A stretch of DNA of 64,000 bases from Staphylococcus phage Twort. The notes beneath the pieces are model-generated. The model made no database searches. It saw nothing but the letters and a program-made list of their open reading frames with translations, and was not told the origin of the DNA. The position numbers and the translations under genes are program-made. Where the stretch lies: sequence record NC_007021.1. The stretch is one strand, 5' to 3'. This document shows positions 1-64,000 of this stretch, piece after piece; positions within the stretch are counted from its first letter, which is position 1; each line of letters starts with the position of its first letter.

Positions 1-113
1 TAGATAGTTTAGATTTTGACACGATTAAAATTAAAGACAAGAATAATAATGAAACAATTCTTTCTATCCGAGAGGAACTTAAAATAGATGAGGTTAATTT
101 AAATGAGTCTTTT

Positions 114-470
114 ATGACTCAATCTAGTAAGTTTGCTTATTGGGCCAACTTACTAGAAATTGTTCGTAGGTATAGTGAGGCTGAAGAACGGAAGCTAGAG
201 ACAATCGGAGCACAACTTAATCTATCTATTCGTGAATGGTATAAACAAAATAAAGAAAAGCCTACTAAAGATATGATTGAAGCTAGAATTATGATAGACA
301 AGAACTACCAAGAACAGTTAAAAGTAGTAGAAGAATGGAATTACAAAACAAAACAGTTACAATACGTAGTAAAAGCTTTTGAGCAACGTGTAAACGCACT
401 AACACATTTAGGTGCTGAACAAAGACTAACAAACAAGAATAAGGTTATTACAAACCCATATTCTCACTAA
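114..470 (+). CDS. hypothetical protein (118 aa)
   Basis: ORF ends just upstream of consensus promoter at 479-507; no recognisable motifs. Confidence 0.45.
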   Translation: MTQSSKFAYWANLLEIVRRYSEAEERKLETIGAQLNLSIREWYKQNKEKPTKDMIEARIMIDKNYQEQLKVVEEWNYKTKQLQYVVKAFEQRVNALTHLGAEQRLTNKNKVITNPYSH

Positions 471-478
471 AAAAAGTA

Positions 479-507
479 TTGACAAAGTATATAAATTATG
501 TTACAAT
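479..507 (+). promoter_or_regulatory. sigma-A type promoter TTGACA-N17-TACAAT
   Basis: ttgaca 479-484, 17-bp spacer, tacaat 502-507, RBS aggaga then ATG 542. Confidence 0.6.
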
Positions 508-541
508 ATAAAAGAATTTAAATTTAAGGAGAGATATTTTT

Positions 542-1636
542 ATGTCATTTGCAGATTTTTTAAGTCAAGAACAAAAGAAACAAGAAGGTTTTAATAACGA
601 TAATGTAGAACGTTACACACCTAAACAACCAGTATTACGTTTAGGTAAGCAAAAAGATGGTTCACAGAAAGAACAAGTATTAGTACGTATCTTACCTGCA
701 ACAGATGGTGGGTTTGCTTTTGCTAAAGCATTTCGTACTACTTTCATTAACTATACTAAAAAGAACGGGGAGCAAACAGGTTCTGGATTAACACTACCTG
801 CTGATAATGGTTCATCAGTGTTAGACCCATTCATTACGGATTGGATTTCTAAAAAAGTACAATTTAGCCGTTTCCCTAATAAACCCTCATTACGTTACTT
901 TATTCATGTTATTGAGTACGTAAATAATGGCGGTCAATTACAACCAATGAAGGATGACCAAGGTAATTTAAAAGTTCAACCTATGGAAATTTCAGGTACA
1001 GCCTATACAAATATTATTAATGCTTTAGGTGACCCTATGTTAGCACCTAAGACAGAGACAGATTTACGATTCATTGCACCTGATAATGCATTTATTGTAA
1101 ATATTCGTAAAGCTAAAAAAGGTGAGATGCAATGGGGTGTTACGGTATATCCTACAGTAGAATTAGGAGCTTTACCTAATAACTGGAAAGAATTAACAAG
1201 TGATTTAGATAAACTAGCTACACCTACAGAAGAACAAAACCCTAAATTTGTTAACTTCTTAATTAATAATGTAAACAATACTGAATTATCTACAGATAAT
1301 TTCAAGTTTAATCGTGAAACAAATACTTTAGGTGAAGAACCTACACCTAAGCAAGAATCACCTTCAGAACAAGATATTTCTAATATGATGCCAGACAATT
1401 TAACACAGCAACAGCCTACACAGAACAATCAACCGTACCAACCAACAGATAATCCTTTTGATGTAGGTGATTTATCAGAACCTGAACCATATGAAATGCC
1501 ACAACAACCAACACAACAGAAACAAGAGCAAACTAAACAACAAGAACAACCAAAACAAGCACCTACTCAACAAAATAACCAAAGTATGCCACAAGATATT
1601 AATTCTATTTTAGGTGACTTAGATATTGACATTTAA
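542..1636 (+). CDS. putative ssDNA-binding-like protein with Q/P-rich disordered C-terminal tail and acidic tip (DLDIDI)
   Basis: 364 aa; globular N-terminal ~250 aa, then low-complexity QQPTQQ... tail ending in acidic amphipathic tip reminiscent of SSB C-termini; inference only. Confidence 0.35.
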   Translation: MSFADFLSQEQKKQEGFNNDNVERYTPKQPVLRLGKQKDGSQKEQVLVRILPATDGGFAFAKAFRTTFINYTKKNGEQTGSGLTLPADNGSSVLDPFITDWISKKVQFSRFPNKPSLRYFIHVIEYVNNGGQLQPMKDDQGNLKVQPMEISGTAYTNIINALGDPMLAPKTETDLRFIAPDNAFIVNIRKAKKGEMQWGVTVYPTVELGALPNNWKELTSDLDKLATPTEEQNPKFVNFLINNVNNTELSTDNFKFNRETNTLGEEPTPKQESPSEQDISNMMPDNLTQQQPTQNNQPYQPTDNPFDVGDLSEPEPYEMPQQPTQQKQEQTKQQEQPKQAPTQQNNQSMPQDINSILGDLDIDI

Positions 1637-1639
1637 TTA

Positions 1640-1662
1640 AAAGGGCTTTAAAGCCCTTTTAT
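1640..1662 (+). terminator. rho-independent terminator
   Basis: aagggcttt-a-aagccctt stem then TTTT. Confidence 0.75.
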
Positions 1663-1778
1663 TATACATATATGAGGGGAGTACTTATATTAATTTTGAC
1701 CAACTGAACCCGTACTTTCAAAATAGACTACATCAAAAGTTAATCTTACCAAATGATAAAGAGGTACTATTAAGTCAT

Positions 1779-2024
1779 GTGTTAACACATAGAAACTCTG
1801 TGAGTCTTTGGTTTACTTACAAGTTAAATAAAGTGAATATTGAGATTGACTATTCACTTCGTAGCGATGCTATATTACACGTACCTGAAATATGTCTAGG
1901 TAATCGAATACTGACTAAGCATATGAAATTCAACAAAATTAGTAGTTTACTACATCATATAGAGTACTCATTAGAGAATTGGGTTGAAGATATAGACTCT
2001 AATGATGTTTTAGAATGGATATAA
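1779..2024 (+). CDS. hypothetical protein (81 aa)
   Basis: ORF with upstream aaagagg; overlaps start of recombinase gene. Confidence 0.35.
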   Translation: MLTHRNSVSLWFTYKLNKVNIEIDYSLRSDAILHVPEICLGNRILTKHMKFNKISSLLHHIEYSLENWVEDIDSNDVLEWI

Positions 2025-3262
2025 AAGGAGAGATTTTCTTGGCTAGAGCTAAAAAAGGACAGGAAGTAGATTTATCACAATTAAATACAATTGATTTAGG
2101 GAAAGAAATGGGATTAACATTACTTTCTGATACGAATAAAGCTGATATTAAAAACATTTTACCTACTATGGTTCCACAGTATGATAGAATCTTAGGAGGA
2201 GGTATTCCACTAGGACGACTTACCGAGGTTTACGGTTTAAATGCGAGCGGTAAATCGACATTTGCTGTTCATTTATCACGTATCACCACTCAGCTAGGTG
2301 TCATTACAGTATGGATTGATATTGAAGGTACTGCTGACAATAGACGAATGGAGCAGTTAGGTGTAGATGTATCTAAATTATTCTCTATTCAAGCAGGTGA
2401 AGGCAGACTTAAAAATACGGTAGAATTATCTATTGAAACTGTAGGTAAGGAGTTAGAATACTGGATTGATACTTTTAATGAGAAATTACCAGGTGTACCT
2501 ATTCTATTTATTTGGGATTCTTTAGGAGGTACACGTACCGATGAAGAAATTAAAGGTGGTATTGATACTAAGAAACTAGGTATTAGAGCTTCTAGCGCAC
2601 AAAAAGTTATTAACGCTATTACTCCTAAGTTAAATGAAACAAATACAGGTGTGTTAATTATTAACCAAGCACGAGATAACTTAAATATGAGTAACCCTTA
2701 CGATGACCCTATTAAGTCTACAGGTGGTAGGGCGTTTGAACATGCGGCTAGTTTACGTATTAAGGTAAATAAAGGGGCGCAAATCAAACAAGCAAAAGCC
2801 AGTGGTAAAGATGAATACTCAGGTCATATTATGCGTATTGAAACTAAAAAATCTAAACTATCAAGACCAAACCAAAAGGCTGAAGCTCACCTGCTATCCG
2901 AGTGGGAGTTATCTGACGGTACATTACTGAATGGATTAGACCTACATAATGTTGTGTATCAAGAGGCTGTAGAAAAAGGTTTAATCACTAAAGGCGCTTG
3001 GAGAAATTATATTACTTTAAATGGTGAAGAGATTAAGTTACGAGATGCTGAATGGGTACCTAGATTAAAAGAAGATTATGAGCTTTATTTAGAACTATTT
3101 AAACGTACTTATGTGGAGAACTTCCCTAATGGATACTCCCCGCTAGAAAATAAGACGGTAGATGTTACACAATTAGATGAATACCAAGCATTAGAGGATT
3201 ACTACACAGCATTAAAGGAATCTGATAATGAGCAAGCAGTAGAGGAAGATGATAATGAATAA
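2015..3262 (+). CDS. RecA/UvsX-like recombinase
   Basis: Walker A GLNASGKST inside GGIPLGRLTEVYG context typical of RecA core; Walker B-like ILFIWDS; 415 aa. Confidence 0.8.
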   Translation: MDIKGEIFLARAKKGQEVDLSQLNTIDLGKEMGLTLLSDTNKADIKNILPTMVPQYDRILGGGIPLGRLTEVYGLNASGKSTFAVHLSRITTQLGVITVWIDIEGTADNRRMEQLGVDVSKLFSIQAGEGRLKNTVELSIETVGKELEYWIDTFNEKLPGVPILFIWDSLGGTRTDEEIKGGIDTKKLGIRASSAQKVINAITPKLNETNTGVLIINQARDNLNMSNPYDDPIKSTGGRAFEHAASLRIKVNKGAQIKQAKASGKDEYSGHIMRIETKKSKLSRPNQKAEAHLLSEWELSDGTLLNGLDLHNVVYQEAVEKGLITKGAWRNYITLNGEEIKLRDAEWVPRLKEDYELYLELFKRTYVENFPNGYSPLENKTVDVTQLDEYQALEDYYTALKESDNEQAVEEDDNE

Positions 3263-3602
3263 CTTAATTGATGACAATATTAAAAAGGTTAAAAGGGCGT
3301 TAGTTGATACTAACTCCCTTGATATTGTACCTGAACCTTATCTTGCTATTGCTAGTAAGTTTAAGAAAGTAAGAGAAAAAGGTGAATCCGTTATTCTTGA
3401 AGAAGCAGGATTTCCTCATACTAATTCTACTATTATGTATATTGATTATGTTTCTGACAGATGGGTTTTAGGTTACTCATATACAAAATCTGAAAGAGAA
3501 ACTGTAAAAATACCTAGAACTATTCATTATTCTGACATTTATGTAACAGACAAATCACATAAAGTAAATGTAATTTTTGAAGGGGAGAATCCTTATGAAT
3601 AG
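3249..3602 (+). CDS. hypothetical protein (117 aa)
   Basis: ORF in operon, overlapping neighbours. Confidence 0.5.
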   Translation: MIMNNLIDDNIKKVKRALVDTNSLDIVPEPYLAIASKFKKVREKGESVILEEAGFPHTNSTIMYIDYVSDRWVLGYSYTKSERETVKIPRTIHYSDIYVTDKSHKVNVIFEGENPYE

Positions 3603-4230
3603 ATACGTAGTAGACCCTTCAATGAACGATTTAGAAAGGGATGTAGATACCTTACTTTATAAGTATAAAAACTTAAGGTGGTCACTCTACCATAGATATG
3701 CAGGTGTATTATCTAATGAATCAGAACGCCAAGAGTTACAAGAGTATATAGATGAGCAATTTATTAAACTTGTTAAAGAGTATAATATTAGAAGTGGTGT
3801 AGATTTTCCTGGCTATATTAAATCAAAACTTACATTAAGAGTTAGAAACAGTTATGTAAAGAAGAATAAGAAATATAAAAAAACAGAACTTCTAGGTAAT
3901 AAAGATAATACTGTTGAAATGTTATCAGAACAGTTAGTTAGTGGTGTTAATGAGTCTGATGTAATTAGTTATGTGTTTGAAGGTGTAGAATTTAACGACA
4001 TTCAAAAACTATTACTCTATTACTTATTAGATGATGGGTATCATGAAGACTCTGCTATTATTAGACTTGTATCGGAGGAACTAGCAGTACAACGAAAAGA
4101 GGTATCTAAAGAGCTAGAAGAACTTAGAACTTATATTAAGTTTAAAATTGATGCTTATCATGAGAACTTTACTAAAAATTTAATGGAGCATGGCAAGGTA
4201 AATACAGAAAATACAACATGGGAGCTGTAA
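3577..4230 (+). CDS. putative phage sigma factor-like protein
   Basis: 217 aa; DFPGYIKSKLTLRVRNSYV resembles sigma-70 region 2 aromatic/basic segment; position immediately after recombinase as in Kayvirus-type genomes; weak. Confidence 0.4.
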   Translation: MKGRILMNRYVVDPSMNDLERDVDTLLYKYKNLRWSLYHRYAGVLSNESERQELQEYIDEQFIKLVKEYNIRSGVDFPGYIKSKLTLRVRNSYVKKNKKYKKTELLGNKDNTVEMLSEQLVSGVNESDVISYVFEGVEFNDIQKLLLYYLLDDGYHEDSAIIRLVSEELAVQRKEVSKELEELRTYIKFKIDAYHENFTKNLMEHGKVNTENTTWEL

Positions 4231-4256
4231 AAGGGTACTTTAAGTACCCTTTTTGT
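4230..4256 (+). terminator. rho-independent terminator
   Basis: aagggtactt-taagtaccctt then TTTT. Confidence 0.75.
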
Positions 4257-4300
4257 TATATTAAAATTGAATTTATAAAGAAGAAAAAGGAGCTTAAATT

Positions 4301-4939
4301 ATGGCTAAAAAGAATGTAAACGAGCTACTTAAGCAAGAAAAAGTAGAAGTAGCAAATAAATATTTACAAGTAGTAACACATAGAGATGGCTACACACGCA
4401 CACATGAAGGTCAATACTCATACAAAGTAGTTGACAAGTCTGGGGAACTATTTATTTTTCCTGTACAAACAGATGGGTATGGTAAATTACAAGTGATGGT
4501 AGATTCTCCTATCGCATACACGAACGGGAATAACATTCACTTTGTAGTAAATACATTAACAGACCCATATACGCAAGCGTTTATTCGTACAGAAGAAATC
4601 AAAGGTTTAGATAAAGGTAAACAACTTATTCAAGCCTTCTTAGCTTTCATTGAAGACCGTTTCCGTTTTGGTGTTTATAATGTATTTGTTGTTGGTAAGG
4701 AGGATGCTAAAACTGTAGCTGATGTTGCAGGTACAGATGCAGTTAAAGTAGAGGAAGTTAAAGGTCGTGCTTTTGAAGACCTAGTAGTTAACTACCCAAC
4801 AGGCAATGCTCGTGAAGATGTACGTCATGCAGACCAAAGTGAAGGTATGGGTGATACATCAGAGCCTTCAGCACCTGAAAGTCCTACTAATGTACAGGTA
4901 TCACCTGGTGAAACTTCAGCAGATATTTCAGCACAATAA
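4301..4939 (+). CDS. hypothetical protein ending with FN3-like first strand PTNVQVSPGETSADIS
   Basis: 212 aa; C-terminal 16 aa encoded by 49-bp sequence repeated exactly at 5425-5473. Confidence 0.55.
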   Translation: MAKKNVNELLKQEKVEVANKYLQVVTHRDGYTRTHEGQYSYKVVDKSGELFIFPVQTDGYGKLQVMVDSPIAYTNGNNIHFVVNTLTDPYTQAFIRTEEIKGLDKGKQLIQAFLAFIEDRFRFGVYNVFVVGKEDAKTVADVAGTDAVKVEEVKGRAFEDLVVNYPTGNAREDVRHADQSEGMGDTSEPSAPESPTNVQVSPGETSADISAQ

Positions 4940-4962
4940 AATAATATAAAGGAGTAATACAA

Positions 4963-5481
4963 TTGGCAACTAAATTTAATCTTTACAAAGATGAGAAACT
5001 TGTTAAAAGTGTAGACAAAGAAGAAATTGGTACAACAGCTATTACAATTGACTCTTTAGAGGCTGACACGGATTACCCTGAAGGTACTTACACTGTATCT
5101 TTCTCTAATGAGTCTGGGGAATCTCAAAAAGTTAATGTTCCTCAATTTAAAACTAAAGCTATTGGACTTATATCTATTACATTAGATGTAGATACTTTAG
5201 ACTTAACAGTTAAAGAAACACATCAATTAAATGTTACTTTTGAACCTAGCACAGCGTCTAATCAGAATGTAAAATATGAATCAGATAGTGAACATGCAAC
5301 AGTTACACCAGAAGGGTTAGTAGAAGCAGTATCCGTTGGTTCTGCAAACATCACTGTAACTTCTGAGGATGGCTCACATACAGATGTAGTAGCTGTAACA
5401 GTAAAAGAACCAATTCCTTCAGAACCTACTAATGTACAGGTATCACCTGGTGAAACTTCAGCAGATATTTCAGTAGAATAG
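4963..5481 (+). CDS. Ig-like protein: N-terminal FN3-like segment plus Big_2 (bacterial Ig-like) domain
   Basis: TTG start with RBS aaaggag; Big_2-like segment LDLTVKETHQLNVTFEPSTASNQNVKYESDSEHATVTPEGLVEAVSVGSANITVTSEDG; same C-terminal PTNVQVSPGETSADIS. Confidence 0.6.
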   Translation: MATKFNLYKDEKLVKSVDKEEIGTTAITIDSLEADTDYPEGTYTVSFSNESGESQKVNVPQFKTKAIGLISITLDVDTLDLTVKETHQLNVTFEPSTASNQNVKYESDSEHATVTPEGLVEAVSVGSANITVTSEDGSHTDVVAVTVKEPIPSEPTNVQVSPGETSADISVE

Positions 5482-5492
5482 GAGAGTAAATA

Positions 5493-5708
5493 ATGTCTAA
5501 AACGTTAAAAGTATATAAAAAAGAAACTGGTGAGGTAGTAGGACAAAAAGAAGTAACTACAAGTACTACTAAAATCACAATTACAGGTCTTGAGAAAGGT
5601 ACTACATATAATACAGGAACTTTCCAAGTTTCTTACACAAATGAGTCTGGAGAATCTCAAAAAGTAGATGTTCCAGAATTTACTACAATCAATTCAGATA
5701 TTGTATAA
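5493..5708 (+). CDS. small FN3-like domain protein (71 aa)
   Basis: TTKITITGLEKGTTYNTGTFQVSYTNESGESQKVDVPEFTT parallels N-termini of 4963..5481 and of the 1380-aa fibre protein. Confidence 0.55.
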   Translation: MSKTLKVYKKETGEVVGQKEVTTSTTKITITGLEKGTTYNTGTFQVSYTNESGESQKVDVPEFTTINSDIV

Positions 5709-5715
5709 GATATTT

Positions 5716-5747
5716 AGACTAGGATTAAATTCCTAGTCTTTTTTTTT
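5716..5747 (+). terminator. rho-independent terminator
   Basis: agactagga-ttaaat-tcctagtct then T9. Confidence 0.8.
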
Positions 5748-5748
5748 A

Positions 5749-5777
5749 TTGACATTATTTTAACTATATGTTATGAT
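5749..5777 (+). promoter_or_regulatory. promoter TTGACA-N17-TATGAT
   Basis: ttgaca 5749-5754, tatgat 5772-5777. Confidence 0.55.
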
Positions 5778-6051
5778 TACTAATGAAATTAAGAAAGGAG
5801 AGGTTTTTGTGGAACCTATTTTATTAAGAAGTGCGTATGATTACTTAAAAGTTAAGTACGCAATGGAAAATAAAGAAAAGTATGTTGCAGTAGCGTTCGA
5901 TGATATTTCTGTAGAGTCGTTAAATGTTATGAGTATGATGAATGTTATTCAAGACTACTTACACATTTACGGTTATAAGGTATCGGAGTATGGTAAAATG
6001 AATGCGGATGAGGATGTTAAAGGTTACTTATACGAAAGGATTGAAGATTAA
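5773..6051 (+). CDS. hypothetical protein (92 aa)
   Basis: ORF with RBS aaaggagagg. Confidence 0.5.
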   Translation: MITNEIKKGEVFVEPILLRSAYDYLKVKYAMENKEKYVAVAFDDISVESLNVMSMMNVIQDYLHIYGYKVSEYGKMNADEDVKGYLYERIED

Positions 6052-6785
6052 TGCTTATTATTTACAATAAGAACCATATACAATCAAAAGAAGTTCACAA
6101 GCATTTAGGATATAGTGTAAATGAGAATGTTTGTGCTGTAGTAAATAACCAAGATGCTATTAAAGTAGTTAAAGAGTCACAAGATACTGATATTATGTTA
6201 GTAGGGTTTATTTACACAAAAGACCTTGAGTGTTTAGTAGAATTAGGTAAAACTATCTATTGGGTATCTAACATAGGTACTATACCTAGCTTATTTAAAC
6301 ACGTGGATAATAGTAAAATAAAATCTTTATTAGAGCAAGCAGTAGAACTTCTACCAGAAGAATACGGTGTTTTTGAGTACACTAAAGAATCTATGAAGAA
6401 AGCTACTGACTACTATAACTTTAAAAACGATGACTACTTAGAAGAAGTAGACATTGACAAAGACCTTATTGACATGTTAGCTAAAAAATGCTATACTAAT
6501 GGAGACTTACACTTTCTGTATGAATTAGACCCTAAACTTAGATTACCTATTGCATATAGTATTACAAGGGGTAAAGATAAAGCTATTGTAGTTATAGGGT
6601 CACAAACAGCTAGTGATAATGATATGCTTTCTTTCTATGTAAAAGGATATGATGTAAGTAAACTAGCAAATACATTTAATGCAGAATATGAAGTTGGTAA
6701 TAACACCTTTACTACCTTTATTCCTAGTCATATTAATGTAGTAGGTAAAAGTATAAAAAAGTATATGGAGGATTCCGATGTATAA
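6051..6785 (+). CDS. hypothetical protein (244 aa)
   Basis: ATGA overlap with upstream ORF. Confidence 0.55.
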   Translation: MLIIYNKNHIQSKEVHKHLGYSVNENVCAVVNNQDAIKVVKESQDTDIMLVGFIYTKDLECLVELGKTIYWVSNIGTIPSLFKHVDNSKIKSLLEQAVELLPEEYGVFEYTKESMKKATDYYNFKNDDYLEEVDIDKDLIDMLAKKCYTNGDLHFLYELDPKLRLPIAYSITRGKDKAIVVIGSQTASDNDMLSFYVKGYDVSKLANTFNAEYEVGNNTFTTFIPSHINVVGKSIKKYMEDSDV

Positions 6786-8013
6786 GTCAGTAGAAGAAGT
6801 TTATGCAATTGTCTTTGGTGTTTTAGCTAAAGACGAAGGTAAAATTGTAAGTAGCAAGTTTAATAAAATTTTAAATGAAATTGGTATTGATAGAGTTTCA
6901 GTTAATGACTTAAAAGATATTTCTGAAATGATTCATGAAGATGATTATTTAAATGGGTTGAAAAATGACGCTATTTTAGGTAAAGTATCCTTAAAAGACC
7001 TAGAAAGCGTAGAAGGTAAAAAAGTATTCAAAGATAATAACTATCTAGATACAGTTTCTACTTATGTAGTAGAGAACGAGAAAAGATTATCTAACTTACG
7101 TGAATTACGTAAGCACCAAAAAAATGGTGCTTATATGGAAATGCTTATGGAAGGTCTTAAAAAAGATTTAGTTAAGGAACTTAAAAACCCTATTATTGAA
7201 GACCGAGATATTTTACTAGGACATACTGATAAAGAGCTAGTCTTATTATTATCGGATTTTCATGTAGGATTTACTTCTAGGGATTTAGATAATAAGTATA
7301 ACTTTGAGGTTTTAACTAACCGACTAACGAAGTATTTAGATGAAGTTCAGACTATGGTATTAGAGCATGATATTGATGATGTTAGTATTTTCTTTGTAGG
7401 GGACTTAGTAGAGCATATTAATATGCGTGATGTTAACCAAGCATTTGATACAGAATTTACTATGAGTGAACAGATTTCTAAAGGTACTAGATTACTAATA
7501 GACATTATTAAAAACGTATCTGAAATGGTAGATGGTAAAGTTACTTTTGGTATTGTTGCAGGTAACCATGACAGATTACAAGGTAACAAGAATCACAAAA
7601 TTTATAATGATAGTGTAGCTTATATTGTTCTTGATACTCTTTTATGTATGCAAGAAAATGGTGTTATTAATGATATTGATATTATTGATAATAGAGAAGA
7701 TATTTATAAATTCTATCATAAAGTTAATAATACTAATATCTGTGTGACACATGGAGATTCTTTAAAAGGTAAAGGCAAGAATATTAGTAAAGTAGAAGTT
7801 AAGGAAAATATAGATGTATTAGTTACAGGTCATGTACATCACTTTAGTGCAACCCAAGAAGATTTTCATAAAACACATGTAGTAGCTAGCAGTCCTATTG
7901 GATTTAATAATTATTCTAAAGAATTGAATTTATCTAGGACTTCACCTAGTCAGCAAATGCTTCTAGTAGATAGTAGTAAGAACTTAACAATCAAAACAGT
8001 ATTCTTAGACTAG
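6778..8013 (+). CDS. calcineurin-like metallophosphoesterase (SbcD/Mre11-like nuclease candidate)
   Basis: Ordered motifs DFHVG, GDLVEH, GNHDR, THGDS, GHVHH matching the metallophosphatase motif series. Confidence 0.6.
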   Translation: MYKSVEEVYAIVFGVLAKDEGKIVSSKFNKILNEIGIDRVSVNDLKDISEMIHEDDYLNGLKNDAILGKVSLKDLESVEGKKVFKDNNYLDTVSTYVVENEKRLSNLRELRKHQKNGAYMEMLMEGLKKDLVKELKNPIIEDRDILLGHTDKELVLLLSDFHVGFTSRDLDNKYNFEVLTNRLTKYLDEVQTMVLEHDIDDVSIFFVGDLVEHINMRDVNQAFDTEFTMSEQISKGTRLLIDIIKNVSEMVDGKVTFGIVAGNHDRLQGNKNHKIYNDSVAYIVLDTLLCMQENGVINDIDIIDNREDIYKFYHKVNNTNICVTHGDSLKGKGKNISKVEVKENIDVLVTGHVHHFSATQEDFHKTHVVASSPIGFNNYSKELNLSRTSPSQQMLLVDSSKNLTIKTVFLD

Positions 8014-8022
8014 GAGGATTTT

Positions 8023-8388
8023 ATGAGTAATTTATTAATTATTTGTATCGTATACGCAGTAATTGTGACTATTAATGTAGTTACTAAGGTTTTAGAAATT
8101 TGGAGTTTTGAGAAGCGTAGTGTTGCTATGGGTAAAAGCCCATTTAGTAACTTTATTTACTACTACGAAATCATTCCTTATACAGTAGGATTAATTACCC
8201 TTGTAGTAATTTCCTATTTTAGCTACATGTTACCTAACCCAAATACAGTAGGTCACATTATTGTATTTACAGGATTAGTTGCTTTCTTTTACTTCTTATC
8301 AGGAATTATTACTGTATTTATTATATCAGTAGTAGAGGCAAATATTGTACGTAAAAGAACTAAGGAAAACGAGAGTCAAGACGAATAG
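8023..8388 (+). CDS. small membrane protein (3-4 TM)
   Basis: 121 aa, hydrophobic segments. Confidence 0.5.
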   Translation: MSNLLIICIVYAVIVTINVVTKVLEIWSFEKRSVAMGKSPFSNFIYYYEIIPYTVGLITLVVISYFSYMLPNPNTVGHIIVFTGLVAFFYFLSGIITVFIISVVEANIVRKRTKENESQDE

Positions 8389-8404
8389 GTCTTGACTTTT
8401 TTTA
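8375..8404 (+). terminator. rho-independent terminator
   Basis: gtcaagac-gaatag-gtcttgac then T7. Confidence 0.7.
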
Positions 8405-8440
8405 TTATGTATGATAAATTAATAAAGAGGTGGTAAAAAA

Positions 8441-8977
8441 ATGGACTTTTCATTTACAAGTTTTGAAGATGAACGAATTGCAATGCGTATATCTGAAGGT
8501 ATTTATTATTTTAAGGAAGAGCCTATCTATTGGATAGAGCATATTGAAGAAAATTCAGATGAGTATGTTTTTGTATACGCTATACAAGATAAAAAAGAAG
8601 AAAAGCCACAAAAGGCTTATAAGGTAGAGGAAGTAACTAAGACATTAAAAGGTGGGACATACCTTAGTAATAGGATTAAAAGCCTTATACCTGTTAAAAA
8701 GCAATATAAAAAAGTATACAAAGAGCCTTTGTTTGTTGCTAACATTATTCCTAGTGGTATTGGTATAGATACTATTACTGGAAGAAGTGGTAAAGGATTC
8801 TTTGAAAGACAACGTGAAGAACGTATCACTACATCTAAAGGTGTTACTGTAAAAGGTGGAGATTATACAGGGGTGTTTATTACATTAGAAAATATTAAAT
8901 GGAATCGGTCTTACACACCCTTAGAAAGTGTTGTAGAATATTATAAACAAACTAAAGAAGGTAGAATTAATGTCTGA
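8441..8977 (+). CDS. hypothetical protein (178 aa)
   Basis: ORF with RBS. Confidence 0.5.
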   Translation: MDFSFTSFEDERIAMRISEGIYYFKEEPIYWIEHIEENSDEYVFVYAIQDKKEEKPQKAYKVEEVTKTLKGGTYLSNRIKSLIPVKKQYKKVYKEPLFVANIIPSGIGIDTITGRSGKGFFERQREERITTSKGVTVKGGDYTGVFITLENIKWNRSYTPLESVVEYYKQTKEGRINV

Positions 8978-9716
8978 AATGTTTTATGAGCAAGATATTA
9001 AAGATTTAATTAGGACTAAAAAACATTTATTTCATAAGGATGAGATAACAAGTAATATAGATGATATTAAAATATTTAATGAAAAGGTAATTTGTCAAGG
9101 AAAGTGTAGAACCGATTGTTTAGTACTAGACCGTAACGGTACTGTTATGGGAATAGAAATAAAAACTGAGAGGGATTCTACACAAAGATTAAATAAACAG
9201 CTTTACTATTATAGCTTAGTATGTAAATATGTTTATGTATTTTGTCATGATAAACATGTCCCTAAGGTAGAAAAAATACTAAAAGAACATAAACATGACC
9301 ACGTAGGTATTATAAGTTACATTAATTTCAGAGGTAAACCTACAGTAGGTAAATATAAACAAGCAACACCCTCACCTTTCAGAAGTCCTTACCATACTTT
9401 AAATATTCTATGGAAGTACTCTTTACTAACTATGCTAAGAATCATACGAGACTATACAAAGTACTACAACAAGAAAGTTACATTCAATAAGAATGGTCAC
9501 CAAAATGAATTAGCAACAAAAAGCACACAATCTTATAGAATGAAAAAACCTGCTATTATAAACCAAATTATTGGTTTTATAGGGGTAGAAAAAACTTACC
9601 AGTTATTCTGTAGAGTTGTTATTTATGGTTATTCAGATAGATGGAAATTGATAGATGAGACATTTTTTGATGTAGTTAAGAATGGGGTGATTGGTATTTA
9701 TGAAGAAGAAAGATAA
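8970..9716 (+). CDS. hypothetical protein, possible PD-(D/E)XK nuclease fold
   Basis: CLVLDRNGTVMGIEIKTERD fits D-x(n)-E-x-K arrangement; weak. Confidence 0.35.
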   Translation: MSEMFYEQDIKDLIRTKKHLFHKDEITSNIDDIKIFNEKVICQGKCRTDCLVLDRNGTVMGIEIKTERDSTQRLNKQLYYYSLVCKYVYVFCHDKHVPKVEKILKEHKHDHVGIISYINFRGKPTVGKYKQATPSPFRSPYHTLNILWKYSLLTMLRIIRDYTKYYNKKVTFNKNGHQNELATKSTQSYRMKKPAIINQIIGFIGVEKTYQLFCRVVIYGYSDRWKLIDETFFDVVKNGVIGIYEEER

Positions 9717-10119
9717 ACCAAAAAGAATATGGCACCAACCAGTAAACTTTGCGCCTACAAATAACTTAGCGGGTGCAAACCCTACATTTTTCCCTAAAAA
9801 AGGGCAACAACCTAAGGAATCTAAGGGATATGAGTATCGTATACAATTTATAAAGAGGTTTGACAATGTAACGAATACTGATGTTAGTATGCAAAAGAAG
9901 TATATGTTAAATCTTATTAGTAGGGACTTGAATTTACCTGAAAAATATATTACACTAACACAAAAAGGTAAGAAAAAAGAAGATATTTTACATACAAATA
10001 GAATATATTACGTTTATAGGTCTAAAAAACTTATAGGTAAGTGTGCTATACAAGAACAAAGAACGTTTACAACGACAAACTTATTGTTTATTTTTAAATT
10101 AAGGAAAAGGAAGAGGTAA
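9691..10119 (+). CDS. hypothetical basic protein (142 aa)
   Basis: ORF; lysine-rich. Confidence 0.45.
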   Translation: MVFMKKKDKPKRIWHQPVNFAPTNNLAGANPTFFPKKGQQPKESKGYEYRIQFIKRFDNVTNTDVSMQKKYMLNLISRDLNLPEKYITLTQKGKKKEDILHTNRIYYVYRSKKLIGKCAIQEQRTFTTTNLLFIFKLRKRKR

Positions 10120-10120
10120 T

Positions 10121-10927
10121 ATGGAGATTATTAATAAAGAAACAACTATTAGTGTAAAAACATTATTAAAGAAATTAAAGAAAGAACCTACTATTGTAGG
10201 GGTAGGTTATGGTTCTGAGTTATTTCCCTACCAACTATTAACGGAGCCTTATGTAGAGATAGAGGAATCGGAAGATGGTTTTCTTAAGATTTATAATAAA
10301 GTATTTGTTCCTCATTTTAGAGTAACAGACTTTAATAATTTTAGTATTGTCCTAGAAAGTGCTATGCTAGGTTACACTACTAAGTTACAAGAACCTAGTA
10401 AGAATACTTTTGATATTATGACTACGTATAAGGAAGATAAGACTGTACAAGAGTATGCTGTTTCTAGCGTATTTGAAGAACCCACTATCACTAAATCTTC
10501 TTTTACTATTAATAAAAAAAGATTTACTATATATAAGATTACAGAAACACAAATTACGTCTTTAGACTTTAAAGATTTTACACATACAATGTACTTAGTA
10601 ACTACCGAAGAACAGAATTTTGAGGTGTCTAAGTTACTTAAAGGTAGGTTAAGTAAAACAGAAACACATCATTTACTAAACTTATTCTCAGGTACTAAGG
10701 TATTACCTGAAACAGTTATTGCTGTATCTTCTTCAAGAAGTAATGTAAGTTTTGATATGTACGAACCTAATGGGTTTATTCTTATTTTCAAAGCTAACAT
10801 TTATGAATTAGGTTCTAAAAACCATAATATTTCCTTCCATAAAGACCTTATTAAAGGTAGTACTTTAGAAGATAATAGTCTTACATTACACATTAAAAAT
10901 AAACATGATTTACAATTATTTTGGTAA
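10121..10927 (+). CDS. hypothetical protein (268 aa)
   Basis: ORF directly abutting upstream gene. Confidence 0.5.
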   Translation: MEIINKETTISVKTLLKKLKKEPTIVGVGYGSELFPYQLLTEPYVEIEESEDGFLKIYNKVFVPHFRVTDFNNFSIVLESAMLGYTTKLQEPSKNTFDIMTTYKEDKTVQEYAVSSVFEEPTITKSSFTINKKRFTIYKITETQITSLDFKDFTHTMYLVTTEEQNFEVSKLLKGRLSKTETHHLLNLFSGTKVLPETVIAVSSSRSNVSFDMYEPNGFILIFKANIYELGSKNHNISFHKDLIKGSTLEDNSLTLHIKNKHDLQLFW

Positions 10928-11084
10928 TAATTAATAATATTAGTGTTATTCTATAATTTTTACTTACAACAAAGTAGTTACTAAAATTAAAGGTGAGTCA
11001 AAGATTATAAAAATGCAAGAATAAAATAATGAAAAATATTTTCGAAATCCTACTTTATTTTGAAAATAATTACCATAGAAATTT

Positions 11085-11140
11085 ACTACTAGATAGTTAC
11101 AAGTTTATTTCTATGGTTTTTTAAAAATAAAATTTTGGGA
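11085..11140 (+). terminator. long hairpin (11-bp arms accatagaaat / atttctatggt) followed by T-run
   Basis: Inverted repeat read directly in intergenic region after 10121..10927. Confidence 0.45.
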
Positions 11141-11265
11141 AAATAGTGATATATTAAGTATGAAATACCTCTTAAAACCTTATTCTAAAAGGGTTATAGT
11201 AGTTTACTATAAAGTGTTTCATCATTAGTTTAATTTATTATATTAATAAAGGAAGATACATAAAT

Positions 11266-11994
11266 ATGGCTAGAAAAAAGATGAGAAATAAAAATGATAA
11301 GAATCTTAAAGTTGTACCAGAGAAAAAGAGTATATTAGTAGAACTTTACGAAAATAAGTTATTACGTACTAAGGTAGATAATGCAATTGATGAAGACTTA
11401 GGTTATGATTATATTATAGAACTATGTAAAGAATATGGATTAGAATTATCTAAATCTGCTATTAGTCGTTATAAAACAAAACGTAGAGAAGCTATACAAA
11501 ATGGTTGGGATTTAGGAGAATATATTGATGGTAGAAAGAAAAATAATGTTTCTTCCATTGAAGACAAAGAAGTAGATGTAGCTAGTAAAGTAGACCCAAC
11601 ACATCCTTTCGAAGTAGCTAAGAAAAAAACGCAAGACATTTATGATGACATTGAAGTACTTGATAGCATTATTCAAGCAGGTGCTTTAGGATTACAATAT
11701 GTAGACACCGTAGACCCTGCACTTGCATTAAAAGCAATGGAAACTAAGCATAAGATTACAGGTGGACAACTACAAGGAATGAGTTTAGTTGGTATGCGTG
11801 AGTTGCTAGTTAAACAAAATGCTAGGGATACAGCAATTACACAAGTAATCTTAGAATATATTCCAGAAGAAAAACATGAAGAAGTCATGGAACGTTTAGA
11901 AGAAACTGAAAAAGAGTTCTATGAAAACTTAGACCTGGATGAAGAAGATATGAGATTAAAACAAGCGTTAGATAGAGTAGGTTACTCTATTTAG
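11266..11994 (+). CDS. hypothetical protein (242 aa), basic N-terminus, acidic C-terminus
   Basis: ORF with RBS aaaggaag. Confidence 0.5.
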   Translation: MARKKMRNKNDKNLKVVPEKKSILVELYENKLLRTKVDNAIDEDLGYDYIIELCKEYGLELSKSAISRYKTKRREAIQNGWDLGEYIDGRKKNNVSSIEDKEVDVASKVDPTHPFEVAKKKTQDIYDDIEVLDSIIQAGALGLQYVDTVDPALALKAMETKHKITGGQLQGMSLVGMRELLVKQNARDTAITQVILEYIPEEKHEEVMERLEETEKEFYENLDLDEEDMRLKQALDRVGYSI

Positions 11995-12009
11995 AATAGG
12001 AGAAGTTAT

Positions 12010-12474
12010 ATGGTAGAAGAAATCGTATTTAAACAGTTAGAAGAGGCAAAGCCTATTAAAGACCTTGGGACAATTATCAGGTACTTAGAAGAAGGTAAAG
12101 TACTACTTGTTAGACAAGAAAATCAAGGTGACATTATTGTAAAGTTAACGGACAATAGTACAAATGGTCATAAGATGACTTATATTAGTAGAGACATTAA
12201 AGAAGAATCTAGTTATTATAAAAGACATTGGGCTCCATTCGACATTAGTATTAATGCATTCCTTGCTTTTGATGTTTACTTAGCTGAGGATGTGAATAAG
12301 TATAATTATAATAATAAATTTAATATTAAGGATATTGTTGAGTTTGTAGCAGGAGACAATAATGACATTGCTTATATACATGATGTGTATACTGATGGTA
12401 CTAAGTTTATGTACAGTTTAACTGGAGAAGAAAGATTATTTGAAGAGTCAGAATTACGTAAAATTAATCGTTGA
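12010..12474 (+). CDS. hypothetical protein (154 aa)
   Basis: ORF with RBS ggagaag. Confidence 0.5.
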   Translation: MVEEIVFKQLEEAKPIKDLGTIIRYLEEGKVLLVRQENQGDIIVKLTDNSTNGHKMTYISRDIKEESSYYKRHWAPFDISINAFLAFDVYLAEDVNKYNYNNKFNIKDIVEFVAGDNNDIAYIHDVYTDGTKFMYSLTGEERLFEESELRKINR

Positions 12475-12531
12475 CATAAGTAAAAAGTTATGATAAAGTA
12501 TATGTATACTTATTAAAGGAGAGATAGTATT

Positions 12532-12963
12532 ATGATTATTTACTTAAACAATGAGGAAAAGAATTTAGTAAAGGAAAATAAATATACACCATTAGAAAGT
12601 AAGTTTAAAACGAAAAAAGAAAAAGACATTGTAGAAATGTATCGTAAAGGTCATCCAGTTAATGACATTTGTAATGTACATAACATTAGTATGGGTATGT
12701 TATATACTGTTGTTAATAACCATAAACTAGGTAAACGTAATGTTACTAAAGGATTATTAAGTAAAATTAAACATATACTGAATAATAAAAATAAACTAGA
12801 GAACTTGATTAATGATTATGGTAAATTAACGAATAAGGAAATCTATAGTAAGTATCAAATTCATAAGAATGGTTTGTATTATATCTTAGACTTGTATAAC
12901 ATTGAAAGAAAACAAGACACTAAAGATGAGGTATTATCAGATAACATTGTAATTGAAGAATAG
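12532..12963 (+). CDS. hypothetical protein with possible HTH
   Basis: IVEMYRKGHPVNDICNVHNISMGMLYTVV resembles small HTH. Confidence 0.45.
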   Translation: MIIYLNNEEKNLVKENKYTPLESKFKTKKEKDIVEMYRKGHPVNDICNVHNISMGMLYTVVNNHKLGKRNVTKGLLSKIKHILNNKNKLENLINDYGKLTNKEIYSKYQIHKNGLYYILDLYNIERKQDTKDEVLSDNIVIEE

Positions 12964-12972
12964 GGTGATAAT

Positions 12973-13647
12973 ATGAGTTACCAAGAAAGATTAAAAGAGA
13001 TTAGGAAACAAAGTGATACACATAAAGAAATTAATAATAGTAAGAAGAAATATACAATGGATGAGTTAGAGCTATCTTTATTTGATAGGGATAGTGATGT
13101 TATTAAACCATTTACAAGTATTAGTAAAGATGATGAGATTAGCAGTAATGACTTATTTATTGCAACCCTACCTAATAATATTGTCCTTGCTGATGGAACT
13201 ACTTTAGAAAAAGGTCAGTATATTGGTAATAGTATGGGTAAATTATCAGACCTTGAAGATATGGAAGATTCGGGTATATCTTCTAAAACCCTCTATGAAA
13301 ATGGCCATAGAATTAACTTACTTGCTGTTGTTAATAATCCTAAGGCAGTATACACTCAAAAAGATTTAGTTGTGGATATTAAAGATGGCGTAGAAGTTAG
13401 AGACGTAACAACTAAAAGCTCTTCTGTAATTTCTAAACAAAAAATAGATTATATATCTCTTGTAGATGAATCTTACTTCGATAACCTTATAGATGATGTT
13501 CTTAAAGATTACAATAACTTATCTAATCCTAATACCTTGCTTAAAAGATATATTAAAAACAAAGAAATGTTAGGTGAAGGTAAAAAAATGATTTATTGTT
13601 CATTGCTAGATAAAGAAGTATTGGTTGTAGGTGGGAAAGATGAGTAG
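12973..13647 (+). CDS. hypothetical protein (224 aa)
   Basis: ORF. Confidence 0.5.
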   Translation: MSYQERLKEIRKQSDTHKEINNSKKKYTMDELELSLFDRDSDVIKPFTSISKDDEISSNDLFIATLPNNIVLADGTTLEKGQYIGNSMGKLSDLEDMEDSGISSKTLYENGHRINLLAVVNNPKAVYTQKDLVVDIKDGVEVRDVTTKSSSVISKQKIDYISLVDESYFDNLIDDVLKDYNNLSNPNTLLKRYIKNKEMLGEGKKMIYCSLLDKEVLVVGGKDE

Positions 13648-14035
13648 TAAGAAATGGCTATTTTATGTATTACTTTTTGCTGTTCTATTAAGCGCTGTAT
13701 TTGCATATTCTTGGACTTCTATTTACTATGAGAAAAATGCGTATGATTCAGGTGTAGTCCAAGACAGTGAAAGTAATAATACTAAAAATAATGGAGATAT
13801 AGAATATGTTACAACAGTAACATTAAAAAAGGATACAGATAAGAAAGCTACATTTATGGATGAGTTACCAAACTTTTTACCTGGAAGAACGGATGGTAAA
13901 ACTATAGATAAAAGTTTTTACAAATCTAGTGACTTTCGTGAAGGTGAGAGATTTAAATTATATAGAATTTACACAAGAGATAATAATGGTGAGGTAACAC
14001 ATAAGTATCGTTTTGAAAAGGAAGTAGATAATTAG
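13631..14035 (+). CDS. membrane-anchored/secreted protein (N-terminal TM)
   Basis: WLFYVLLFAVLLSAVFAYSW hydrophobic N-terminus. Confidence 0.5.
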   Translation: MGKMSSKKWLFYVLLFAVLLSAVFAYSWTSIYYEKNAYDSGVVQDSESNNTKNNGDIEYVTTVTLKKDTDKKATFMDELPNFLPGRTDGKTIDKSFYKSSDFREGERFKLYRIYTRDNNGEVTHKYRFEKEVDN

Positions 14036-14122
14036 TGGCTCCTTTAACTATATCAATTATTATAGGTATTTGTATTATATATTATTTATTTGAGAAAGAT
14101 TAGGTTAAGTGGAAGTTTTCCC

Positions 14123-14150
14123 TTGACCTTTTTTTATTTATCTGTATAAT
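14123..14150 (+). promoter_or_regulatory. promoter TTGACC-N16-TATAAT following terminator-like hairpin
   Basis: ttgacc 14123-14128, tataat 14145-14150. Confidence 0.55.
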
Positions 14151-14167
14151 ATTAATTAGGAGGGATT

Positions 14168-14410
14168 TTGATGATGAATTTAAAAATATTTTATGAAGAG
14201 GTTAAACAATTAGAAAATAGAAAGATTGCCAAGGAGCAGGTATTACTAGAATCAATGAAAACATTTAGTAAGTTAAGAGGAACTTTAACAAATAGTCAAT
14301 TAAGTCTTGACATTCTTTTAAATTATGGTATAGTTGAATATATCAAATATAAAAGGTATTTAGGAAGATTACAAAATTGTGTAGTAAAAGCATATAAGGA
14401 GGAGTATTAA
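14168..14410 (+). CDS. hypothetical protein (80 aa)
   Basis: ORF with RBS aggaggga. Confidence 0.5.
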   Translation: MMMNLKIFYEEVKQLENRKIAKEQVLLESMKTFSKLRGTLTNSQLSLDILLNYGIVEYIKYKRYLGRLQNCVVKAYKEEY

Positions 14411-14634
14411 TGTTATTTTTTAAAGAAAAGTTTTATAATGAATTAAGTTATTATAGAGGTGGACACAAGGATTTAGAAAGTATGTTTGAGTTAGCGTTAG
14501 AGTATATTGAGAAATTAGAAGAAGAAGATGAACAGCAGGTAACTGATTATGAGAACGCTATGGAAGAAGAATTAAGGGATGCTGTTGATGTAATTGAGAG
14601 TCAGTTAGAAATTATTAAGGATATAGTTCGATGA
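14410..14634 (+). CDS. hypothetical acidic protein (74 aa)
   Basis: ORF with RBS aaggagg. Confidence 0.5.
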   Translation: MLFFKEKFYNELSYYRGGHKDLESMFELALEYIEKLEEEDEQQVTDYENAMEEELRDAVDVIESQLEIIKDIVR

Positions 14635-14794
14635 GTGGGTTTAATGATTTTCTTAAACAAGAATCTAAAAGGGTTAATAAACCACTCAAGAAACAGAGAA
14701 AGAAGAAAGAAACACCTATAGAAGAAGTGCAAGAAAAGTTAGCTAAAATAAGAAGTAAATCAAAGTATATGGATTTAGGTAGGAGATATAAATG
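14630..14794 (+). CDS. small basic protein (54 aa), not in supplied ORF track
   Basis: ATGA overlap with upstream stop; MSGFNDFLKQESKRVNKPLKKQRKKKETPIEEVQEKLAKIRSKSKYMDLGRRYK. Confidence 0.35.
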
Positions 14795-14998
14795 AAAACC
14801 TATACATGCAATAGGGTATCGGCTAGTGTTGAAGAACTTAAACAGTACAAAGATTTCAGGTTATTATTCGGGTTTGATGATGTTGTATTATATTTACTTA
14901 GTGAGCAAGATGAAGCAAAAACATTTAAAATGGAAAAGAAAGAATTAGAAAAAATAGAAAAGAAATATAGTAATGAACCTTTCTTTTCTTACTTATAG
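14792..14998 (+). CDS. hypothetical protein (68 aa)
   Basis: ORF with RBS aggagat. Confidence 0.45.
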   Translation: MKTYTCNRVSASVEELKQYKDFRLLFGFDDVVLYLLSEQDEAKTFKMEKKELEKIEKKYSNEPFFSYL

Positions 14999-15096
14999 GA
15001 GGGTATTGTAACAGGTAGTAATAATTTATAAAAACTTATAAATTTATTTGCATTTTTGGATAAAGTATGCTATGTTATATTTAGAGGTGATAATAT

Positions 15097-15177
15097 GGCA
15101 TATATGTCTATAGGAAAATTTAGTAAAGAGATAGGTGTTACACTCAAACATTACGTAATTGGCAGGGTGAATTAACT
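15097..15177 (+). pseudogene. remnant of IS607-type TnpA serine recombinase N-terminus (MerR-like HTH), frameshifted and truncated
   Basis: MAYMSIGKFSKEIGVTLK then in +1 frame TLRNWQGELTN; matches conserved N-terminal HTH of IS607 TnpA; stops after ~27 codons and overlaps tnpB start. Confidence 0.5.
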
Positions 15178-15178
15178 A

Positions 15179-16288
15179 ATGATAACGAAAAAAGTTAGAC
15201 TTAAACCTACTAAACAACAGGAGTTAAAATTACGTAAATCAGCAGATATAGCACGATTTATATATAATTGGACTTTAGCAAAACAACAAGAAAATTATAA
15301 ACAAGGCAATAAATTTATACAAGATTCTGTGTTAAGAAAAGAAATAACACAATTAAAGAAAACTGAAGAGTTTAGATGGTTAAATGAAGTAAGTAATAAT
15401 ATTCCTAAGCAAGCAGTTAAAGATGCTTGTAATGCTTACAAAAGATTTTTTAAAAAACAATCTGGTTTTCCTAAATTTAAATCTAAAAAGAAAACAAGAC
15501 CTAGTTTCTATAATGATACACAAAAACTAAAAGTAAAAGAAAAATCAGTATTATTAGAAAAAGTGGGTTGGGTTAGAACATCTGAACAATTACCTGTAGG
15601 TACTAAGTACTACAATCCTAGAATCACTTTTGATGGTAAATATTGGTATATAAGTGTTTCTATTGAAGAAGAAAATAAATATGAAGAACTAACAAACGAA
15701 TCTTTAGGTATTGATTTAGGAATAAAAGAATTAGCCGTATGCTCTGATGGAAGTATTTATGAAAATATTAACAAAACAATAAGAGTTAAAAAACTAGAAA
15801 AACGATTACGTAGATTGCAACGTAAGGTATCTCGTAAATACCAAAATAATAAAGAAGGGAGTACCTTTGTCAAAACTTGCAATATTATAAAACTTGAAAA
15901 ACAAATTAAACTCTTACAACGAAGATTGTCTAACATTCGTAAAAACTATTTACATCAAACAACAACTTCTATAGTGAAAACCAAACCTAGAAGAATTGTT
16001 ATAGAAGATTTGAATGTAAGTGGTATGATGAAGAATAGACACTTAGCTAAAGCAATACAAAAACAAGGATTCTATGAGTTCCGTAAACAACTAGAATATA
16101 AGTGTGGAAGAAAAGGTATAGAACTTGTTATTGCAGATAGATTCTTTCCTTCTAGTAAAACATGCTCTAATTGTGGTAACATCCACAAAAACTTAAAACT
16201 ATCAGATAGAATATTTAAGTGTGACTGTGGTTTTAGTATTGATAGAGACCTTAATGCTAGTATTAATTTAGCTAATTATAATATTTAG
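15179..16288 (+). CDS. tnpB: TnpB (IS605/IS607-family OrfB) RuvC-like RNA-guided endonuclease
   Basis: RuvC-I GIDLGIKELAVCSDG, RuvC-II RIVIEDLNVSGM, zinc finger CSNCGN...CDCGF, RuvC-III DRDLNASINLA; 369 aa. Confidence 0.85.
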   Translation: MITKKVRLKPTKQQELKLRKSADIARFIYNWTLAKQQENYKQGNKFIQDSVLRKEITQLKKTEEFRWLNEVSNNIPKQAVKDACNAYKRFFKKQSGFPKFKSKKKTRPSFYNDTQKLKVKEKSVLLEKVGWVRTSEQLPVGTKYYNPRITFDGKYWYISVSIEEENKYEELTNESLGIDLGIKELAVCSDGSIYENINKTIRVKKLEKRLRRLQRKVSRKYQNNKEGSTFVKTCNIIKLEKQIKLLQRRLSNIRKNYLHQTTTSIVKTKPRRIVIEDLNVSGMMKNRHLAKAIQKQGFYEFRKQLEYKCGRKGIELVIADRFFPSSKTCSNCGNIHKNLKLSDRIFKCDCGFSIDRDLNASINLANYNI

Positions 16289-16289
16289 A

Positions 16290-16440
16290 TTATCACTAAT
16301 AAGATACTAAATATATGTACCATTCGTTGTATGGGAATTTAAGCCTTTGGAGTATCATACAAACTTGAGTAGAGTAAATGAATATAGTAATTTACTCAAA
16401 AGGGGATACGTTGAAAAAGGAATATAATTTATAAAGTTTT
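16290..16440 (+). ncRNA. candidate omega RNA / right-end region of the TnpB element
   Basis: Perfect hairpin gagtaaat-gaatatagta-atttactc at about 16368-16398 immediately 3' of tnpB; omega RNAs normally overlap the tnpB 3' end and right end. Confidence 0.4.
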
Positions 16441-16465
16441 ATAAATTTTTGACAACGGGAATCAT

Positions 16466-16666
16466 ATGTTAACTATTCTAGTACTCATTTGGGTATTACT
16501 ATTTTTAACTGTTTTATTTAATATTAAAGTAGGGAATATTTTTATTCTAGGTGATTATGTAGAATTTAAAGACAAATTTGTGGCAGTATCGTTCTTATTA
16601 TTTTTATTGCTGTCTATGTTAATTGGTTTAATAATTATTCTTAAAGGAGTGTATGGACAATGGTAA
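16466..16666 (+). CDS. small membrane protein (66 aa, 2 TM)
   Basis: hydrophobic ORF. Confidence 0.45.
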   Translation: MLTILVLIWVLLFLTVLFNIKVGNIFILGDYVEFKDKFVAVSFLLFLLLSMLIGLIIILKGVYGQW

Positions 16667-16938
16667 AAGGAAACATTAAAGAACTTTTAAATTGTATTTG
16701 TGGTTGTGTAGATTCATTTATGGATGAAGGTAAAAGTTATGTAGTGTATTCAGACAAAAAAGTATTTGTTAAGTATAAAGGTGTTGTTATTGCAAGTATT
16801 GAAGATGATGTTGTTCATAGTAATGTATACCAACTTAAGACTGGTACTATAGAAAAACAAACCTTATATACTTTAGTTAAAGCACTTCAGTATTTAGTTA
16901 GTCTGGAGTATAGAGAACGAGAAGATATAAATATTTAA
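16660..16938 (+). CDS. hypothetical protein (92 aa)
   Basis: ORF with RBS aaggag. Confidence 0.5.
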   Translation: MVKGNIKELLNCICGCVDSFMDEGKSYVVYSDKKVFVKYKGVVIASIEDDVVHSNVYQLKTGTIEKQTLYTLVKALQYLVSLEYREREDINI

Positions 16939-16956
16939 AAAAGTTTAGGGAATCTG

Positions 16957-16985
16957 TTGACATTCAGATTCCCTTTTGTTATACT
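16957..16985 (+). promoter_or_regulatory. consensus promoter TTGACA-N17-TATACT embedded in terminator hairpin gggaatctg...cagattccc
   Basis: ttgaca 16957-16962; -10 at 16980-16985; hairpin arms flank the -35. Confidence 0.6.
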
Positions 16986-17007
16986 CTAATTAAGATAAGA
17001 AAAGGAG

Positions 17008-17580
17008 ATGTTTCATATGAAAAAATTATTTATGGTAGGAAGTTTAGGTCTGATGTTATTCGTAGGAGGTTGTGGTACTACAGAGCATAAAGAAGGTTCT
17101 CTGGAATCTAACACTAATGAAGTTGTAACAACAGAACAAAGTACAACACAAGAGTATAATGGAAGTAGTGAAGGTGGAAACGGAAACCCTAATGCAAATG
17201 TAACAACTGACCCAAGTGAAAAATATTTATCTGACTTTTTTGAGTCTAGGGCACAAGGAACAATATTAGATAGATTAGACCGCTATGCAGAATTAGTAGG
17301 TAAAATTAATAACCCAGAGGAAAACGTAGAAGCAGAAACATTACAATATGCTATTAAGAATATGGACACTTATGTAGAAGAGTTACCTGTTGAAACAGAA
17401 GACGATGCTAAGGCACAAGAACAACTAAGACAAATGGTTCAATACTATAAGCAAGCAAATGAAAACTTTAAAGAATACCAAGATACTGGTGATATAAATA
17501 AACTAAATAAAGGTAACGAAATGTATAATGAAGGATATACTTTAGAAGTAGAAGTAAAAAGAGGGACTAACTTAATTTAG
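17008..17580 (+). CDS. lipoprotein (signal peptide with lipobox LFVGGC)
   Basis: MKKLFMVGSLGLMLFVGGCG; likely true start near 17017. Confidence 0.6.
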   Translation: MFHMKKLFMVGSLGLMLFVGGCGTTEHKEGSLESNTNEVVTTEQSTTQEYNGSSEGGNGNPNANVTTDPSEKYLSDFFESRAQGTILDRLDRYAELVGKINNPEENVEAETLQYAIKNMDTYVEELPVETEDDAKAQEQLRQMVQYYKQANENFKEYQDTGDINKLNKGNEMYNEGYTLEVEVKRGTNLI

Positions 17581-17596
17581 GAGGAGGAGATAAATA

Positions 17597-17953
17597 ATGG
17601 AAAGAGTTACATGGGAAGATATTAAAAGATTAATAATACGCAATGGAACACTAGTACCACCGAATCTGCATGTTTATACAATAGGCAACTATCAAATTAA
17701 TTATCATATACTAGAAGATAAAATATGTTTATGCAAGGATAATGTAGAAGTAGCAGTCATAAAAGGACATATGCCTTGTCATATCACAGAGTTAGAGGAG
17801 GTTACTAATAAAGCACTAAGGTTAAATAAGGGTATTACAAGTGTAATTGATTACTATAAGAAACAATACTTGTATTATAATAAATTAGAAAATGAAAGAA
17901 AAGAGCAGGAAGAAGAGAAACTAGAAAAGTTACAATCTTTTATGAATAAATAA
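17597..17953 (+). CDS. hypothetical protein (118 aa); paralog of 24681..25025
   Basis: Shared C-terminal pattern VIDYYKK...EEEKLEKL vs VMDYYLIK...EEQRKLDK. Confidence 0.5.
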   Translation: MERVTWEDIKRLIIRNGTLVPPNLHVYTIGNYQINYHILEDKICLCKDNVEVAVIKGHMPCHITELEEVTNKALRLNKGITSVIDYYKKQYLYYNKLENERKEQEEEKLEKLQSFMNK

Positions 17954-17966
17954 GGAGGAATAGCTA

Positions 17967-18167
17967 ATGCGCCATGTAGAAATTAGGGAAAAAATAAACG
18001 GGAAACAGGTTATTGTATTCTTTAAAAACCATTTCTTTAATAGAACTGTTGTGGTACTTGATTTAGATACAGGAGAACTTATCAATTTACCTAAAAAATC
18101 TATAGAGGAAGTGTATCCTATTTTAGTAGGGAACTTAGATACAAAAGAATTAAAAAAATATATTTAA
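17967..18167 (+). CDS. hypothetical protein (66 aa)
   Basis: ORF with RBS aaggagg. Confidence 0.45.
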   Translation: MRHVEIREKINGKQVIVFFKNHFFNRTVVVLDLDTGELINLPKKSIEEVYPILVGNLDTKELKKYI

Positions 18168-18180
18168 AGGAGAATTTATT

Positions 18181-18633
18181 ATGAGTAAATTAGATTTATT
18201 AAAAGATATTGATATTGTTGAGTATTTAGAGGAACGAGATGTAGTAGAAGGTGTCGTAGGTAAACATAATGTTACTGTTAGGAAGGTACTAGATAGTGAG
18301 TATGTTATAACTGTAGAGGGTGTAAAATATGAAAAAGTAGAGGGGTTCGACCTTCTAGTAGAACTATATCAAATTAAGTACTTTACTAAAGAAGATATGA
18401 ATAAAAAGTTAGAAAAAATATCTTCAGATATTCAAAAAGTAAAATTAGAAAAAGAATTAAGAGAAGAATTAAATAGCTTACTAAAGGGTATTGAAGAGAA
18501 TTTAGTACATATTAAAGCCTTATTATTAACTAGTGAAGAACAAGGGTATACCCAAAACCTATTTAAACTTAATACTGGATACGAATCCATTAAAATTATG
18601 AATGATATTATTAAATTTATTAAACATAAATAA
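18181..18633 (+). CDS. hypothetical protein (150 aa)
   Basis: ORF with RBS aaggaga. Confidence 0.5.
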   Translation: MSKLDLLKDIDIVEYLEERDVVEGVVGKHNVTVRKVLDSEYVITVEGVKYEKVEGFDLLVELYQIKYFTKEDMNKKLEKISSDIQKVKLEKELREELNSLLKGIEENLVHIKALLLTSEEQGYTQNLFKLNTGYESIKIMNDIIKFIKHK

Positions 18634-18652
18634 AAAAACTTAGACTTAGGTG

Positions 18653-18681
18653 TTGACATTCACCTAAGTCTTTTGTATACT
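18653..18681 (+). promoter_or_regulatory. consensus promoter TTGACA-N17-TATACT inside terminator hairpin cttaggtg...cacctaag
   Basis: ttgaca 18653-18658, tatact 18676-18681. Confidence 0.6.
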
Positions 18682-18713
18682 TAAGGTACAAAGAATTTAG
18701 GAGGAGATTAATT

Positions 18714-19088
18714 ATGAAAAACACATATGAAAAAGTAATTGAATTTATTGAAGAAGAGTTTAAAGGAGATTATACACATGTTGTAGAAGGAAAGAGATAT
18801 ATTATCAATATGCTAGAGGAAGAAGAGCGTATTAATAGGAATAAATATATTGGTAAACAGAGTAAATTAGATATTATTTCAATTCTTGATTCCTTTAAAT
18901 TTATTTTAAGAGTATTAAACAATAAAGAAACTAAACCTAATTTAGACCAAGCAACAGAAAAATACGTAGTTAAGACTGTAAATACAATGATGCAAGCAGT
19001 AAATGAAAGCAAGAAATATGGGAATGACAGTTATGAAAGTGATTATAAATTAAGGAGTGAAGATAAATTATGGAATATGAAAAGGTAG
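18714..19088 (+). CDS. hypothetical protein (124 aa)
   Basis: ORF with RBS aggagg. Confidence 0.5.
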   Translation: MKNTYEKVIEFIEEEFKGDYTHVVEGKRYIINMLEEEERINRNKYIGKQSKLDIISILDSFKFILRVLNNKETKPNLDQATEKYVVKTVNTMMQAVNESKKYGNDSYESDYKLRSEDKLWNMKR

Positions 19089-19363
19089 TACAATACGTTA
19101 AGGACTATGGGATTTACTTCAAGACCTCTAACACATGGAAACTAAATTTAAATAGTGGGTATTACATTAAGTATCAGACTCTTGAAAATGAAGAAATGTT
19201 GTTTATTAGTAATGGACTTATTAAAGGGGTACTAATAGATATTTACTTACAAAGTTTTAAACTAGACCTTTTAAAATATACTAATATTTATGATGTTATT
19301 GATTATCATCTAGGAATAAAACCAGATAATTCTAATATTGAAAAATTTATGTGGGGAAGATAA
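19070..19363 (+). CDS. hypothetical protein (97 aa); paralog of unannotated frame 19398..19728
   Basis: V.YVKDYG.YF...W.LNL.SGYYIKY pattern repeated in downstream frame that lacks ATG. Confidence 0.5.
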   Translation: MEYEKVVQYVKDYGIYFKTSNTWKLNLNSGYYIKYQTLENEEMLFISNGLIKGVLIDIYLQSFKLDLLKYTNIYDVIDYHLGIKPDNSNIEKFMWGR

Positions 19364-19731
19364 TTTATAACTAGGATTAGAAATTTTGTGAAATATGGGG
19401 GATTAAAATAGATACAATAGATGTAATAAATTATATTAAAGAGAATGGAAAACATTATAGTTTAGAAAATTTAAGTGATAAGTGGGACTTAGAGTTAGAG
19501 AACGGATACCATATTCGGTATACTATACTCAATCTATTATTTAAGATTCATGAGTTAACAATTATTAAAGGTACACGTAATAGAACATTTAGACAAAATG
19601 AAATTATACAATTTGATGAATCACTAAAAGGAAAAGAAAATATTTACCAAGTTATAGATTGTTGGTTACCTACAGAACCTGCTAACAAAGATATTGACAA
19701 ATTTTTTAAATACAAATAAGGAGAGTTAATT

Positions 19732-20187
19732 ATGGATAAAAAACAATTAGAAGATTTACGTAATAAATGGTTTGGATTGTTAGTTGATAATATTATGGAT
19801 TATGATGATACAATTCATATTCAAGATATTTATAAATTAGTAGAAAAGACGGAAAGTATTAATATCTTAGATTCCTTTTATAGAACTAGAAATAGTGTTA
19901 ACATGTTTAAAGATTGGATAGAAGATAATAGTGAAAGTTCTATTGAAAAGATATTAGAAAAGAGAAATATAGGGTATGAAAAGAAAGAAGTAGGAAATGA
20001 AACTCACTACATATTCTTCTTGGATGATAATACTAATTTTTATACAATTGAGAAAACCCCTCATTCAATTTTCTTAAATATATTTGATATTAATACCTCT
20101 GAATTTGAGACTTATATAGACATAAATGATTACAAAGAACTATCCATGCATATAGATAAACTTATGAGGTATGAAGATGAAAATTAA
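19732..20187 (+). CDS. hypothetical protein (151 aa)
   Basis: ORF with RBS aaggagag. Confidence 0.5.
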   Translation: MDKKQLEDLRNKWFGLLVDNIMDYDDTIHIQDIYKLVEKTESINILDSFYRTRNSVNMFKDWIEDNSESSIEKILEKRNIGYEKKEVGNETHYIFFLDDNTNFYTIEKTPHSIFLNIFDINTSEFETYIDINDYKELSMHIDKLMRYEDEN

Positions 20188-20389
20188 AGTAGATGATGAA
20201 CAGTGGATATATGAAAGAGATAAATACCCTATGATTAAAACAAGAAATTGTGGTATTGGAGAGAGCTCACTTGGTTATTACTTTACTTACAAACCCGTTG
20301 TAGAAATAGAGGGTAAGGATGTTCCTATAGAGGATGGGGATATTTTAATTGTAGAGAATGATAAAGTGACACAAATATATAAAAATTAG
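20171..20389 (+). CDS. hypothetical protein (72 aa)
   Basis: ORF overlapping upstream gene. Confidence 0.45.
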   Translation: MKMKIKVDDEQWIYERDKYPMIKTRNCGIGESSLGYYFTYKPVVEIEGKDVPIEDGDILIVENDKVTQIYKN

Positions 20390-20451
20390 CACCTATAAAG
20401 ATGTTTGTAATACTATTTAACTAAACTAAACATTAGAAAGGATAGATTTAA

Positions 20452-20784
20452 ATGGCAAGAGTAAAAATTTATAACGTAATTGAGAAAATGTGTATAGAAA
20501 AACTAAAGGAAGAGGTGTATGATGAAAATATTGATGCTTTTTCTAACTTGAATAGACATAAGTTTCAGTTAACTTTACACTACTGGAAAAATACAAATGA
20601 CCCACATTATAATAACTTACCTGATAAACTCGTATTTAAAGGTACTTATAAAGAGTTATATGAAAAGGCGTATGGTAGTGGGTTAATTGAATCTGAATAT
20701 GCTTTTGCAAGTTCACTTAAAAAAGAAGAAAAGTATGACTCACTAATTCAAATAGAAATAAAAGAAGTAGAAATATTAGAATAA
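20452..20784 (+). CDS. hypothetical protein (110 aa)
   Basis: ORF with RBS aaaggatag. Confidence 0.5.
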   Translation: MARVKIYNVIEKMCIEKLKEEVYDENIDAFSNLNRHKFQLTLHYWKNTNDPHYNNLPDKLVFKGTYKELYEKAYGSGLIESEYAFASSLKKEEKYDSLIQIEIKEVEILE

Positions 20785-20828
20785 AGAATATTGAGTTAGC
20801 TTAATAAAAAGAATAAAGTCTTAAAAAT

Positions 20829-20860
20829 CCACTATATATAAAGTATATAGTGGTTTTGTT
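20829..20860 (+). terminator. rho-independent terminator
   Basis: ccactatata-taaag-tatatagtgg then TTTTGTT. Confidence 0.7.
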
Positions 20861-21816
20861 GTAATATAAGAATAAATAAACTAAATATATATAAAAAAAT
20901 AGTAAAAAGATATAAAGATATAAAGATAGGAATAGGTATATAGTAGATAAAAGGAAAGACTGAAATACACTAACCTAGTATATTATACATAGTAAATATA
21001 TATATGTATATATAACTTAAAGTATAATAATAATTATATACACTGATACGTATAGTAATAAATACCTATAATTAAAAATAAAATTAAATAAGTAAAGATA
21101 ACTAAATTAAAACCAATTAAAAGAAAACGAACCCCAGAACTTTTTCTTATATATAAGAATATGTAGTAGAAAAAGAAAAAGAAGAAAGAAAGATAGCTAG
21201 AAGAATAGAGTTATTGTAAAGAAAGTAATTAGAAATAAATAAGTGAATAAATAAAGGTATAAGAGGGAGTAGTGTAAAAGAATAAATAATAGAAGAAGTA
21301 AATATAGATACCCTATAAGCATAATAAGCAATGTAAATAAGAAACAATGTAAGTAACTATACAATAAGTAATAGGTAATAGGTAATACAATAAACAATAA
21401 AAACTAATAGTAAATAACAATACAATAGCAATAACAATACAATAGACAAAGAAACAGATAATACAAACCCCAGAACTTTTTCGACCCTCCGTCCCGTCCT
21501 ACTTAATGTAGTATACGGTTATATTATGTTTGAAATATAGATATTTATTATACTTTACTTACTTTAATTACTGTATAATGCTTAATATTCTACACTTAAT
21601 CTATAGTAATATACTAGTTATCTACCTTAATGTATTAGTTATTTATACTAATCTGGTACTATCAATGCTTTATTCTACCTTTATATACTATTACTTATAT
21701 ATACTCTTATATGGTTTCCGCTTCTACACTTTTTTTGTATACATGTATATATATGTATTGACATTCTATATAGTATTTGGTATACTTAATATATACTTAT
21801 AAGGAGGGAAGTTATT
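20861..21816. repeat. ~1-kb non-coding, extremely AT-rich low-complexity spacer with strand-bias switch and 17-bp direct repeat
   Basis: No credible ORF; purine-rich to ~21480 then pyrimidine-rich; AACCCCAGAACTTTTTC at 21130-21146 and 21466-21482; microsatellite-like gtaataggtaatagg, acaatacaatag. Confidence 0.7.
21758..21786 (+). promoter_or_regulatory. consensus promoter TTGACA-N17-TATACT
   Basis: ttgaca 21758-21763, tatact 21781-21786. Confidence 0.6.
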
Positions 21817-22563
21817 ATGTTTAATGAAGAAACTACAAATAGAACTAGATTAAGTAAGGAAGATATAGATAATAGGATAAAAGAGCGTAAGTTGTGGATG
21901 AGAACTAAATGTAAGGAAGGTAAACACACAACATTCAGCAATTGTATTATCGAGAATATAGACTTAAGTGGTTATTACTTACGTGGATTAGATTTCCATG
22001 GGTCTAGGTTAGAAAATGTTAATTTAAGTAACGTAGACTTGTCAGTTGCAGACCTATCAGGTACTGAGATTATTAATTGTAATTTACATGGTACTAACTT
22101 CAAGGAATCTAATATAAATAATAGTGAGATATTTGCATGTAGAATTGAAGATGTAGATATGAGTTATACTGACCTTCGTAATTCTACTATAATTACTGAA
22201 ATATATAATACTAATTTTAATTATACTAATATGAATCATAGTCATTTAAAGTGTGCAACATTAGTAGGATGTACGTTTAAAGATACTAGTTTACGGCATG
22301 CAGTATTAGATTATGTTAGGGTAGCAGATACTGAGTTATCTAAAGCAAGTTTAAATAGTGCTGTTATCTTAGATATTGAGGGTCTAAATGTTTACTCTGT
22401 TGGTAATAATGGTAATCCTATTATTTATATTCCTAAATATGATAAAGTATTTGCGGAGCACTGGACTTCTACACTAGATGGATTTCTAAAGCAAGGACTT
22501 GAAATGGAAGAAGAAAAAGGTAAGATTGAGAAAATTTATGAATTCTTTAAGGTATGTAGGTAG
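21817..22563 (+). CDS. pentapeptide-repeat protein
   Basis: Long run of A(D/N)LXX-type five-residue repeats: NVNLSNVDLSVADLSGTEIINCNLHGTNFKESNINNSEIF... Confidence 0.75.
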   Translation: MFNEETTNRTRLSKEDIDNRIKERKLWMRTKCKEGKHTTFSNCIIENIDLSGYYLRGLDFHGSRLENVNLSNVDLSVADLSGTEIINCNLHGTNFKESNINNSEIFACRIEDVDMSYTDLRNSTIITEIYNTNFNYTNMNHSHLKCATLVGCTFKDTSLRHAVLDYVRVADTELSKASLNSAVILDIEGLNVYSVGNNGNPIIYIPKYDKVFAEHWTSTLDGFLKQGLEMEEEKGKIEKIYEFFKVCR

Positions 22564-22592
22564 AAGCGGTAAACTATTCCGCTTCTTTTTTA
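22562..22592 (+). terminator. rho-independent terminator (GAAGCGG family)
   Basis: agaagcgg-taaactatt-ccgcttct then T6. Confidence 0.8.
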
Positions 22593-22601
22593 TATTTATT
22601 G

Positions 22602-22630
22602 TTGACATTCTATATAGCAAGTAGTATAAT
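22602..22630 (+). promoter_or_regulatory. consensus promoter TTGACA-N17-TATAAT
   Basis: ttgaca 22602-22607, tataat 22625-22630. Confidence 0.65.
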
Positions 22631-22660
22631 AGGCTTATAAACAAGTAGGAGGAGATTATA

Positions 22661-23068
22661 ATGAAAATTAAAAAGCAAGTAACATTTAAAGAACTAATGG
22701 GGTTATACTATAAAGGAGAATTAGAACAGGGAGATTATGAAGCCGAACAAGGCAATACTATTGTAAAGGTATCTTGTGGTATCATAGGAATATCTTTCTC
22801 ACAATTCTATAAAAATAAAGATATGTTTGATTCATTTCCATATATAAAGAATGATACACTGTTTACTATAGAACAAGAAATAGGTTTAAATACTAAGTTA
22901 GATAAAGTGGTTGTAGTTTATGAAGATACGGCTGATATAGAATATGATATAAGTGTTAACAATATTTTAAGACGCTATGATTTTGATGCGGAAGACTATA
23001 TTGTATCTATCAACGTAGAAGTAAATAATGAATTACAGACAGTATGGAAAGATGGGAAGTTACTATGA
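22661..23068 (+). CDS. hypothetical protein (135 aa)
   Basis: ORF with RBS aggagg. Confidence 0.5.
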   Translation: MKIKKQVTFKELMGLYYKGELEQGDYEAEQGNTIVKVSCGIIGISFSQFYKNKDMFDSFPYIKNDTLFTIEQEIGLNTKLDKVVVVYEDTADIEYDISVNNILRRYDFDAEDYIVSINVEVNNELQTVWKDGKLL

Positions 23069-23253
23069 TTAGTAGTATATTAATGGTTATTATAATTAGT
23101 ATTATTGTATTAAGTACAGCGTGTTACTTATTTTATTTGATGGTAGAAGCGGTTAAGTATGAAGATGTATTTCTGTTTATAGCTACGCTTGTACTTAATA
23201 TAGTGTACTGGTTAACGATTATCTTTCTTATTCTTAAATACTTTGGGTTGTAA
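23044..23253 (+). CDS. small 2-TM membrane protein, YFGL-terminus family member 1
   Basis: C-terminus LTIIFLILKYFGL matches 25223..25420 and 25873..26061. Confidence 0.55.
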   Translation: MERWEVTMISSILMVIIISIIVLSTACYLFYLMVEAVKYEDVFLFIATLVLNIVYWLTIIFLILKYFGL

Positions 23254-23298
23254 AATAAACTATACGAATATTGTTAAGTAATAATAAGGAGTGGTATA

Positions 23299-23796
23299 AT
23301 GGTAAATAAAAATTTGTCAGAATCAATTACTAAAGAAGTTAAAGATAAGTTACATGAATTGGTAGATAATTTAGATATTGAGGTAGAATATAAATTTAAT
23401 CATGCAGGCAGTGTAGAAGTAGATGTTAAGTTTGATATTAAAGAAAAACCTTTTACATTAGATAGAGATATTCCTGTAATAAACACGGCTTATAGTAAAC
23501 TAATTGGTACGCTAGAAGAAGATAATAAGAAATTAATGGGAAATATTATCGAGGAGAATAAAAAGAAATATCCTAAGGAATTAGATAAGTATGATTTAAG
23601 TAAGTATAATTTTGAGTTTAATGATATAGATAAGGATACTAGGGAAGATACTAGAACTGTATATATTAGATTTAACGATGGTAGGGTACTCCCTATATTC
23701 TTAGAAGACCTTATATTCTACTTATCTATTAGTAAAGAAGGAGACACGTTATCTTTTAATTATGAAGATGTAGATATAGTTGAATTAATGGGTTGA
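23299..23796 (+). CDS. hypothetical protein (165 aa)
   Basis: ORF with RBS aaggag. Confidence 0.5.
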   Translation: MVNKNLSESITKEVKDKLHELVDNLDIEVEYKFNHAGSVEVDVKFDIKEKPFTLDRDIPVINTAYSKLIGTLEEDNKKLMGNIIEENKKKYPKELDKYDLSKYNFEFNDIDKDTREDTRTVYIRFNDGRVLPIFLEDLIFYLSISKEGDTLSFNYEDVDIVELMG

Positions 23797-23853
23797 CAAA
23801 GTGTTAAGTACATGGTATAGTAAGTACATAAGAATAGTAGGAGGAATTTAATT

Positions 23854-24087
23854 ATGGACTTAATTAGTTATTTAGAGAATGAAGGATTTGAAGTAAGTAA
23901 AGAACATGGGTATGAAGGAGATTGTTATTTAGTAAAAAGTATTGAAGGTAATGAAGTACCTATTGAAATTATCAGTGACACTGTTATTATTACTGATGAT
24001 AATGGGACAGATATTCATGTTGATGCTAATAAACCTAAAGCTATTGTAGATGTACTTTTAGATTTAACAAGCACTGATTATGAGTAA
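23854..24087 (+). CDS. hypothetical acidic protein (77 aa)
   Basis: ORF with RBS aggagg. Confidence 0.45.
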   Translation: MDLISYLENEGFEVSKEHGYEGDCYLVKSIEGNEVPIEIISDTVIITDDNGTDIHVDANKPKAIVDVLLDLTSTDYE

Positions 24088-24110
24088 TTGTATATTAGGA
24101 GGAATTAATT

Positions 24111-24413
24111 ATGTTTAAAAAGTCAAAAGAAAAGAATAAAGTAGAATATGGTAGAAACGAAGGTAGCCATGTACCACAAAATAAGGCATTAGTTCAGTTA
24201 GTTAGAGATATTACTGGTGGTTTTGTTTTACCTCTTACAGATGGTCATGAGTATGTAGTAGTAATTCGTGGTACTAAGACGCTAGTATTTAATGTTGTAG
24301 GTGAAAGAATTTACTTAAGTGGTTCATTATTAGGTAAAGATTTTTCTTGTGCTGACAACAAAAATAATCCTGTTTCTATTGAAGTAGTTAAATTAATTTC
24401 TAAATTAGTATAA
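24111..24413 (+). CDS. hypothetical protein (100 aa)
   Basis: ORF with RBS aggagg. Confidence 0.5.
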   Translation: MFKKSKEKNKVEYGRNEGSHVPQNKALVQLVRDITGGFVLPLTDGHEYVVVIRGTKTLVFNVVGERIYLSGSLLGKDFSCADNKNNPVSIEVVKLISKLV

Positions 24414-24421
24414 AGTATATT

Positions 24422-24450
24422 ACCGCTTCTATTATTGAAGCGGTTTTTAT
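24422..24450 (+). terminator. rho-independent terminator (GAAGCGG family, inverted arm order)
   Basis: accgcttc-tattatt-gaagcggt then TTTTT. Confidence 0.75.
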
Positions 24451-24618
24451 TATACCTTACTATGCTCTAATTCTTTCATATTTAACGTATATAGGGTTTT
24501 ATATGTATTTAGGTATATTTATATTAAAAAGCACTATCGTTTGTTATACGTTGTCTATAGAGCATATAGAGGGTATTAAAAGAATACAAAATTTATAGTA
24601 AATAATTGAAATTAATGT

Positions 24619-24647
24619 TTGACATTCTATGAGTTATAGCTTATAGT
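24619..24647 (+). promoter_or_regulatory. consensus promoter TTGACA-N17-TATAGT
   Basis: ttgaca 24619-24624, tatagt 24642-24647. Confidence 0.6.
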
Positions 24648-24680
24648 AAGTATATAGAAGAAATTAGGAGGAGATTAATT

Positions 24681-25025
24681 ATGGAAGTTTTTGATTTAAA
24701 AAAGTTTGTTGTTGATAACGGCTTACATATACAAGAAGGTTCTATGTCATATTATGAGTATAAGGTAGATTCTAGCTATTCTATTAGGGTTGTTAGTAGA
24801 TTGGCATATTGTGATGTTATTGTGTTTGTGTATAAGAGTAAATACATCCATAGTATTAATACTACCTATGAGGAAGATAAGGTAGAAGAATTAGAAAAGC
24901 TATTAGAAGAAAGTAAGAATATTTCAGTAGTTATGGACTATTACTTAATTAAACGTATGGAAAGGAAACGTATTGAAGCGGAAGAACAAAGAAAATTAGA
25001 TAAATTTATGTTAAAAGGAGAATAG
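24681..25025 (+). CDS. hypothetical protein (114 aa); paralog of 17597..17953
   Basis: See 17597..17953. Confidence 0.5.
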   Translation: MEVFDLKKFVVDNGLHIQEGSMSYYEYKVDSSYSIRVVSRLAYCDVIVFVYKSKYIHSINTTYEEDKVEELEKLLEESKNISVVMDYYLIKRMERKRIEAEEQRKLDKFMLKGE

Positions 25026-25061
25026 TGTTTGATATATAATAAGTATTAGGAGGTGTAACTT

Positions 25062-25234
25062 ATGATTTTAATTTTAGTATTACTTACAATTAATCTTATA
25101 TGTTTAATTATTATTGGTAATAGTATCTTAGAATTAGAGGGGAAGCGGGCTTTAGTTAACTGTATCTTATTCTCAGTACCAGTGATTGCTATTGTTGTAT
25201 GTATATATAGTTTAGTATTGGAGTGTTGGTTATG
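25062..25234 (+). CDS. small hydrophobic protein (~57 aa), not in ORF track
   Basis: ATG with RBS aggagg; MILILVLLTINLICLIIIG... two hydrophobic helices. Confidence 0.35.
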
Positions 25235-25420
25235 ATTAGTAGTATTATAGAGTTCATTGTAATAAGTATAATTAGTGTAGTTTCAGTAGGTGTGTTTGGG
25301 TTTATGTGGTATGCAGTATTTTATACTAAGGATAAAGTATTACTTTCAGTTGCTATACTACTAACAGTTATTCTTGGATTATCTGGGCTTGGTGCTACAT
25401 TAGATTACTTTGGATTGTAG
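25223..25420 (+). CDS. small 2-TM membrane protein, YFGL-terminus family member 2
   Basis: MISSII start and ...GATLDYFGL terminus. Confidence 0.5.
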   Translation: MLVMISSIIEFIVISIISVVSVGVFGFMWYAVFYTKDKVLLSVAILLTVILGLSGLGATLDYFGL

Positions 25421-25646
25421 GAGTGGGATTATGATTGATGTTATTATGTTAATTCTAGCTATTATCAGTATACCTTTGTATATATGGTTAGGTAATGAGT
25501 ATTATAATTGGGTGCTTAATAACTATAATAAGAGTAGTGATATAGTACAAGCATGTATATTTGGTGGTTTATTTATGGCTATTGTTATAAGTTTACTTGC
25601 TATATGTGGAAGTATTAGTAATATAATAGGAGGGTTTATAATATGA
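25410..25646 (+). CDS. small membrane protein (78 aa)
   Basis: hydrophobic ORF overlapping neighbours. Confidence 0.45.
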   Translation: MDCRSGIMIDVIMLILAIISIPLYIWLGNEYYNWVLNNYNKSSDIVQACIFGGLFMAIVISLLAICGSISNIIGGFII

Positions 25647-25861
25647 GTAGTTATGTACATCATGTACCAGTCGTTACACCTCATAATGATGGTGGTGCTT
25701 CTACTGTAGATAGTAGTAATGGTAATCATACTGTAGACCATAAAGAACAATGGGAACCTGGTATGAGTGAGCAGGAGGCTATGTATACTGTATTTGGTAT
25801 TGCATTATTTATTATGATAGTTGTTCTTGTTTTTATTATCGTGGTTAAACTTAAAAGATAG
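25643..25861 (+). CDS. small membrane-anchored protein (C-terminal TM)
   Basis: C-terminal TM FGIALFIMIVVLVFIIVV. Confidence 0.45.
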   Translation: MSSYVHHVPVVTPHNDGGASTVDSSNGNHTVDHKEQWEPGMSEQEAMYTVFGIALFIMIVVLVFIIVVKLKR

Positions 25862-25872
25862 GAGTTGAGATT

Positions 25873-26061
25873 ATGATTAGTAGTATTTTAGTTATAGTAG
25901 TAGGAGTTATCTTGTTTTTAGGAATGAGCTTTAACCTTATTTGGTTATTAGGGAATGCACTTAAAGAAAAGGATAAATATTTAATTACTTTAAGTGTTGT
26001 ATGTAATGTAGTGTTTTGGTTATCTATAATTGTTATAGCTTTGAAGTATTTTGGATTATAA
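25873..26061 (+). CDS. small 2-TM membrane protein, YFGL-terminus family member 3
   Basis: MISSIL start and LSIIVIALKYFGL terminus. Confidence 0.55.
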   Translation: MISSILVIVVGVILFLGMSFNLIWLLGNALKEKDKYLITLSVVCNVVFWLSIIVIALKYFGL

Positions 26062-26168
26062 TGTTTCCTAGAATCAAAATTTAGCCGTTTTTCGTAAAGG
26101 CTACGTGCAATCTACAGACGGGAATTATTTTTAGGTAGTATTTATCCTAGAAAATAGAATGAGTGTCA

Positions 26169-26200
26169 GAAGCGGTTTTCTATTCCGCTTCTTTTTTTTA
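26169..26200 (+). terminator. rho-independent terminator (GAAGCGG family)
   Basis: agaagcgg-ttttctatt-ccgcttct then T8. Confidence 0.8.
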
Positions 26201-26208
26201 TATTATTG

Positions 26209-26237
26209 TTGACAGTGGTTAGGGTAAGTAGTATAAT
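26209..26237 (+). promoter_or_regulatory. consensus promoter TTGACA-N17-TATAAT
   Basis: ttgaca 26209-26214, tataat 26232-26237. Confidence 0.65.
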
Positions 26238-26257
26238 TGTAGTAGAGGTGATAAGGT

Positions 26258-27208
26258 ATGGATAAACATTTTAAAGGTAGAGAAGTTAATGTTGAAACTG
26301 GGGAAACTAGATATATGAACCCTATTTGGAGGCCTTTATTTGACCCTTCTGAGTACATATCTAAAGATATTATTAGTGGTAAACTAGAACGTAAAGAATT
26401 TGAAGAAAAGTTTTTTAATTTTATTACAGAGTTTCAAAGTAACCTAAGAAATAAGTATAATGCTAGTTTTGATGAAATAGGTAGATTACTAGTTCTAATG
26501 ACTTATACAAATTATAGGGATATAGAGACGGGTCATCATTATCTGCTAACGGATAATAATAAAGACATGTCAATTAAAAATCTAAGTAAAATATGGAAAT
26601 TAGAGTTACAACAAACAAGGAATGTTAAAAGTATAATGAAGAAGAAAGGTATTATAGGAGAAGATGATGAAGGTTTATATATACCAGACGACATTCTTAT
26701 TAGAGGTAAAATATACCCTAAGGAGAAAAAAGAGTTAAATTACTATATAATATATGACAAACCTATAAGGGATTTGTATAATGGTTTAACAGAAAGTAAT
26801 AAAAGAGACAGTGCCAAAGTAGTAGGATTATTTTTGTCTTTAGTACCATTCATTAAAGTATCATCAAGAAAAAAGAAAAATAATGAAAAAGGCTCTAATA
26901 ATACTTTAGTTATGTCTGAGTGGGATAACGAAAATAAGCAATATAAACCTATAAGCAAAGTAAAATTATCCGAAGAACTGGGTATAAGTAGAACTACAAT
27001 GGATAGATATTTAGGTATACTCAACGCTAAGTCTAAAGAGGTCACTGGTAGATATTTACTGTATGACATTAAACCAACAGGATTAAACGAATTAGACAAA
27101 TCTATTATGGTTATTAACCCTTATTATACTTATACACAAGGAACAGGAAGTAATTCTTTTAATATACTTGAGGAATGGATTAATGAAGCGGAAGAAAATA
27201 GTAAGTGA
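26258..27208 (+). CDS. hypothetical protein with C-terminal HTH (possible initiator/regulator)
   Basis: 316 aa; KLSEELGISRTTMDRYLGIL HTH-like; immediately followed by three 25-bp direct repeats. Confidence 0.5.
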   Translation: MDKHFKGREVNVETGETRYMNPIWRPLFDPSEYISKDIISGKLERKEFEEKFFNFITEFQSNLRNKYNASFDEIGRLLVLMTYTNYRDIETGHHYLLTDNNKDMSIKNLSKIWKLELQQTRNVKSIMKKKGIIGEDDEGLYIPDDILIRGKIYPKEKKELNYYIIYDKPIRDLYNGLTESNKRDSAKVVGLFLSLVPFIKVSSRKKKNNEKGSNNTLVMSEWDNENKQYKPISKVKLSEELGISRTTMDRYLGILNAKSKEVTGRYLLYDIKPTGLNELDKSIMVINPYYTYTQGTGSNSFNILEEWINEAEENSK

Positions 27209-27270
27209 TAGTATTTTAAATAGATACTTTATACTATGCGAGTGGTAGTTAGTATATTGTATACATATTT

Positions 27271-27382
27271 GAAAAATTGTCCATTCTGTATTATAAGATA
27301 CACAAGATTAATATAGCTCTGTATATGAAAATTGTCCATTCTGTATTATATTTTGGGAAAAATTGTCCATTCTGTATTATAC
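27271..27382. repeat. three direct repeats GAAAA(A)TTGTCCATTCTGTATTATA
   Basis: Copies at 27271-27295, 27326-27350, 27357-27382. Confidence 0.8.
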
Positions 27383-27437
27383 ACATAAATCGTGAAACCC
27401 TTTGAGGGAGTAAGATGAAAGCATAATTTTCATAAGT

Positions 27438-27465
27438 TTTGCATCTACTTTTGTTAGTGGGATAA
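27438..27465 (+). promoter_or_regulatory. promoter TTGCAT-N16-GATAAT with no downstream ORF
   Basis: ttgcat 27438-27443, gataat 27460-27465. Confidence 0.5.
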
Positions 27466-27471
27466 TACATC

Positions 27472-27625
27472 TTGAACAGTACCTAACAAAAGAATTAAAA
27501 CCCTATGACTTATCTGAACTATTTCATAGTTCATCTAAGCCACTTACTTTCCAAACCTGCAAAGTAAGCAAAGAGGTGGAGGAATAAAACACCTTAAAAC
27601 CGAGGTGTTTTACACCTCCTATTTT
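27472..27625 (+). ncRNA. candidate ~150-nt small RNA (three stem-loops, terminal intrinsic terminator)
   Basis: Hairpins ctatga...tcatag, cttacttt...aaagtaag, terminator taaaacacct-taaaaccg-aggtgtttta then T-rich; only a 19-codon ORF without RBS. Confidence 0.4.
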
Positions 27626-27807
27626 ATTTATTTAGTAAACACAATAATTAATATTATATATAGTAATAAGTATAGTAAGTGTAATAGTAAAAAGGTTTTA
27701 TAGTAAGTATAGATTACTCAAGATTAGTATTAGCATAGCGTAGTGGATTTTTATAATATACTTCTATGTCACGAAAAAACGATTTTCAATTAATTACTCT
27801 TTATCTA

Positions 27808-27836
27808 TTGACACTCATTCCCTTATACCTTATAAT
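27808..27836 (+). promoter_or_regulatory. consensus promoter TTGACA-N17-TATAAT
   Basis: ttgaca 27808-27813, tataat 27831-27836. Confidence 0.65.
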
Positions 27837-27868
27837 TAAACTATATTCAAATAAAGGGAGGAATAATA

Positions 27869-28141
27869 ATGAAAATTGTAGATAAAGGTTATTCAAGAGA
27901 AGAAATGGAAACAACTTGTAATTATGATTATATTAATGGGGAATGGGATATTTACACTACTGTACCAAAACATATTACAAAACTACTTAAACAATATGGA
28001 GATAAGGTAGAAGTATTAGAAAAGATTGATGGAGGAAGAGAAGTAGCAGTCAGGGTTACTATTCAAGAAGATATTATTACATTTAGAAAAGTCCTTACTC
28101 AAGAAGAGAAGGATAAAAAGGCAAAAGGATTAAAGAAATAA
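27869..28141 (+). CDS. hypothetical protein (90 aa)
   Basis: ORF with RBS aagggagg. Confidence 0.5.
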   Translation: MKIVDKGYSREEMETTCNYDYINGEWDIYTTVPKHITKLLKQYGDKVEVLEKIDGGREVAVRVTIQEDIITFRKVLTQEEKDKKAKGLKK

Positions 28142-28327
28142 CGTATTTACTGTTTAAACGACCACTGTAGGTTAAATAAAAAACAAGAATATTTTTCTAA
28201 GGGGTTTTATCCTAGAATACGTTAAGTTAAATAATTACTAAGTAGACAAGTATAAATTTGAGATAAGAAGCGGAATATATTTAGGATAAAACTATAAGTT
28301 CCGCTTCTACTATTAAAAGGAGATGTT

Positions 28328-28528
28328 ATGATGAATATTCAAGAGGCAAAGGATAAGTTGTTTGAATTATTTTTATCAGATTTAAAGAATTATGATAATG
28401 ATGTAATTGATAGTGATTTATGTAAGTTGATTGATGATATGGATGAGTTGTTTGATACACAAAACCTTAGATATACGGATAGTCAAGGAATCGTTTTATT
28501 TATTGAAGATTGGTTAGAGGGTAGATAA
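28328..28528 (+). CDS. hypothetical acidic protein (66 aa)
   Basis: ORF with RBS aaaggagat; N-terminus MMNIQEAKDKLFEL resembles start of 28672..29088 (MNEEQAKDKIYYEL). Confidence 0.45.
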   Translation: MMNIQEAKDKLFELFLSDLKNYDNDVIDSDLCKLIDDMDELFDTQNLRYTDSQGIVLFIEDWLEGR

Positions 28529-28671
28529 CCATAGGATAAATCATTTAAGATAAGTTACCTTGAGATAGTCTTATGATAAAACCCGTAAGATACAATAGGA
28601 TGCAATAGCTTATAGGATGTTAAGATACCTAAGTATAAATTTAAGATTATTATTGAAAAGGAGATTTTTAT

Positions 28672-29088
28672 ATGAATGAAGAACAAGCAAAGGATAAGAT
28701 ATATTATGAGTTACTTTACACAGTACGTGAGTATGGAGGTACAGAAGCGGATTTATTAAAGCTTATTGATAGTTTTAGTTATTTAGATGGTAAAGCTCCC
28801 ATGTTTATGAATCCAGAAATGGAAAGCTACTCAATTGAACAATTTCTTAATGAACAAAAGAGTAACTTAGAAAAGTATTTAGAAGCTCTAGATATAAAAT
28901 ATAATAAAGTAATTGATATTACAGGAGCAGAGTATAAAATATTCGGTGGTAAGTTAGTAATACAAGAAGGAGATAATTATTATACTTTGTCTATCAATGT
29001 AGATAATAGTCATGATATTACCTTATATAAGTTACCTTTTTACTCTATGTTAAGTATTATCATTGACAATAAATACAAATTTCAGTAA
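28672..29088 (+). CDS. hypothetical protein (138 aa)
   Basis: ORF with RBS aaaggagat. Confidence 0.5.
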   Translation: MNEEQAKDKIYYELLYTVREYGGTEADLLKLIDSFSYLDGKAPMFMNPEMESYSIEQFLNEQKSNLEKYLEALDIKYNKVIDITGAEYKIFGGKLVIQEGDNYYTLSINVDNSHDITLYKLPFYSMLSIIIDNKYKFQ

Positions 29089-29099
29089 GTATAAACTAA

Positions 29100-29137
29100 A
29101 GTCCTAGGGTGAAATAAGACACCTAGGACTATTTTCT
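29100..29137 (+). terminator. rho-independent terminator
   Basis: gtcctagg-gtgaaataagaca-cctaggac then TATTTTC. Confidence 0.65.
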
Positions 29138-29282
29138 ATAAGAATCGGTTTTGACTAAGTATAAATTATCTTTCAGAAGTGAATAAGTAGCAAAAATCAC
29201 TAAGTAGCAAAAAACCTTTCTACCCGAAAAATATATAGGGTAGTAGATTTCTAAATATTCTGACAATTTAGACAAAAGGGAG

Positions 29283-29316
29283 AGCGGTCATTGTGACCGC
29301 TTCTATAATTTTTTTA
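29283..29316. terminator. bidirectional terminator
   Basis: agcggtca-ttg-tgaccgct flanked by A-run upstream and T-run downstream; between convergent genes. Confidence 0.6.
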
Positions 29317-29667
29317 TATGATAGTAAACATGTTGTATGTGAACATTTCTTTTTTAGAATTTTCTCTAATACAAGCATTAATTAAACCTTTAATTGTTTT
29401 ATATTCTTTTGTTAATTTTTCATTTCTAATAATATCATATTCAAATTCTTCTAAAGTTGAATCAATATCAAATACAAATTCACTTGTATACACTTCATAA
29501 TACATGTCGTTTGAGTCTTCATAGTCATGTACCTGAAAGTTGTTCACAATGATTCTTGCGCTATCCATGTCGTTATAACGTAGGTAGCTTTGAATTGTTG
29601 CATAAATGTCTTGTGATTCCCATCTTGGTAAATTGTTTAATCCTTTAATTCCGTTAATTGTTTTCAT
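29314..29667 (-). CDS. hypothetical acidic protein (117 aa), leftward gene within otherwise rightward early region
   Basis: Protein-like composition; RBS aaggaa on minus strand; overlapping plus-strand ORF looks spurious. Confidence 0.5.
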   Translation of the reverse strand: MKTINGIKGLNNLPRWESQDIYATIQSYLRYNDMDSARIIVNNFQVHDYEDSNDMYYEVYTSEFVFDIDSTLEEFEYDIIRNEKLTKEYKTIKGLINACIRENSKKEMFTYNMFTII

Positions 29668-29819
29668 AATAAATCAATTCCTTTTTTATAGATTTTTTGT
29701 AGTTGGCTTGTTAGCTCCTCTACATTTATTATAATACAGTAATTGGGAATAAAAGTAAAGCATTTTTTAGGTAAAATTTTACACTTTTAAATAGTCGGAA
29801 TTGTTTTCATATTTAGAAC

Positions 29820-29860
29820 AATTCAGAATTGTCTAACAATTCTGAAAATTTAAACAACTT
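29820..29860. promoter_or_regulatory. overlapping perfect palindromes (operator-like) in divergent promoter region
   Basis: ttcagaattg-tctaa-caattctgaa and nested acaattc-a-gaattgt. Confidence 0.45.
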
Positions 29861-29990
29861 AACTTGTGTCGTGTTTCTTCTATATAATAGGAATAAAAAG
29901 AAATTTAAAAAAATTTACCAAAAAGGGTTTACAAACTTCTGGGGCTATGTTATTCTAATTATAGAAAGTTAATCAAGGGAGGAAAAACAA

Positions 29991-30194
29991 ATGAAACAAG
30001 CACAAGCAATTAAAAAATTTATCGAATTACGTAAGGAACTAAAAGAAGAAGGGTACACAATTAGTAAACAACAATTGTTGTCTAATATGGAAATATACCA
30101 CTTAAATTTAAAAATAGATTCACAAATTGAATGGTTTCTAGAAACACCAAACAATGAAATAATAGAAGAAATGAAAGACTTGGGGGATTTATAA
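29991..30194 (+). CDS. hypothetical protein (67 aa)
   Basis: ORF with RBS aagggagg. Confidence 0.5.
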   Translation: MKQAQAIKKFIELRKELKEEGYTISKQQLLSNMEIYHLNLKIDSQIEWFLETPNNEIIEEMKDLGDL

Positions 30195-30195
30195 A

Positions 30196-30348
30196 ATGAT
30201 TAGATTTAAATGGAAAAACAAAACAATCAAAAGCACGGAAAAAACGGATAATATTCTTATTAGTCTAGGGGCTTGCACAATAACGGGAATTGTGTTAAAG
30301 TTAATACAGTTACAATTTACATTACCACTTGAAACGTGGTTACGATAA
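30196..30348 (+). CDS. small protein (~50 aa), not in ORF track
   Basis: ATG overlapping upstream stop; MIRFKWKNKTIKSTEK... Confidence 0.3.
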   Translation: MIRFKWKNKTIKSTEKTDNILISLGACTITGIVLKLIQLQFTLPLETWLR

Positions 30349-30554
30349 GAAAGGAATTGATATTTATGATTATGACAGTAGGACGAGCTAAAGAATACGG
30401 AAACAAAATGGTTGAGCTAGGACATTGTGACCTTGCAGGGCAATGGTTCGATATTGCAGACGACATTCGAGTTATTGGTGTTGAATGTTTTAATAAAGAT
30501 TGGTTAAAACAAAAAGAAAAAGAAACATTAGAAATTATTAAAGAGGGAAAATAA
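30336..30554 (+). CDS. hypothetical protein (72 aa)
   Basis: ORF overlapping upstream. Confidence 0.45.
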   Translation: MVTIRKELIFMIMTVGRAKEYGNKMVELGHCDLAGQWFDIADDIRVIGVECFNKDWLKQKEKETLEIIKEGK

Positions 30555-30568
30555 TCCCTCTTTTTTAT
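30542..30568 (+). terminator. rho-independent terminator
   Basis: agaggga-aaataa-tccctct then T6. Confidence 0.75.
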
Positions 30569-30716
30569 TTGTTTAAAATGAAATTATATAAAAAATATAA
30601 TTAATAATTTACGGGGGTATATAGTATGCAACATAATAAGGGTACGCTTATTATTTGCTATGGGGTCTAGTTGGGGTACTATAGATTTGGCATATTTATA
30701 GGGGTTTAATTACAGA

Positions 30717-30808
30717 AGTCAACACCCATAGTATTTATGCACATAATAGTCAACATACCTATTATAAAGTCAACATAAATAATGTCTATTCTATTATAAA
30801 AGTCAACT
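30717..30808. repeat. four direct AGTCAAC(A/T) iterons
   Basis: Copies at 30717-30724, 30748-30755, 30768-30775, 30801-30808 (spacing 31, 20, 33 bp). Confidence 0.7.
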
Positions 30809-30815
30809 AATAAAC

Positions 30816-30844
30816 TTGACATCTTTTACTTGTGTGTTTATAGT
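30816..30844 (+). promoter_or_regulatory. orphan consensus promoter TTGACA-N17-TATAGT pointing into the convergent terminator
   Basis: ttgaca 30816-30821, tatagt 30839-30844; no ORF downstream. Confidence 0.5.
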
Positions 30845-30920
30845 ATATTCATTAAGAGTAGCTCTATCTATAGAACTTTATATATAGGTTACCTTATAAG
30901 TATATTTATGTATCTGCTTT

Positions 30921-30949
30921 ATTATAATAAAAAGGAGTAGATTATTATA
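30921..30949 (-). terminator. terminator hairpin for the leftward operon (T-run on minus strand)
   Basis: aggagtag-attattata-ctactcct; TTTT follows on the minus strand. Confidence 0.55.
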
Positions 30950-31123
30950 CTACTCCTTAAATATAATTACTTGTTATTTACTTAAATCTCTTTCTAGCTC
31001 CTTTACACGTTTCCACGACTCAATCCAATTGACTTTTAAATCATAGATAATAACCACCTCCCTAATTGCTTATATATCTAGTATACAGGATAGTATATAG
31101 GATAGTATTTAGAATGTCAATAA

Positions 31124-31726
31124 TTATTCGAAAGATTCTTCTATAATTTCTAGTAATGTATTACATTCAATTCTATCTAATTCATTATAAGATTTTAACT
31201 GATAGTAGCAATTGTATACAATTTCATCAAAGGCTTTTGCTTTTTTTTCTTGTAGAGTGGGCTGTATATTCATTGTAGTTTCATTATCCGTTTCCTTTCT
31301 AGGTTCTTCTAAAAATTCTTTAGCATTTTCCTTACCTATAGTTACTTCTAGTATATTATAATAATAATCGGTCTTTTGGTTTAAGTTGTAATTATCATTG
31401 TAATCATTCCAATCCACGTAGATATATTCATGTGTTTTATCCTCGTAGATAATATCTATAGCTGTAATGTCATGGAAGTTTTCTACTCTCTCGTACACTG
31501 TAATCTCTCCGTCTAGGCTATCAAAAGTTAACTCTTTCGGGTTATTGATAAGAAGTCCTAAGTGGCTACAATGTTTTGTTTTATCTGTGTAGAAATTTCC
31601 TTCTGAAGAGGGTTGAGATGTAAAGGTTTCCGTAATTCCTTCTATATATAAGTAGTCAATATCTTTTGGAGCTAGACGAATAACATCACAATTTTCTAAT
31701 ACTAAATCAATATAATTTATATTCAT
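31124..31726 (-). CDS. hypothetical protein (200 aa)
   Basis: ORF with RBS aggagg on minus strand. Confidence 0.55.
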   Translation of the reverse strand: MNINYIDLVLENCDVIRLAPKDIDYLYIEGITETFTSQPSSEGNFYTDKTKHCSHLGLLINNPKELTFDSLDGEITVYERVENFHDITAIDIIYEDKTHEYIYVDWNDYNDNYNLNQKTDYYYNILEVTIGKENAKEFLEEPRKETDNETTMNIQPTLQEKKAKAFDEIVYNCYYQLKSYNELDRIECNTLLEIIEESFE

Positions 31727-31785
31727 AGTAATTTTCCTCCTAATTCCATAATGATGGTAAAATGATTTTAAAGTTATTTAAAATC

Positions 31786-32040
31786 CTATTTTTTATGTTT
31801 ACTTAGTTCTTTTAATACATGATTTTTTATCTTACTGTTTTTACGTTTATCTTCCATTACCTTTTCAGTATAGTTAGTGAAATCCTGAAAGTCTTTATTT
31901 ATCTTTACTTCAAACTCTTTAAATTCTTCTCTATCTTTCTTTACAAGTTTACACATTAATACAAAGAATACTGTATATAGAATAGAGATTATAATGAGTA
32001 CTATGATTGCTACCATACCTAAAGATACTAAATTACCCAT
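31786..32040 (-). CDS. membrane-anchored protein (N-terminal TM)
   Basis: LGMVAIIVLIIISILYTVFFVLM hydrophobic. Confidence 0.5.
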   Translation of the reverse strand: MGNLVSLGMVAIIVLIIISILYTVFFVLMCKLVKKDREEFKEFEVKINKDFQDFTNYTEKVMEDKRKNSKIKNHVLKELSKHKK

Positions 32041-32121
32041 AATTATTCCTCCTTTAAATTAATTATAGTGTATATTGGAAAGTATGTCAATAGGTAAATA
32101 AAAAACTAAGGAAAAAATTCC

Positions 32122-32343
32122 TTAGTCCTCTATCGTTAGTTCATGAATCCTAACTACATCTATACCGATTACAAAATCTTTAACAAATTGTTGCCCAAAG
32201 AAAGAGTCTTGTTCTTCTTCATATCCTTCTTCTGTAAGTCTTTGAACAAGTTTTTCTTTATCTTTATAGACCTTATCTTCCCTATAGTGATAATTTTCTT
32301 CATAAGGTTCACAATTGTCATGCTCTACTTGATATAGTTTCAT
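32122..32343 (-). CDS. hypothetical acidic protein (73 aa)
   Basis: ORF. Confidence 0.45.
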   Translation of the reverse strand: MKLYQVEHDNCEPYEENYHYREDKVYKDKEKLVQRLTEEGYEEEQDSFFGQQFVKDFVIGIDVVRIHELTIED

Positions 32344-32353
32344 AATATTTACC

Positions 32354-32725
32354 TCACTTAATATCTTTAATTAATTCTTTGATTAGTTGTAAGGTAGGTT
32401 CTTGGTCTACATCTACAACTAATGTATCTAACTTCTCTAATACTTTTTCTTTTATATACTTATTCTCTTTTGCAGGTTCTACAAGCTCTATAATCTTATC
32501 TAACTTTTCTTCAAATATGCGATTGTTTTGATTTGTTGTTTTACAAAAATCACCTAAGATAAAGCTATTTACATAGTCAGTCTCTTTACTAACATCGTAA
32601 ATATATGAAACTTTATAATTAATGTCATTTACCGTTCTTCTGGTAGACTCTGAAGATGTATATAATTCTTTAACTTTATAAAATGTGTCGGATATATATT
32701 TAGCATATGTTTCATTAAACTTCAT
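32354..32725 (-). CDS. hypothetical protein (123 aa)
   Basis: ORF; overlaps upstream gene end. Confidence 0.5.
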   Translation of the reverse strand: MKFNETYAKYISDTFYKVKELYTSSESTRRTVNDINYKVSYIYDVSKETDYVNSFILGDFCKTTNQNNRIFEEKLDKIIELVEPAKENKYIKEKVLEKLDTLVVDVDQEPTLQLIKELIKDIK

Positions 32726-35018
32726 ATAAAAATTCCTTTCTTAGCCCTACAATATTGTCCCTATTTTCTTTTAGATAATTTTTATCTTGCTTTTCTAGCC
32801 AATAGTAGAATTCTCTTAGGGTTTTATCTTTTTGTAGGATATATTGTTTAGGTCTATTTCCACTAGACTTAGCTACAGAAGAAATTAAACCTCTCATATA
32901 CTTCCAGTTGTTATAATATTCTAATTTTTGTTTGACCATAAATTTATTGCTGTCCTCAAAGACATAACCTTCAATTTCTTCCTTGTTATCCTCTGTAACA
33001 AAGTTATAGAACTCTACCCATGTATTTAAAGTAGTAACTTGTTTTTTGTAAGGTAATCCTAAGTACTGTGCTGTAGATTTTACTTCTTTGTAAGGAAGTT
33101 TATTAAACTGTAATTCATTCTTAATAATGTCGAGTAAAACAATTTTGTTTTCGTTGTATTCTATGATATGGGGGTCGTTTTCAATATCAATAACCTCAAA
33201 TACAAATGTGGAGTTAGAATATTTTAATGTTTCTTTTAAAGTATTTAAGTCAATTTTTGAATTTTCTACAATGGTTTTAAACATTAGCGCATATTCATTG
33301 TCTTTAGATAAATGAGTGCTAGATTTGCTTGCGTAGATAATCTCATCTCTCTTTTCGTCATAGAACATTAAGCCTAAGAAACCATTTTCTTTTTCATAAA
33401 CATCTACTGGGAATGATAAAGTGTCAGGCAAGTTTTCTAACTTAGTTTCGTTCATTTCATTGATGTTGAAAAATTTAGGATACCCTCTTCCTACAACTGT
33501 ATGGTCATCTTCTCTAATAAACAGTCCTCTTGCGGTAACAGATAATTGGTTCCAGTTCTTTTTAGTAAAGGCATGTTTAGTAAAATTGACGGATACAATA
33601 TCATCATGAGTAGGTTTTACTTTAATTGTTTTTCTATCCTCTTTTGCAATATTTAAATAGGTTTCTACAGTTAGCTCTGGGTCTATTTCTTTTAAATGGT
33701 CTCTAGTATCTAATAACAATTTTTCATTATATACTGGGTTTTTGATTTCGTGAGGCATGATAGAGTTATCTTCATCAATAGTAACAGCTCTTAAGTGTCC
33801 TCCTTTTTCTACACGTCCTTCTAGGTTAATAGAGTCTTTATACGTGTCTAAAGGTTGTCTGTATAAGTTTCTATGACCATGAATCTGTATAGTGTCAGAA
33901 TTATCCCATTCAGAATCAATATCAAATTCATAACCGCCAACACCATTAATAATTTGGTGAGTTGATACCATATTTAAATTATCTAACATTTGAGGCATAA
34001 TACCACCATGTGTTATTACATAATCCTGTCCTTTATATGTGAAATATGCAAGTTGTTGTAATTTTTCTACTACGGTCTTAATTCTTTTTTGTGTAATACC
34101 AAACTTAATAAAACTTCTAAGAGTTGAAATAAAACCCCTAGCTCGAAACACTTTCATTGCCTTATTGAAAAACTCATCTTTATCTTCATAAATATCTGTT
34201 AATTCTTCGAGTTCCTGATTATCTAAGTAGATAAAGTTTCTTAGATGTCGTTCGTGATTGCCCTCTAATAAAATAACATTTGGCTGTTTACAAATCAATT
34301 CTAGGTATTCAAAAACTTCTTTTGTTTCTATCCCTCTATCGAAATAATCTCCAACAAAAATAAATAATTCATTTGGATTATCTAAAATTTTATTTACGGA
34401 AGCAAAAGCAGATAAAACTGTAAAGCATGAATGAACGTCTCCAATTACATGAATCTTATTGTAGTGGTCGACCTTCATAAAATCTTTATCCCATTTTAAT
34501 GTATCTAATAAGTTATCTTTATCTACACTCTTAGCATAGCTTGGGATATTTTCATGTTGCAATCTATCATACATATTTTCAATAACTTCTTCTGGGACTT
34601 GCTTATGAGACTCTCTGTTTTTATTTCTTTCTAATAAAGTATCTAAGTCCTCTTCCAATGTTACAACATAAGTTCTATATCGGTATTTTCTTGCAAGTTT
34701 TTCATATTTTTTGATTAGTTTACTTGTTGAGTGAGTAGCATCAATAACAGTAAAATCTCCACGAATCATACGCTGTTCTAAAATTTCAAGTAAAAGTGTC
34801 CATATATAATTATCATTTTCTTGTGTAGTTACTTGTTGTCCTTTTGTGTTGTAAACTGGTGAGCCACATTGCGTTCTTAAAACATCTGGAGAAAGCGTGA
34901 ATTGTTCTAGTCCATTTTCTTTGATGTAGGTGGATTTACCTACACCAGGAACTCCCCGTAAAAGTACTAATTGTCTCATATTAACAGTCCTCCCTACCTT
35001 CTTTGAGATAGTTCTCAT
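32715..35018 (-). CDS. trifunctional Pnkp-like RNA repair enzyme: P-loop polynucleotide kinase + calcineurin-type phosphoesterase + nucleotidyltransferase (RNA ligase) domain
   Basis: Walker A LLRGVPGVGKST; metallophosphatase motifs GDVHS, GDYFDRG, GNHE; ligase motifs KENG (I), FVFEVID (III), EGYVFE (IV), KFMVKQK (V). Confidence 0.7.
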   Translation of the reverse strand: MRTISKKVGRTVNMRQLVLLRGVPGVGKSTYIKENGLEQFTLSPDVLRTQCGSPVYNTKGQQVTTQENDNYIWTLLLEILEQRMIRGDFTVIDATHSTSKLIKKYEKLARKYRYRTYVVTLEEDLDTLLERNKNRESHKQVPEEVIENMYDRLQHENIPSYAKSVDKDNLLDTLKWDKDFMKVDHYNKIHVIGDVHSCFTVLSAFASVNKILDNPNELFIFVGDYFDRGIETKEVFEYLELICKQPNVILLEGNHERHLRNFIYLDNQELEELTDIYEDKDEFFNKAMKVFRARGFISTLRSFIKFGITQKRIKTVVEKLQQLAYFTYKGQDYVITHGGIMPQMLDNLNMVSTHQIINGVGGYEFDIDSEWDNSDTIQIHGHRNLYRQPLDTYKDSINLEGRVEKGGHLRAVTIDEDNSIMPHEIKNPVYNEKLLLDTRDHLKEIDPELTVETYLNIAKEDRKTIKVKPTHDDIVSVNFTKHAFTKKNWNQLSVTARGLFIREDDHTVVGRGYPKFFNINEMNETKLENLPDTLSFPVDVYEKENGFLGLMFYDEKRDEIIYASKSSTHLSKDNEYALMFKTIVENSKIDLNTLKETLKYSNSTFVFEVIDIENDPHIIEYNENKIVLLDIIKNELQFNKLPYKEVKSTAQYLGLPYKKQVTTLNTWVEFYNFVTEDNKEEIEGYVFEDSNKFMVKQKLEYYNNWKYMRGLISSVAKSSGNRPKQYILQKDKTLREFYYWLEKQDKNYLKENRDNIVGLRKEFLYEV

Positions 35019-35286
35019 ATTTTTTCTTTAAAGCAGGATTTTTGCTAGATAATATAAATTCAAGTATCTCTTTATCCGTGAAAATTTTTGTATATTCTTC
35101 TTCCCATTCTACATCTTTATAATTGTGTTCTCCTGTTTCTTCAAGATTGTTTAAAGCCATCTCAGCATATATCTTCGCATCAATTAACCATCTTGTATAC
35201 ATGCTTGAAGGGTCTAAAAACTTTATTTGATTTTCATAATTAATAATATCTGTTTTTAATTTAAGTTTTGCTTGTTCTTTATTCAT
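34981..35286 (-). CDS. hypothetical protein (101 aa)
   Basis: ORF between phosphatase and Pnkp-like gene. Confidence 0.5.
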   Translation of the reverse strand: MNKEQAKLKLKTDIINYENQIKFLDPSSMYTRWLIDAKIYAEMALNNLEETGEHNYKDVEWEEEYTKIFTDKEILEFILSSKNPALKKKYENYLKEGREDC

Positions 35287-35543
35287 TATAGCACCTCATA
35301 CGTTTTATGGAATATTTCAGGTTTAACTGGATAGAATTCACCATGTACGCCTTGGACAATATAATCATTCAATCTAGCCTCTAAATTGCCTTCTAAAGTT
35401 TTTATAATTAAATACCCTTGATGCCTTGAAACGCAATACCTAACTTGACCATTAGACCAATTCTCTATTTCTTCTGCACTTTCCAAATCTGTAAACTGAA
35501 CAAATTCAATTTCTACTGGTTTCTTCCTAGCTTTCTGAATCAT
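35286..35543 (-). CDS. hypothetical protein (85 aa)
   Basis: ORF. Confidence 0.5.
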   Translation of the reverse strand: MIQKARKKPVEIEFVQFTDLESAEEIENWSNGQVRYCVSRHQGYLIIKTLEGNLEARLNDYIVQGVHGEFYPVKPEIFHKTYEVL

Positions 35544-36247
35544 TCTAACTCCTCCAATTTAATAAATGGTAATTCTATATCTCTAAAAACTGCTCCTACA
35601 TCACACAACAACATATCATTATGTTTTTCTACCTGACCACTACTAGTAGGTGTATGCCCACATACGTGTATAAAACCATCTTTTCTAGGTTGAAAATCCC
35701 TAGACCACATTAACTGGTCTACTGTTTGTCCTTCTACAGGTTTCCAACTTACACCACCAGAATGAGTAAATATATATTTATCTTTCTTATAATACCTCCT
35801 ACAATTAGTCATAAACACTTTAAACTTCCTATAATCTTCAGATTCTTTAAGTTTATTTAGTTCATTTTTAATAAAATCATAATCGTTCCTTAAAACATCT
35901 TCTACAATGTTACATGTTAAAGTTGCAATATCAACACCGTAAGAGTCAAGTGTTTCCATGCAATATCTTGATAGCCACTCAATATCATAAATACCTAATC
36001 GGTCTATATTCTCTATAATCCTATATAACTCATCATCATGATTTCCTAGTAGGGCTACTACATTTTCATCATTTAATAATAAATCAAATAGATAGTTCAC
36101 AACATCCTTAGACCTATCACCTCTGTCTATATAATCTCCTAAGAATACTATTGTATCTTCTGGTTTACGCTCTTCAATTATTTTATTCATTAGTCTCATA
36201 AGTTTATCATACTCTCCATGTATATCTGGGATTACAAATATGCTCAT
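35540..36247 (-). CDS. lambda-phosphatase-like Ser/Thr (PPP-family) metallophosphatase
   Basis: IPDIHGEY, GDYIDRGDRS, GNHDDE in correct order/spacings. Confidence 0.75.
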   Translation of the reverse strand: MSIFVIPDIHGEYDKLMRLMNKIIEERKPEDTIVFLGDYIDRGDRSKDVVNYLFDLLLNDENVVALLGNHDDELYRIIENIDRLGIYDIEWLSRYCMETLDSYGVDIATLTCNIVEDVLRNDYDFIKNELNKLKESEDYRKFKVFMTNCRRYYKKDKYIFTHSGGVSWKPVEGQTVDQLMWSRDFQPRKDGFIHVCGHTPTSSGQVEKHNDMLLCDVGAVFRDIELPFIKLEELE

Positions 36248-36370
36248 AAATCTTCCTCCCTACTGTTGTTTCATTAACTAAAGAAACTCTACAGCATTTT
36301 CTTTATTAACACTCACTTTAAATTCTTTATATTCCTCTCTCCAGCACTAAATCACTATACTTAATATTTT

Positions 36371-36553
36371 TCACGTTAACTCCTCCAATTTTTCCATCAA
36401 TACTTTATTCCAGTTCTTCAATCTTTGGTTTTGCTCTTTTAATAACTTCATTTTTTTAATGTTACTATTTAATAAATCTTGTTTATTTTTATAGAGTAAT
36501 TCAATTAACTCTAATTCTTTAAGTCTTTCTTTCTCTATATACACGGTTTCCAT
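36371..36553 (-). CDS. small coiled-coil protein (60 aa)
   Basis: ORF. Confidence 0.4.
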   Translation of the reverse strand: METVYIEKERLKELELIELLYKNKQDLLNSNIKKMKLLKEQNQRLKNWNKVLMEKLEELT

Positions 36554-36560
36554 ACTATCC

Positions 36561-37118
36561 CTACTTTAATTTCTTTATAGACTCTACTACTTTCCTTGTA
36601 CTTCTAACATCAGCATTCTTTAAGTTACTTAATAGAAAATTTAATTTATTTACATAGCTATCTACTGTAGAAATAAAAACATCTTCCATATCACTATACT
36701 CCGAACGCATTTCTACGAATATAGTTATAGTGTTTCTATCTGAGATATGAACGTCAATTATAATAGTGTCTAAAGAGTAAGAATTTTTATCTACACTAAA
36801 TACTTCATATGGCTCATTTTTTATTATATTATCATGGACAAAATGTCCATTATTCCTTTTAAGTTCTATCCAAGAACTGTATTTGATGTATCTTTGCTCT
36901 TTGATAAAATCTTCTTTAGTTATTTCATTAATCTCCCGAACAAACAATTCTTCATACACTTCTAAATCATAGTTTGATTGTATATACTCTAATTCTTCTA
37001 GGTTGGTAGAATATCCAAGTATTTCAGTATTATCTGTGGTATATTCAAAATACTCATCCCAACCAACATTTGTATGAGTATATTCACTTACCTTTATTAA
37101 TGCATATAATTTTGCCAT
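36561..37118 (-). CDS. hypothetical protein (185 aa)
   Basis: ORF with RBS aggagg. Confidence 0.5.
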   Translation of the reverse strand: MAKLYALIKVSEYTHTNVGWDEYFEYTTDNTEILGYSTNLEELEYIQSNYDLEVYEELFVREINEITKEDFIKEQRYIKYSSWIELKRNNGHFVHDNIIKNEPYEVFSVDKNSYSLDTIIIDVHISDRNTITIFVEMRSEYSDMEDVFISTVDSYVNKLNFLLSNLKNADVRSTRKVVESIKKLK

Positions 37119-37180
37119 AACAACCCCTCCTTAATTACATTATATAACAGAAAAGAACCCGTGTCAACAGGTTCTTTAAA

Positions 37181-37564
37181 TTAATCTTTGTAATCTGGTT
37201 TGGCAGGAATCCACATTTTAGGGTTATAATTTATTTCATATTGGTATTTGCTTACATTTTTAGTAGTCACATCTTCCACAACGTAAGATACGTTATCAGA
37301 TAATCCAATAATATGTTTTTGATACTCTCCGTCTTTCTTTTCTACTACAACTTCTAACTGTCGGTCTTTATCATCTGCTTTAATAGACATTCTTCCCGAC
37401 ATTTGAAAAATAATGTCTTGTTTAATAGCATTGATAACCGTAACTTTTCTTACTGTATTAAAATTGTCTGCCTCTTCTGACAGGTTCTCACTAACTCTAT
37501 CTGCTTGATTACAAGCACTTAAAATGAAAACAGAGCCGAGCAATAATATTATAATTTTTTTCAT
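37181..37564 (-). CDS. lipoprotein
   Basis: MKKIIILLLGSVFILSACNQ signal peptide with lipobox LSAC. Confidence 0.65.
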   Translation of the reverse strand: MKKIIILLLGSVFILSACNQADRVSENLSEEADNFNTVRKVTVINAIKQDIIFQMSGRMSIKADDKDRQLEVVVEKKDGEYQKHIIGLSDNVSYVVEDVTTKNVSKYQYEINYNPKMWIPAKPDYKD

Positions 37565-37573
37565 ATGTTTCTC

Positions 37574-38014
37574 CTATTCTTTAATTAATTTATCCCCTTC
37601 TTGGATGTAATCAATGTCTTTAAGTCCGTCTATCTTTTTCCAAGCAACCATCTTATTGTTTTTTATATAGTAACTCATGGTAATATTATTGTATTTTAAA
37701 TCTCCCGTAACATACATAGTTACAGATTCTACTTTATACTTATTAATAGCAGTTCCCTCAGCTCCTATAAAATCAGAACCATTCTCTCTTTCTTTTTTAT
37801 ATTCTTCCATATCCAACCAATACTCTTTACCTGATACTGTAATTAATCTAACAATTTTTTCCTTACTTAATATCTCTATATCATTCATATCTATTTCTTT
37901 AGGAAAATTACTTCTTTTGATTCTCTTTATACGAACCATTAAACTTTCACTAACCATGAAAAGTAGAAGGAATGCCAGACCAATAAACGCAATACCCATT
38001 AATATATCATACAT
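37574..38014 (-). CDS. membrane-anchored protein (N-terminal TM)
   Basis: MYDILMGIAFIGLAFLLLFMVS. Confidence 0.5.
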   Translation of the reverse strand: MYDILMGIAFIGLAFLLLFMVSESLMVRIKRIKRSNFPKEIDMNDIEILSKEKIVRLITVSGKEYWLDMEEYKKERENGSDFIGAEGTAINKYKVESVTMYVTGDLKYNNITMSYYIKNNKMVAWKKIDGLKDIDYIQEGDKLIKE

Positions 38015-38022
38015 AAAATCAC

Positions 38023-38706
38023 CTATAAGTGTCCGATAGAAATTGGCTCTACCGCTTTTACTAAGTTGTTCTCTATACTTTTTACAGTAGTACTAACATT
38101 ATTAATTACAGTTACAGCTTCTTTATCTGGTGAATATAGTTTAATAGTAATTAAATGCGTTTTCTGATTATAGTATAGTACTAATTTATAATTACAGTCT
38201 AGATGAAGTATAACTGATTCAAAAACATCACCATTAATTTGTTTTACTTCTTTTGATAATAAATTAACCTGTACAGTTGTTTTTGGTATGTATGACTCTA
38301 CATATGAGCTACATAACCCAATAATACCTGGTAGCTTATTTACTTCCCTAGTACCATTTTCAATTTTATCTTTAAGTTCAAAGTATTTACTTTTAGCACC
38401 TACATAACATTCTTCTAAGAATACTTCTGGATTTTCTACACCTTCTGGAATATCAAAAGAGTACATGATTTCTTGTGAAAATATGATTACAAGTTTATTA
38501 GTTTCCTCAATCATAGTAAATGTTACTGTTAAATCTAAATCTGTATCTTTAATTTTAAAAAGGATACTATGTTCTTCGTCTGATTCAAACTCTGATACTT
38601 TCTTAAAACTACTTTCTTTGTTAAACGTAAAACCATTAGAAGTAAATTCATAACCATTTAAAGTATCCATACTTTCAATAATATCTTTCCATTTTTTTAA
38701 TTCCAT
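38023..38706 (-). CDS. hypothetical protein (227 aa)
   Basis: ORF with RBS aaggagat. Confidence 0.5.
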   Translation of the reverse strand: MELKKWKDIIESMDTLNGYEFTSNGFTFNKESSFKKVSEFESDEEHSILFKIKDTDLDLTVTFTMIEETNKLVIIFSQEIMYSFDIPEGVENPEVFLEECYVGAKSKYFELKDKIENGTREVNKLPGIIGLCSSYVESYIPKTTVQVNLLSKEVKQINGDVFESVILHLDCNYKLVLYYNQKTHLITIKLYSPDKEAVTVINNVSTTVKSIENNLVKAVEPISIGHL

Positions 38707-38798
38707 ATTTAAATATCTCCTTTATATAGTTTCTGGTACCGACATTAATGTCGGGAGCAAATATTATATATCCTATTTATTTTTTTCAACATACTTAA

Positions 38799-39026
38799 TT
38801 ATACACGTTTATTATCTACATTAGTAAATCCAATAGCCAACCCATCAAAAGCAATAAACAGCACTGCCCTCCATTGTTCTGATGTTAATTTAGGGTAACT
38901 TTTATGTACCCTATTAAGAAAATCATTTAGTTCTTTCTGTGTCTTAAAAGTTATTCCTTCAATAGGAATCGTAGTACCCTGTAAACACTCAAGATTAATA
39001 TTCACCTTTAATTTACCTCCTAGCAT
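38799..39026 (-). CDS. hypothetical protein (75 aa)
   Basis: ORF. Confidence 0.45.
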   Translation of the reverse strand: MLGGKLKVNINLECLQGTTIPIEGITFKTQKELNDFLNRVHKSYPKLTSEQWRAVLFIAFDGLAIGFTNVDNKRV

Positions 39027-39249
39027 CTAAATCCGTATTAGCATATTTAACCATGAGATTAAATAATTTCTTATCTGCTCCTAAAGCCCTGAATGAATAT
39101 TGTTTTTCAGTGAACACCCAACAATGAGGATGTTTAGCACTCTTATAAGAAATTAGGATTTTAGTTTTATATTTCGATATATTTTTATGTGAAACATTTA
39201 CTTTATATCCTAGTTCATTAACTTTCTTTATAAATTCTAGTGTTGTCAT
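39013..39249 (-). CDS. hypothetical basic protein (78 aa)
   Basis: ORF. Confidence 0.45.
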   Translation of the reverse strand: MTTLEFIKKVNELGYKVNVSHKNISKYKTKILISYKSAKHPHCWVFTEKQYSFRALGADKKLFNLMVKYANTDLDARR

Positions 39250-39692
39250 TCTACCATCTCCTCCATTAATTCAGGATTTTCATATAAGTTGCCTATAACT
39301 TCTAAATTCGACCAGTCATAGATGTGATAGTGGTCGTATCCCCAGTTACAATATTCTGTTAATACAAATCCACCGTCTAGCCATTCAACTAAAAACAAAT
39401 CGTCGAGTAAACCTCTAACAACGTCTTTCCCATAAATCTCAACGCCGTTTTTGTCTTTAAATCCTGTCGACTGCATAAGTTCATAATTAAATATTTGATG
39501 CAAAGAGCTTGCTAGTGCTACTAGAATTTTCGACCCGTTAATTTGAATGGTCAGTTCATCATGGTTATACATTTCATTCTTTCTTTTATCCCACACTCTA
39601 AATTTCGGTATCATTCTACCATTCCTCCATTTTTCCAAATAAGTTCTTTTTGTCCTCTTAATGGTTGTGTTAAAGCTTTTTCTACACTCCAT
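39246..39692 (-). CDS. YopX-family protein (true start probably near 39614)
   Basis: MIPKFRVWDKRKNEMY N-terminus and C-terminal IGNLYENPELMEE signature. Confidence 0.55.
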   Translation of the reverse strand: MECRKSFNTTIKRTKRTYLEKWRNGRMIPKFRVWDKRKNEMYNHDELTIQINGSKILVALASSLHQIFNYELMQSTGFKDKNGVEIYGKDVVRGLLDDLFLVEWLDGGFVLTEYCNWGYDHYHIYDWSNLEVIGNLYENPELMEEMVE

Positions 39693-40108
39693 CCTTTTTT
39701 AATTCTTGACCACAAAGAACTATAAGGGATACCTGTTATATCAGACCATTCGGCTATGCTATGCTTTTCATTATTGTATTCTAAAATATGGTTATTCCTT
39801 CTATTTCTCTCTTGTTGTGTATAATCAGCCCACCTGCAATTATTAGGTTTGTAATCATCATCATTATCAATTCTATCTAGTGTTAAAGTGTTATCATATC
39901 CACTATTCATTGACCATTTATAAAAATTTTCAAAAGAATCAAACCATTCATCACAAACTTTTATACCTCTCTCACCATAGTTTTTATAGTTTATACTATT
40001 TATATTGGAACATCTCATTTTCATATTGTTCCAAATGTTATACAATCTACTATTTCTATTTCCATGTTTTTTCTGTCTCCAGCTAATTTTTTGTTTAAGC
40101 AACCACAT
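39611..40108 (-). CDS. HNH homing endonuclease, catalytic portion (frame B of a fragmented gene)
   Basis: WNNMKMRCSNINSINYKNYGERGIKVCDEW and LDRIDNDDDYKPNNCRWADYTQQERN HNH motifs. Confidence 0.65.
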   Translation of the reverse strand: MWLLKQKISWRQKKHGNRNSRLYNIWNNMKMRCSNINSINYKNYGERGIKVCDEWFDSFENFYKWSMNSGYDNTLTLDRIDNDDDYKPNNCRWADYTQQERNRRNNHILEYNNEKHSIAEWSDITGIPYSSLWSRIKKGWSVEKALTQPLRGQKELIWKNGGMVE

Positions 40109-40365
40109 GATTTAGTATTGCCTGTTCTTATATCTGTTCCTCTAACTACGAATTCATTTCCACATTTACAAACACACAACCAACAAACATGTTTCCCTTT
40201 GTTTTCAACTCTTTTTAAAACAGTACACCCATTAAATTTATAGTTTGTCATGTCTTTAAGTTTACCCATTACCTAACCCCCTGACTGTTTCTCTTGCCAT
40301 TCTTCCAACCCCACTGAATCAGTTCGGGTAGCGTCATTTTCTTAATCGTTTTAATCTTTACCATT
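40021..40365 (-). pseudogene. N-terminal Zn-ribbon fragments of the HNH endonuclease in two further frames (40021..40269 and 40270..40365)
   Basis: CWLCVCKCGN...SCGCL in 40021..40269 overlaps frame of 39611..40108 by 88 nt; extra 31-codon ORF upstream ends TAATGG into it; three frames for one endonuclease-like protein. Confidence 0.45.
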
Positions 40366-40785
40366 TCTCATTTCCTCCTAATTGATTATATACTTAGTAT
40401 AAAGGATAATAACTAGATTGTCAACTATAAAAATAAAAAAAGTACCTACAAATTAATGTAGATACTTATACTATAATTATAGAATTTTAGGTGTGTACAT
40501 GAAGGATAACTCATGTAGGGTTTAGTAGTAAGATACAAAGCGTCTACCACGCAACATACAACACCTCTTGTATGTTATTATATACGTACTGGAAGAAGTT
40601 ACCAGTAGGAACCTACAGTCATATACAAAGCCTATGCCAGGCAATATATGGTATATCTCATATATCAGGTATAATACCTTATAATGATTATCTTGTAACC
40701 TATAACTTCTGATAATTAGGGTTTTATAATAATTACTGTATAAGTAACTATAACCTATAAGTTTTTTGCATGCTAGGGGCTATAA

Positions 40786-40857
40786 TGGACTCTGTAGGGA
40801 TTGAACCTACACTCCAACGCTTATGAGGCGTTTGCTTTACCATTAAGCTAAGAGTCC
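40786..40857 (-). tRNA. tRNA-Met/Ile2 (anticodon CAU)
   Basis: Minus-strand read GGACTCTTAGCTTAATGGTAAAGCAAACGCCTCATAAGCGTTGGAGTGTAGGTTCAATCCCTACAGAGTCCA: 7-bp acceptor, D-arm, anticodon loop CTCATAA, T-loop GGTTCAATCC. Confidence 0.8.
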
Positions 40858-40866
40858 ACAACAGTA

Positions 40867-40933
40867 TCCTAAGAGAGGACTCGAACCTCAACGACTAGAT
40901 AGCTACAACTAGCCAATGCCATTACTTAGGATA
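40867..40933 (-). tRNA. tRNA-like element, non-canonical (short; D/anticodon arms not foldable by eye)
   Basis: Minus-strand TCCTAAG...GAGGTTCGAGTCCTCT-CTTAGGA-T: canonical T-arm and 7-bp acceptor pairing but only ~66 nt. Confidence 0.4.
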
Positions 40934-41058
40934 ATTAATGTTAGGTATGTTTCTAATAATTAGAAATAAGAAGTATTTTTATAATGATTTCAAAGTACCC
41001 ATATAGTTAGGCTCTTACTTTCATTATATTATTAACTATATCTAATGTAACATACTTT

Positions 41059-41448
41059 CTAACTCTTGTCAATACTTTTATTCCATTTAGAGTTTGGTTT
41101 AATTAAACCTTTTTCTATTAGAGAAGTATTAAGTTGTTTATATTCAGTACCCTCTTTATACCATACTCTAGCTAGGTATCTACCAAATACATCACTTTTA
41201 TATGTCTGGACAATAATGTCTTTATTTAAAACTTTACTCTGTGTAAATTCTGTAGCTTCTTTATAATTATTTGCTCCTCTTTCTGGTGTATCTACATCTA
41301 TTAACCTAACTCTTTGTTCTGAGTACATGCGCATCCCATGGTCTAGTGTAATATCAATAGTATCTCCATCAATAACCTTTGTGCACTTTGCTTTGAACAT
41401 ATATAATTGTTCGTCCAAATTACTAAAGTCCATTTTTATATTCCTCAA
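41059..41448 (-). CDS. staphylococcal-nuclease (SNase/thermonuclease)-like nuclease
   Basis: VIDGDTIDI...RVRLIDVDTPE motif, R/Y-rich tail. Confidence 0.7.
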   Translation of the reverse strand: MRNIKMDFSNLDEQLYMFKAKCTKVIDGDTIDITLDHGMRMYSEQRVRLIDVDTPERGANNYKEATEFTQSKVLNKDIIVQTYKSDVFGRYLARVWYKEGTEYKQLNTSLIEKGLIKPNSKWNKSIDKS

Positions 41449-41473
41449 TTCTATTATATTTTAAATAACAGAG

Positions 41474-41791
41474 CTACTTCTGTAGCTCTGAATATCCGAA
41501 TAAATTTTTACAAATACTCTTAGCATAGCAACGAATAGCATAATTACTGTCATCACTATCTTTTAAGTATAGACTATGAACTAAATCATAAGCATAAAAT
41601 ATTACATGTTGTGATTTTTTCTTGCCTTCTCTAACCTCAAAAGTTATAGTGTCAGTATTTTTGAATCCAGTTATTTTAAATTCTTTATTAGTGTTTAAAT
41701 TTTTAGGGAACTTCATCCAACCTTTTTCATACATAATCTCTACTGCGTTACTAAATTGTCTTTTAGCCGTGTCCTTATTCATAATAATCAA
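41474..41791 (-). CDS. hypothetical protein (105 aa)
   Basis: ORF with RBS aaggaaagggat. Confidence 0.5.
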   Translation of the reverse strand: MIIMNKDTAKRQFSNAVEIMYEKGWMKFPKNLNTNKEFKITGFKNTDTITFEVREGKKKSQHVIFYAYDLVHSLYLKDSDDSNYAIRCYAKSICKNLFGYSELQK

Positions 41792-41858
41792 TCCCTTTCC
41801 TTAATTTCTATACTAAGTATACCATATAAGGAAAGGGACGTCAACATTAATATTTAAA

Positions 41859-44800
41859 CTAATTTAAAGGAATCCAATCACTAGTACTTGAAGTTCCTTT
41901 AGCAATATATACAGTAGAATCTACTATAGCTAGTTGTCCTTTATATAAAGGTGTACTAGAAATGCTTTCCGTAACACCTATTTGACTTATTGCTTCAAAA
42001 GATGCTTTACTTGAAAGGAATTCCCATGACACAGTACCATCTGATACTACACCCGATGAATGTACTGGTTGTGTGTTACCACTAACACCAGTTGTTGTTG
42101 CTTTATATACATAAGAACCGTTATATACGATTTGTCCTTGTGTATAGCTTGTACCTGTAATCCACTTAGTGTCACATGCTATACCTTCCGATGTACATTT
42201 CCATTTATTTGGACTACCTTTAGTTAATACTCTAGATGTATTATTAATAATATCCCCTATTCTCCATGAACCTGATGTTGGTATTTTTGTTCCATCTACT
42301 ACTTTAGGTATATTATAAGCTATATTGTCTTTACTATAAGAATCTGTAGCATTTATGGATACACTTAAGTTTTTATTCATATTATTGTCTGTAATACTGA
42401 TACCACTACAACTTCCTTGAATATTTAGTGAGTCCGTACCATAATCAGATTTTATGTGGTTTCGACTGATATTACTGTCATTTAAATAGTTACAAAATAC
42501 AATTCTTTCCGCTTTATTAGAGTAACTTCTAATAGTATTACCTTTTAGATTTATATCGTAAATAGGTTTGGAACTAGTTCCAGAATAGTATACGACAACA
42601 TTCTTCAATGTATCTGTGGTTTGTTTTATCGTATTATTCTGTATATCTATTTGATTGACTCCTGGGTATATTAAAATCTCATATCCTTCACTACCTGATA
42701 TATTGTTATTACTAATTACACCTTTACTTCCTCCTGTAATTGTAATACCGTTAGCAGGTTTTGTACTTAATTCACCTTTATTAGTATTATTAGAGACTAC
42801 ATTATTAGAGATTGTATAATTAGTTCCAGAAATACTTATACCTGAAAATTTATTTCCTATATGTATGTTATTACTTATAATAACATTTTCTGTTCCTGAC
42901 TCAAAGCCACTGGAACCATTATTTTGTGAGATATTGTTTGTGTAATATCCGTTTCTAGTTCCTCCCATGTAGTTAAAGCCATTTTCTAAGCATTGGTATG
43001 CTGAACAATTATCTATTTCTATTTGTTCTGACCAACGGTAAAAGCCATCTACAGCCTGCATAGTACTTACAGCGTTAACCACATTACCTAAGATGTTTTT
43101 ACCGTGAACATTATACACTTTACAATTAGTACTTCCTTTGAATGCGATAGCAATAGAACGTGGTGATGCATATCTAAAGTCACCTACTCCATCCCACTCA
43201 CCAACAAAAGACAATCCTTCTACTAGTACGTTATCACATCCAACAAATGAAAAACCTGTAAACACATCTCTACCACTAGATGACACGTCATCTATAGAGT
43301 CTATGTATGCTTTGTTTATTCCCGTCATTTTTATAGTAGGATTACCTTCACCTTTAATATGGATATTACTACCAGTAATTTTTACACGAGATGGATTTTG
43401 GACGGTAGGACTACTTGTTTTAAATAAGTACTCAGTACTTGTTTTAGGTACTATTAGCGTTCCTCCACCTTTAGATACTAATTCATCTAAAGCTCTTTGG
43501 AATCTAGGATAATCATTATCTTCATTTGACTGTCTAGGGTAGTTTTCTATATTTAAAATATTTTTGCTACTCGTAGTAACTACAGATGTTGTAGAGTTTG
43601 TAGTACCTATTTCTTGCCATGAGTTTCCAATTAATTCCCATCCAACAACGGAAGTGTTATTACTATTATAAACTCTTTCACCATATTTAAAGTCAGTTGT
43701 TAATGTTGGTTTAAAATGTGAATAAAAAACACTTTTAGAGTTTCTTTCAGGAACATTAGAGGTTTTCACAATATTATTAGGGTTAGTTGTTTCTAGTAAT
43801 AGTCCTTGTAACGTTCCAGAAATCAAAACAACTACAGTTTTTACATCACTACTATTTACAGTAAAAGTATCTTTTTGTGCTGTATTAAAAGACCAAGCAT
43901 TGTTTGTATCATAATAAATACCGTCTATCATTAAAGTATCTTTTCCGTTAGATTGTTTTCCTAGGTAATTACCGTTATAGTCAAAGCATTTAATAAATAT
44001 ACCACTAGAATTACCTACAAAAGATAATTTAGATACCGTAATTTCGTCACCTTCTGACACATTATTCACATATAATACCATAGGGCAAGAACCCGTAAAA
44101 GTTAGCAATCCGTTAGAATCAATAAGGCTAGTAGATGTACTGTAATCGTAATACATTTCATCATTAAGAACAGTGGACTTTAATGGCTTTCTAAAAATAT
44201 CCTTAACAGTGTGATAGTTACTTCCTAATCTTCTATATTCTTTACTAAAATCATTATTTCTATATAATGTGTACTTCTTGTTAGTATCCGTAATAATCTT
44301 AGCAATACCACTTCTATGTAATTTAGCAGTTTCATTATTAACATACGTAATTTCGTGTTTTAACCCTAAAATAAAATCAGGAATAAACTTATTATCTTTA
44401 CTATGTGTTATATAATACTTACTTAAATCTTGTGTTGATAAGTCCATAACAGCAAATGTAGCATTATTATTTAACTCATATCTGTAACCCTTAAAAATAA
44501 ATCCTACTGCTTTTTTAAGATAAATCATAATATAGTTATCTGACATACCATGAGCAGTTTCAAACTTAAACGAATCAAAAATGTTACTATTACCGCCGTA
44601 CATATTTCCATTAGTAAGTGTTTGTCTTATGTTATAATATGTTTCTGGGTGTGTATTAAATGCTGTTCCACTATATGAAAATGCAGATTTATAAAAATGG
44701 TTACTATTCATCCATGATGGTTGACCTTTACCATCGTCACCATCAGAATTTAATTCTATAGATGTTTCATTATTTATAAAAAATTCTATAGTAGTATTGT

Positions 44801-46001
44801 TAAACCAATGCCCTTTACCTTCCGTAGCTCTGTGTTTACTTCCAGTTGTAAAACCTATTATTTCACTAATATGTGTTGTTACATTTTTACAGTTTACAAA
44901 TTCAATACCAACGTAGTCTGAATTTTCAAACCCATGGTATCCTCCACCCCAACCTGGATATGAACCATTATCATATATACCTTTAATCTTAATACTAGAA
45001 AAACTTATTGAATCTATCTTAACTGCTGTTCTATCCCTATTACCACGATAAACTATTTTAGCATCCGACACTAAATTAATATTTTTATTAATTATTAACG
45101 TGCTATCTAAATAGATAGGTGATTCTTGTGCTGAGATATAAAGGGTATTTCCTTCTTCTGTAGCATTAATAGCACGTGTAAGTATTTGAACATCAGAAGT
45201 ATCATTAGTAAGTTTCGGGAAGTTCTTAGATAAAACTTGAGGAACCTTACCAGAATCTAGGTAATCTTGTAATGTTCCAGTAAATCCTTGTTTTACAGCT
45301 AGTTGATAGCTACTTAACCCATTAGCACCTTTTAAAGATTCTAACCATTCATTATATGTTCCTTCAAAGCCACTCTTAACAGCCAATTGATACGCACTAA
45401 GACCATCAGCACCTTGCTTCCCATTAGGGATAAGTGTTACAGAACCATCTGAAAACGATACTTTAACATTGTCTTCTTGAACTTCTGAAGATAATACTGT
45501 TATGGATTCACCATCTTTACCATCCAACCCATCTTCACCTTTCAATGAGTTAAGAAAATCTTCTTTAGTTCCTTCATTACCTTGACCTAACCACACATCG
45601 TATGCTGAAGCACCATCTATAATATTTATACCTGGTTCTCCCTTTTCCCCTTTATCACCTTTTAGTGAGTTTAAGAACTCATCAATAGTCCCTTTATTAC
45701 CTTGGTCTAGCCATATCTTATATGCTGAATCTCCTTTTAGAGAATCTAGATTATCATCGTTTATATCACTAAACTGAACAATGAATACCTGCTCAAATTG
45801 CTGTTTGTCAGTAGTGAATGAAGGCACGTTTACTTTTGTAGTTTCAACGCCCTTTATCAACCATGATACTTTAAATTCACCAGTATCATATTTTGAACCT
45901 GGTGCTAGGTTACGGGCTACTACCTCTCCTAGATTTGTTGAGACACTAGTTCTGTCTATGATTTCATTATTCTTATTATACAATAGTAACTCTTTTTCCA
46001 A
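41859..46001 (-). CDS. tail fibre / receptor-binding protein with N-terminal FN3-like domain, repeated collagen-like/SAYQLAVK motifs and parallel beta-helix region
   Basis: 1380 aa; KGDKGEKGEPGINIIDGASAYDVW / KGEDGLDGKDGES / GADGLSAYQLAVKSGFEGT / GANGLSSYQLAVKQGF repeats; NN(T/I)IS-type beta-helix rungs. Confidence 0.7.
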   Translation of the reverse strand: MEKELLLYNKNNEIIDRTSVSTNLGEVVARNLAPGSKYDTGEFKVSWLIKGVETTKVNVPSFTTDKQQFEQVFIVQFSDINDDNLDSLKGDSAYKIWLDQGNKGTIDEFLNSLKGDKGEKGEPGINIIDGASAYDVWLGQGNEGTKEDFLNSLKGEDGLDGKDGESITVLSSEVQEDNVKVSFSDGSVTLIPNGKQGADGLSAYQLAVKSGFEGTYNEWLESLKGANGLSSYQLAVKQGFTGTLQDYLDSGKVPQVLSKNFPKLTNDTSDVQILTRAINATEEGNTLYISAQESPIYLDSTLIINKNINLVSDAKIVYRGNRDRTAVKIDSISFSSIKIKGIYDNGSYPGWGGGYHGFENSDYVGIEFVNCKNVTTHISEIIGFTTGSKHRATEGKGHWFNNTTIEFFINNETSIELNSDGDDGKGQPSWMNSNHFYKSAFSYSGTAFNTHPETYYNIRQTLTNGNMYGGNSNIFDSFKFETAHGMSDNYIMIYLKKAVGFIFKGYRYELNNNATFAVMDLSTQDLSKYYITHSKDNKFIPDFILGLKHEITYVNNETAKLHRSGIAKIITDTNKKYTLYRNNDFSKEYRRLGSNYHTVKDIFRKPLKSTVLNDEMYYDYSTSTSLIDSNGLLTFTGSCPMVLYVNNVSEGDEITVSKLSFVGNSSGIFIKCFDYNGNYLGKQSNGKDTLMIDGIYYDTNNAWSFNTAQKDTFTVNSSDVKTVVVLISGTLQGLLLETTNPNNIVKTSNVPERNSKSVFYSHFKPTLTTDFKYGERVYNSNNTSVVGWELIGNSWQEIGTTNSTTSVVTTSSKNILNIENYPRQSNEDNDYPRFQRALDELVSKGGGTLIVPKTSTEYLFKTSSPTVQNPSRVKITGSNIHIKGEGNPTIKMTGINKAYIDSIDDVSSSGRDVFTGFSFVGCDNVLVEGLSFVGEWDGVGDFRYASPRSIAIAFKGSTNCKVYNVHGKNILGNVVNAVSTMQAVDGFYRWSEQIEIDNCSAYQCLENGFNYMGGTRNGYYTNNISQNNGSSGFESGTENVIISNNIHIGNKFSGISISGTNYTISNNVVSNNTNKGELSTKPANGITITGGSKGVISNNNISGSEGYEILIYPGVNQIDIQNNTIKQTTDTLKNVVVYYSGTSSKPIYDINLKGNTIRSYSNKAERIVFCNYLNDSNISRNHIKSDYGTDSLNIQGSCSGISITDNNMNKNLSVSINATDSYSKDNIAYNIPKVVDGTKIPTSGSWRIGDIINNTSRVLTKGSPNKWKCTSEGIACDTKWITGTSYTQGQIVYNGSYVYKATTTGVSGNTQPVHSSGVVSDGTVSWEFLSSKASFEAISQIGVTESISSTPLYKGQLAIVDSTVYIAKGTSSTSDWIPLN

Positions 46002-46466
46002 CTAAATACCACCTTTTTTGATTGCATCTTCATAAGAAGATGTGTATTCTACTTCATATCCTTTAATAATACTTGAAGATAAAAATAAATTTTTATAAAA
46101 AGAATTTAACTCTATATCTTCACCATCTTTTAATAACTTTATAGTATTATCTAGTTCTTCTTTGGTATAGTCTTCCTTTGATATAGTAATACAGTCTACA
46201 TCTGTGTAAATCTTTATTTCTTTTATCATCAAAACATCCTTACTAAATATTTGGTTATAATTATCTATATCTGTAGGTTTTCCTTTATAGTTGTTATTAA
46301 TTAAGTTATCTACTCTTTTACGTAAAAGATTATCAAATTTATCACATTCTTTTACTATTTTGTTGTACTCAGAGGGTATAAGAGTTTTCTTAGCGTACTC
46401 TAGATGCCAAAACCTACTACTATTTATTAAGTAATCAAACAATCTTTTTATTTCTTTATTGTCCAT
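46002..46466 (-). CDS. hypothetical protein downstream of fibre (possible fibre chaperone)
   Basis: ORF; stop/start abutting fibre gene. Confidence 0.45.
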   Translation of the reverse strand: MDNKEIKRLFDYLINSSRFWHLEYAKKTLIPSEYNKIVKECDKFDNLLRKRVDNLINNNYKGKPTDIDNYNQIFSKDVLMIKEIKIYTDVDCITISKEDYTKEELDNTIKLLKDGEDIELNSFYKNLFLSSSIIKGYEVEYTSSYEDAIKKGGI

Positions 46467-46646
46467 ATGTGACCCCCAAGCGTAATAGTATACATATATA
46501 ATATAAGAAAAAGCCCACTATAAAGCGGACTTATCTAGTATGCAATATATTCATTTGGTAATTCTATTTCATCATCTTTGTAGTAGTCTTTATACTTTTT
46601 AACTATCACCAATGATAGTAATATTAACATAAAATAAATAATAAAT

Positions 46647-46973
46647 TTATCCATTAAGTTCCCCTATTAATTCAAAAAAATCATCAATATCTTTTTTAGT
46701 ATATTCCTTATTATCAAATATGGATTTATCTAATTTATGGTTTAGTAAATCATACATATCATAAAGACTGTTACATGATGAAAACTCTTTAAAATTAGTA
46801 GATACTAGAATAATTTCCCCATCTACTTTTACTCGAGCAACATAATAATGCTCTAACTCATCTAATCCTAAATGTGCTGTTTTATTATGGTCTAGTACTT
46901 CTGCATTACTTACATGCTCATAATACTGCTCACAAAAGTATTCAATTAACCCTTTATTCATAAAATCCCTCAT
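46647..46973 (-). CDS. hypothetical protein (108 aa)
   Basis: ORF. Confidence 0.5.
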   Translation of the reverse strand: MRDFMNKGLIEYFCEQYYEHVSNAEVLDHNKTAHLGLDELEHYYVARVKVDGEIILVSTNFKEFSSCNSLYDMYDLLNHKLDKSIFDNKEYTKKDIDDFFELIGELNG

Positions 46974-47355
46974 TCACTAAATGTTCTTTTAGTCTGAAGT
47001 AGTAATTATAAATCTTATTAACTTCTTTTTCTTCATTGTCCTTGCGACCTAAACGAACAGTGTATTTAATAATATTAAATAACATAGCATCTACAAAACC
47101 ATTTAATTGTTCTTCTGTAAAACTAATAACATCTACATTATTATCAGAAGAATCGGAATAATGTTTAGGTGTTTCTACTTTAGGTTCAATTTCAAATTCG
47201 TTTAATAAATCTTTTACACTTTCTTCTAGTTTTTTAAAGTGTCTAGGGTGTTGAGATACATTAGTACAAGCTTCTACTAATTCTTGCTTAATAAGTAATA
47301 AATCTACATCTTCCCCGTTATTTTGATGAAATAAAATAAATTCTTTAGATTCCAT
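46954..47355 (-). CDS. hypothetical protein (133 aa)
   Basis: ORF. Confidence 0.5.
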   Translation of the reverse strand: MESKEFILFHQNNGEDVDLLLIKQELVEACTNVSQHPRHFKKLEESVKDLLNEFEIEPKVETPKHYSDSSDNNVDVISFTEEQLNGFVDAMLFNIIKYTVRLGRKDNEEKEVNKIYNYYFRLKEHLVNEGFYE

Positions 47356-47415
47356 AAAATCTTCCTTTCATTTTTAAATACAAGTAAAGTATACCATATA
47401 CAATTAAAAAAGTCA

Positions 47416-47446
47416 ATAAAAAAATGAGAGGCATTAAAGCCTCTCA
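47416..47446 (-). terminator. rho-independent terminator downstream of dUTPase
   Basis: gagaggc-tttaat-gcctctc then T-run on minus strand. Confidence 0.7.
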
Positions 47447-47505
47447 CCAAAGGAAAGATTATGATGTTATGGAATGTATCTATTTGATACATTTATAATA
47501 TAACA

Positions 47506-47931
47506 TTAGTCTAATCCAGTAGAACCGAAACCACCACGTTCACTAGTCTTATCAAATTCCTCTACAACAACAGGTTTAGGGTATACTACAGGTGCAATAA
47601 CTAACTGCGCAATCTTTTTACCCTTTTCAATTTTTTGTGTTGTACCTCCTATATTATCTACCATAACTTTAATTTCTAAATTGTAACCAAAGTCTATACT
47701 TCCAAACTGAACACGTAAATTTGTTTTTGCTGTGATACCTGACTTAGGTCTTACTTGTGCTTCATACCCTGTTGGTAGGTTAATAGCGATGCCAGTAGAT
47801 ACTAACGTTTTACTACAAGGTTTAATATCAATATCCTCTACTGCATATAAATCTAACCCGCTATCATACATATTAGCTCTAACTGGTACTTTTGCATCTT
47901 TATGTAATAATTTAATTTCTAAATTTTCCAT
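47506..47931 (-). CDS. dut: dUTP diphosphatase (dUTPase)
   Basis: Five dUTPase motifs in order: DSGLDLYA, RPKSG, GSIDFGY, KIAQLVI, RGGFGSTG. Confidence 0.85.
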   Translation of the reverse strand: MENLEIKLLHKDAKVPVRANMYDSGLDLYAVEDIDIKPCSKTLVSTGIAINLPTGYEAQVRPKSGITAKTNLRVQFGSIDFGYNLEIKVMVDNIGGTTQKIEKGKKIAQLVIAPVVYPKPVVVEEFDKTSERGGFGSTGLD

Positions 47932-48107
47932 GTAATCCTCCTAAGTAAAATCCTTAATGTCATAATCAATTAATGATACATCTTCAAAATAATCAGAATG
48001 CAATACTAAAGATTTTTCTAATTTATCTTTAATTTCTTGTGTTTCATCCTCATTTTCTACATTCACTCTTACTTTTGCTTTAATAGTAACAATGTAAGTT
48101 TCTTCCA

Positions 48108-48314
48108 TTATTTAATTATTCCTTTCAATAAATAATATCTTTCTAGTATTTCATTGTAAAGACTAATCATACTATCATCTAAGTCCTTACTTTCTAGGTA
48201 ATTAATAAGTTTTTCTACTTCTTCTTCACTTAATACAATAACTTTTTCCATATAAGTACCTCCTACCAAAACAGTATAACATAAAAAAAGAACGCTGTCA
48301 AGCGTCCTCTTCAT
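48108..48314 (-). CDS. hypothetical protein (68 aa)
   Basis: ORF. Confidence 0.4.
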   Translation of the reverse strand: MKRTLDSVLFLCYTVLVGGTYMEKVIVLSEEEVEKLINYLESKDLDDSMISLYNEILERYYLLKGIIK

Positions 48315-48549
48315 GAATTTCGTATATAGTTTTTTTAGTTAAATTTATAGGTTTATATCCTTTATCTACTAATAGTAGTACACGTCTACTATTTTTAAAA
48401 TTAATAGTATTAGGGAAAGATAAAGCAAGTTCTACATTTGGTGTAAATTCTGTAGGCTCACCTAAGTAATCTGTTGCTTTGATGTACATGTTACCATCTT
48501 TAAAAACTATAACGTTTTCATTTTCTACCTCAGTCCTTTTAAGAATCAT
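48298..48549 (-). CDS. hypothetical protein (83 aa)
   Basis: ORF. Confidence 0.45.
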   Translation of the reverse strand: MILKRTEVENENVIVFKDGNMYIKATDYLGEPTEFTPNVELALSFPNTINFKNSRRVLLLVDKGYKPINLTKKTIYEIHEEDA

Positions 48550-48560
48550 AAAAAAACCAC

Positions 48561-48878
48561 CTAATACCCTACTATTATTTTACTTCCTACTATTAAACTA
48601 ATATCTTTATTTAGTTTTTCTAATTCTTTAACAGTAGTATTATATTCTTCTGCTATTGATTTTAAGGTATCATTTTCATCTACTATATGCACAATAGGAT
48701 ACCTATATATTAGACAATACTTAAAACCTGTTAAAGATACCGATTTAATACCATTAAGTTCTTGTAATCTGTCGATACACACTCCATACTTTTTACTTAA
48801 AGTCCATAATGTTTCCCCTGGTTTTACTTCATGGTAAAATTTATTACCAACCCTTTTTAAATCCTTTATTAAATCCAC
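48561..48878 (-). CDS. LysM-domain protein (two LysM repeats)
   Basis: GETLWTLSKKYGVCIDRLQELNG and DTLKSIAEEYNTTVKELEKLN. Confidence 0.6.
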   Translation of the reverse strand: MDLIKDLKRVGNKFYHEVKPGETLWTLSKKYGVCIDRLQELNGIKSVSLTGFKYCLIYRYPIVHIVDENDTLKSIAEEYNTTVKELEKLNKDISLIVGSKIIVGY

Positions 48879-49461
48879 GATTACGACCCCTTTTTTCGTA
48901 AAAGTCGGCTTGGAAATAACAAATTAGTATTAATAACATATTAACAAGTTCGGTAATAACAATATGAGGTGTCGTATTAGTTAATACCATACTAACCGAT
49001 AGTAAACCAATGGCAAAACCTATAATAAGATATAGCCACTTGTTAGTTCCATCAGACTGTTTAGTTTTATAGAACTGTATAATCTGGCTTATATAAGCTA
49101 GTATAATGGATAATGTAGCTACTGTCTGTGTTACTTCTACTTTAGAGCCAAACGTAAATAAAAAGAGAGAAAGAATAACTATAAATACAAATATAAACAA
49201 ATCTTTCTTTCTAAATACTACTACAAGTAGACAAACAATACCTAATAGTAAATTAATACCTACCGATATTATTTGAAAATTCGTTGATTCTGTATGTAGT
49301 AAGTTATAAAAACTAATACCTACAGTAGTTATGATAAGATACCAGAACCATCTAGATACCCCATCAACATTTCTATCTTTTACTAGAGATTTTAAACCAG
49401 GAATATACCCAATCGTAATTAATATAGCATACATTGTACTAAAAAATAGAGCAATATCCAT
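48844..49461 (-). CDS. polytopic membrane protein (~6 TM), possible PnuC-like nucleoside transporter
   Basis: 205 aa, six hydrophobic helices; transporter assignment is inference from size/topology and neighbour. Confidence 0.3.
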   Translation of the reverse strand: MDIALFFSTMYAILITIGYIPGLKSLVKDRNVDGVSRWFWYLIITTVGISFYNLLHTESTNFQIISVGINLLLGIVCLLVVVFRKKDLFIFVFIVILSLFLFTFGSKVEVTQTVATLSIILAYISQIIQFYKTKQSDGTNKWLYLIIGFAIGLLSVSMVLTNTTPHIVITELVNMLLILICYFQADFYEKRGRNRGFNKGFKKGW

Positions 49462-50081
49462 TAAGATTCAGCACCTAACTTTTCTAATTCTTCTAATACT
49501 TCTTCCCATGAAATAAATCCTTTTCCATTGGTTAGTGACAGAATCATGCCAAATATAAATTGGTTTGTGCTAAATTCAGCTCTATCAGGGTCATTATAAG
49601 GTTTGCCATGCCCTTGTCTAATGTCTGAACAGTAAATTAAAACAGGTTTATTTAATATAATTTTTTGTTCTGCTATCAAACCTTGTAGAATGTCATACTC
49701 CTCTGATAGTTCATCAAATTCATTAAGCATAAAAATATCAGCCTGTTCTTCTAATTGTTTTATAGTTTTTTGTGCTTGATGTTTCATACCTAGTAAAATA
49801 CCAAGTTCTGCAATTGTTCCTAGTCCCTCATTAAGTATATCAAACACAAATACATCTGACTCTTGCATTGCTTTAAAGTCATTGTTTAAAATGCGCTCTG
49901 CTAAACCTTCTTGAACTGCATTTTCTTTATCATTAATTGATTTGTCCTTATGCGGGCTATACGGAGTTATCCCAACAATACCTTCTACCCTATCATGTTG
50001 TTTTTCTCTGTACTCAATCATTGCTTGGTTGAGTAGGTGACCTCCTAAGTATACTACTTTATCTTTAATCTCATTTGCCAT
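49461..50081 (-). CDS. nucleoside 2-deoxyribosyltransferase / LOG-superfamily enzyme
   Basis: KVVYLGGHLL N-terminal Rossmann start and DILNEGLGTIAELGILLG resembling the catalytic-Glu motif of the N-deoxyribosyltransferase/LOG fold. Confidence 0.45.
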   Translation of the reverse strand: MANEIKDKVVYLGGHLLNQAMIEYREKQHDRVEGIVGITPYSPHKDKSINDKENAVQEGLAERILNNDFKAMQESDVFVFDILNEGLGTIAELGILLGMKHQAQKTIKQLEEQADIFMLNEFDELSEEYDILQGLIAEQKIILNKPVLIYCSDIRQGHGKPYNDPDRAEFSTNQFIFGMILSLTNGKGFISWEEVLEELEKLGAES

Positions 50082-50086
50082 TATTT

Positions 50087-50554
50087 CTATCCTTTCTTTA
50101 CTTTATGTAATATTTTAATATACGTCTTTATTTTTGTAATTGTTGTTATTTTATTTCCATTACTATTTACTACTTTTTGTTTTCTTAAATCCATATAGTA
50201 GTCATTATATTTTTTATCTACTATTGTTATTCCCTCTTCTGTACCTTGTCCTTGCATAATACTATACCTATAGTATACTTCTTTATAAGTAAAGAATAAA
50301 TCATACCCAAAATCAGTATATTCTAAGAATAAAGTATTATATCTAGATAGTTTAATTTTATTATGTTCTAATATTTTTATTAGAAATTTACCTTGTTTTC
50401 TTTTGTAAGAGTTTTCATAATTTAAATCATTTGTTTCAAATGGTAGTATACTATCTAAATTATAATCATTATTTTTAATTTTATTCTCTAACATTTTTTC
50501 TTCTTCTAACTCTTGTTTAAGCTCATTAATTAAATATTGTAACTTATCGTCCAT
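50087..50554 (-). CDS. hypothetical protein (155 aa)
   Basis: ORF. Confidence 0.5.
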   Translation of the reverse strand: MDDKLQYLINELKQELEEEKMLENKIKNNDYNLDSILPFETNDLNYENSYKRKQGKFLIKILEHNKIKLSRYNTLFLEYTDFGYDLFFTYKEVYYRYSIMQGQGTEEGITIVDKKYNDYYMDLRKQKVVNSNGNKITTITKIKTYIKILHKVKKG

Positions 50555-50566
50555 ACTTATCTCCTA

Positions 50567-50830
50567 TTACTTAACATATTTTTTAACATAGTTACTATAT
50601 TCATTTAATTCTTTTCTATCGGGGTACTTAATAACTAGTAATCCCATAATACCCAAACTAACAAATGGTAATACAGTTAATAACCCTATAAAACCTACCG
50701 TAGTATTTAAGAAGAAAATTAAAGCATCTAATGTTATATATAAAATAGCTATAACAAAAGATAGTACTATAAGAATAAAAAACTTTGTTAGTAAATCAGA
50801 ACGTTGTATTTTCTTAGATAATTTTTTCAT
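50567..50830 (-). CDS. small membrane protein (2 TM)
   Basis: hydrophobic ORF. Confidence 0.5.
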   Translation of the reverse strand: MKKLSKKIQRSDLLTKFFILIVLSFVIAILYITLDALIFFLNTTVGFIGLLTVLPFVSLGIMGLLVIKYPDRKELNEYSNYVKKYVK

Positions 50831-50900
50831 AAATGTAACCTCCTATTTACTATTATTTTAGCATATAGGAGGTTATATGTCAACGTTTTATTTTATGTTC

Positions 50901-51653
50901 CTACCATTTAAAATTATCAGCATAGTTTGATAGTTCTGAACGGAAATTACGAGTGAGTGTATGTTCTCTGGATTTTTCATACCCTCTAAAATACTCTAAA
51001 TAAGGAACAAAACCTGATTTACTCTCATTTTTCAAATCTATCTGTACGCTAGAGCCAATACATAGCGCTTTATTTCCTTTTTTAAATCGAGTGAGTGTTT
51101 TCTTTATATCATTACGCTTAAAGTTTTGAGTCTCATCTAAAATCATTGTACTAGAAATATTAACGCCACGTAAATGTATATGGCTTACTGCATGAATCCA
51201 ACAATCATCAAAAGATTTTTCGTTAAAGTTTTCTAATGTTTCTTCTGCCATTTCATAAATAGCTCTTTCAGGTATAACCCCAAGTTCTAATAATGCATCA
51301 TATAAAGCCCCAAAGTAAACGCTCTCTTTTGAAAATTTTGAGCCTGGGAGTGCCCCGATGTCATCTGAAACAGGTGAAATAATATAATACATTGTCTTTC
51401 CTTTATTTAAGTATTCTGCATAAGCCAAAGCAATTGATAGAAAAGATTTCCCAGTTCCTGCTCGTGAGTCTGACCATATAATCTCTACTTCATCATCAAA
51501 AAAATCTTCTGCAAAATCTAACTGTTCATCACTAGCCTTGCTTAAAAAATCATGGAATACACTATGTTGTACCATGTTATACTTTACATTTGGATAATCT
51601 CTTAATTTGTACTCTAATTCTTTAGCCGTTTTTGTCATGGTTACATTTACCAA
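50901..51653 (-). CDS. phoH: PhoH-like ATPase
   Basis: Walker A SRAGTGKSFLSIALA and Walker B ILDETQNF typical of PhoH family. Confidence 0.75.
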   Translation of the reverse strand: MVNVTMTKTAKELEYKLRDYPNVKYNMVQHSVFHDFLSKASDEQLDFAEDFFDDEVEIIWSDSRAGTGKSFLSIALAYAEYLNKGKTMYYIISPVSDDIGALPGSKFSKESVYFGALYDALLELGVIPERAIYEMAEETLENFNEKSFDDCWIHAVSHIHLRGVNISSTMILDETQNFKRNDIKKTLTRFKKGNKALCIGSSVQIDLKNESKSGFVPYLEYFRGYEKSREHTLTRNFRSELSNYADNFKW

Positions 51654-51765
51654 CTTTCAAGAGTTTTATAGTACTTCACTTACTAATATAAGATTTATTT
51701 TAGTATACCATAAATTAGTAATTAATGCAATAAAAAACTACCTAACTCAATAGGTAGTTAATTTA

Positions 51766-52470
51766 TTACATTCCCCAAGCACTTAATCCTTGTGCTTTAT
51801 ATGCTTTTGTTGCACTATTAATTTGGTCTTGTACTGTTGCCGTACTACCCCAACCTGGCATTGTTTGAAATAATCCTCTAGCGCCACTAGGGTTCTGAGC
51901 ATTTACTTGACCATTAGACTCACGAGCAATGATTGCTTCCCAAGTAGATGCGGGTACTCCTGTTCTAGCTTCCATTTCTTTTGAAGCAGATAACCCAGTT
52001 TCACCTGCTGTATTTCCGTTACCTAGTTTTACTGTACCTACTTGTGTACTCTTATTTTGTGGTTCTTGTATTGTAATTGGTTGTGTATGTTGTTCTTTAT
52101 TTTCAGTAGTATACTCTACATTATTCTTTGTGTTATTTTGTTCTAAGGATGCTAACTGAGAACTTGTATTGTTTACTTGTCCATCTGTACCTTGGTGGTA
52201 ATCATAACCAAAGTATCCATTATAACTGTAGAAGTGGTAAGTGAACCCTTCTAATACAAATGAGAAGTCATAGTTACCTTCTTGAATAGGTTTAGTTACT
52301 AAGTCCTCTGAGTTTGTTTGAGCCTTATTTGCTAGAGTTGCATAATCAATTTCATCAGCACTAGCTTTATCTGAAATACCTCCAAACGTTAAGGCTGTTC
52401 CTAAAACTAATGATGCTAAAATTGTCTTCTTCAAAATAAAAACTCCTTTATTTTTAGTATTTATAATCAC
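51766..52470 (-). CDS. secreted IsaA/SceD-like transglycosylase-domain protein
   Basis: Signal peptide, then C-terminal WEAIIARESNGQVNAQNPSGARGLFQTMPGWG. Confidence 0.6.
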   Translation of the reverse strand: MIINTKNKGVFILKKTILASLVLGTALTFGGISDKASADEIDYATLANKAQTNSEDLVTKPIQEGNYDFSFVLEGFTYHFYSYNGYFGYDYHQGTDGQVNNTSSQLASLEQNNTKNNVEYTTENKEQHTQPITIQEPQNKSTQVGTVKLGNGNTAGETGLSASKEMEARTGVPASTWEAIIARESNGQVNAQNPSGARGLFQTMPGWGSTATVQDQINSATKAYKAQGLSAWGM

Positions 52471-52525
52471 AAGAATAATGTATCATAAATGTTTTACAAA
52501 CTAATTACTTACATAATACAAATTA

Positions 52526-53071
52526 TTACAATAAACTATCTTTAGCTAGTATATCAATAGTGTCATGAACAAAGTCTAATTCCATATGTTCTTTAATTCC
52601 TCTAGATATGCCTGTGTAAATAATCTTATCTACTTTTGTGTAATCATTATCTAGAATATATTTAACATGATTAATAAAACTATCAAAAGGTACTTTTACT
52701 TCCCCATCTTTCATAAATATAAGAAGGTCACCCATAGGCAAATCCTCTGTTAATAAATTTAATTTTACTTGCTCCTCAATAGTAAATTCTACTTCTTCTA
52801 AATCACTTATATTAGGTACATGACGTAAGTTGTAGGTTTTACCATTTTTTGAACTAATTTTGGTAAAGAATCCAACAGCATTTTTATCTTTATAGTAAAT
52901 TGCCATATAGTTACCACAGTTAGATTCTAAATAAACATCTAATTCTTCTGGTTTATAGTCAGAATAAACACATAGTGATGTACTTTCATTCTTTAAATAT
53001 TCTGAAATTTGTTTTACATCGTTAGTAATAGTTTCTTTTGTAGTATACATATAAGGTTTCATAACAATCAT
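52526..53071 (-). CDS. hypothetical protein (181 aa)
   Basis: ORF. Confidence 0.5.
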   Translation of the reverse strand: MIVMKPYMYTTKETITNDVKQISEYLKNESTSLCVYSDYKPEELDVYLESNCGNYMAIYYKDKNAVGFFTKISSKNGKTYNLRHVPNISDLEEVEFTIEEQVKLNLLTEDLPMGDLLIFMKDGEVKVPFDSFINHVKYILDNDYTKVDKIIYTGISRGIKEHMELDFVHDTIDILAKDSLL

Positions 53072-53493
53072 CCTTTTCCTATAGATTTTTTAGCAAGCTC
53101 ATCAGCTAAATCATTAAATTTATCATTACTGTGAGCTTTAACTTTTTTAAACTCTATTTGAGTATATTTAGAGTATTCTCTTATTCTTTCTACATATAAT
53201 TGACTTAGCCAATTCCTAGCAACCCAAGAACCTTCATACCAGTTAATAAGACCTATGTAGTCTATATGAACAACAGCAACTTTGTATCCTAACTGTATAG
53301 CCTTTTCTAATGCATAGCATACAGCTAGTATTTCCCCTGATACATTATTAAATTTTGCTAGTTTTTCGTTAGATACGTTATTAGAAATTGTGTGTATGAT
53401 TTTATTATCATCTAGTAATACTGCACCACAACCTACTTGTTTTTTCTTATAGTCACTGCTACCATCAGTATATATTGTTATTGTATTACTCAT
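53068..53493 (-). CDS. rnh: ribonuclease H
   Basis: TIYTDGS, E in SGEILAV, VHIDY, KAHSNDKFNDLADELA carboxylate/His motif. Confidence 0.8.
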   Translation of the reverse strand: MSNTITIYTDGSSDYKKKQVGCGAVLLDDNKIIHTISNNVSNEKLAKFNNVSGEILAVCYALEKAIQLGYKVAVVHIDYIGLINWYEGSWVARNWLSQLYVERIREYSKYTQIEFKKVKAHSNDKFNDLADELAKKSIGKG

Positions 53494-53675
53494 ACTTGTT
53501 TACCTTTGCATGAGAAGTAAGGATAGGAACAAGCACAATATACATTTTCTACAAACTTAATTACAGCTTTATCAAAGTCAAAACACTTATAACAAAACTC
53601 AAGAGCCTCATCTTCATTATCCGCTACAACTTTTACAATAAAGTCATCTAACTTAACTTCAAATAGATTTTTCAT
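53490..53675 (-). CDS. small Cys-rich protein (61 aa)
   Basis: ORF. Confidence 0.4.
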   Translation of the reverse strand: MKNLFEVKLDDFIVKVVADNEDEALEFCYKCFDFDKAVIKFVENVYCACSYPYFSCKGKQV

Positions 53676-53686
53676 AATATAACCCC

Positions 53687-54274
53687 TTACCCTAGAATAA
53701 ATTTAATAACATCTAAAGGTGTTTCTAGTGTTTCTAATATAGAATACTCCGTATCTTCTAACTCCTCGATAAACTCCTCTATATCTATATCCACTTCTTG
53801 TAGGTATTCTATAATTTCTTCATCTTCTTTGTACACTGATTTCATAGAGTTCCCAGATGATAAATCAAAAAGATTAGCTAAATTAACTAAATTAAATGCA
53901 ATTTTAACATTATCTAAATCGTCTAAATGAGGATTGCTTTCTATAAAGTTATATAAGCAATCCTTAGTTTTTTCTGATAACATTAGGTCTAATAACTCAC
54001 TTTTTTCATCTCTCGTTGTTTTTTTACGAGTTAAAAATACCTCGTCAAATTCCACCAATCCATTTTTATTTGTATTTAGTAACTTGTCTAAAGCACCAAA
54101 CATGACAATCCTGTCATCAATATCATCTAATTTATTAATAATAGAAAGTATATCAAAGAAGTTATCTTCTCCTATTACTTTATAAATATCTTGTAATTCA
54201 AAAGTATCAATCAATTCTAACAGTTCTTCTAAATCACTAGGTGTTAAATATTTACTCATTATCATCCACCTCAA
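53687..54274 (-). CDS. hypothetical acidic protein (195 aa)
   Basis: ORF. Confidence 0.5.
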   Translation of the reverse strand: MRWMIMSKYLTPSDLEELLELIDTFELQDIYKVIGEDNFFDILSIINKLDDIDDRIVMFGALDKLLNTNKNGLVEFDEVFLTRKKTTRDEKSELLDLMLSEKTKDCLYNFIESNPHLDDLDNVKIAFNLVNLANLFDLSSGNSMKSVYKEDEEIIEYLQEVDIDIEEFIEELEDTEYSILETLETPLDVIKFILG

Positions 54275-54464
54275 ATAAAATGTGACTTGGTGTTTCTAAG
54301 ATTTTTTCTAAATTAATTTTATTACCACTTCTAGGTGTCTTAAGTCCTTGTTCCCAGTAACTAATAGTAGAGTAATTCACACCTAATTCTTTAGCAAGAC
54401 TTCTTAAAGTATATCCTTTTTCAATTCTAATTCTTTGAAGTTTTAGCATTTGTTTTTCTTCCAT
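54252..54464 (-). CDS. XRE-family helix-turn-helix regulator
   Basis: LQRIRIEKGYTLRSLAKELGVNYSTISYWEQG. Confidence 0.7.
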   Translation of the reverse strand: MEEKQMLKLQRIRIEKGYTLRSLAKELGVNYSTISYWEQGLKTPRSGNKINLEKILETPSHILFEVDDNE

Positions 54465-54527
54465 AACTATAACCCTTCCTTTCTAAATATATAATTAGTA
54501 TACATTATTTTAATAGGTATGTCAACA

Positions 54528-54806
54528 CTATTCTTCTCTAATATTTACAAATTTAAGGTTATCTTTATAGGCAATTTTAGAAAATACATGTTCATCTGCC
54601 TTATGTTTAGCTCTAACCTTGTTAAGTTCTATAACCCTAATATAGAATGTTTCTTCTTTTCCTGTTGTGCTAGTATACTTATATGTTACTTTATATACTG
54701 AATTATTTTTACCTAATACCTTTTTATTAAACCATTTTTTAAATTTATTCATATCATCACTCCTATAAGTAATTATACCATAACAAAAAGGAGATGTCAA
54801 CAACAT
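54528..54806 (-). CDS. hypothetical protein (92 aa)
   Basis: ORF. Confidence 0.45.
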   Translation of the reverse strand: MLLTSPFCYGIITYRSDDMNKFKKWFNKKVLGKNNSVYKVTYKYTSTTGKEETFYIRVIELNKVRAKHKADEHVFSKIAYKDNLKFVNIREE

Positions 54807-54873
54807 CTTTTTATCTTTTTTTTGTGTTTTATTAAATACGTACTTGACAATATAAAGAATACATTATACTATT

Positions 54874-55422
54874 ATGTTAAGGAGGAGTAAAACAATGAAC
54901 TACAAATATTTAATTAAGTTAGTAGAAAAAGGAATTGCTAAAGAGATAGAAGGGGATGGTTACAAGAATTATTATGTTACAAAAAATGGGCGTGTTTATA
55001 GTTGCTCAAAGAAAAAGGGAAATAGCAAAGTAACAAAATTAACACCTCAAAAAAATAATAAAGGTTACTTGCGTATCCAAATTAATGGTAGAAGTAAACT
55101 TTTACATAGGTTAGTTGCTTTGTATTTTGTACCTAATATTAATAATTACGAAACAGTAGACCATATTGATGGTAATAAATTAAATAACAATCATACAAAT
55201 TTACAATGGTGTACTAATTTAGAAAACATGAGGAATGCTAGAAAAAATGGACTATTTAAAGATACCCCATTAAGAAAATTAAGTAATAAAGAAGTAGTAG
55301 ATATAAGGCATAGGTACAAAAATGAGGACATCACTCACCATGAACTTGCTGATGAGTATAATGTAAGCAGAGCAACAATAGGTGCAATAATTAGGAGACA
55401 ATTATATAAAAATATACAATAA
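54874..55422 (+). CDS. free-standing HNH homing endonuclease with C-terminal HTH, opposite strand to neighbours
   Basis: GYLRIQINGRSKLLHRLVALYFVPN...ETVDHIDGNKLNNNHTNLQW HNH_3-type motif; C-terminal RATIGAIIRRQ HTH. Confidence 0.7.
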   Translation: MLRRSKTMNYKYLIKLVEKGIAKEIEGDGYKNYYVTKNGRVYSCSKKKGNSKVTKLTPQKNNKGYLRIQINGRSKLLHRLVALYFVPNINNYETVDHIDGNKLNNNHTNLQWCTNLENMRNARKNGLFKDTPLRKLSNKEVVDIRHRYKNEDITHHELADEYNVSRATIGAIIRRQLYKNIQ

Positions 55423-55449
55423 AAAGAAGGCAATTATGCCTTCTTTTTA

Positions 55450-56856
55450 TTAATATATATCTCCCCATAGCTGACCCATAATGTCTGTGTTTTTATCCCA
55501 TGTTCTTACAGGCATCCAAACATCTTGACCTCCATTAGTAGTCCAACTAATCCATACATAACCATCTTGCTTACAAACCGTATCATAAGTTACAGATTGA
55601 CCATAATATAGTACTCCTGCTTGAGGACACGTAGTAAAAGGTCCAGTATATCGTGTAACGATACCTTGACGTGCTGTACACTTAAACGTAGCGCTCTCGG
55701 ATTTATAGTAAGTACCATAATTATTAACGTTCCATCCACTTGTACTTGACTGCTTAACTGGTTTTGTTTTGGCTTTTTGATTTACTACTGTTGGTACTGG
55801 TGTTTTACCTTCATAATACATTTTAATTTGTTTAATAAAATATTCTTTAAGTTTTTCTATATCAGCCTGAGTGATAGAAGTTTTAGTAGGGTCTTTACCT
55901 ACATGCAACTTCATAGAGCGATGAGGACATGCAGTTTGGTAATATTCCATATGTAGTCGTACTGTATTTTTATCTGGCTTTAGTCCCCATTTTTTAAGCA
56001 TACGTGATGCCTCATAAAACGCTGTTTGTTCATTTTTAAGAAATTGCTCATCAGATGCAGTCATTGATTGGCATATTTCAATACCATAAAGGTTTTTATT
56101 TCCCCACTGATTAGCACAATGCCAAGCTATACGACTTTCTCCTAAGGCTTGCCATACTTGACCTTCAGAAATATATGAGTGAGCTATACCTTGAGCCCAT
56201 CGGTTATATCCCGCATTTTGCAAATTATTTTTATACTGTAATCCTGTCATACTTCCAGCATCGTTGTGTAAAATTACACCTACAGGATTATATCCTCGTT
56301 TAACCATATTGTAATTAATATTAGTTCTATCATATACAATTTTATCTTTATTTATTCCATCTCTATTTGATGGTTTTGGTTTTTTCTTTGTATCTTTCTT
56401 TTTTACACTTGATTCAGTAGCAAAGTTAGGTCTAATAAAATGTGTAATTCCTGTGTAATCGTGTGTTCTGATTGTAGCTAACTCGGTTTTATAAATCCCG
56501 TTACCGTTCCAGTTTTGTTCAAGAACTGTAACATATTGAAGGTCTCCATAAGGGTCAGGGTTAGTAACTATTGCGATATGACCATAAGTTGCAAAATTAC
56601 CAGTAGTCCATACGACTACATCACCGTACTTAGGTCTAAAAGCAGGGTAGTTTTTATATACCGTAGCAGTACCACCAAAAGAGTTATTTATCGCATCCTT
56701 AGCATTACCCCACATTCTTATTTTACCATCTGTTACATGGTAAATATAATCTACTGCTAAGTCCATACACTGATACCCATATAAACCATCAAAATCAGTT
56801 CCTGTATTTACTTTACTCTTAATGTAGGACTCTGCTTGTTTCAGGGTTTTCATCAA
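55450..56856 (-). CDS. endolysin: CHAP peptidase + amidase_2 + SH3b-like wall-binding domain
   Basis: CHAP: YGYQCMDLAVDY...GHIAIV; amidase_2: GVILHNDAG...; C-terminal SH3_5-like W-rich segment; architecture of LysK/PlyTW-type staphylococcal myovirus lysins. Confidence 0.85.
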   Translation of the reverse strand: MMKTLKQAESYIKSKVNTGTDFDGLYGYQCMDLAVDYIYHVTDGKIRMWGNAKDAINNSFGGTATVYKNYPAFRPKYGDVVVWTTGNFATYGHIAIVTNPDPYGDLQYVTVLEQNWNGNGIYKTELATIRTHDYTGITHFIRPNFATESSVKKKDTKKKPKPSNRDGINKDKIVYDRTNINYNMVKRGYNPVGVILHNDAGSMTGLQYKNNLQNAGYNRWAQGIAHSYISEGQVWQALGESRIAWHCANQWGNKNLYGIEICQSMTASDEQFLKNEQTAFYEASRMLKKWGLKPDKNTVRLHMEYYQTACPHRSMKLHVGKDPTKTSITQADIEKLKEYFIKQIKMYYEGKTPVPTVVNQKAKTKPVKQSSTSGWNVNNYGTYYKSESATFKCTARQGIVTRYTGPFTTCPQAGVLYYGQSVTYDTVCKQDGYVWISWTTNGGQDVWMPVRTWDKNTDIMGQLWGDIY

Positions 56857-57376
56857 TAACTCCCTCCTCTTTAGTGTCTATATTTTTAGTCGTATCTACT
56901 GTCTCATCCCAGTTGACACCATAAGGTTTAGCTTGGTCTTTAAAAGGCTCTTCGTCCGCATCATATACATGAGGGTCTACATCTGAAAAGTCTTCATCAG
57001 TACCATATTCCTTAGGAGTTTTAGTATTGTCAACCACATTGTCCTCAACTTTATTATGTTCCCAAGTCAATGCTTTTTCTGGGTCTTTAGAATCACGTGG
57101 TTCATGGTAATCTGTTTGAACAATAACACTATCTTTAATACCTTTAGTATTGTTATCTACTAAAATACCTAAACCTGCAAGCAGTGTTAAGATAGAACCA
57201 ACAATATTAACACCTTGCTCTACTTGACTAGAATAGTCTAAACCAAAAGCACCTGTTAATTGATTGGTAAATACTGCTAGTGCAGATACAGTAGCTACCC
57301 AAAACGTTTTACTTTTAAAACGGGTACTTAAGTTAATTCCACCAACAACTGTAGGTGTTTTATCTTTTTTATCCAA
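56819..57376 (-). CDS. holin (two TM, acidic C-terminal tail)
   Basis: TMs FWVATVSALAVF and IVGSILTLLAGLGILV, highly acidic tail; directly upstream of and overlapping the lysin. Confidence 0.7.
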   Translation of the reverse strand: MDKKDKTPTVVGGINLSTRFKSKTFWVATVSALAVFTNQLTGAFGLDYSSQVEQGVNIVGSILTLLAGLGILVDNNTKGIKDSVIVQTDYHEPRDSKDPEKALTWEHNKVEDNVVDNTKTPKEYGTDEDFSDVDPHVYDADEEPFKDQAKPYGVNWDETVDTTKNIDTKEEGVIDENPETSRVLH

Positions 57377-57455
57377 AATAAAAAACGCCCTTTCTTGTTA
57401 TATTTTTTACATTTCTAATATAACAAGATTAGACGTTTTAATTATATATTAAAGT

Positions 57456-57629
57456 TCTTTTAATGTATTAATAACTTGAGACATTTGTTTATTATCTAGG
57501 TCTTCTAGTTTTGTTTCTGGTAATAGTTCTAGCTTTTCCCATAATTCTTCTTTAGTAGATAGCTTATCTTCTAGTAATGCTTTACCTACTAAACTTTGAG
57601 TAAAATAAATTTGTTTTTGACTAGCCATA
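57456..57629 (-). CDS. small protein (~57 aa), not in ORF track
   Basis: Minus-strand ORF MASQKQIYFTQSLVGKALLEDK... Confidence 0.3.
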
Positions 57630-57752
57630 AATAATCATTTCCTTTTTATTAAAATATAGTCATTGCGTACTATCATAAAATCAGGAGGGTTTTAATGAAA
57701 GAAAGGAGAAATATATGAAAAAATTCTTCCGCAATGACTATAATATTGTAAG

Positions 57753-58288
57753 TTAATACAATTAAATATCATAACATAGCCGTTCTCACACGGAACTATG
57801 TATAAAGAAATATTGTTAGGTTACCTAGTTCTAGTAAGTTCTATACGGGAGCGACCTCGTAGTCCACTTACAGAAGCATAAGCAATATAGGGGTAGGGTC
57901 TATTACCTACCAACGTTCACACGGTACGAAGAATTAGCCTAACCAAATGTATATATAATATTGATTGTTTATCTTTATTGTAGATTTGTGCTACTTGTAC
58001 TGGTATCATTCATTATCAAACATGTTTCCATGCTCCAACTACAAAAGTGCTTTAGTAGTGTACTTATATAGGAAACCACTAAATTCCCATATAAGGATTA
58101 CACCTGACGGATACCATACCTTATATCCCTTTATACATAGAGCTGAACAATCCACCTCGTATTCAATAATACTCAAAGGGTATTTCCTAAGTTCTCACGT
58201 AGGTTTAATACCCTGTGACATTTTCACACTTTACAGCCACCACACTGTTAAACTTCAGTCACTATGTTATGATATTTAATTGTATTAA
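57753..58288. repeat. 27-bp perfect inverted repeat flanking a ~480-bp GC-elevated non-coding element
   Basis: ttaatacaattaaatatcataacatag at 57753-57779; exact reverse complement at 58262-58288. Confidence 0.8.
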
Positions 58289-58577
58289 GTTGTAAGTATA
58301 ATATAACACACTTCTAAAACTCAGTCAAGAAAAATCAAAAACTTTTTATAATTTTTTTATACTAGGGTAAAAAAGTAGTAAAAAGACCTAGTTGTGTAAG
58401 GGGTCATTTATTTATATATATATATATATAAAGTATAACATAAATAAAATCCTGTGTCAAGTTAATTTAATAATTTTTTTGAATTTATTAAATTTTGTTT
58501 TTCTAGTTTGTAAGGGTAACCACATTTGTGATGTCCTTATTTCTTATTTTAACTTAAATAGGTAAAGTCAGAACTTT

Positions 58578-58802
58578 CTACTTATTTTGTAATTCTTCTT
58601 GAAGTGAGTCCCAATATTTTTCAGCATCACTTCTATTATCCTCTACATGAGCAGTGATTTTATTACATTTGACACAATGCATATGTTTAATATGCCCTTC
58701 TTCTCTTCTTTTTGCTCTTTTTCTTGGTAATTTAAAACTTGAACCACATTCTTCACATACTAAATTTGAGATTACATAAACTTGCTTTTTCATTTTTATC
58801 AA
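58578..58802 (-). CDS. zinc-ribbon protein (two CxxC pairs)
   Basis: CEECGS...CVKCNK. Confidence 0.5.
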   Translation of the reverse strand: MIKMKKQVYVISNLVCEECGSSFKLPRKRAKRREEGHIKHMHCVKCNKITAHVEDNRSDAEKYWDSLQEELQNK

Positions 58803-58928
58803 TTCCTTTTCTATTTATTTGTTAACCTTAGTTTATCTTACCTAGTTCTGAAAGTCAATACTTTTTGATAAATTTCTGTTATACTTTTTGATAAATCCTT
58901 TAATACCAAGGGTTACAATAAGAAAAAA

Positions 58929-59051
58929 ACATGTTTGGAAAATAAGAACCTCTCTTAATATATATATATAACTAATACTAATACTAATAATAATAATACT
59001 AATACTAATACTAATATATATAAGGGGAACCTTAATTTTCCAAACATGTTA
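58929..59051. repeat. (CTAATA)n microsatellite embedded in an imperfect long hairpin with 15-bp perfect outer inverted repeats
   Basis: aacatgtttggaaaa at 58929-58943 and ttttccaaacatgtt at 59037-59051; central ctaatactaatactaataataataatactaatactaatactaat. Confidence 0.8.
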
Positions 59052-59099
59052 AAAAATAGCTGTAACCATTGATACTAAAGGGTTTAGTAAAAATTACAT

Positions 59100-59128
59100 A
59101 TAAAAAAGACTAACTTTTCAGCTAGTCT
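59100..59128 (-). terminator. rho-independent terminator (minus strand)
   Basis: agacta-acttttcagc-tagtct with T-run on minus. Confidence 0.6.
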
Positions 59129-59331
59129 TAATAAAACAATTTGAAACTTTCAATTCTATTTGGATTTATATAAATTCTACCAGATGTTAAACTATTTTCA
59201 GTATAAACTTTAAATAACCTTGCACTAGACATATATGCATTTAAATCAGTATCATAAACTGGGTTATCTTCAGTACCAATTAAAAAATACTTTTTACCAC
59301 TTGCCATTGTTATTTCAACATACTTAATCAA
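59128..59331 (-). CDS. hypothetical protein (67 aa)
   Basis: ORF with RBS ggagga. Confidence 0.45.
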   Translation of the reverse strand: MIKYVEITMASGKKYFLIGTEDNPVYDTDLNAYMSSARLFKVYTENSLTSGRIYINPNRIESFKLFY

Positions 59332-59349
59332 TATGTATTCCTCCTAAAC

Positions 59350-59682
59350 CTAAGTAAACTTATTAAATACAAAAGATACAATAGCACCAAGTACAAGTAA
59401 CAACACTTTCTCAACTCTTTCACTTTTCTTATCATCTTTGTCTTTTGTACTTTCAGCTAACTCTTTTACTTTTTCATCTAATGATTCTAACTGTATATAA
59501 ATAGGTGTCTGTCTTTCAACATTAACTGCTAAGTCTTTATCTAGAGTAGCAACTATACTCTTCAATTCATCAACTTCATCTTCTAACTTCTTAAATGTAT
59601 CACTGTCAATATACCCTTTTTCTTGTATTGTATTGCTTATTGATTCAACTTTTTTAAATAGTTCATCTACATTATTTGTCAA
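59350..59682 (-). CDS. C-terminally membrane-anchored coiled-coil protein
   Basis: C-terminal TM VLLLVLGAIVSFVF. Confidence 0.5.
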   Translation of the reverse strand: MTNNVDELFKKVESISNTIQEKGYIDSDTFKKLEDEVDELKSIVATLDKDLAVNVERQTPIYIQLESLDEKVKELAESTKDKDDKKSERVEKVLLLVLGAIVSFVFNKFT

Positions 59683-59695
59683 TGTAAATCACCAC

Positions 59696-60016
59696 TTAAT
59701 GGTAGGCCGACTCAGAATATACATCAAAGTTATCTATAAACTTATCAATAATCTGGGTATAATTTTTAGTAATAATCTTTCCATACGAAGTTTTTATGTC
59801 AATCTCGAAATCTATAGCACCAAACTCTTGAAGGTCTATACGGCACTTAACTTTACTAGGGTCATTACATGGTAAGTAAGAGTAATCAAAAGATATAATA
59901 GAACCATTAGTCAAAAGTCTGTTTATTCTATACATGTGAAAAGTATCCCTATCTCTTTTAAAGTGAGTTAAGGCATCTTTAAATTCAACTTTTAGAATAT
60001 CTTTATGCTTAGTCAA
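59696..60016 (-). CDS. hypothetical protein (106 aa)
   Basis: ORF with RBS aggagg. Confidence 0.5.
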   Translation of the reverse strand: MTKHKDILKVEFKDALTHFKRDRDTFHMYRINRLLTNGSIISFDYSYLPCNDPSKVKCRIDLQEFGAIDFEIDIKTSYGKIITKNYTQIIDKFIDNFDVYSESAYH

Positions 60017-60081
60017 TTTTATACCGAACCTCCTTTATTTTTTTAATAAAAAACTTGCATACATTAAGGATTTATGGTATA

Positions 60082-60366
60082 CTATTTAGTGAGTAAAGTA
60101 GCCACCACTACTATTAATGTATAAAGAAAAACACCTATAAAATTCCCTAAATAAAAAATATAGATACCTAAAATTAAAATACAATACATAGCAAAAATAA
60201 TAAGTACTTGATACCTAATACCTAAACTATATATAATATTATTAATTAACTTTTGAGTAACTATACTTACACCAACTAGTATAATACTGAAAGCTACCAG
60301 TACGATACATATTTCAATTATAGTTACCAACATATTGTCACCTATTACTTCATGAATATCATTCAA
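60082..60366 (-). CDS. small membrane protein (3 TM)
   Basis: hydrophobic ORF. Confidence 0.5.
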   Translation of the reverse strand: MNDIHEVIGDNMLVTIIEICIVLVAFSIILVGVSIVTQKLINNIIYSLGIRYQVLIIFAMYCILILGIYIFYLGNFIGVFLYTLIVVVATLLTK

Positions 60367-60452
60367 AACTTAATATAACATAGAATGACAACATTGTATT
60401 ATATTAATATAGTGAACAACTATGCCTTAAAGCAAGGGGTGGAGATAAAAGT

Positions 60453-60827
60453 TTGAAACGGAAACTAGAAAAGTTAGATAGTATTGTAAAACGTATACTA
60501 ATTTTAGTAATATCAACTTTAGTAATATTATCTATAGTCAATGTATTGTCACTTATATTCGAGATGAGACCTAATGTTGTAATGATTTACTTTATGTTTG
60601 GTGCTATAATATCTTACGTAGCTTTAACGTACTATGATAAGTTTATACAAAGAAAAGAAGACCCTTTACCAGATTATATATTAAAAGAAGTTCAAGTAAT
60701 TAAGAATGAGGTAGATGTTCTTCAGGAGATGTTATCAGAAGAGCAAGGAACTACAAAAGAAGAAGTAAAAGTAAGAGCAAAAGCAAGACGAAAGGTTAAC
60801 CATGAAAAAGCACGAAGTAAAAGATAA
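60453..60827 (+). CDS. membrane protein with basic C-terminus; first gene of rightward operon (TTG start)
   Basis: RBS ggtggag then TTG; two TM. Confidence 0.5.
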   Translation: MKRKLEKLDSIVKRILILVISTLVILSIVNVLSLIFEMRPNVVMIYFMFGAIISYVALTYYDKFIQRKEDPLPDYILKEVQVIKNEVDVLQEMLSEEQGTTKEEVKVRAKARRKVNHEKARSKR

Positions 60828-61080
60828 ACGTAGACTTGTTAAGAAGAATGGAACCAAAGTAACTGTTATTAATAAGAATGATAAGAGGATTACAAGCCCT
60901 AGTCGTATATGTTGTATATGCGGTGAACAATTGTCAAAAATAAATTATAGTAATGGTACTGTACTTGCAAAAGAAGACCACATACATATACAATACGGAA
61001 GTCTTGTATACTTAGATATGTGTAAGAACGTATCTAACTGCTATAAGAACCTTAAAGAAAGGGGTGAGCTTGATGAGTAG
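60802..61080 (+). CDS. hypothetical protein with Cys pairs (92 aa)
   Basis: CCICGE...C..C. Confidence 0.45.
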   Translation: MKKHEVKDKRRLVKKNGTKVTVINKNDKRITSPSRICCICGEQLSKINYSNGTVLAKEDHIHIQYGSLVYLDMCKNVSNCYKNLKERGELDE

Positions 61081-61486
61081 GGCAGGAAGATTACGTAGAC
61101 GAATGGAAAAGAAGAAAGTAGAACAAGAAGATAAGTCTAAGTACATTCAAGACGGATTTATGAATAGTATCCAAACTTTAATGTTTGATTTCCAAAATAA
61201 AGTTAATGCAGGTCAGGTAGAGATAAAAGACCCAAATGACTTATACAAACTATTTGTAATATATTCACAAATGCAACAGCTTGTAGGAGACCAAACTGAA
61301 GGTGGCGGTGTTTTACCACAACTATCAGGAAAGCAACAAAAAGTTTTCGATGAAATCATCACTGAAAACAGTGAAGATGGAGAAATAGATATGAAAAAGT
61401 TATCTGAGTTATCAGAAGATGACATTACTAATATGATTGCAGATAAAGAAAAAGCAATGAATAATGATAATTCAGAGACATTTTAG
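61064..61486 (+). CDS. hypothetical protein (140 aa), immediately upstream of terminase-like gene
   Basis: ORF with basic N-terminus and acidic C-terminus; small-terminase role is positional inference only. Confidence 0.45.
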   Translation: MSLMSRAGRLRRRMEKKKVEQEDKSKYIQDGFMNSIQTLMFDFQNKVNAGQVEIKDPNDLYKLFVIYSQMQQLVGDQTEGGGVLPQLSGKQQKVFDEIITENSEDGEIDMKKLSELSEDDITNMIADKEKAMNNDNSETF

Positions 61487-61491
61487 AAGGA

Positions 61492-61740
61492 GTGATATGT
61501 TTGGATGGTAAAGAGTTATTAAAGATTACTCAAGAAACATTTCAAACGGAACAAGTAACAAAAGAACAAGTAGACCATATTATTAATATGTTAAACCCAT
61601 CTACTTATATGCTGAAGTATCATACACTCCGTGGACATCCTATTACATTCTCTATTCCAAATAGAGATAGAAGTAAAGCGCAAGCGCATAGACCTTGGCA
61701 AGTCCGTAAACTACATATGCGGACTATAAACCTTTTCTAA
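61492..61740 (+). CDS. exon 1 of intron-interrupted terminase large subunit-like gene
   Basis: RPWQVRKLHM resembles conserved motif preceding Walker A in large terminases; ORF runs into group I intron-like sequence. Confidence 0.5.
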   Translation: MICLDGKELLKITQETFQTEQVTKEQVDHIINMLNPSTYMLKYHTLRGHPITFSIPNRDRSKAQAHRPWQVRKLHMRTINLF

Positions 61741-63284
61741 ACTTGGAAACTCCTAACGTAAAGACGAGGACAATCAAGTGCTAAATTCAGTTTAATACTG
61801 ATAAATGCCTAACGACTAAACTTACTGGTAAGCAATTAAATGGAATTGTGTAGAACAGTATAAGAGGGAAACCGTAACGAAAAGGGCTTTTACACCAAAA
61901 AGTAAAAGTATGAGATAGTCTAGTCCCCTAATAAATATCGGGAAACCGAGGGTAAAAAACGATAGTAAACGATACCCATCCTAACAAAGCAGTAATAAAG
62001 AGTAGACAGCTTGGATAAACTTTGTTCAAGTAAAACCTTGTTAAACGGGGAAACCCCTAACGTAAAGACGAGGGCAATCCCGTGCTAAGTGTTGACTTTA
62101 TATAAAATACATGTTATAATGTACTTGTAAGGTTAACTAAATGCCTAACGACTAAATTTCTAGGTAACTTACAAAAGGGTGTAAGTGAGAACTAGATAAG
62201 AAAACTATTAACGTAAATAAGAGGTTTACTATGAGAAAGAAGACGCATAAAGAATTTATTAAAGAAGTATATAACCTTGTAGGTACAGAATATACGATAC
62301 TAACTGAATATGAATTGTCTAGTAAAAAGTTACTAATAAGACATAATAAATGTAATACTGAGTATTGGGTGAGACCTAATCTATTTTTAAAAGGTAGAAG
62401 ATGTCCTAATTGTAATGGAAATAAAGCTAAGCATAAAACTACTACACAGTATAAAAAAGAAGTTTTTGATTTAGTAGGTGATGAATATACAGTACTTGAA
62501 GATTACATTAATAGAGCAACACCTATACTTATGAGACACAACAAGTGCGGTAGGGAATATAAAGTATCACCTGGTAATTTTTTGTACCGTTCTAGATGTA
62601 TAGAATGTTACTACCAAAGTAAAAGGTTAACACCTCAGGAAATAGATAGTAATATAAAAGAACATTTAGGGTCAAATTATAAGTTAGTATCAGATTATAA
62701 TGGAGCAGGTAATAAAGTAGAATTATTACATAAAGATTGTAACAAGACATTTGAGGTTAGATATACAGATATTATCCAACACCATTCAGGATGCCCTTAC
62801 TGTAAAAAGTCTCGTGGAGAGGAATATATTGAAACATACTTAAAGGAAAATAATATTAGGTATGAAGAGCAGAAGAAATTCGAAGGGTTAGTAAATATCT
62901 TTCAGTTGTCTTATGACTTTTATCTACCTGATTATAATATTTTAATAGAATACCAAGGAGAGCAACATTTTAAGCCAAAGACTTTTGGTGGTATATCTAA
63001 AGAGTTAGCACAAGATAGATTTAAGAGGCAACAAAATAATGATAACATTAAGAAGAAATTTGCTAAAGAGAATAATTATACCTTATGGGAACCTACTTAT
63101 AAAATAAATTCATATTCAAAAATGAAGTGTTATTTAGATGAAAAATTTTCGTTAATAGAAGTAAAGCAAGGCAATATATAAACCGTAATTAAAAATTATT
63201 TTTATATATTGAAGATATAGTCTAAACCGACTTTTAAATAAGTGTTAAAGTATTAGGAAACTAACGGTAGTAATTGTAAGTGAG
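61741..63284 (+). mobile_element. group I intron region (one or two tandem introns) carrying a homing-endonuclease ORF
   Basis: Structured non-coding blocks with duplicated elements GGAAAC(T/C)CCTAACGTAAAGACGAGG(A/G)CAATC..GTGCTAA (61749, 62052) and AATGCCTAACGACTAAA (61804, 62140); ORF 62231..63181 embedded; flanked by in-frame exon-like ORFs. Confidence 0.55.
62231..63181 (+). CDS. intron-encoded endonuclease: three Zn-ribbon DNA-binding repeats + C-terminal PD-(D/E)XK-like nuclease module
   Basis: Three repeats EY(T/K)(I/V)L..Y......L..RHNKC..EY.V.P..FL....C..C; C-terminal LSYDFYLPDYNILIEYQGEQHF. Confidence 0.55.
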   Translation: MRKKTHKEFIKEVYNLVGTEYTILTEYELSSKKLLIRHNKCNTEYWVRPNLFLKGRRCPNCNGNKAKHKTTTQYKKEVFDLVGDEYTVLEDYINRATPILMRHNKCGREYKVSPGNFLYRSRCIECYYQSKRLTPQEIDSNIKEHLGSNYKLVSDYNGAGNKVELLHKDCNKTFEVRYTDIIQHHSGCPYCKKSRGEEYIETYLKENNIRYEEQKKFEGLVNIFQLSYDFYLPDYNILIEYQGEQHFKPKTFGGISKELAQDRFKRQQNNDNIKKKFAKENNYTLWEPTYKINSYSKMKCYLDEKFSLIEVKQGNI

Positions 63285-63917
63285 ATGTCAGTAATGGAGA
63301 TGGTACATTTTGCGGATTTACATAGCTATGCCTCTGTAAAGTGTATGTACACATTTCATACCCAAGACCAAGTTAAGAAATTTGTACAATCAAGGTTAAA
63401 TCCAGTATTACAAAAACCCTATTTTAACTCTATTGTAGATTGGGAACAAGATTCACAAGGCTTTAAAAAACTAAGAAATTCTAGTATGTTCTTTAGAACT
63501 AGCAGTAAGCCAGGGGCTTTAGAAGGTGTTGACGTAGATTTTTTAGTTTTTGATGAATACGAACGTGTGCCTAAATTATCAGAGTCTTCTGGATTGGAGG
63601 CCATGTCTAGTTCCCCTTTTAAAGTAGTTCGTAGATTTTCTACACCTTCAGCACCTGGTATAGGAATACATAGATTATACCAACAATCTGACCAATGGTA
63701 TTATGCACATGTTTGTCAGCACTGTGGTCATGAAAATGAAATGAAGTATGCAGATTATGACCCAGATGACTTATCTAAAAGTGGAAATTTATTATGTGTA
63801 AACCCTGATGGGATAGACGAGATGGCAAAAACAGTACAAGATGGTACGTATCAATATGTGTGTCAAAAATGTGGAAAACCTTTAGATAGATGGTACAATG
63901 GTGTGTTAATTTTCTAG
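63285..63917 (+). CDS. downstream exon of terminase large subunit-like gene (Walker B, Zn-ribbon)
   Basis: GVDVDFLVFDEYERV Walker B-like; CQHCGH...CQKCGK; ORF end runs into another intron-like sequence at ~63918 that repeats AAAACCTTGTTAAACGGG. Confidence 0.5.
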   Translation: MSVMEMVHFADLHSYASVKCMYTFHTQDQVKKFVQSRLNPVLQKPYFNSIVDWEQDSQGFKKLRNSSMFFRTSSKPGALEGVDVDFLVFDEYERVPKLSESSGLEAMSSSPFKVVRRFSTPSAPGIGIHRLYQQSDQWYYAHVCQHCGHENEMKYADYDPDDLSKSGNLLCVNPDGIDEMAKTVQDGTYQYVCQKCGKPLDRWYNGVLIF

Positions 63918-64000
63918 CATACCTAAAACCTTGTTAAACGGGCATAGTAAAATAATGTATAGAAAAAACAATATACTGGTAAGAAACCCTAAATCTGACT

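Follow-up and report, generated by a model that had tools for sequence, protein, structure and literature searches.

A non-autonomous IS607-family element with an intact tnpB gene and a putative RAGATH-18-type guide RNA in Staphylococcus phage Twort

Why does a lytic phage keep an intact gene for an RNA-guided nuclease next to the remnant of a transposase gene? The question is raised by a locus of Staphylococcus phage Twort, which was analyzed within a window of 64,000 nts (the whole stretch of DNA under analysis, record NC_007021.1). A first-pass annotation made from the sequence had placed the locus in a staphylococcal myovirus, and the window indeed belongs to a Twortvirinae myovirus. The element spans about 15003-16458. 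Its tnpB gene, tnpA remnant, left end, guide-RNA scaffold with RAGATH-18 core and predicted guide are all on the + strand, as are the left-flank target motif and the two flanking phage ORFs.

The tnpB gene (15179..16288, from the list of ORFs and profile searches) encodes 369 aa and is, by sequence, an intact gene for an RNA-guided RuvC nuclease. The protein carries the RuvC motifs GIDLG (D179), IEDLN (E276) and DRDLNA (D357) and a zinc finger CSNCG/CDCG made of C329, C332, C348 and C350. It matches NCBIfam guided_TnpB (NF040570) with 325.9 bits (cut-off 100) over residues 5-366, and the Pfam families HTH_OrfB_IS605, OrfB_IS605 and Cas12f1-like_TNB, all above their cut-offs. The profile search that the first-pass annotation had proposed thus confirmed its identification of the ORF as a TnpB with all the hallmarks of the family, with catalytic triad and zinc finger intact and no substitution of the RuvC catalytic residues. 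The best solved relative is the 387 aa ISFba1 TnpB (PDB 8IAZ, E 7.9e-88, full length), an IS607-family protein working with a RAGATH-18-derived reRNA (Ren et al. 2024, Cell Res, PMC11061315). Its residues D194, E290 and D371 (taken from PMC11061315) align with D179, E276 and D357 of Twort, and the zinc finger is common to both. ISDra2 TnpB of the IS200/IS605 family (PDB 8EXA/8H1J/8BF8) belongs to the same fold family (E 3e-45); by homology the Twort protein would, like ISDra2, use a single RuvC active site in a TAM-dependent, RNA-guided way, with a guide taken from the right-end flank, whereas ISDra2 differs in its Y1 HUH transposase partner, its TTGAT TAM, its RNA scaffold and its ssDNA transposition. 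Twort TnpB scored 198.1 bits with the NCBIfam model IS607_TnpB (NF038280), below the curated cut-off of 350, and higher, 269.5 bits (cut-off 425), with the IS200/IS605 TnpB model; both are narrow 'exception' models, and the element is assigned to IS607 because of RAGATH-18 and the type of its tnpA. Scores from profiles, covariance models and BLAST for the parts of the element are all far beyond chance. A GenBank protein of Staphylococcus phage Twort, present there from the deposition of the genome onwards with no more specific label than 'mobile element protein' or 'transposase', is 100% identical to this TnpB.

Upstream of tnpB, the first-pass annotation had seen a decayed IS607-type tnpA, and alignment to the intact tnpA of phage VL10 bore this out. 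The gene codes for a serine recombinase with an N-terminal MerR-like HTH, complete in the orthologous VL10 copy (204 aa; MerR, 41.5 bits; Resolvase, 68.6 bits) and reduced in Twort to a remnant at 15095..15178 that retains the first 70 nts and the last ~14 nts of the gene. Its ATG lies at 15095-15097, the start having first been given 2 nts off, at 15097. Relative to VL10, 1 nt is deleted between 15141 and 15142 and 504 nts are deleted between 15164 and 15165, so that the entire catalytic domain is gone. The frame-repaired Twort peptide scored 23.1 bits with MerR, below the cut-off of 28.2, and tblastn on the remnant gave 89% identity over 18 aa. An IStron was rejected as an identity for the element: the left end is only ~90 nts long and an Rfam E-value scan of 14000-18000 revealed no group I intron. 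The lack of an intron is a difference from CboIStron (Zedaveinyte et al., PMC10690162), which resembles the Twort element in its serine-recombinase IS607 type and GG insertion, and departs from it in RNA family and in TAM (TGGG compared to AGGAG-like in Twort).

The putative guide-RNA (reRNA/omega-RNA) scaffold and right end (RE) occupy 16289..16458, as delimited by Rfam, covariation and alignment of copies. The covariance-model search advised in the first-pass annotation located a RAGATH-18 core (Rfam RF03064) at 16344-16422, with 67.6 bits for a gathering score of 44.9. The match begins 55 nts past the tnpB stop codon on the same strand, and in ISFba1 the core likewise lies immediately 3' of tnpB on the same strand. 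A hairpin noticed at the outset, GAGTAAAT (16372-16379) pairing with ATTTACTC (16390-16397), lies 84-109 nts past the stop codon and corresponds to the apical stem (16372-16397) of this core. On the 5' side stands a hairpin (16320-16334) with the loop CGTTGT (16325-16330); on the 3' side are a hairpin that is also a subterminal repeat (16424-16448), the pseudoknot partner ACAACG (16452-16457) and the terminal GG of the RE (16457-16458). In 20 phage and bacterial relatives, the 5' hairpin covaries, as does the pseudoknot between its loop and the last 6 nts before the terminal GG (variants GTTG/CAAC, GTTA/TAAC and GTTC/GAAC): 94% of cells are paired, compared to 28-51% in slid controls, and changes on both sides occur in five pairs, i.e. 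all 4 of the 4 hairpin pairs and one pseudoknot pair. The pseudoknot corresponds to PK2 of the published reRNA (PMC11061315), where a hairpin loop of the 5' flank also pairs with the 3' end of the scaffold and the guide lies 3' of the scaffold. Folding of the single sequence 16299-16458 (MFE -26.1 kcal/mol, z -1.06) was no better than that of shuffles; such folding is uninformative for this AU-rich RNA, and the Rfam model and covariation were relied on instead. The RAGATH-18 match and the covarying pseudoknot support the guide-RNA and right-end role suggested early on for this hairpin-bearing flank. The 3' flank of the scaffold measures 36 nts with one hairpin in Twort, compared to 64 nts with two stem-loops in ISFba1 and 41-45 nts in close bacterial relatives, so that function in Twort is extrapolated.

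All phage copies share one and the same RE (…TTGACAACGG), past which their sequences diverge. The guide optimum of ISFba1 is 20 nts (PMC11061315) and the scaffold of CboTnpB ends in …UCGG (PMC10690162); by analogy with both, the predicted Twort guide is the 20-nt sequence GAATCATATGTTAACTATTC (16459..16478). It is phage DNA directly 3' of the RE, spanning the spacer and the first codons of the downstream gene, and the guide sequence is different at every insertion site. With up to 3 mismatches, no other position in the window matched it, and the exact 20 nts are absent from IMG/VR, which therefore holds neither an exact present-day target nor a second Twort copy.

The left end (LE, 15003..15094) was delimited by alignment of copies, a direct repeat and motif positions. 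Its junction nucleotides (15003-15008) vary between copies, the conserved sequence TAACAGGTAGTAAT starts at 15009, and a subterminal repeat at 15021-15045 has its second copy at the RE (direct repeat D1, 22/25 identical). A promoter-like pair, TTGCAT (15048-15053) and, after 17 nts, (TGc)TATGTT (15071-15076), was recognized by conservation only and precedes a ribosome-binding site GAGGTGA (15084-15090). This candidate, with 3/6 and 4/6 hexamer matches, was not among the sites listed by a sigma-70 consensus scan, which were fewer than those in shuffled sequences. No terminator was detected.

The element separates two small phage ORFs. The upstream one (14792..14998, 68 aa, from the ORF list) is collinear with phage DH2 up to 14968, and its TAG stop codon (14996-14998) lies just 5' of the insertion point; the downstream one (16466..16666, 66 aa, hydrophobic, from the ORF list and the DH2 alignment) has its ribosome-binding site interrupted by the element. 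DH2 is collinear on both sides without the ~1.46 kb and carries the empty site CTTATAAAGAGG/TGAATTTATG, the slash marking the insertion point. Comparison to related phages, proposed in the first-pass annotation, thus revealed presence and absence of the insertion and defined its ends. Exact-protein look-ups of both flanking ORFs, made in search of a closer empty site, found neither on record. The left-flank target motif AGGAGG (14997..15002), identified from the sequence and the DH2 empty site, served as Shine-Dalgarno of the downstream gene before the insertion, and its last two letters are the GG crossover dinucleotide; every site has a GG both at the RE and at the target. The left flank AGGAGGG (14997-15003) contains both TAMs published for IS607 TnpB, AGGAG and GAGGG (PMC11061315). 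At 8 phage sites the left flank has RAGG at its end, with AAAGG, AGAGG or TGAGG at the sites other than that of Twort, which suggests a motif looser than the TAM of ISFba1. IS607 elements are without terminal inverted repeats and no target duplication is expected; the window shows no clear duplication, whereas at three phage sites elsewhere 9-11 nts of the right flank recur at the left junction. An ORF starts within 15 nts of the RE in 19 of the 23 family loci, compared to 16.7% at random positions. Judged from these sequences, the IS607 clade appears to sit inside ribosome-binding sites, 5-14 nts before start codons, which links the TAM AGGAG to the Shine-Dalgarno; no statement of this link was found in the literature searched.

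The first-pass annotation had considered a complete tnpB gene unusual in a virulent staphylococcal myovirus. The distribution of the element contradicts this view: relatives are present in 84 Staphylococcus phage records at a minimum of 9 different sites, and some of these already bear the annotation RAGATH-18 or 'RNA-guided endonuclease TnpB'. Of the sequenced Twort-like therapeutic phages, about one in three is a carrier, and in most cases the element has no working transposase; empty sites occur in 227 Kayvirus and 49 Silviavirus records, and TnpB-only copies are near fixation in Silviavirus and Sepunavirus genomes. A literature search retrieved no paper on TnpB or IS607 in Twort-like phages, and RAGATH-18 only in annotation listings. 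The VL10 copy was considered as an interruption of the portal ORF; this was rejected, as empty-site phages place the copy at the overlap (TTGA) of the membrane-protein and portal genes.

The similarity among copies bears on their age. The copy nearest to the Twort element is only 92% identical. All named homologues with at least 85% identity are from Staphylococcus phages (sequences no longer than ~145 kb), the best named bacterial matches are ~71% identical (Heyndrickxia, Alkaliphilus), no Staphylococcus locus was found in a scan of one genome per species, and no named close homologue came from a staphylococcal chromosome. Furthermore, Twort and L051 have the identical 504-nt deletion junction at different sites, with a pS of 0.29 and a pN/pS of 0.146. 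These observations argue against a recent insertion of a staphylococcal host IS with a TnpB still intact merely for want of time to decay, an option that the first-pass annotation had left standing. The IS-like ends, the empty site in a related phage and a tnpA already broken, as in a decaying copy, would agree with such an insertion, but it is largely refuted by the divergence and the deletion held in common and we consider it very improbable.

The tnpB gene is under purifying selection. Compared to 13 phage copies, its dN/dS is 0.10-0.17; the catalytic triad is kept in all of them, and triad and zinc finger are intact in 13/13 full-length copies. Among Kayvirus copies with one common truncated tnpA, pN/pS is 0.09-0.12. 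In contrast, at least five lineages in which tnpB stays at 369 aa have each lost tnpA independently, and tnpA is intact in only 1 of ~14 copies examined; in the family of ISFba1, tnpA is also often a pseudogene. Constancy of the triad and zinc finger, together with a full-length Twort TnpB devoid of C-terminal truncation, argues against co-option for a non-nuclease role such as that of a TldR-like RNA-guided repressor of the downstream gene. The predicted guide does overlap the start of the downstream ORF, and TnpB-derived TldR repressors encoded by phages are known. However, the occupied allele presents AACGG instead of RAGG, i.e. no TAM, and binding of the complex at the locus itself is not expected; we regard this role as extremely improbable.

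The first-pass annotation had called the element immobilised. Non-autonomy holds, but immobility is overstated: the element retains both of its ends, and another phage carries the identical tnpA-deleted derivative at a second site, which makes mobilisation of the Twort element in trans plausible. A full-length TnpA from a co-infecting phage or from the host might still move the element, with TnpB performing 'restorative' homing at the vacated site. The matching subterminal repeats of LE and RE, the occurrence of that derivative at two sites and of a MerR-only derivative at three, and the intact tnpA present in the lineage (VL10) are consistent with such movement. In contrast, the left junctions differ from copy to copy, contrary to the expectation for precise serine recombination, the 64-kb window contains no second serine recombinase, and the single intact tnpA is rare among the copies. 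Furthermore, no excision is expected without TnpA and 'restorative' homing would then have nothing to restore, so that work for TnpB could come only from homing between genomes or from TnpA in trans. Continued movement of this kind is a possibility to which we give about one chance in four.

Combined, these results favor, with a probability that we estimate at roughly 0.8, a non-autonomous IS607-family element at 15003-16458 whose TnpB and guide RNA would cut empty alleles and thereby serve homing or retention. A serine-recombinase TnpA would once have inserted the element upstream of a small early-region gene, at the GG of its Shine-Dalgarno AGGAGG; tnpA would then have lost its catalytic domain, and both ends, the promoter-like leader, tnpB and the RAGATH-18-type guide RNA would have been kept. 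Upon transcription and processing, the scaffold would end at the terminal ...ACAACGG of the transposon and the adjacent phage sequence 16459-16478 would supply the 20-nt guide. The TnpB-RNA complex should cut DNA with the purine-rich ...RAGG/AGGAG followed by the guide sequence, i.e. the uninterrupted ('empty') allele of the Twort locus, and the occupied allele would be spared because ...AACGG precedes the target there. The C at position -3 of the Twort RE fits the self-avoidance logic of CboTnpB (PMC10690162), where the scaffold ends in ...CGG and the TAM in ...GGG/AGG so that the -3 base separates self from target. Where the lytic phage is recombination-proficient, an element-bearing genome would serve as template for repair of the break, and the element would be retained or copied into co-infecting relatives. 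Neither DH2, which is mismatched in the seed region, nor IMG/VR yielded an empty allele with an exact match to the guide, and no present-day target is therefore documented.

Such an outcome would be transposon homing, analogous to that of the free-standing homing endonucleases of phages. The T4 Seg/Mob genes (reviewed in PMC13565253) likewise lie in the intervals between conserved phage genes, are present in some relatives and absent from others, and should spread through cleavage of empty alleles in co-infection, as proposed here for Twort. They differ in having neither transposon ends nor a recombinase remnant, and in that their target is read by a protein, whereas that of the Twort element would be read by an RNA guide and a short TAM. 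Retention or homing by IS607 TnpB and its TnpA-independent spread have been described (PMC10690162, PMC13565253); in CboIStron, TnpB promotes retention, as the Twort TnpB would, and TnpB-only copies persist, as they do in Twort-like phages. This selfish role accounts for the data, and the domestication suggested by the first-pass annotation is unnecessary. TnpB-reRNA might instead act mainly as a weapon that destroys co-infecting competitors carrying the uninterrupted allele, to the benefit of Twort and with little copying of the element. Long-term purifying selection in the absence of TnpA, the near fixation of TnpB-only copies in Silviavirus and Sepunavirus, and a precedent for nuclease-mediated phage competition (cited in PMC13565253) would agree with this. 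However, the orthologous intergenic site is the only match of the guide, and this site diverges fast, with a seed mismatch already in DH2; killing and homing cannot be told apart by sequence data, and we hold the weapon to be unlikely.

The Twort element is an ordinary member of a known family, the IS607 TnpB with RAGATH-18-derived guide RNA published in 2024, here found in a lytic phage genome whereas ISFba1 lies in a gut Firmicute chromosome. The gain is mainly a better annotation, with exact ends, guide, target motif and state of tnpA. For phage-therapy genomics, such 'transposase' calls are not signs of lysogeny or of host-gene transfer. The wider value is that of a test system, with purifying selection, many insertion sites and empty alleles in close relatives: empty alleles combined with purifying selection in the absence of a transposase make natural RNA-guided homing by TnpB, as phage-phage competition or gene drive, directly testable. 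More tentatively, the phage-resident TnpB/RAGATH-18 lineage may persist without transposase as an RNA-guided homing endonuclease or gene drive at Shine-Dalgarno/start-codon junctions, the left junctions being scars of homing repair; the odd left junctions would then be short target repeats that end at the stop codon of the upstream gene and are kept by selection. If true, lytic phages would offer the first natural case there of RNA-guided homing, and IS607 elements would have a way to move or persist without TnpA.

The ORF of 369 aa at 15179..16288 (+ strand), which the first-pass annotation had called TnpB from its RuvC motifs and zinc finger, was present in the ORF list exactly as described. 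The profile search by which that call could have been overturned confirmed it: guided_TnpB (NCBIfam) matched residues 5-366 with 325.9 bits (cut-off 100), and all three Pfam TnpB domains are present. Among solved structures, ISFba1 TnpB (8IAZ) was the top match (E 7.9e-88); an AI-designed RNA-guided nuclease (9YYG) came second (E 6e-56) and ISDra2 TnpB (8BF8/8EXA, 8H1J) after it (E 3e-45). The 8IAZ alignment and the residue numbers of PMC11061315 identify D179, E276 and D357 as the catalytic residues, an intact and unsubstituted triad; the third position is mutated (D371A) in the solved 8IAZ chain. The zinc finger is formed by C329/C332/C348/C350. Three database proteins (AAX92317.1, YP_238637.1, QIW89175.1) are 100% identical and labelled 'mobile element protein/transposase [Staphylococcus phage Twort]'.

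A hairpin pairing GAGTAAAT (16372-16379) with ATTTACTC (16390-16397) had been noted 3' of tnpB, where an omega-RNA scaffold sits, and a covariance-model search had been proposed. This search found RAGATH-18 (RF03064) at 16344-16422 on the + strand (67.6 bits, gathering score 44.9), the single such Rfam match in the 64-kb window, and the hairpin is its apical stem. Rfam also placed a tRNA gene at 40786-40857 on the - strand (72.5 bits). Ren et al. (2024, PMC11061315) showed the guide RNA (reRNA) of IS607 TnpB to be built around RAGATH-18 as its core: a 5' motif precedes it, a 3' motif and a ~20-nt guide follow, and the loop of a 5' hairpin pairs with the scaffold 3' end in the PK2 pseudoknot. 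RAGATH-18 was located directly 3' of tnpB in 22/22 collected relatives, phage and bacterial. Covariation was analyzed in 20 of these 22, in an alignment that joined the 5' motif to the 14 nt preceding the end. The 5' hairpin (16320-16334) showed compensatory changes in 4/4 pairs, and its loop CGTTGT (16325-16330) covaried with ACAACG (16452-16457) as a pseudoknot, the covariants being GTTG/CAAC, GTTA/TAAC, GTTC/GAAC and GTTGC/GCAAC. Paired cells amounted to 94%, compared to 28-51% with the partner slid, and the observed covariation score was reached by 0/500 shuffles. The scaffold 3' motif is 36 nt long in the window; it measures 41-45 nt in its nearest bacterial relatives and 64 nt in ISFba1.

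Alignment to related phages, also proposed in the first-pass annotation, defined both ends of the element. The closest phage in the BLAST collection, S. pseudintermedius phage DH2 (81-85% identity, collinear on both sides), lacks it: in DH2 CTTATAAAGAGG is directly followed by TGAATTTATG, whereas in the window the left junction joins CTTATAGGAGG to GTATTGTAACAGG and the right junction joins TTTTTGACAACGG to GAATCATATG. The right end, terminating in TTGACAACGG, is common to every phage copy examined, and the sequence past it differs from copy to copy, the behaviour expected of a guide. The empty site and the invariant right end with its varying flank therefore delimit the element to about 15003-16458, the left boundary being ambiguous by 1 nt in a three-G run, with 16459-16478 as the predicted guide. 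Both AGGAG and GAGGG, the TAMs (target-adjacent motifs) reported for IS607 TnpB with RAGATH-18 reRNA (PMC11061315), occur in the left flank AGGAGG(G). At eight phage sites the left flank terminates in RAGG, whereas position -3 of the right end is a C, which parallels the TGGG versus TCGG self-avoidance of CboTnpB (PMC10690162). A 25-nt subterminal repeat, 22/25 identical between the two ends, is probably the TnpA binding site; its right-end copy also serves as the 3' hairpin of the guide RNA. The left end carries a promoter-like arrangement (TTGCAT, 17 nt, TGnTATGTT) kept among the copies compared; a sigma-70 consensus promoter scan did not pick up this motif.

Insertion took place at the Shine-Dalgarno GG of a downstream 66-aa ORF with its ATG at 16466. 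The RAGATH-18/IS607 clade generally inserts inside ribosome-binding sites: 19/23 loci (the window and 22 relatives, phage and bacterial) have the start of a ≥40-aa ORF no more than 15 nt past the right end, compared to 16.7% at random positions of the same loci. The published TAM AGGAG is the Shine-Dalgarno core, and no statement of this link was found in the literature searched. Right junctions of the phage copies are exact and left junctions inexact. At three sites (Kayvirus, phage 110 and VL10), the stop codon of the upstream gene lies past the inserted GG, and the opening 9-11 nt of the right flank, stop codon included, are present a second time at the left junction. This repeat is TGTATATTTAA at the Kayvirus site (L041/L046/L048; 11/11 identical) and ATGAAAGATAA versus ATGAAGAATAA in phage 110 (9/11), both ending at the upstream stop codon, and ATTGAAGCA in VL10 (9/9), with the TGA stop inside it. 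Two empty-site phages (L049, L050) have one copy of the repeated 9-11 nt. Twort and PALS_1, where the GG comes after the stop codon, showed no clear left repeat. IS607 elements are not supposed to make target duplications; the repeats could result from selection on imprecise break repair or from a target preference of TnpA.

The element had been presented as unusual in a virulent staphylococcal myovirus and possibly domesticated. Neither view holds, since the element is frequent among these phages: copies 85-90% identical occur in 61 Twortvirinae records, and sensitive BLAST gave matches in 84 Staphylococcus phage records as well as in Bacillus, Fusobacterium, Clostridium, Campylobacter and Lak phages. 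Some phage records already bear the annotation RAGATH-18 or 'RNA-guided endonuclease TnpB', and a 2025 Silviavirus paper includes RAGATH-18 in its list of phage non-coding RNAs with no interpretation; the literature searched gave no description of the Twort element as a member of the IS607/RAGATH-18 TnpB family. The phage copies occupy nine or more different sites: the early-gene region in Twort; between membrane-protein and portal genes in VL10; between tail lysin and glycerophosphodiesterase genes in Kayvirus phiSA012, S25-4, PSU6 and HN01; after tRNA-Ser in Silviavirus Romulus, Remus and StAP1; after the RNR genes in Sepunavirus 110 and other Sepunavirus copies; separate sites in PALS_1, PG-2021_10, L004/L052 and L005; and, in L051 (Logan SRR26902301 contig, L051:2300-3802), between an HU-like gene and a hypothetical gene preceding the DNA polymerase gene. 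A group I intron (87.5 bits) lies at L004:6488-6721 (IMG/VR UViG 2840904412), ~2 kb downstream of that phage's TnpB element. Reconstructed empty sites matched contiguously in 227 Kayvirus and 49 Silviavirus records. Named homologues at least 85% identical are all from Staphylococcus phages, on contigs of at most ~145 kb, and the closest named bacterial proteins are ~71% identical. When one genome per bacterial species was scanned, no Staphylococcus locus was found, and Bacillaceae matched at no more than 66% identity. From these comparisons, the TnpB lineage appears phage-resident.

The fragment upstream of tnpB was confirmed as an IS607-type tnpA remnant, its ATG lying at 15095 and not at 15097 as first placed. 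It was aligned with the tnpA of phage vB_SauM_VL10, which is intact (204 aa) and whose MerR HTH (41.5 bits) and Resolvase (68.6 bits) domains identify the IS607 type. Relative to VL10, two deletions are seen in the window, of 1 nt (15141/15142) and of 504 nt (15164/15165), and with the latter the entire catalytic domain is gone. Among the full-length phage copies examined, tnpA is intact in VL10 only. Distinct deletions are carried by Twort/L051, L004/L052, L005, phage 110 and the Romulus-type copies, in which the whole left end has gone along with tnpA; in the Kayvirus, PALS_1 and PG-2021 subfamily, tnpA is cut down to an 85-86-aa MerR-only ORF. Such ORFs, the TnpA DNA-binding domain without the recombinase domain, overlap the tnpB start at three insertion sites (L041:2088-2345, L046:1752-2012, L047:1755-2012 and L045) and could represent a regulator or end-binding protein that has been kept. 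VL10 also carries a second, decayed IS607 copy between portal-annotated pieces (L001:6539-6905), with a short tnpB fragment and RAGATH-18 (63.8 bits).

Loss of the tnpA catalytic domain had led to the element being called immobilised. This is too strong, since Twort and L051 have the identical 504-nt deletion junction at different sites and a tnpA-less derivative has thus changed location. Trans-mobilisation with restorative homing is one possible account, although a rather unlikely one. The mechanism we propose draws every step for Twort from family precedent. With a RAGATH-18 reRNA, IS607 TnpB cleaves dsDNA in a TAM-dependent manner (PMC11061315). IS607 TnpB has also been shown to cut the vacant donor joint and to favour element retention (PMC10690162). 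A further paper (PMC13565253) considers TnpA-independent spread, driven by cleavage of the orthologous empty site, under the name 'non-restorative homing' and mentions co-infecting phages as possible targets. In Twort, a transcript from the putative left-end promoter would span the remains of tnpA, then tnpB and the right end, and its 3' part would be bound and processed by TnpB into reRNA. The complex would cleave AGGAGG followed by GAATCATATGTTAACTATTC, the empty allele, and recombinational repair from an occupied genome would copy the element. That TnpB acts purely as a weapon against competitors is improbable.

All 13 full-length copies (13/13) have exactly 369 codons and keep the triad, and dN/dS versus the window is 0.10-0.17; a role as a TldR-like repressor is the least probable of the readings weighed. 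In phage EW20 (L044, unverified record), tnpB is interrupted, its ORF being cut short at 156 aa, and the match exceeds that of sister phages by ~10 nt, reflecting either real decay or an assembly error. The first-pass annotation had also considered a fresh IS insertion, which is very improbable given the substitutions among copies with a common tnpA loss. Kayvirus copies that share one tnpA truncation show pS of 0.09-0.16 and pN/pS of 0.09-0.12, and Twort and L051 show pS of 0.29 and pN/pS of 0.146. In the comparison of L051 with window 14985-16480, the left end and remnant leader are ~93-95% identical, more conserved than tnpB synonymous sites. At the common Kayvirus site, L041, L046 and L048 are 96-98% identical in the element and 98.4-99.5% in the flanks, and the mosaic of identity along the element suggests that alleles exchanged sequence. 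Combined, the substitution patterns indicate that selection on tnpB went on after tnpA was lost and that TnpB is maintained for its own activity. With TnpB, an IS607-type tnpA remnant and a scaffold flank, as first recognised, the Twort element is an unremarkable member of a characterised family that is common in Twort-like phages.

Follow-up and report, generated by a model that had tools for sequence, protein, structure and literature searches.

The question raised by this locus of Staphylococcus phage Twort is whether one long open reading frame on the minus strand (32715..35018; 767 aa from the first ATG) encodes a complete RNA repair enzyme of the bacterial Pnkp type, as a sequence-only reading had proposed, and which RNAs such an enzyme would repair. 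The window is the whole stretch of 64,000 nucleotides that was analyzed. The true start of the gene is probably the ATG at 34979, giving a protein of 754 aa (Table 1); this form is 100% identical to the database protein 'RNA ligase [Staphylococcus phage Twort]', the GenBank name of the gene thus already being 'RNA ligase', and the stop codon (TAA) of the gene upstream lies at 34981-34983. PHROG 8238 matches along the entire protein. The upstream sigma-70 consensus, putative on sequence grounds, is likely the promoter from which the phosphatase and ligase genes would be transcribed as part of a leftward unit; a second perfect consensus on the same strand, likewise a consensus match alone from the pattern scan, lies downstream of the ligase gene at 32090-32062.

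Table 1. Features of the Twort RNA repair locus (protein residues in 754-aa numbering).
Feature	Position	Strand	Details
Kinase-phosphoesterase-ligase gene, 754 aa	32715..34979	-	Stop codon 32715-32717; codon coordinates script-verified
Module 1, P-loop polynucleotide 5'-kinase, aa 1-160	34500..34979	-	Lys15 (34935-34937), Asp32, Arg35, Arg122
Module 2, binuclear metallophosphoesterase, aa 172-413	33741..34466	-	GDxH (Asp181/His183), GDxxDRG (Asp211/Arg215), GNHE (Asn241/His242), His324, His369
Linker, aa 414-449	33633..33740	-	Lowest-confidence part: 421-430 (10 residues), mean pLDDT 66 vs 91 overall, AlphaFold2
Module 3a, adenylyltransferase domain, aa 450-686	32922..33632	-	Pfam RNA_lig_T4_1, profile matches and residue conservation
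Module 3b, all-helical C-domain, aa 687-754	32718..32921	-	Invariant Trp692, Lys693 (32901-32903), Arg696 (32892-32894), Arg747 (32739-32741)
Shine-Dalgarno-like GGGAGG	34989..34994	-	9 nt upstream of ATG 34979; read from sequence
Two small ORFs between phosphatase and ligase gene	34981..35543	-	85 aa (35286-35543), 101 aa (34981-35286)
Lambda-phosphatase-like metallophosphoesterase, 235 aa	35540..36247	-	Pfam Metallophos E 2.6e-19; PHROG 246 'NinI-like Ser/Thr phosphatase' E 6e-64
Perfect sigma-70 consensus TTGACA-17-TATAAT	37139..37167	-	Pattern scan, 12/12; consensus match alone

The proposed order of kinase, calcineurin-type phosphoesterase and ligase proved correct. Pfam matched all three domains far beyond chance (AAA_33, aa 17-154, E 4e-22; Metallophos, aa 188-393, E 3e-16; RNA_lig_T4_1, aa 496-702, E 3.6e-45; 767-aa numbering), and every motif cited earlier was found in the ORF. 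The AlphaFold2 model of the protein has a mean pLDDT of 91 and a pTM of 0.78. Conservation was assessed in an alignment of 38 sequences, 36-92% identical to Twort, and in 144 representatives of 50%-identity clusters. In the former, the P-loop Lys15 and the Pnk-type residues Asp32, Arg35 and Arg122 are invariant, as is the metal-ligand set of Asp181, Asp211, Arg215, Asn241, His242, His324 and His369. An N-terminal P-loop 5'-kinase followed by a central binuclear metallophosphoesterase is characteristic of bacterial Pnkp, and the kinase and phosphatase of the Twort protein are nearest to those of Clostridium thermocellum Pnkp (CthPnkp). T4-type Pnkp was ruled out, as the module for 3' ends is of the calcineurin metallophosphoesterase type, where T4-type Pnkp has a DxDxT (HAD) 3'-phosphatase fused to the kinase. 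In other proteins, kinase and phosphoesterase folds of these kinds serve DNA ends and small molecules as well, which counts against the RNA repair reading.

Some database names, such as 'putative serine/threonine protein phosphatase' (the PT1-1 and LSA2308 annotation), would make the product a protein Ser/Thr phosphatase or kinase, while the PHROG 562 label 'RNA ligase and tail fiber protein attachment catalyst' and the detection of the 'RNA ligase' g064c, possibly of the Twort ligase family, in Stab phage virions (PMC7077315) would suit a non-catalytic factor for virion or tail-fibre assembly, such as T4 gp63 is in its second role. Such roles are scarcely credible, since the Asp32/Arg35/Arg122 signature together with an invariant ligase active site indicates selection on polynucleotide chemistry; moreover, the phosphoesterase module resembles the RNA phosphatase of CthPnkp more closely in structure than it does lambda/PPP protein phosphatases, and the gene lies among non-structural genes, outside the virion module.

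The sealing half departs from the bacterial Pnkp pattern. The adenylyltransferase domain has an N-subdomain of the Rnl1/Trl1 type (Arg484, Lys502 and Phe503, counterparts of CthTrl1 Arg99, Lys120 and Phe121), the motif I sequence Lys530-Glu-Asn-Gly (Lys530 at 33390-33392), which has the KxNG form of the Rnl6-type core, and His604 (33168-33170). Motifs I (Lys530-x-Asn-Gly), Ia (Lys552), III (Glu595), IV (Glu670-Gly671) and V (Lys683/Lys685) are invariant in the 38-sequence alignment, which bears out the expectation that the KENG lysine would be conserved among homologs. Most active-site residues are also kept in 144/144 cluster representatives, with Asn532 in 142 and Arg484, Lys502, Phe503, Lys530 and Gly533 in 143-144. 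In profile comparisons, the ligase matched Trl1-LIG (9qw7, E 2e-28; 6n67, E 8e-18) and T4 Rnl1 (E 7e-12), and the best 7 PDB matches of the predicted structure in Foldseek were all Trl1-LIG (E ~2e-15; target TM 0.64-0.68, except for the longer LIG-KIN chain 9r3w at 0.43), against a TM of 0.54-0.56 for T4 Rnl1; for the ligase domain alone, Trl1-LIG structures were the sole PDB matches at E <= 10. By sequence, profile and predicted fold, the Twort ligase is therefore nearest to the fungal tRNA ligase Trl1 of the Rnl6 clade, and an Rnl4-type, Hen1-dependent ligase of bacterial Pnkp was rejected. Strict Rnl1 family membership was also rejected, the T4 Rnl1-type C-domain (tRNA anticodon-loop specificity) being absent from the Twort protein. 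An all-helical C-domain is the defining feature of the Rnl6 clade (PMC6379707); Trp692, Lys693, Arg696 and Arg747 of module 3b align to CthTrl1 Tyr333, Arg334, Arg337 and Arg389, and the C-domain profile by itself gave no significant homology to the Rnl6 C-domain. The label 'Pnkp-type' accordingly holds for the kinase and phosphatase but fails as a family assignment: the NCBIfam bacterial Pnkp equivalog TIGR04075 scored 71.4 bits where the cutoff is 750, with a match restricted to aa 15-264.

The ligase lineage also bears on the substrate. A role in phage DNA metabolism, with DNA ends or nucleotides as substrates, might be considered, as the CthPnkp kinase phosphorylates DNA 5'-OH ends too (PMC1920235; PDB 4mde is a DNA complex) and the homolog lies among nucleotide-metabolism/replication genes in several phages. 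However, the ligase domain is one of the Rnl1/Rnl6 lineage of RNA ligases, without an OB-fold or DNA ligase domain, and several of the phages concerned carry separate DNA ligases, making a DNA role highly improbable.

The union, in one protein, of a bacterial-type healing unit with a Trl1-type ligase, the kind known from tRNA splicing in fungi, suggests that the enzyme mends RNAs which nucleases of the host's defences have cleaved. In the favored reading, held with fair confidence from sequence and analogy, it is an autonomous single-polypeptide heal-and-seal RNA enzyme. The N-terminal kinase would phosphorylate the 5'-OH RNA end, and the central Mn2+/Ni2+-type phosphoesterase would open the 2',3'-cyclic phosphate. 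CthPnkp carries out both healing steps on broken tRNA via a 2'-phosphate intermediate (PMC1920235); by analogy, a 2'-phosphate/3'-OH end may form first, its phosphate perhaps being removed afterwards. The ligase, adenylylated on Lys530, would then pass AMP to the 5'-phosphate and join the ends. The likeliest substrates would be RNAs, tRNAs among them, that metal-independent host ribonucleases have cleaved; the candidates are anticodon nucleases, HEPN RNases (e.g., Csm6 of type III CRISPR) and toxins, all of which leave ends of precisely this kind. If g064c is of this family, its detection in Stab phage virions would lend the reading weak support. A phage-borne countermeasure against RNA-cleaving defences would influence the host range of Twort-like staphylococcal phages, which are candidates for therapy.

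The distribution of the enzyme informs this role. It is no rarity of one staphylococcal phage: 110 phage records carry at least 80% of the Twort protein, and the large, already annotated family comprises 557 clusters at 50% identity (E <= 1e-30), nearly all of its carriers being large phages and prophages. The literature searched yielded no biochemical or genetic data on any member. An anti-defence role is plausible by analogy and has one suggestive gene neighborhood, a Paenibacillus phage/prophage in which anti-defence genes of the Acb2/Tad1 type and Gad2 immediately precede the homolog; against the heal-and-seal reading, this is one of 7 sampled contexts, and no cognate host nuclease has been identified. 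The RNA repair might instead mainly protect lysogens from interbacterial RNase toxins, or serve phage or host RNA processing or recycling, given that many members reside in SPbeta-like prophages and that apparently chromosomal, non-prophage copies occur in Thermoactinomyces and in Desmospora, the latter beside a barnase/barstar pair and a SpoU methylase. This is unlikely as the main role, as the strictly lytic Twort and SEP1 are also carriers and the barnase linkage was met only once. Some Silviavirus phages keep a truncated copy alone, so the function is dispensable in some hosts, a further point against the heal-and-seal reading.

Regarding partner genes, the claim that Hen1 is absent was supported: there is no Hen1 or other methyltransferase among the 68 window ORFs of at least 100 aa, nor any Hen1-type gene in 7 sampled homolog neighborhoods. 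As the Trl1-type sealing half has its own C-domain, a Hen1-like activator should not be needed. The only methylase domains in these neighborhoods are a SpoU RNA methylase (L003) and DNA methylases (L008). The lambda-type phosphatase upstream, also identified earlier, was upheld by Pfam and PHROG. It lies with the ligase gene in one cassette of ~5 kb, and its product shares 38% identity over 78 aa with the internal phosphoesterase of the Twort enzyme. The two small ORFs between them match PHROG 419 and PHROG 7534 (no known function) and have no above-threshold Pfam match. The product shares the PPP/metallophosphoesterase fold and motifs with the lambda Ser/Thr phosphatase, which itself has 2',3'-cyclic phosphodiesterase activity (PMC2190708). 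The pairing with the ligase is confined to Twort and the Sextaecvirus cassette, and the SEP1 ligase has no annotated phosphatase within 5 kb on either side, so that coupling is not general. A phage tRNA at 40.8 kb was recovered (tRNA-Met(CAT), 40785..40858, minus strand), but ARAGORN found this one only in the window, making the earlier plural 'tRNAs' slightly generous.

A further question is whether sealing depends on a 2'-phosphate. In a yeast-type variant of the heal-and-seal reading, which is possible but tentative, the ligase would require or strongly prefer the 3'-OH/2'-phosphate end, seal the phosphoesterase's intermediate and leave a junction 2'-phosphate that would block transesterifying nucleases, a Hen1-like 'immunization' without methylation, until perhaps removed by a phosphomonoesterase or host enzyme. 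The 2'-phosphate pocket of Trl1 is kept (His604, Lys693 and Arg696 corresponding to CthTrl1 His227, Arg334 and Arg337) and conserved among the 144 representatives (His604 in all; 140 Lys and 3 Arg at position 693; Arg696 in 142). In fungi, this His-Arg-Arg triad is what makes the ligase specific for 2'-phosphate ends (PMC11404444, PMC12440814), whereas T4 Rnl1, without counterparts of the pocket residues in the alignment, does not seal 2'-phosphate ends (PMC12440814). However, plant Trl1 requires the 2'-phosphate yet lacks both arginines (PMC12440814), so the pocket residues are an imperfect predictor; the Arg-to-Lys replacement in Twort, although conservative, and the weak C-domain profile also count against the variant. 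On the healing side, the CthPnkp mutant H189D feeds Trl1-LIG (PMC1920235), His189 is critical for the Mn2+ monoesterase and not for the diesterase (PMC2190708), and 23 of 106 full-length representatives have Gln at the equivalent position, the other metal ligands being kept in 105. Conversely, H189Q reduces CthPnkp diesterase activity (PMC2190708), and Twort retains His183 and with it a complete monoesterase residue set. Tpt1/KptA was found neither in window ORFs of at least 100 aa nor in the 7 neighborhoods, and the listed organism tally of 98 phage records with KptA includes no Staphylococcus, Lactobacillus, Brochothrix or Fusobacterium phage. It is rather doubtful that this Firmicutes phage/prophage family as a whole performs eukaryote-style ligation, with the phosphoesterase stopping or pausing at the 2'-phosphate, the Trl1-type ligase sealing, and the junction phosphate shielding the RNA as Hen1 methylation does in Pnkp-Hen1. 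If true, an Rnl6 ligase would be known for the first time from beyond the eukaryotes, the family could plausibly be ancestral to their tRNA ligase, and bacteria would have a natural supply of RNA with 2'-phosphates, giving Tpt1/KptA a substrate and offering a candidate answer to why bacteria keep it.

Heal-and-seal repair is known from T4 Pnkp (PseT) with Rnl1 (gp63), which form a tRNA repair pathway, from the Pnkp-Hen1 system represented by CthPnkp, and from fungal Trl1; the Twort protein unites a Pnkp-type healer and a Trl1-type sealer in one chain with no partner gene. In Capnocytophaga gingivalis Pnkp1-Rnl-Hen1, the ligase is a separate polypeptide and Hen1 is needed, whereas in Twort all parts are fused without Hen1. 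The Twort ligase is about 21-25% identical to Trl1 (CthTrl1-LIG 6n67, C. glabrata 9qw7) and has no associated Tpt1. In the literature searched, the Rnl6 clade has been described from eukaryotes only, and a branch in prokaryotic viruses would bear on the origin of the eukaryotic tRNA ligase. The order of parts also differs: Trl1 runs from ligase through GTP-dependent kinase to 2H cyclic phosphodiesterase, and the Twort protein from kinase through metallophosphoesterase to ligase.

The 767-aa open reading frame (counted from the first ATG) carries three modules in one chain, as the sequence-only reading had proposed; Pfam matched AAA_33 (E 4e-22), Metallophos (E 3e-16) and RNA_lig_T4_1 (E 3.6e-45), and PHROG 8238 "RNA ligase" spans the entire protein. 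The databases contain its product, at 100% identity, as the 754-aa protein "RNA ligase [Staphylococcus phage Twort]". As GGGAGG lies 9 nt upstream, the TAA of the upstream gene falls at 34981-34983, and the resulting length agrees with the 754-aa entry, the ATG at 34979 is the likely start; residues are numbered on the 754-aa product, and codon coordinates were checked by script. Among 38 diverse full-length homologs, the invariant residues include P-loop Lys15 and Pnk-type Asp32, Arg35 and Arg122 in the kinase, and the metal-ligand and catalytic residues Asp181, Asp211, Arg215, Asn241, His242, His324 and His369 in the phosphoesterase. Invariant in the same homologs are ligase motifs I (Lys530-x-Asn-Gly, whose lysine the sequence-only reading had taken as the adenylylation site), Ia (Lys552), III (Glu595), IV (Glu670-Gly671) and V (Lys683, Lys685). 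When the ligase domain alone was used as query in an exhaustive search, 557 clusters (50% identity) passed the limit of E <= 1e-30 and 2212 the limit of E <= 1e-3; the ligase residues are conserved in 144/144 new cluster representatives. An AlphaFold2 model built from the alignment has a mean pLDDT of 91 and a pTM of 0.78, with aa 421-430, within the linker, as its sole weak stretch.

Regarding the affinity of the ligase domain, the profile match to T4 Rnl1 is restricted to the adenylyltransferase core. The ligase domain alone retrieved five sequences of Trl1-LIG, the ligase domain of fungal tRNA ligase, and no others from the PDB at E <= 10. Foldseek placed Trl1-LIG in all of the top 7 positions, with a target TM of 0.64-0.68 (0.43 for the longer LIG-KIN chain 9r3w), above T4 Rnl1 (0.54-0.56) and Rnl3 (about 0.47). 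No chain of Rnl4, the ligase of bacterial Pnkp, is among the matches listed in the profile, PDB sequence and Foldseek searches, and the NCBIfam equivalog for bacterial Pnkp scored 71 bits where its cutoff is 750, matching aa 15-264 only, on which grounds the earlier label "Pnkp-type" is given up as a family assignment. The sequence observation behind that interpretation is confirmed, and the interpretation as a whole is borne out in part. Trl1-LIG is the founder of the Rnl6 clade because it has its own helical C-domain, and its triad His227/Arg334/Arg337 coordinates a sulfate regarded as a 2′-phosphate mimic and enforces the requirement for a 2′-phosphate end (PMC6379707, PMC11404444, PMC12440814). 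In profile alignments, the Twort ligase resembles Trl1-LIG, with His604, Lys693 and Arg696 at the positions of His227, Arg334 and Arg337, and Arg747 in "IVGLRKEF" aligned with the structural Arg389 in "IIKLRNDF" of CthTrl1, with the anchors spaced by 51 residues in Twort and by 52 in CthTrl1. Among 144 representatives, His604 is kept in 144, Lys693 in 140 (plus three with Arg), Arg696 in 142 and Arg747 in 128. When T4 Rnl1 is aligned to this profile, it is without His at the 604 position, and its alignment stops at motif V. A PDB search with a profile of the C-domain only gave no match, and hhalign of the two C-domains gave a local match on the last helix alone (E 8e-6, probability 83%). With these two caveats, homology of the phage C-domain to that of Trl1 is only tentatively favoured.

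The gene product is probably a heal-and-seal RNA repair enzyme. In vitro, CthPnkp (Pnkp of Clostridium thermocellum) heals broken tRNA by converting the 2′,3′-cyclic phosphate to a 2′-phosphomonoester, which is then removed; T4 Rnl1 seals the products of CthPnkp, Trl1-LIG does so poorly, and the H189D mutant halts at the 2′-phosphate and then works with Trl1-LIG (PMC1920235, PMC2190708). Therefore, the fusion of a healer of the Pnkp type with a sealer of the Trl1 type makes chemical sense in either of two ways. In the T4-like route, sealing acts on 2′-OH/3′-OH ends after full dephosphorylation of the 3′ end, and consistent with this Twort retains His183 and the complete set of monoesterase residues. 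The route also fits the absence of Tpt1/KptA from the window's ORFs of at least 100 aa, from seven sampled homolog neighbourhoods, and from the organism tally of ligase-bearing phage groups: a tblastn search with KptA of E. coli gave 98 phage records, and their organism tally lists none of Staphylococcus, Lactobacillus, Brochothrix or Fusobacterium. The kptA neighbourhood of phiCD211 contains no Trl1-like ligase. If the enzyme heals and seals, a yeast-like route, in which the ligase seals the 2′-phosphate intermediate, is rather unlikely. The conserved Trl1-type 2′-phosphate pocket speaks for it; plant Trl1, however, requires the 2′-phosphate although it lacks the arginines (PMC12440814), which makes the pocket residues an unsure predictor. 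The yeast-like route also draws on the finding that 23/106 full-length representatives carry Gln at the position of His189, with the other metal ligands kept in 105/106. His189 of CthPnkp is needed for the Mn2+ monoesterase and dispensable for the diesterase (PMC2190708), and the Gln183 members of the family may be natural variants with cyclic phosphodiesterase activity only.

Firmicutes and Fusobacterium are the hosts of the large phages and prophages in which the ligase family occurs, including Staphylococcus Herelleviridae, Sextaecvirus, SPbeta-like Bacillus phages, Brochothrix A9 and Lactobacillus phages, and 110 phage records contain at least 80% of the protein. A cassette of about 5 kb, comprising the lambda-type phosphatase gene, two small ORFs, the ligase gene and a 123-aa ORF, has 85-86% nucleotide identity to PT1-1 and PT94, siphoviruses of S. 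chromogenes that belong to Sextaecvirus; Twort itself is a myovirus of the Herelleviridae, and the ligases of other Herelleviridae have 57-62% protein identity to its own. These identities point to a recent movement of the cassette by horizontal exchange between unrelated phages. Phage Remus (Silviavirus; 3552-4994 of its sampled locus) has a truncated derivative of 480 aa corresponding to Twort aa 280-763, in which the ligase and one half of the phosphoesterase are left, annotated as "2,3-cyclic nucleotide 3-phosphodiesterase" and followed just downstream by two HNH endonuclease genes. The remnants in other S. aureus myoviruses are shorter still. In Twort, three genes follow the ligase gene before the 3′ end of the long leftward block to which it belongs (from 31124 to about 57600); this block and a rightward one converge on a hairpin that resembles a bidirectional terminator. 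The perfect sigma-70 match at 37139-37167 could drive a unit consisting of a 185-aa ORF, a 60-aa ORF and the cassette genes.

Positions of features in the Twort window
Feature	Position	Strand	Remark
RecA-like recombinase	2015-3262	+	
Third metallophosphoesterase-domain ORF	6778-8013	+	411 aa
TnpB-like ORF	15179-16288	+	369 aa
Terminator-like hairpin	30540-30563		bidirectional
Cassette, probably exchanged	~31300-36265		
Sigma-70 consensus TTGACA-17-TATAAT	32062-32090	-	perfect; pattern match only
Ligase gene ORF	32715-35018	-	
Codon of His183	34431-34433	-	GDxH motif; equivalent to CthPnkp His189
Lambda-type phosphatase	35540-36247	-	
Sigma-70 consensus TTGACA-17-TATAAT	37139-37167	-	perfect; pattern match only
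tRNA-Met	40785-40858	-	
Staphylococcal-nuclease (SNase) homolog	41059-41448	-	
PhoH-like ATPase	50901-51653	-	

The lambda-type phosphatase gene has about 80-82% nucleotide identity in many S. aureus Kayvirus-type phages, and in several of these records the joined match takes in a tRNA-Met gene. The pairing of phosphatase and ligase had been noted from the sequence; general functional coupling of the two was rejected because the ligase of SEP1 has no phosphatase annotated nearby. Staphylococci possess a Ser/Thr-kinase abortive-infection system, Stk2, and it may therefore be speculated that the phage Ser/Thr phosphatase counters it. The PhoH gene lies about 16 kb from the ligase gene in Twort and two genes downstream of it in PT1-1, and the numbers given to the two genes in the Stab phage paper are close (g064c and g066c; PMC7077315). 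The TnpB-like ORF has HTH_OrfB_IS605, OrfB_IS605 and Cas12f1-like TNB domains and looks like an IS605/IS200-family element or a relative of RNA-guided nucleases within a lytic phage genome; in a Streptococcus suis element, an ORF with a Cas12f1-like TNB domain lies just upstream of a ligase homolog.

The Twort gene was already annotated as an RNA ligase, and phage RNA repair by kinases, calcineurin-like phosphatases and ATP-dependent ligases is a general idea in comparative-genomics reviews (PMC7824862, PMC9503650). A literature search found no characterization of the three-domain fusion and no placement of its ligase in Rnl6; earlier mention is possible, and the RNA-repair survey by Burroughs and Aravind (2016) would be the likeliest place for it. 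The enzyme should heal the ends made by anticodon nucleases such as PrrC, by MazF-type toxins and by HEPN RNases, for instance Csm6 from type III-A CRISPR of staphylococci. For the ligase-gene product we infer an anti-defence role.

Concerning partner genes, a Pfam scan of the 68 window ORFs of at least 100 aa contained no Tpt1/KptA, 2H/LigT or RtcB and, as the sequence-only reading had it, no Hen1. No neighbour of the ligase gene is conserved across the seven homolog loci, where LigT (locus L004) and the genes described below occur once each. On the Paenibacillus agilis contig, Acb2/Tad1-hairpin and Gad2 genes (5912-7114) stand directly upstream of the ligase homolog (8001-10316), an arrangement that looks like an anti-defence island. 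Apparently non-prophage chromosomal copies occur in Thermoactinomyces and, for the three-domain gene, in Desmospora activa (11605-13000 region), where a SpoU RNA 2′-O-methyltransferase and a barnase/barstar pair lie less than 3 kb from it. Having been seen once, this linkage may be a coincidence; with repair and 2′-O-methylation beside a ribotoxin, it echoes the logic of the Pnkp-Hen1 system.

Follow-up and report, generated by a model that had tools for sequence, protein, structure and literature searches.

ROOL and GOLLD are, to our knowledge, among the largest RNAs of bacteria and phages that have no known function. The ROOL class (Rfam RF03087) was described by Weinberg et al. in 2017 (PMC5737381), and cryo-EM structures were reported by Kretsch et al. 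in 2025 (PMC12286853) and, as summarised in PMC12515178, also by Ling et al. in 2025. Work of that year showed that both ROOL and GOLLD build cages of RNA alone that exceed a ribosome in size; the canonical ROOL assembles into an octamer (PMC12286853). Among staphylococcal phages, published work on Kayviruses has described a highly transcribed intergenic region, the comparison with GOLLD and ROOL being confined to position and abundance (PMC9241854, PMC7698491). In vB_SauM-515A1, the RNA named lncRNA2 is 525 nt long, has an early promoter, rises 45-fold by 30 min and represents 8.4–9% of counts (PMC7698491).

This report focuses on positions 57753-58288 of the window, i.e., the whole 64-kb stretch of phage Twort DNA that was analysed. 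The Rfam RF03087 match and the covariation among relatives make it very probable that this segment is a structured non-coding RNA gene of about 536 nt (counted with both arms of the closing stem), encoded on the minus strand and belonging to the ROOL class as a divergent member. A first-pass annotation had offered four readings of the locus: a large structured RNA closed by a 27-bp stem, a miniature mobile element, an invertible segment and a leader-peptide attenuator. The first of these was correct, although it named neither the strand (minus) nor the family (ROOL); the other three do not hold, as detailed below.

The Inverted Repeat and the Segment it Encloses

The perfect 27-bp inverted repeat that had been claimed is present at 57753-57779 and 58262-58288. 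In full, the arms extend over 57750-57779 and 58262-58291 and are spaced by 482 nt; over these 30 nt they are 97% complementary, with no mismatch in the central 27. Even when up to three mismatches are tolerated, the 64-kb window contains just two occurrences of the 27-mer, and 100 dinucleotide-preserving shuffles contain none. The raised G+C content ascribed to the enclosed segment was also confirmed (0.32–0.36 vs. 0.19–0.27 in both flanks). The two “CACACGG” motifs pointed out earlier are real and, when read from the minus strand, correspond to conserved RNA elements: ccgttctcacacggaac (57780-57796) is the final hairpin preceding the 3′ arm of the closing stem, and cgttcacacggtacg (57914-57928) overlaps the invariant GUGUGAAnGUU core (57912-57922).

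The view that the segment contains no credible open reading frame is likewise upheld. The sole overlapping frame of at least 60 codons is the 104-aa plus-strand frame, which crosses columns with paired compensatory changes as well as a linker of variable length. The two plus-strand micro-ORFs noted before do exist, at 57695-57718 (MKERRNI*) and 57715-57756 (MKKFFRNDYNIVS*), and are antisense to all neighbouring genes. In phage DH2, whose element is 92% identical, the first has a TTG start and the second is frameshifted by a 1-nt indel.

Covariation and Overall Fold

Covariation was assessed in an alignment of 13 relatives (68–92% identity), in which 19 helices and 133 pairs were tested. In this alignment, 97.4% of the cells are paired vs. 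36–42% in slid controls, 87 of the 133 pairs show changes on both sides vs. 16–26 when slid, and none of 500 shuffles reached the observed covariation value. Homologues range from 526 to 584 nt, each closed by a stem of 26–30 bp. From 5′ to 3′, the RNA folds into a multi-stem domain, a central P5/P6/P8/P9 domain, a variable A-rich linker enclosed by a long-range helix, and a 3′ domain with P17/P18 and P19. All parts described below lie on the minus strand, so their window coordinates descend along the RNA.

The two copies of the 27-bp repeat form the two strands of helix P1, which would join the 5′ and 3′ ends of the RNA. The right-hand copy (58262-58288) provides the 5′ arm, as indicated by the inverted repeat and by covariation, and the left-hand copy (57753-57779) the 3′ arm, to which the P1 3′ strand of the Rfam model aligns exactly. 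Among the 13 relatives, 10 of 25 P1 pairs are changed on both sides and 99.4% of the cells are paired; in Baoshanvirus the sequence of the helix is wholly replaced. The 5′ domain (58135-58261; RNAalifold helices 2–8) comprises one hairpin followed by a multi-stem junction with two to three hairpins, a topology like that of ROOL P2/P3, and most of its helices show compensatory changes. It aligns to the ROOL model in phages K and SEP1; in the Rfam alignment of Twort, the P1 5′ arm of the model is mis-placed within this domain.

In the central domain, a long covarying hairpin (58063-58095) is the equivalent of ROOL P8. It has 14 predicted pairs, or 12 when its loop AGUG (58077-58080) is left unpaired, and 11 of them are changed on both sides. 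The segment CACU (58057-58060), complementary to this loop, occupies J6/8 and is the counterpart of the ROOL intermolecular bridge B4. Further along lies the core motif GUACAAGUAGC (57990-58000), aligned to the Rfam consensus GUAcaAGUAGC; it is nearly invariant in the family and falls among the best-conserved ROOL positions. It is followed by a variable A-rich linker, 62 nt long in Twort (57924-57985) and enclosed by a covarying helix (GCAY with RUGU). Across the family this linker measures 54–77 nt, is 70–81% A+U and lacks sequence conservation; its ROOL counterpart is disordered and lies inside the cage (PMC12286853). Next come the core GUGUGAACGUU and the hairpin GGUAGG-UAAUAGAC-CCUACC (57892-57922), matching the ROOL consensus GUGAAAgUUgg.agGUAAuCAAUCC; in K-type, Silviavirus, and Baoshanvirus sequences, compensatory changes have replaced the whole of the GGUAGG/CCUACC stem. 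P6, the helix enclosing the linker and the hairpin after GUGAAnGUU were each verified separately by covariation.

The 3′ domain contains a P17/P18-type hairpin (57834-57871) whose loop region, GGUCGCUCC (loop at 57850-57854), equals the ROOL consensus GGUcGCUCC and whose stems covary (helices 16 and 17). For the three-pair junction helix that closes the P17/P18 region, two alternative pairings are possible in Twort and in K. The terminal hairpin GUUCCGUGUGAGAACGG (57780-57796) stands in the P19 position directly before the P1 3′ arm, with compensatory changes in two of its three pairs. Stem P7 and one hairpin of the 5′ (P3) domain are missing from the element; P7 is not always conserved in ROOL (PMC12286853). 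No mapping was obtained in the element for the pseudoknots P10 and P13.

Resemblance to ROOL

In an Rfam search run in E-value mode on a short stretch, the only setting in which the match appears, the Twort element aligned to RF03087 on the minus strand with 60.4 bits (E = 2.1e-11, model positions 1-574). The homologues of phage K (36.5 bits, E = 8.8e-6, including P1 and the 5′ domain) and phage SEP1 (88.2 bits, E = 2.1e-18) also aligned over the full length, and no Rfam family other than ROOL matches the element significantly. None of the three reaches the curated gathering threshold of 99.1 bits, which is an operational cut-off rather than a biological feature, and a scan of the whole window at gathering thresholds returned nothing at the locus; the element has remained unannotated because all three scores fall below that cut-off. 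The composition-bias terms in the three matches are sizeable (13.8–39.9 bits). E-value scans of wider stretches (2.2 kb of K, 1.8 kb of DH2) missed the homologues, probably an effect of the speed filter since K scored over a 621-nt stretch.

The short conserved motifs lead to the same class. A pattern built from GUAnnAGUAGC...GUGAAAGUU retrieves canonical ROOLs: all 13 non-staphylococcal loci tested pass Rfam, with 159–357 bits. Within the element, GUACAAGUAGC, GUGAAnGUU, GGUAAU, GGUCGCUCC, and the GAAA-loop hairpin align to upper-case positions of the Rfam consensus, so that its core nucleotides are present. Searches in the reverse direction gave less. A covariance model of the staphylococcal P5–P9 domain placed 1 of 10 canonical ROOLs correctly (22 bits, E about 0.003), a model too narrow to serve as a reciprocal test given its effective sequence number of 1.32, and a sequence profile of the family (nhmmer) yielded only modest to weak matches to canonical-type ROOL loci. 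No host lineage emerged when a canonical ROOL (L016) and a ROOL-bearing contig (L053) were compared by blastn with isolated phage genomes, and the text of the supplements of PMC12286853 mentions neither Staphylococcus nor Twort.

It could be argued that the element represents a separate class of structured RNA, its likeness to ROOL being due to chance or convergence and its Rfam matches to A+U-rich composition and a few short motifs. Scores under the gathering cut-off, large bias terms, and the near failure of the reciprocal model and profile to detect canonical ROOLs would fit such an explanation. However, three divergent members match ROOL only, over the full model length and with E-values from 9e-6 to 2e-18, and the helices that RNAalifold predicts de novo coincide with those of the model, 31 pairs of the Twort alignment being identical in both folds. 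Moreover, the motifs follow one another as in ROOL, the linker sits at the same place, and both the sequence of L18 and the way L8 and J6/8 are arranged agree with that class. A separate class is thus very improbable.

Putative Contact Sites

If the homology and the conserved contact sites are a guide, copies of this ROOL-type RNA would bind one another to form a closed homo-oligomer, which is an octameric cage in the ROOLs solved to date. The P8 loop AGUG of one copy may pair with CACU in the J6/8 of the next. The two are complementary in all 18 family members (100% of cells paired vs. 6–73% when slid), occurring as AGUG/CACU, GGUG/CACU (a G-U intermediate, in DH2), GGUG/CACC or AGCG/CGCU. 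By eye, the P8 loop of canonical ROOLs is complementary to the segment just 3′ of P8 in 11 of 12 cases, with differing sequences, and this contact is intermolecular in the ROOL cryo-EM structure (PMC12286853). The L8–J6/8 pairing of Twort is therefore predicted to be a contact between subunits. Loop-loop pairing of L18 between copies may constitute a second one. In unique canonical-type IMG/VR loci, the L18 loop is UCGCU in 38 and UAGCU in 14. Relatives carry the palindromes AGCU, UAGCUA or UUGCAA at this place, and the Twort loop UCGCU holds a palindrome of 2 nt only.

Promoter, Synteny and the Kayvirus Orthologue

A near-consensus sigma-70-type promoter with 10 of 12 matches, TTGACT-17 nt-TG-extended TATATT (TGtTATATT, TG present), lies at 58300-58328 on the minus strand, its -10 element ending 11 nt upstream of the stem. 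TTGACA-17-TGnTATAnT stands directly before the stem in DH2, SscM-1, 184DA, EW13, EW3, PSU5, and K (-10 ending 10–11 nt before); the same promoter type ends 5 nt before the stem in Silviaviruses and is found about 30 nt further upstream in CF5. A promoter at the homologous place was annotated independently in the GenBank record of Romulus, and the homologous RNA of Kayviruses has an early promoter of its own (PMC9241854, PMC7698491). Both strands fold far better than shuffled sequences (z = -6.2 and -7.8), so folding energy cannot assign the strand. The minus strand is assigned because the Rfam matches, the G-U wobbles in relatives, and the conserved promoter all agree.

Homologues of the element were found in 326 staphylococcal Twortvirinae records spanning at least five named genera. 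All occupy one syntenic position, with holin and endolysin downstream, and the orientation with respect to the neighbouring genes does not vary among the relatives, the 18 aligned ones included. Upstream, in Twort as in the relatives, is a gene for a 74-aa zinc-ribbon protein (58578-58802, minus strand; phrog_1257, E = 3e-24). Downstream on the minus strand (55450-57628) are a 59-aa protein (phrog_987), the holin (Phage_holin_1, E = 1.7e-24), and the endolysin (CHAP, Amidase_2, and SH3_5). Several GenBank records place small “hypothetical proteins” over the element. tRNA genes occur 3′ of the RNA in K, 184DA, PSU5, and Romulus; none was seen near the element in Twort or its closest relative DH2, and the sole tRNA of Twort is 17 kb away. 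A search of 185,579 representative bacterial genomes with the core pattern of the family gave 71 matches, most in Bacteroidota, none of them homologous by nhmmer.

In phage K the element spans 38009-38591 of KF766114 (minus strand, 583 nt), inside the lncRNA reported at 37679-38832 (PMC9241854). The Kayvirus lncRNA2, i.e., the lncRNA between gp191 and tRNA-Asp, is the orthologue of the Twort element, as shown by the same syntenic slot, promoter type, closing stem, and covariation-supported fold. K differs from Twort in its three downstream tRNA genes and its longer RNA. By analogy with this orthologue, the Twort RNA would be made from early infection and accumulate to very high levels.

Position also raises the alternative of a cis-acting leader, co-transcribed with the 59-aa, holin, and endolysin genes, in which the element or the micro-ORFs would act as an attenuator. 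In all relatives the element lies on the same strand as the lysis cassette and upstream of it; a terminator-like site was looked for 3′ of the RNA in Twort and none was found; the ribosome-binding site of the next gene directly follows the stem in V1SA19; and, the Silviaviruses apart, all relatives inspected have CU-rich, CCUCC-like motifs 3′ of the RNA. On the other hand, three tRNA genes separate the RNA from the lysis genes in Kayviruses, where it is a discrete 525-nt species with an early promoter and holin and endolysin are expressed last. The size, architecture, and intermolecular contact sites are those of the trans-acting ROOL. As for the leader-peptide version put forward by the first-pass annotation, the micro-ORFs lie on the strand opposite to the one it would require, and they lack conservation. 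The chances of a cis-acting leader are slimmer still than those of a separate RNA class.

Insertion of a miniature inverted-repeat transposable element between the upstream genes and the lysis module is a scarcely credible origin for the locus. Perfect 27-bp terminal inverted repeats would suit it, as would the direct repeat of 7 nt that brackets the Twort element at 57746-57752 and 58290-58296 (plus-strand TTGTAAG, CTTACAA in the RNA sense), but the window holds a single copy and no extra copies of the terminus, the bacterial genome search gave no homologue among its 71 matches, and the element sits at one and the same syntenic site in every staphylococcal Twortvirinae phage retrieved. No presence/absence polymorphism was seen. 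The flanking direct repeat is absent in relatives, in which no conserved target-site duplication was found, and the arms change by compensation instead of being conserved like a transposase-binding sequence. An invertible segment flipped by a site-specific recombinase, which the long perfect repeats around about 480 bp might suggest, has next to no chance of being the explanation: the neighbours are the zinc-ribbon, 59-aa protein, and holin genes with no adjacent recombinase gene, all 18 aligned relatives share one orientation, the promoter lies outside rather than inside, and the compensatory changes of the arms include G-U wobbles that fit one RNA strand only, an asymmetry showing selection on RNA pairing.

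Implications

Assignment to the ROOL class places a divergent ROOL in Twort, K, and their relatives (326 records), the best-studied therapeutic staphylococcal phages, and gives an identity to Kayvirus lncRNA2, which makes up 8–9% of all reads during infection. With this identity, experiments on ROOL function can turn to a lytic phage and host that are easy to handle. The covariation of the family also supplies natural compensatory variants at the two putative contact sites, L8 with J6/8 and the L18 palindromes, and the Twort case indicates that a ROOL can persist without adjoining tRNA genes. A tentative and rather doubtful extension is that the ROOL-type RNA of staphylococcal Twortvirinae might be a cage-forming RNA that acts in trans during infection and whose function is independent of neighbouring tRNAs, given that Twort has no nearby tRNA gene and yet the RNA gene is kept immediately upstream of the holin-endolysin cassette in all staphylococcal Twortvirinae phages retrieved, from at least five named genera. 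Such an RNA could, for instance, sequester or encapsulate a host or phage component that affects late gene expression or lysis timing. If so, the RNA would lend itself to genetic analysis in S. aureus with phage K or Twort, leading to a first function for a ROOL or GOLLD RNA.

Comparison with Known Systems

Miniature inverted-repeat elements share with the Twort locus the terminal inverted repeats and the lack of an open reading frame, but they are multi-copy, with target-site duplications, conserved termini, and presence/absence polymorphism, none of which was seen here. The pRNA of phi29 is also phage-encoded and forms a homo-oligomer through intermolecular loop-loop pairing with covarying partners, as predicted for Twort; it is, however, only about 120–174 nt long, sits as a ring on the packaging motor with a role in DNA packaging, and has no sequence or structural similarity to the Twort element. 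GOLLD is closer in kind, being a large ornate RNA of phages and prophages, often beside tRNAs, that forms an RNA-only cage and whose function is not known. It differs in sequence, secondary structure, size (>800 nt), and oligomeric state (14-mer), and no Rfam match to GOLLD was returned in the scans of the window or the element.

ROOL is the nearest relative, and the staphylococcal family departs from it in several respects. Its scores of 36–88 bits lie under the 99.1-bit gathering cut-off; P1 measures 27–30 bp vs. 16 bp in the model; P7 and one 5′-domain hairpin are absent; and the 3′ domain of K and of the Silviaviruses is enlarged by an insertion of about 36 nt. Unlike most ROOLs, that of Twort has no adjacent tRNA, such adjacency being a tendency of the class rather than a requirement, and the gene belongs to strictly lytic staphylococcal myoviruses, where its place ahead of holin and endolysin is fixed. 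The octamer has been seen for the canonical ROOL, whereas oligomerization in Twort is predicted from sequence. The likenesses extend along the whole molecule: both RNAs are phage-encoded and of similar size (536 nt in Twort vs. a ROOL average of 581 nt), with ends joined by a long P1 helix and the same order of domains and helices, and both have the core motifs GUAnnAGUAGC and GUGAAnGUU with GGUAAU, a GAAA-capped hairpin in the central domain, a variable A-rich linker, the L18 region GGUCGCUCC, and covarying L8 and J6/8. In keeping with ROOL, the Kayvirus orthologue of the Twort element is reported to be very abundant.

Repeat, gene context and distribution of the element

The Twort element (57753-58288, minus strand) is a divergent RNA gene of the ROOL class that had so far escaped annotation; it is conserved across the staphylococcal Twortvirinae. 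The inverted repeat that encloses it is as the first-pass annotation described, with arms of 30 nt (57750-57779 and 58262-58291) that are 97% complementary and perfect over the central 27 nt, 482 nt apart, and the 27-mer occurs at these two sites only in the 64-kb window, allowing up to three mismatches (0/100 shuffles). The higher G+C content noted for the interior also holds (0.32-0.36 vs. 0.19-0.27 in the flanks), as does the lack of a credible coding sequence: besides the 104-aa plus-strand frame already reported, interior ORFs reach 30-45 aa only. The repeated CACACGG-type motifs correspond to a terminal hairpin (57780-57796) and to the GUGUGAACGUU core (57912-57922), read on the opposite strand.

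All genes flanking the element lie on the minus strand, namely those for a 74-aa zinc-ribbon protein (58802-58578; phrog_1257), a 59-aa protein (57628-57449; phrog_987), the holin (57376-56819; PF04531) and the CHAP-amidase-SH3 endolysin (56856-55450). A free-standing HNH endonuclease ORF (HNH_3 and NUMOD4; 54874-55422, plus strand) lies just beyond the endolysin 3′ end; in phage K and SEP1, an HNH endonuclease gene is instead found within the span of a split endolysin gene. The region matches Y07739, a Twort lysis-gene record from 1998, at 99.7% identity; among complete genomes, vB_SpsM-DH2 is the nearest relative.

A sensitive blastn search matched the element to 326 phage records, which come without exception from staphylococcal or Mammaliicoccus Twortvirinae, with full-length matches of 68-74% identity aside from the Twort/DH2 pair. 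The closing stem measures 26-30 bp and the total length 526-584 nt in each of 13 representatives, and likewise in 11 further IMG/VR copies (one a duplicate). In the inspected records the order is phrog_1257 zinc-ribbon gene, element, small gene and holin gene on the same strand, followed by the endolysin gene where the locus reaches that far; the exception is Romulus, in which a tRNA-Ser and a transposase gene come after the element. In every annotated record inspected, the element occupies an unannotated gap or lies beneath tiny “hypothetical protein” calls. Two or three such CDSs, called “hypothetical protein” or “membrane protein,” sit atop the RNA gene in 184DA (L007), V1SA19 (L011) and the GenBank records of MSShimriz1, BE25, Twillingate, Quidividi and Terranova; these are likely mis-annotations.

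Of the four readings initially offered, that of a structured RNA stands, and those of a mobile element, an invertible segment and a leader-peptide attenuator do not. In Twort, a 7-nt direct repeat (TTGTAAG on the plus strand, CTTACAA on the RNA strand) at 57746-57752 and 58290-58296 resembles a target-site duplication, but DH2 has only part of it and the other relatives lack it, so it is probably due to chance. Against a mobile element, the window holds one copy only, the core pattern has 71 matches in 185,579 genomes but no homologue among them, and the site is fixed and syntenic in relatives.

Assignment to the ROOL family

A scan with the curated Rfam thresholds returned nothing at the element. 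On the other hand, an E-value scan of 57500-58500 gave one significant match, ROOL (RF03087), on the minus strand and over the whole model (60.4 bits, E = 2.1e-11). The Twort sequence aligns at the positions that ROOL conserves best: GUACAAGUAGC, GUGAAnGUU with the GGUAAU hairpin after it, the GAAA-capped hairpin, GGUCGCUCC, the terminal hairpin and the 3′ strand of the closing helix P1, which is exactly the left repeat copy; the model misplaces the 5′ strand of P1 about 70 nt inside the element, its true partner being the right repeat copy (58262-58288). Scanned alone, phage K gave ROOL as its sole match (36.5 bits, E = 8.8e-6), full length and with P1 and the 5′ domain aligned, and SEP1 gave it as the sole significant match (88.2 bits, E = 2.1e-18), also full length, the other five having E ≥ 1.9. 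All three scores are below the gathering score of 99.1 bits, hence the family is not annotated.

Two of the shared core motifs, combined into a DNA pattern, matched at least 120 loci in IMG/VR. All 13 non-staphylococcal pattern loci tested are canonical ROOLs (159-357 bits) adjoining tRNA arrays, and the three loci of the staphylococcal type scored below the Rfam cut-off. In the reverse test, the family sequence profile gave modest matches only, and a P5-P9 covariance model, which is very narrow (effective sequence number 1.32), correctly placed one of ten canonical ROOLs (22 bits, E of about 0.003). Given this weak result, the family is treated as a divergent ROOL lineage and not as a typical member. 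Three of the IMG/VR contigs with a canonical ROOL (L025, L056, and L102) also have short OLE RNA matches of 53 bits among their tRNA arrays, covering model positions ~436-595 only, which may be tRNA-like or partial.

Fold and covariation

The closing stem shows compensatory changes at several positions (U-A to C-G, A-U to G-C); it is largely re-written in Silviaviruses and completely so in Baoshanvirus, where UAUUAGUGUAUUGAAAGCACUUGUUAUAAU pairs with GUUAUAACAGGUGCUUUGAUUACAUUAGUA in phiSA_BS2. Relatives have G-U wobbles that the opposite strand would read as A-C mismatches, which makes minus-strand RNA the molecule that pairs; folding energy did not tell the strands apart. As for an invertible switch, selection acts here on RNA pairing, no recombinase was found, a single orientation is seen and the promoter is external.

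From a 13-sequence alignment, RNAalifold predicted 143 pairs, of which 86 show compensatory changes. Covariation was then tested on a curated structure (19 helices, 133 pairs): 97.4% of cells are paired (36-42% in slid controls), 87 pairs are changed on both sides (16-26) and the covariation score is 0.564 (0.06-0.09), values that none of 500 shuffles reached. Where the Rfam alignment is reliable, the de novo helices coincide with those implied by Rfam (31 identical pairs). Three model helices were missed by RNAalifold owing to small alignment shifts and were verified sequence by sequence. Such inspection confirmed P6 in the family; also confirmed are the linker-enclosing helix of GCAY with RUGU, in which C-G became U-A in at least three lineages, and the hairpin after GUGAAnGUU (GGUAGG/CCUACC vs. 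AUUAAC/GUUAAU vs. ACUAAU/GUUAGU). The linker itself is unconserved, 54-77 nt long and 70-81% A+U.

Promoter and expression

A sigma-70-type promoter (58328-58300, minus strand; TTGACT, 17 nt, TG-extended TATATT) ends 11 nt before the stem. The arrangement TTGACA-17-TGnTATAnT directly precedes the stem in DH2, SscM-1, 184DA, EW13, EW3, PSU5, and K, with the -10 box ending 10-11 nt before it; the distance is 5 nt in Silviaviruses and larger in CF5, and no such motif is evident in SEP1/C1C. The Romulus record has a promoter annotated at the matching site, and the equivalent gap there carries two annotated promoters in tandem. Some 130 nt upstream of the Twort promoter, beside a (TA)n run (58412-58433), is a second promoter-like site (58432-58460, minus strand; TTGACA-17-TATACT with TG) that is an even better match (11/12). 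Twort has no terminator-like site after the RNA; in K-type relatives, an A+U-rich hairpin and then a U-run come after it.

In phage K, the copy at 38009-38591 of KF766114 (minus strand) falls within a published lncRNA (37679-38832) with its own early promoter and “the highest number of reads” (PMC9241854). It matches the 525-nt lncRNA2 of vB_SauM-515A1, which makes up 8.4-9% of all counts and has increased 45-fold by 30 min (PMC7698491). The Kayvirus lncRNA was likened to GOLLD and ROOL by position and abundance only (PMC9241854; PMC7698491); a literature search turned up no demonstration of homology and no mention of Twort. By analogy, we infer that the element is transcribed in Twort; the boundaries of the mature RNA are predicted ones.

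Regulation of the lysis genes in cis is unlikely, because in Kayviruses tRNA genes lie between the RNA and these genes, and the RNA is early whereas expression of holin and endolysin comes last of all. As for an attenuator, the two proposed micro-ORFs run on the plus strand and hence against the direction of local transcription, and in DH2 the second is frameshifted and the first starts with TTG; their supposedly strong ribosome-binding sites are the complement of CU-rich, CCUCC-like motifs. These anti-Shine-Dalgarno-like motifs, UUUCUCCUUUCUUUC and CCCUCCUG (57682-57714, RNA strand), lie just past the closing stem; CCUCC or CUCCU follows the element in every relative inspected except Silviaviruses, and in K-type phages one CU-rich motif sits in the loop of the terminator-like hairpin.

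Other RNAs and RNA candidates in the window

A candidate for a second large non-coding RNA is an ORF-free stretch at 40440-40785 (minus strand), which begins immediately after tRNA-Met (40786-40857, minus strand) and is closed off by a terminator-like hairpin and U-run. Its position is that of the Kayvirus “lncRNA1” (570 nt, ~2% of reads), and 40600-40670 shares ~80% identity with a portion of that region in phage K; the stretch matches no Rfam family and its folding z-score is only -2.8. A RAGATH-18 RNA (RF03064; 16344-16422, plus strand) scores 67.6 bits, over its gathering score of 44.9.

Contact sites and comparison with canonical ROOL RNAs

By cryo-EM, ROOL forms an octameric cage held by intermolecular bridges including the L8-J6/8 kissing contact (B4) and the symmetric L18-L18 contact (B6) (PMC12286853). 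The contact sites are conserved in the staphylococcal family. In all 18 family sequences, the loop of the P8-equivalent hairpin is complementary to 4 nt starting 2 nt past the base of the same hairpin, as AGUG/CACU in Twort, GGUG/CACC in CF5 and Silviavirus and AGCG/CGCU in all others, while DH2 is intermediate through a G-U pair (100% of cells paired vs. 6-73% when slid). A loop at the tip of a 12-bp stem cannot reach back to the strand at the base of that stem, so the natural reading is that the pairing joins separate molecules, and the loop would thus pair with the segment 3′ of P8 on another RNA copy. Examined by eye, 11 of 12 canonical ROOLs have a P8 loop that could pair in the same way with the stretch immediately 3′ of P8, the sequence being different in each. 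The Twort L18 loop region, GGUCGCUCC, equals the ROOL consensus; the loop reads UCGCU in 38 unique canonical-type loci and UAGCU in 14. Relatives have the self-complementary cores AGCU and UAGCUA, and the SscM-1 lineage has UUGCAA, changed at two positions with the palindrome preserved, one event only and therefore suggestive, not conclusive. Together with the homology to solved members, these sites suggest that the Twort RNA may assemble into a cage.

The staphylococcal family nevertheless departs from canonical ROOL in several respects. P1 is 27-30 bp long instead of 16 bp, one hairpin of the 5′ domain is lost, and P7, reported as variably present in ROOL, is missing. The Twort element has no adjacent tRNA, the only one in the window being 17 kb away. 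An insertion of ~36 nt with a small hairpin is found in the 3′ domain of K and Silviaviruses (L001 and L011/L012; columns 437-472 of alignment A1) and is absent from Twort, Sepunavirus, Sciuriunavirus, and Baoshanvirus. The unconserved A+U-rich linker, for its part, matches the disordered internal linker of ROOL (PMC12286853).
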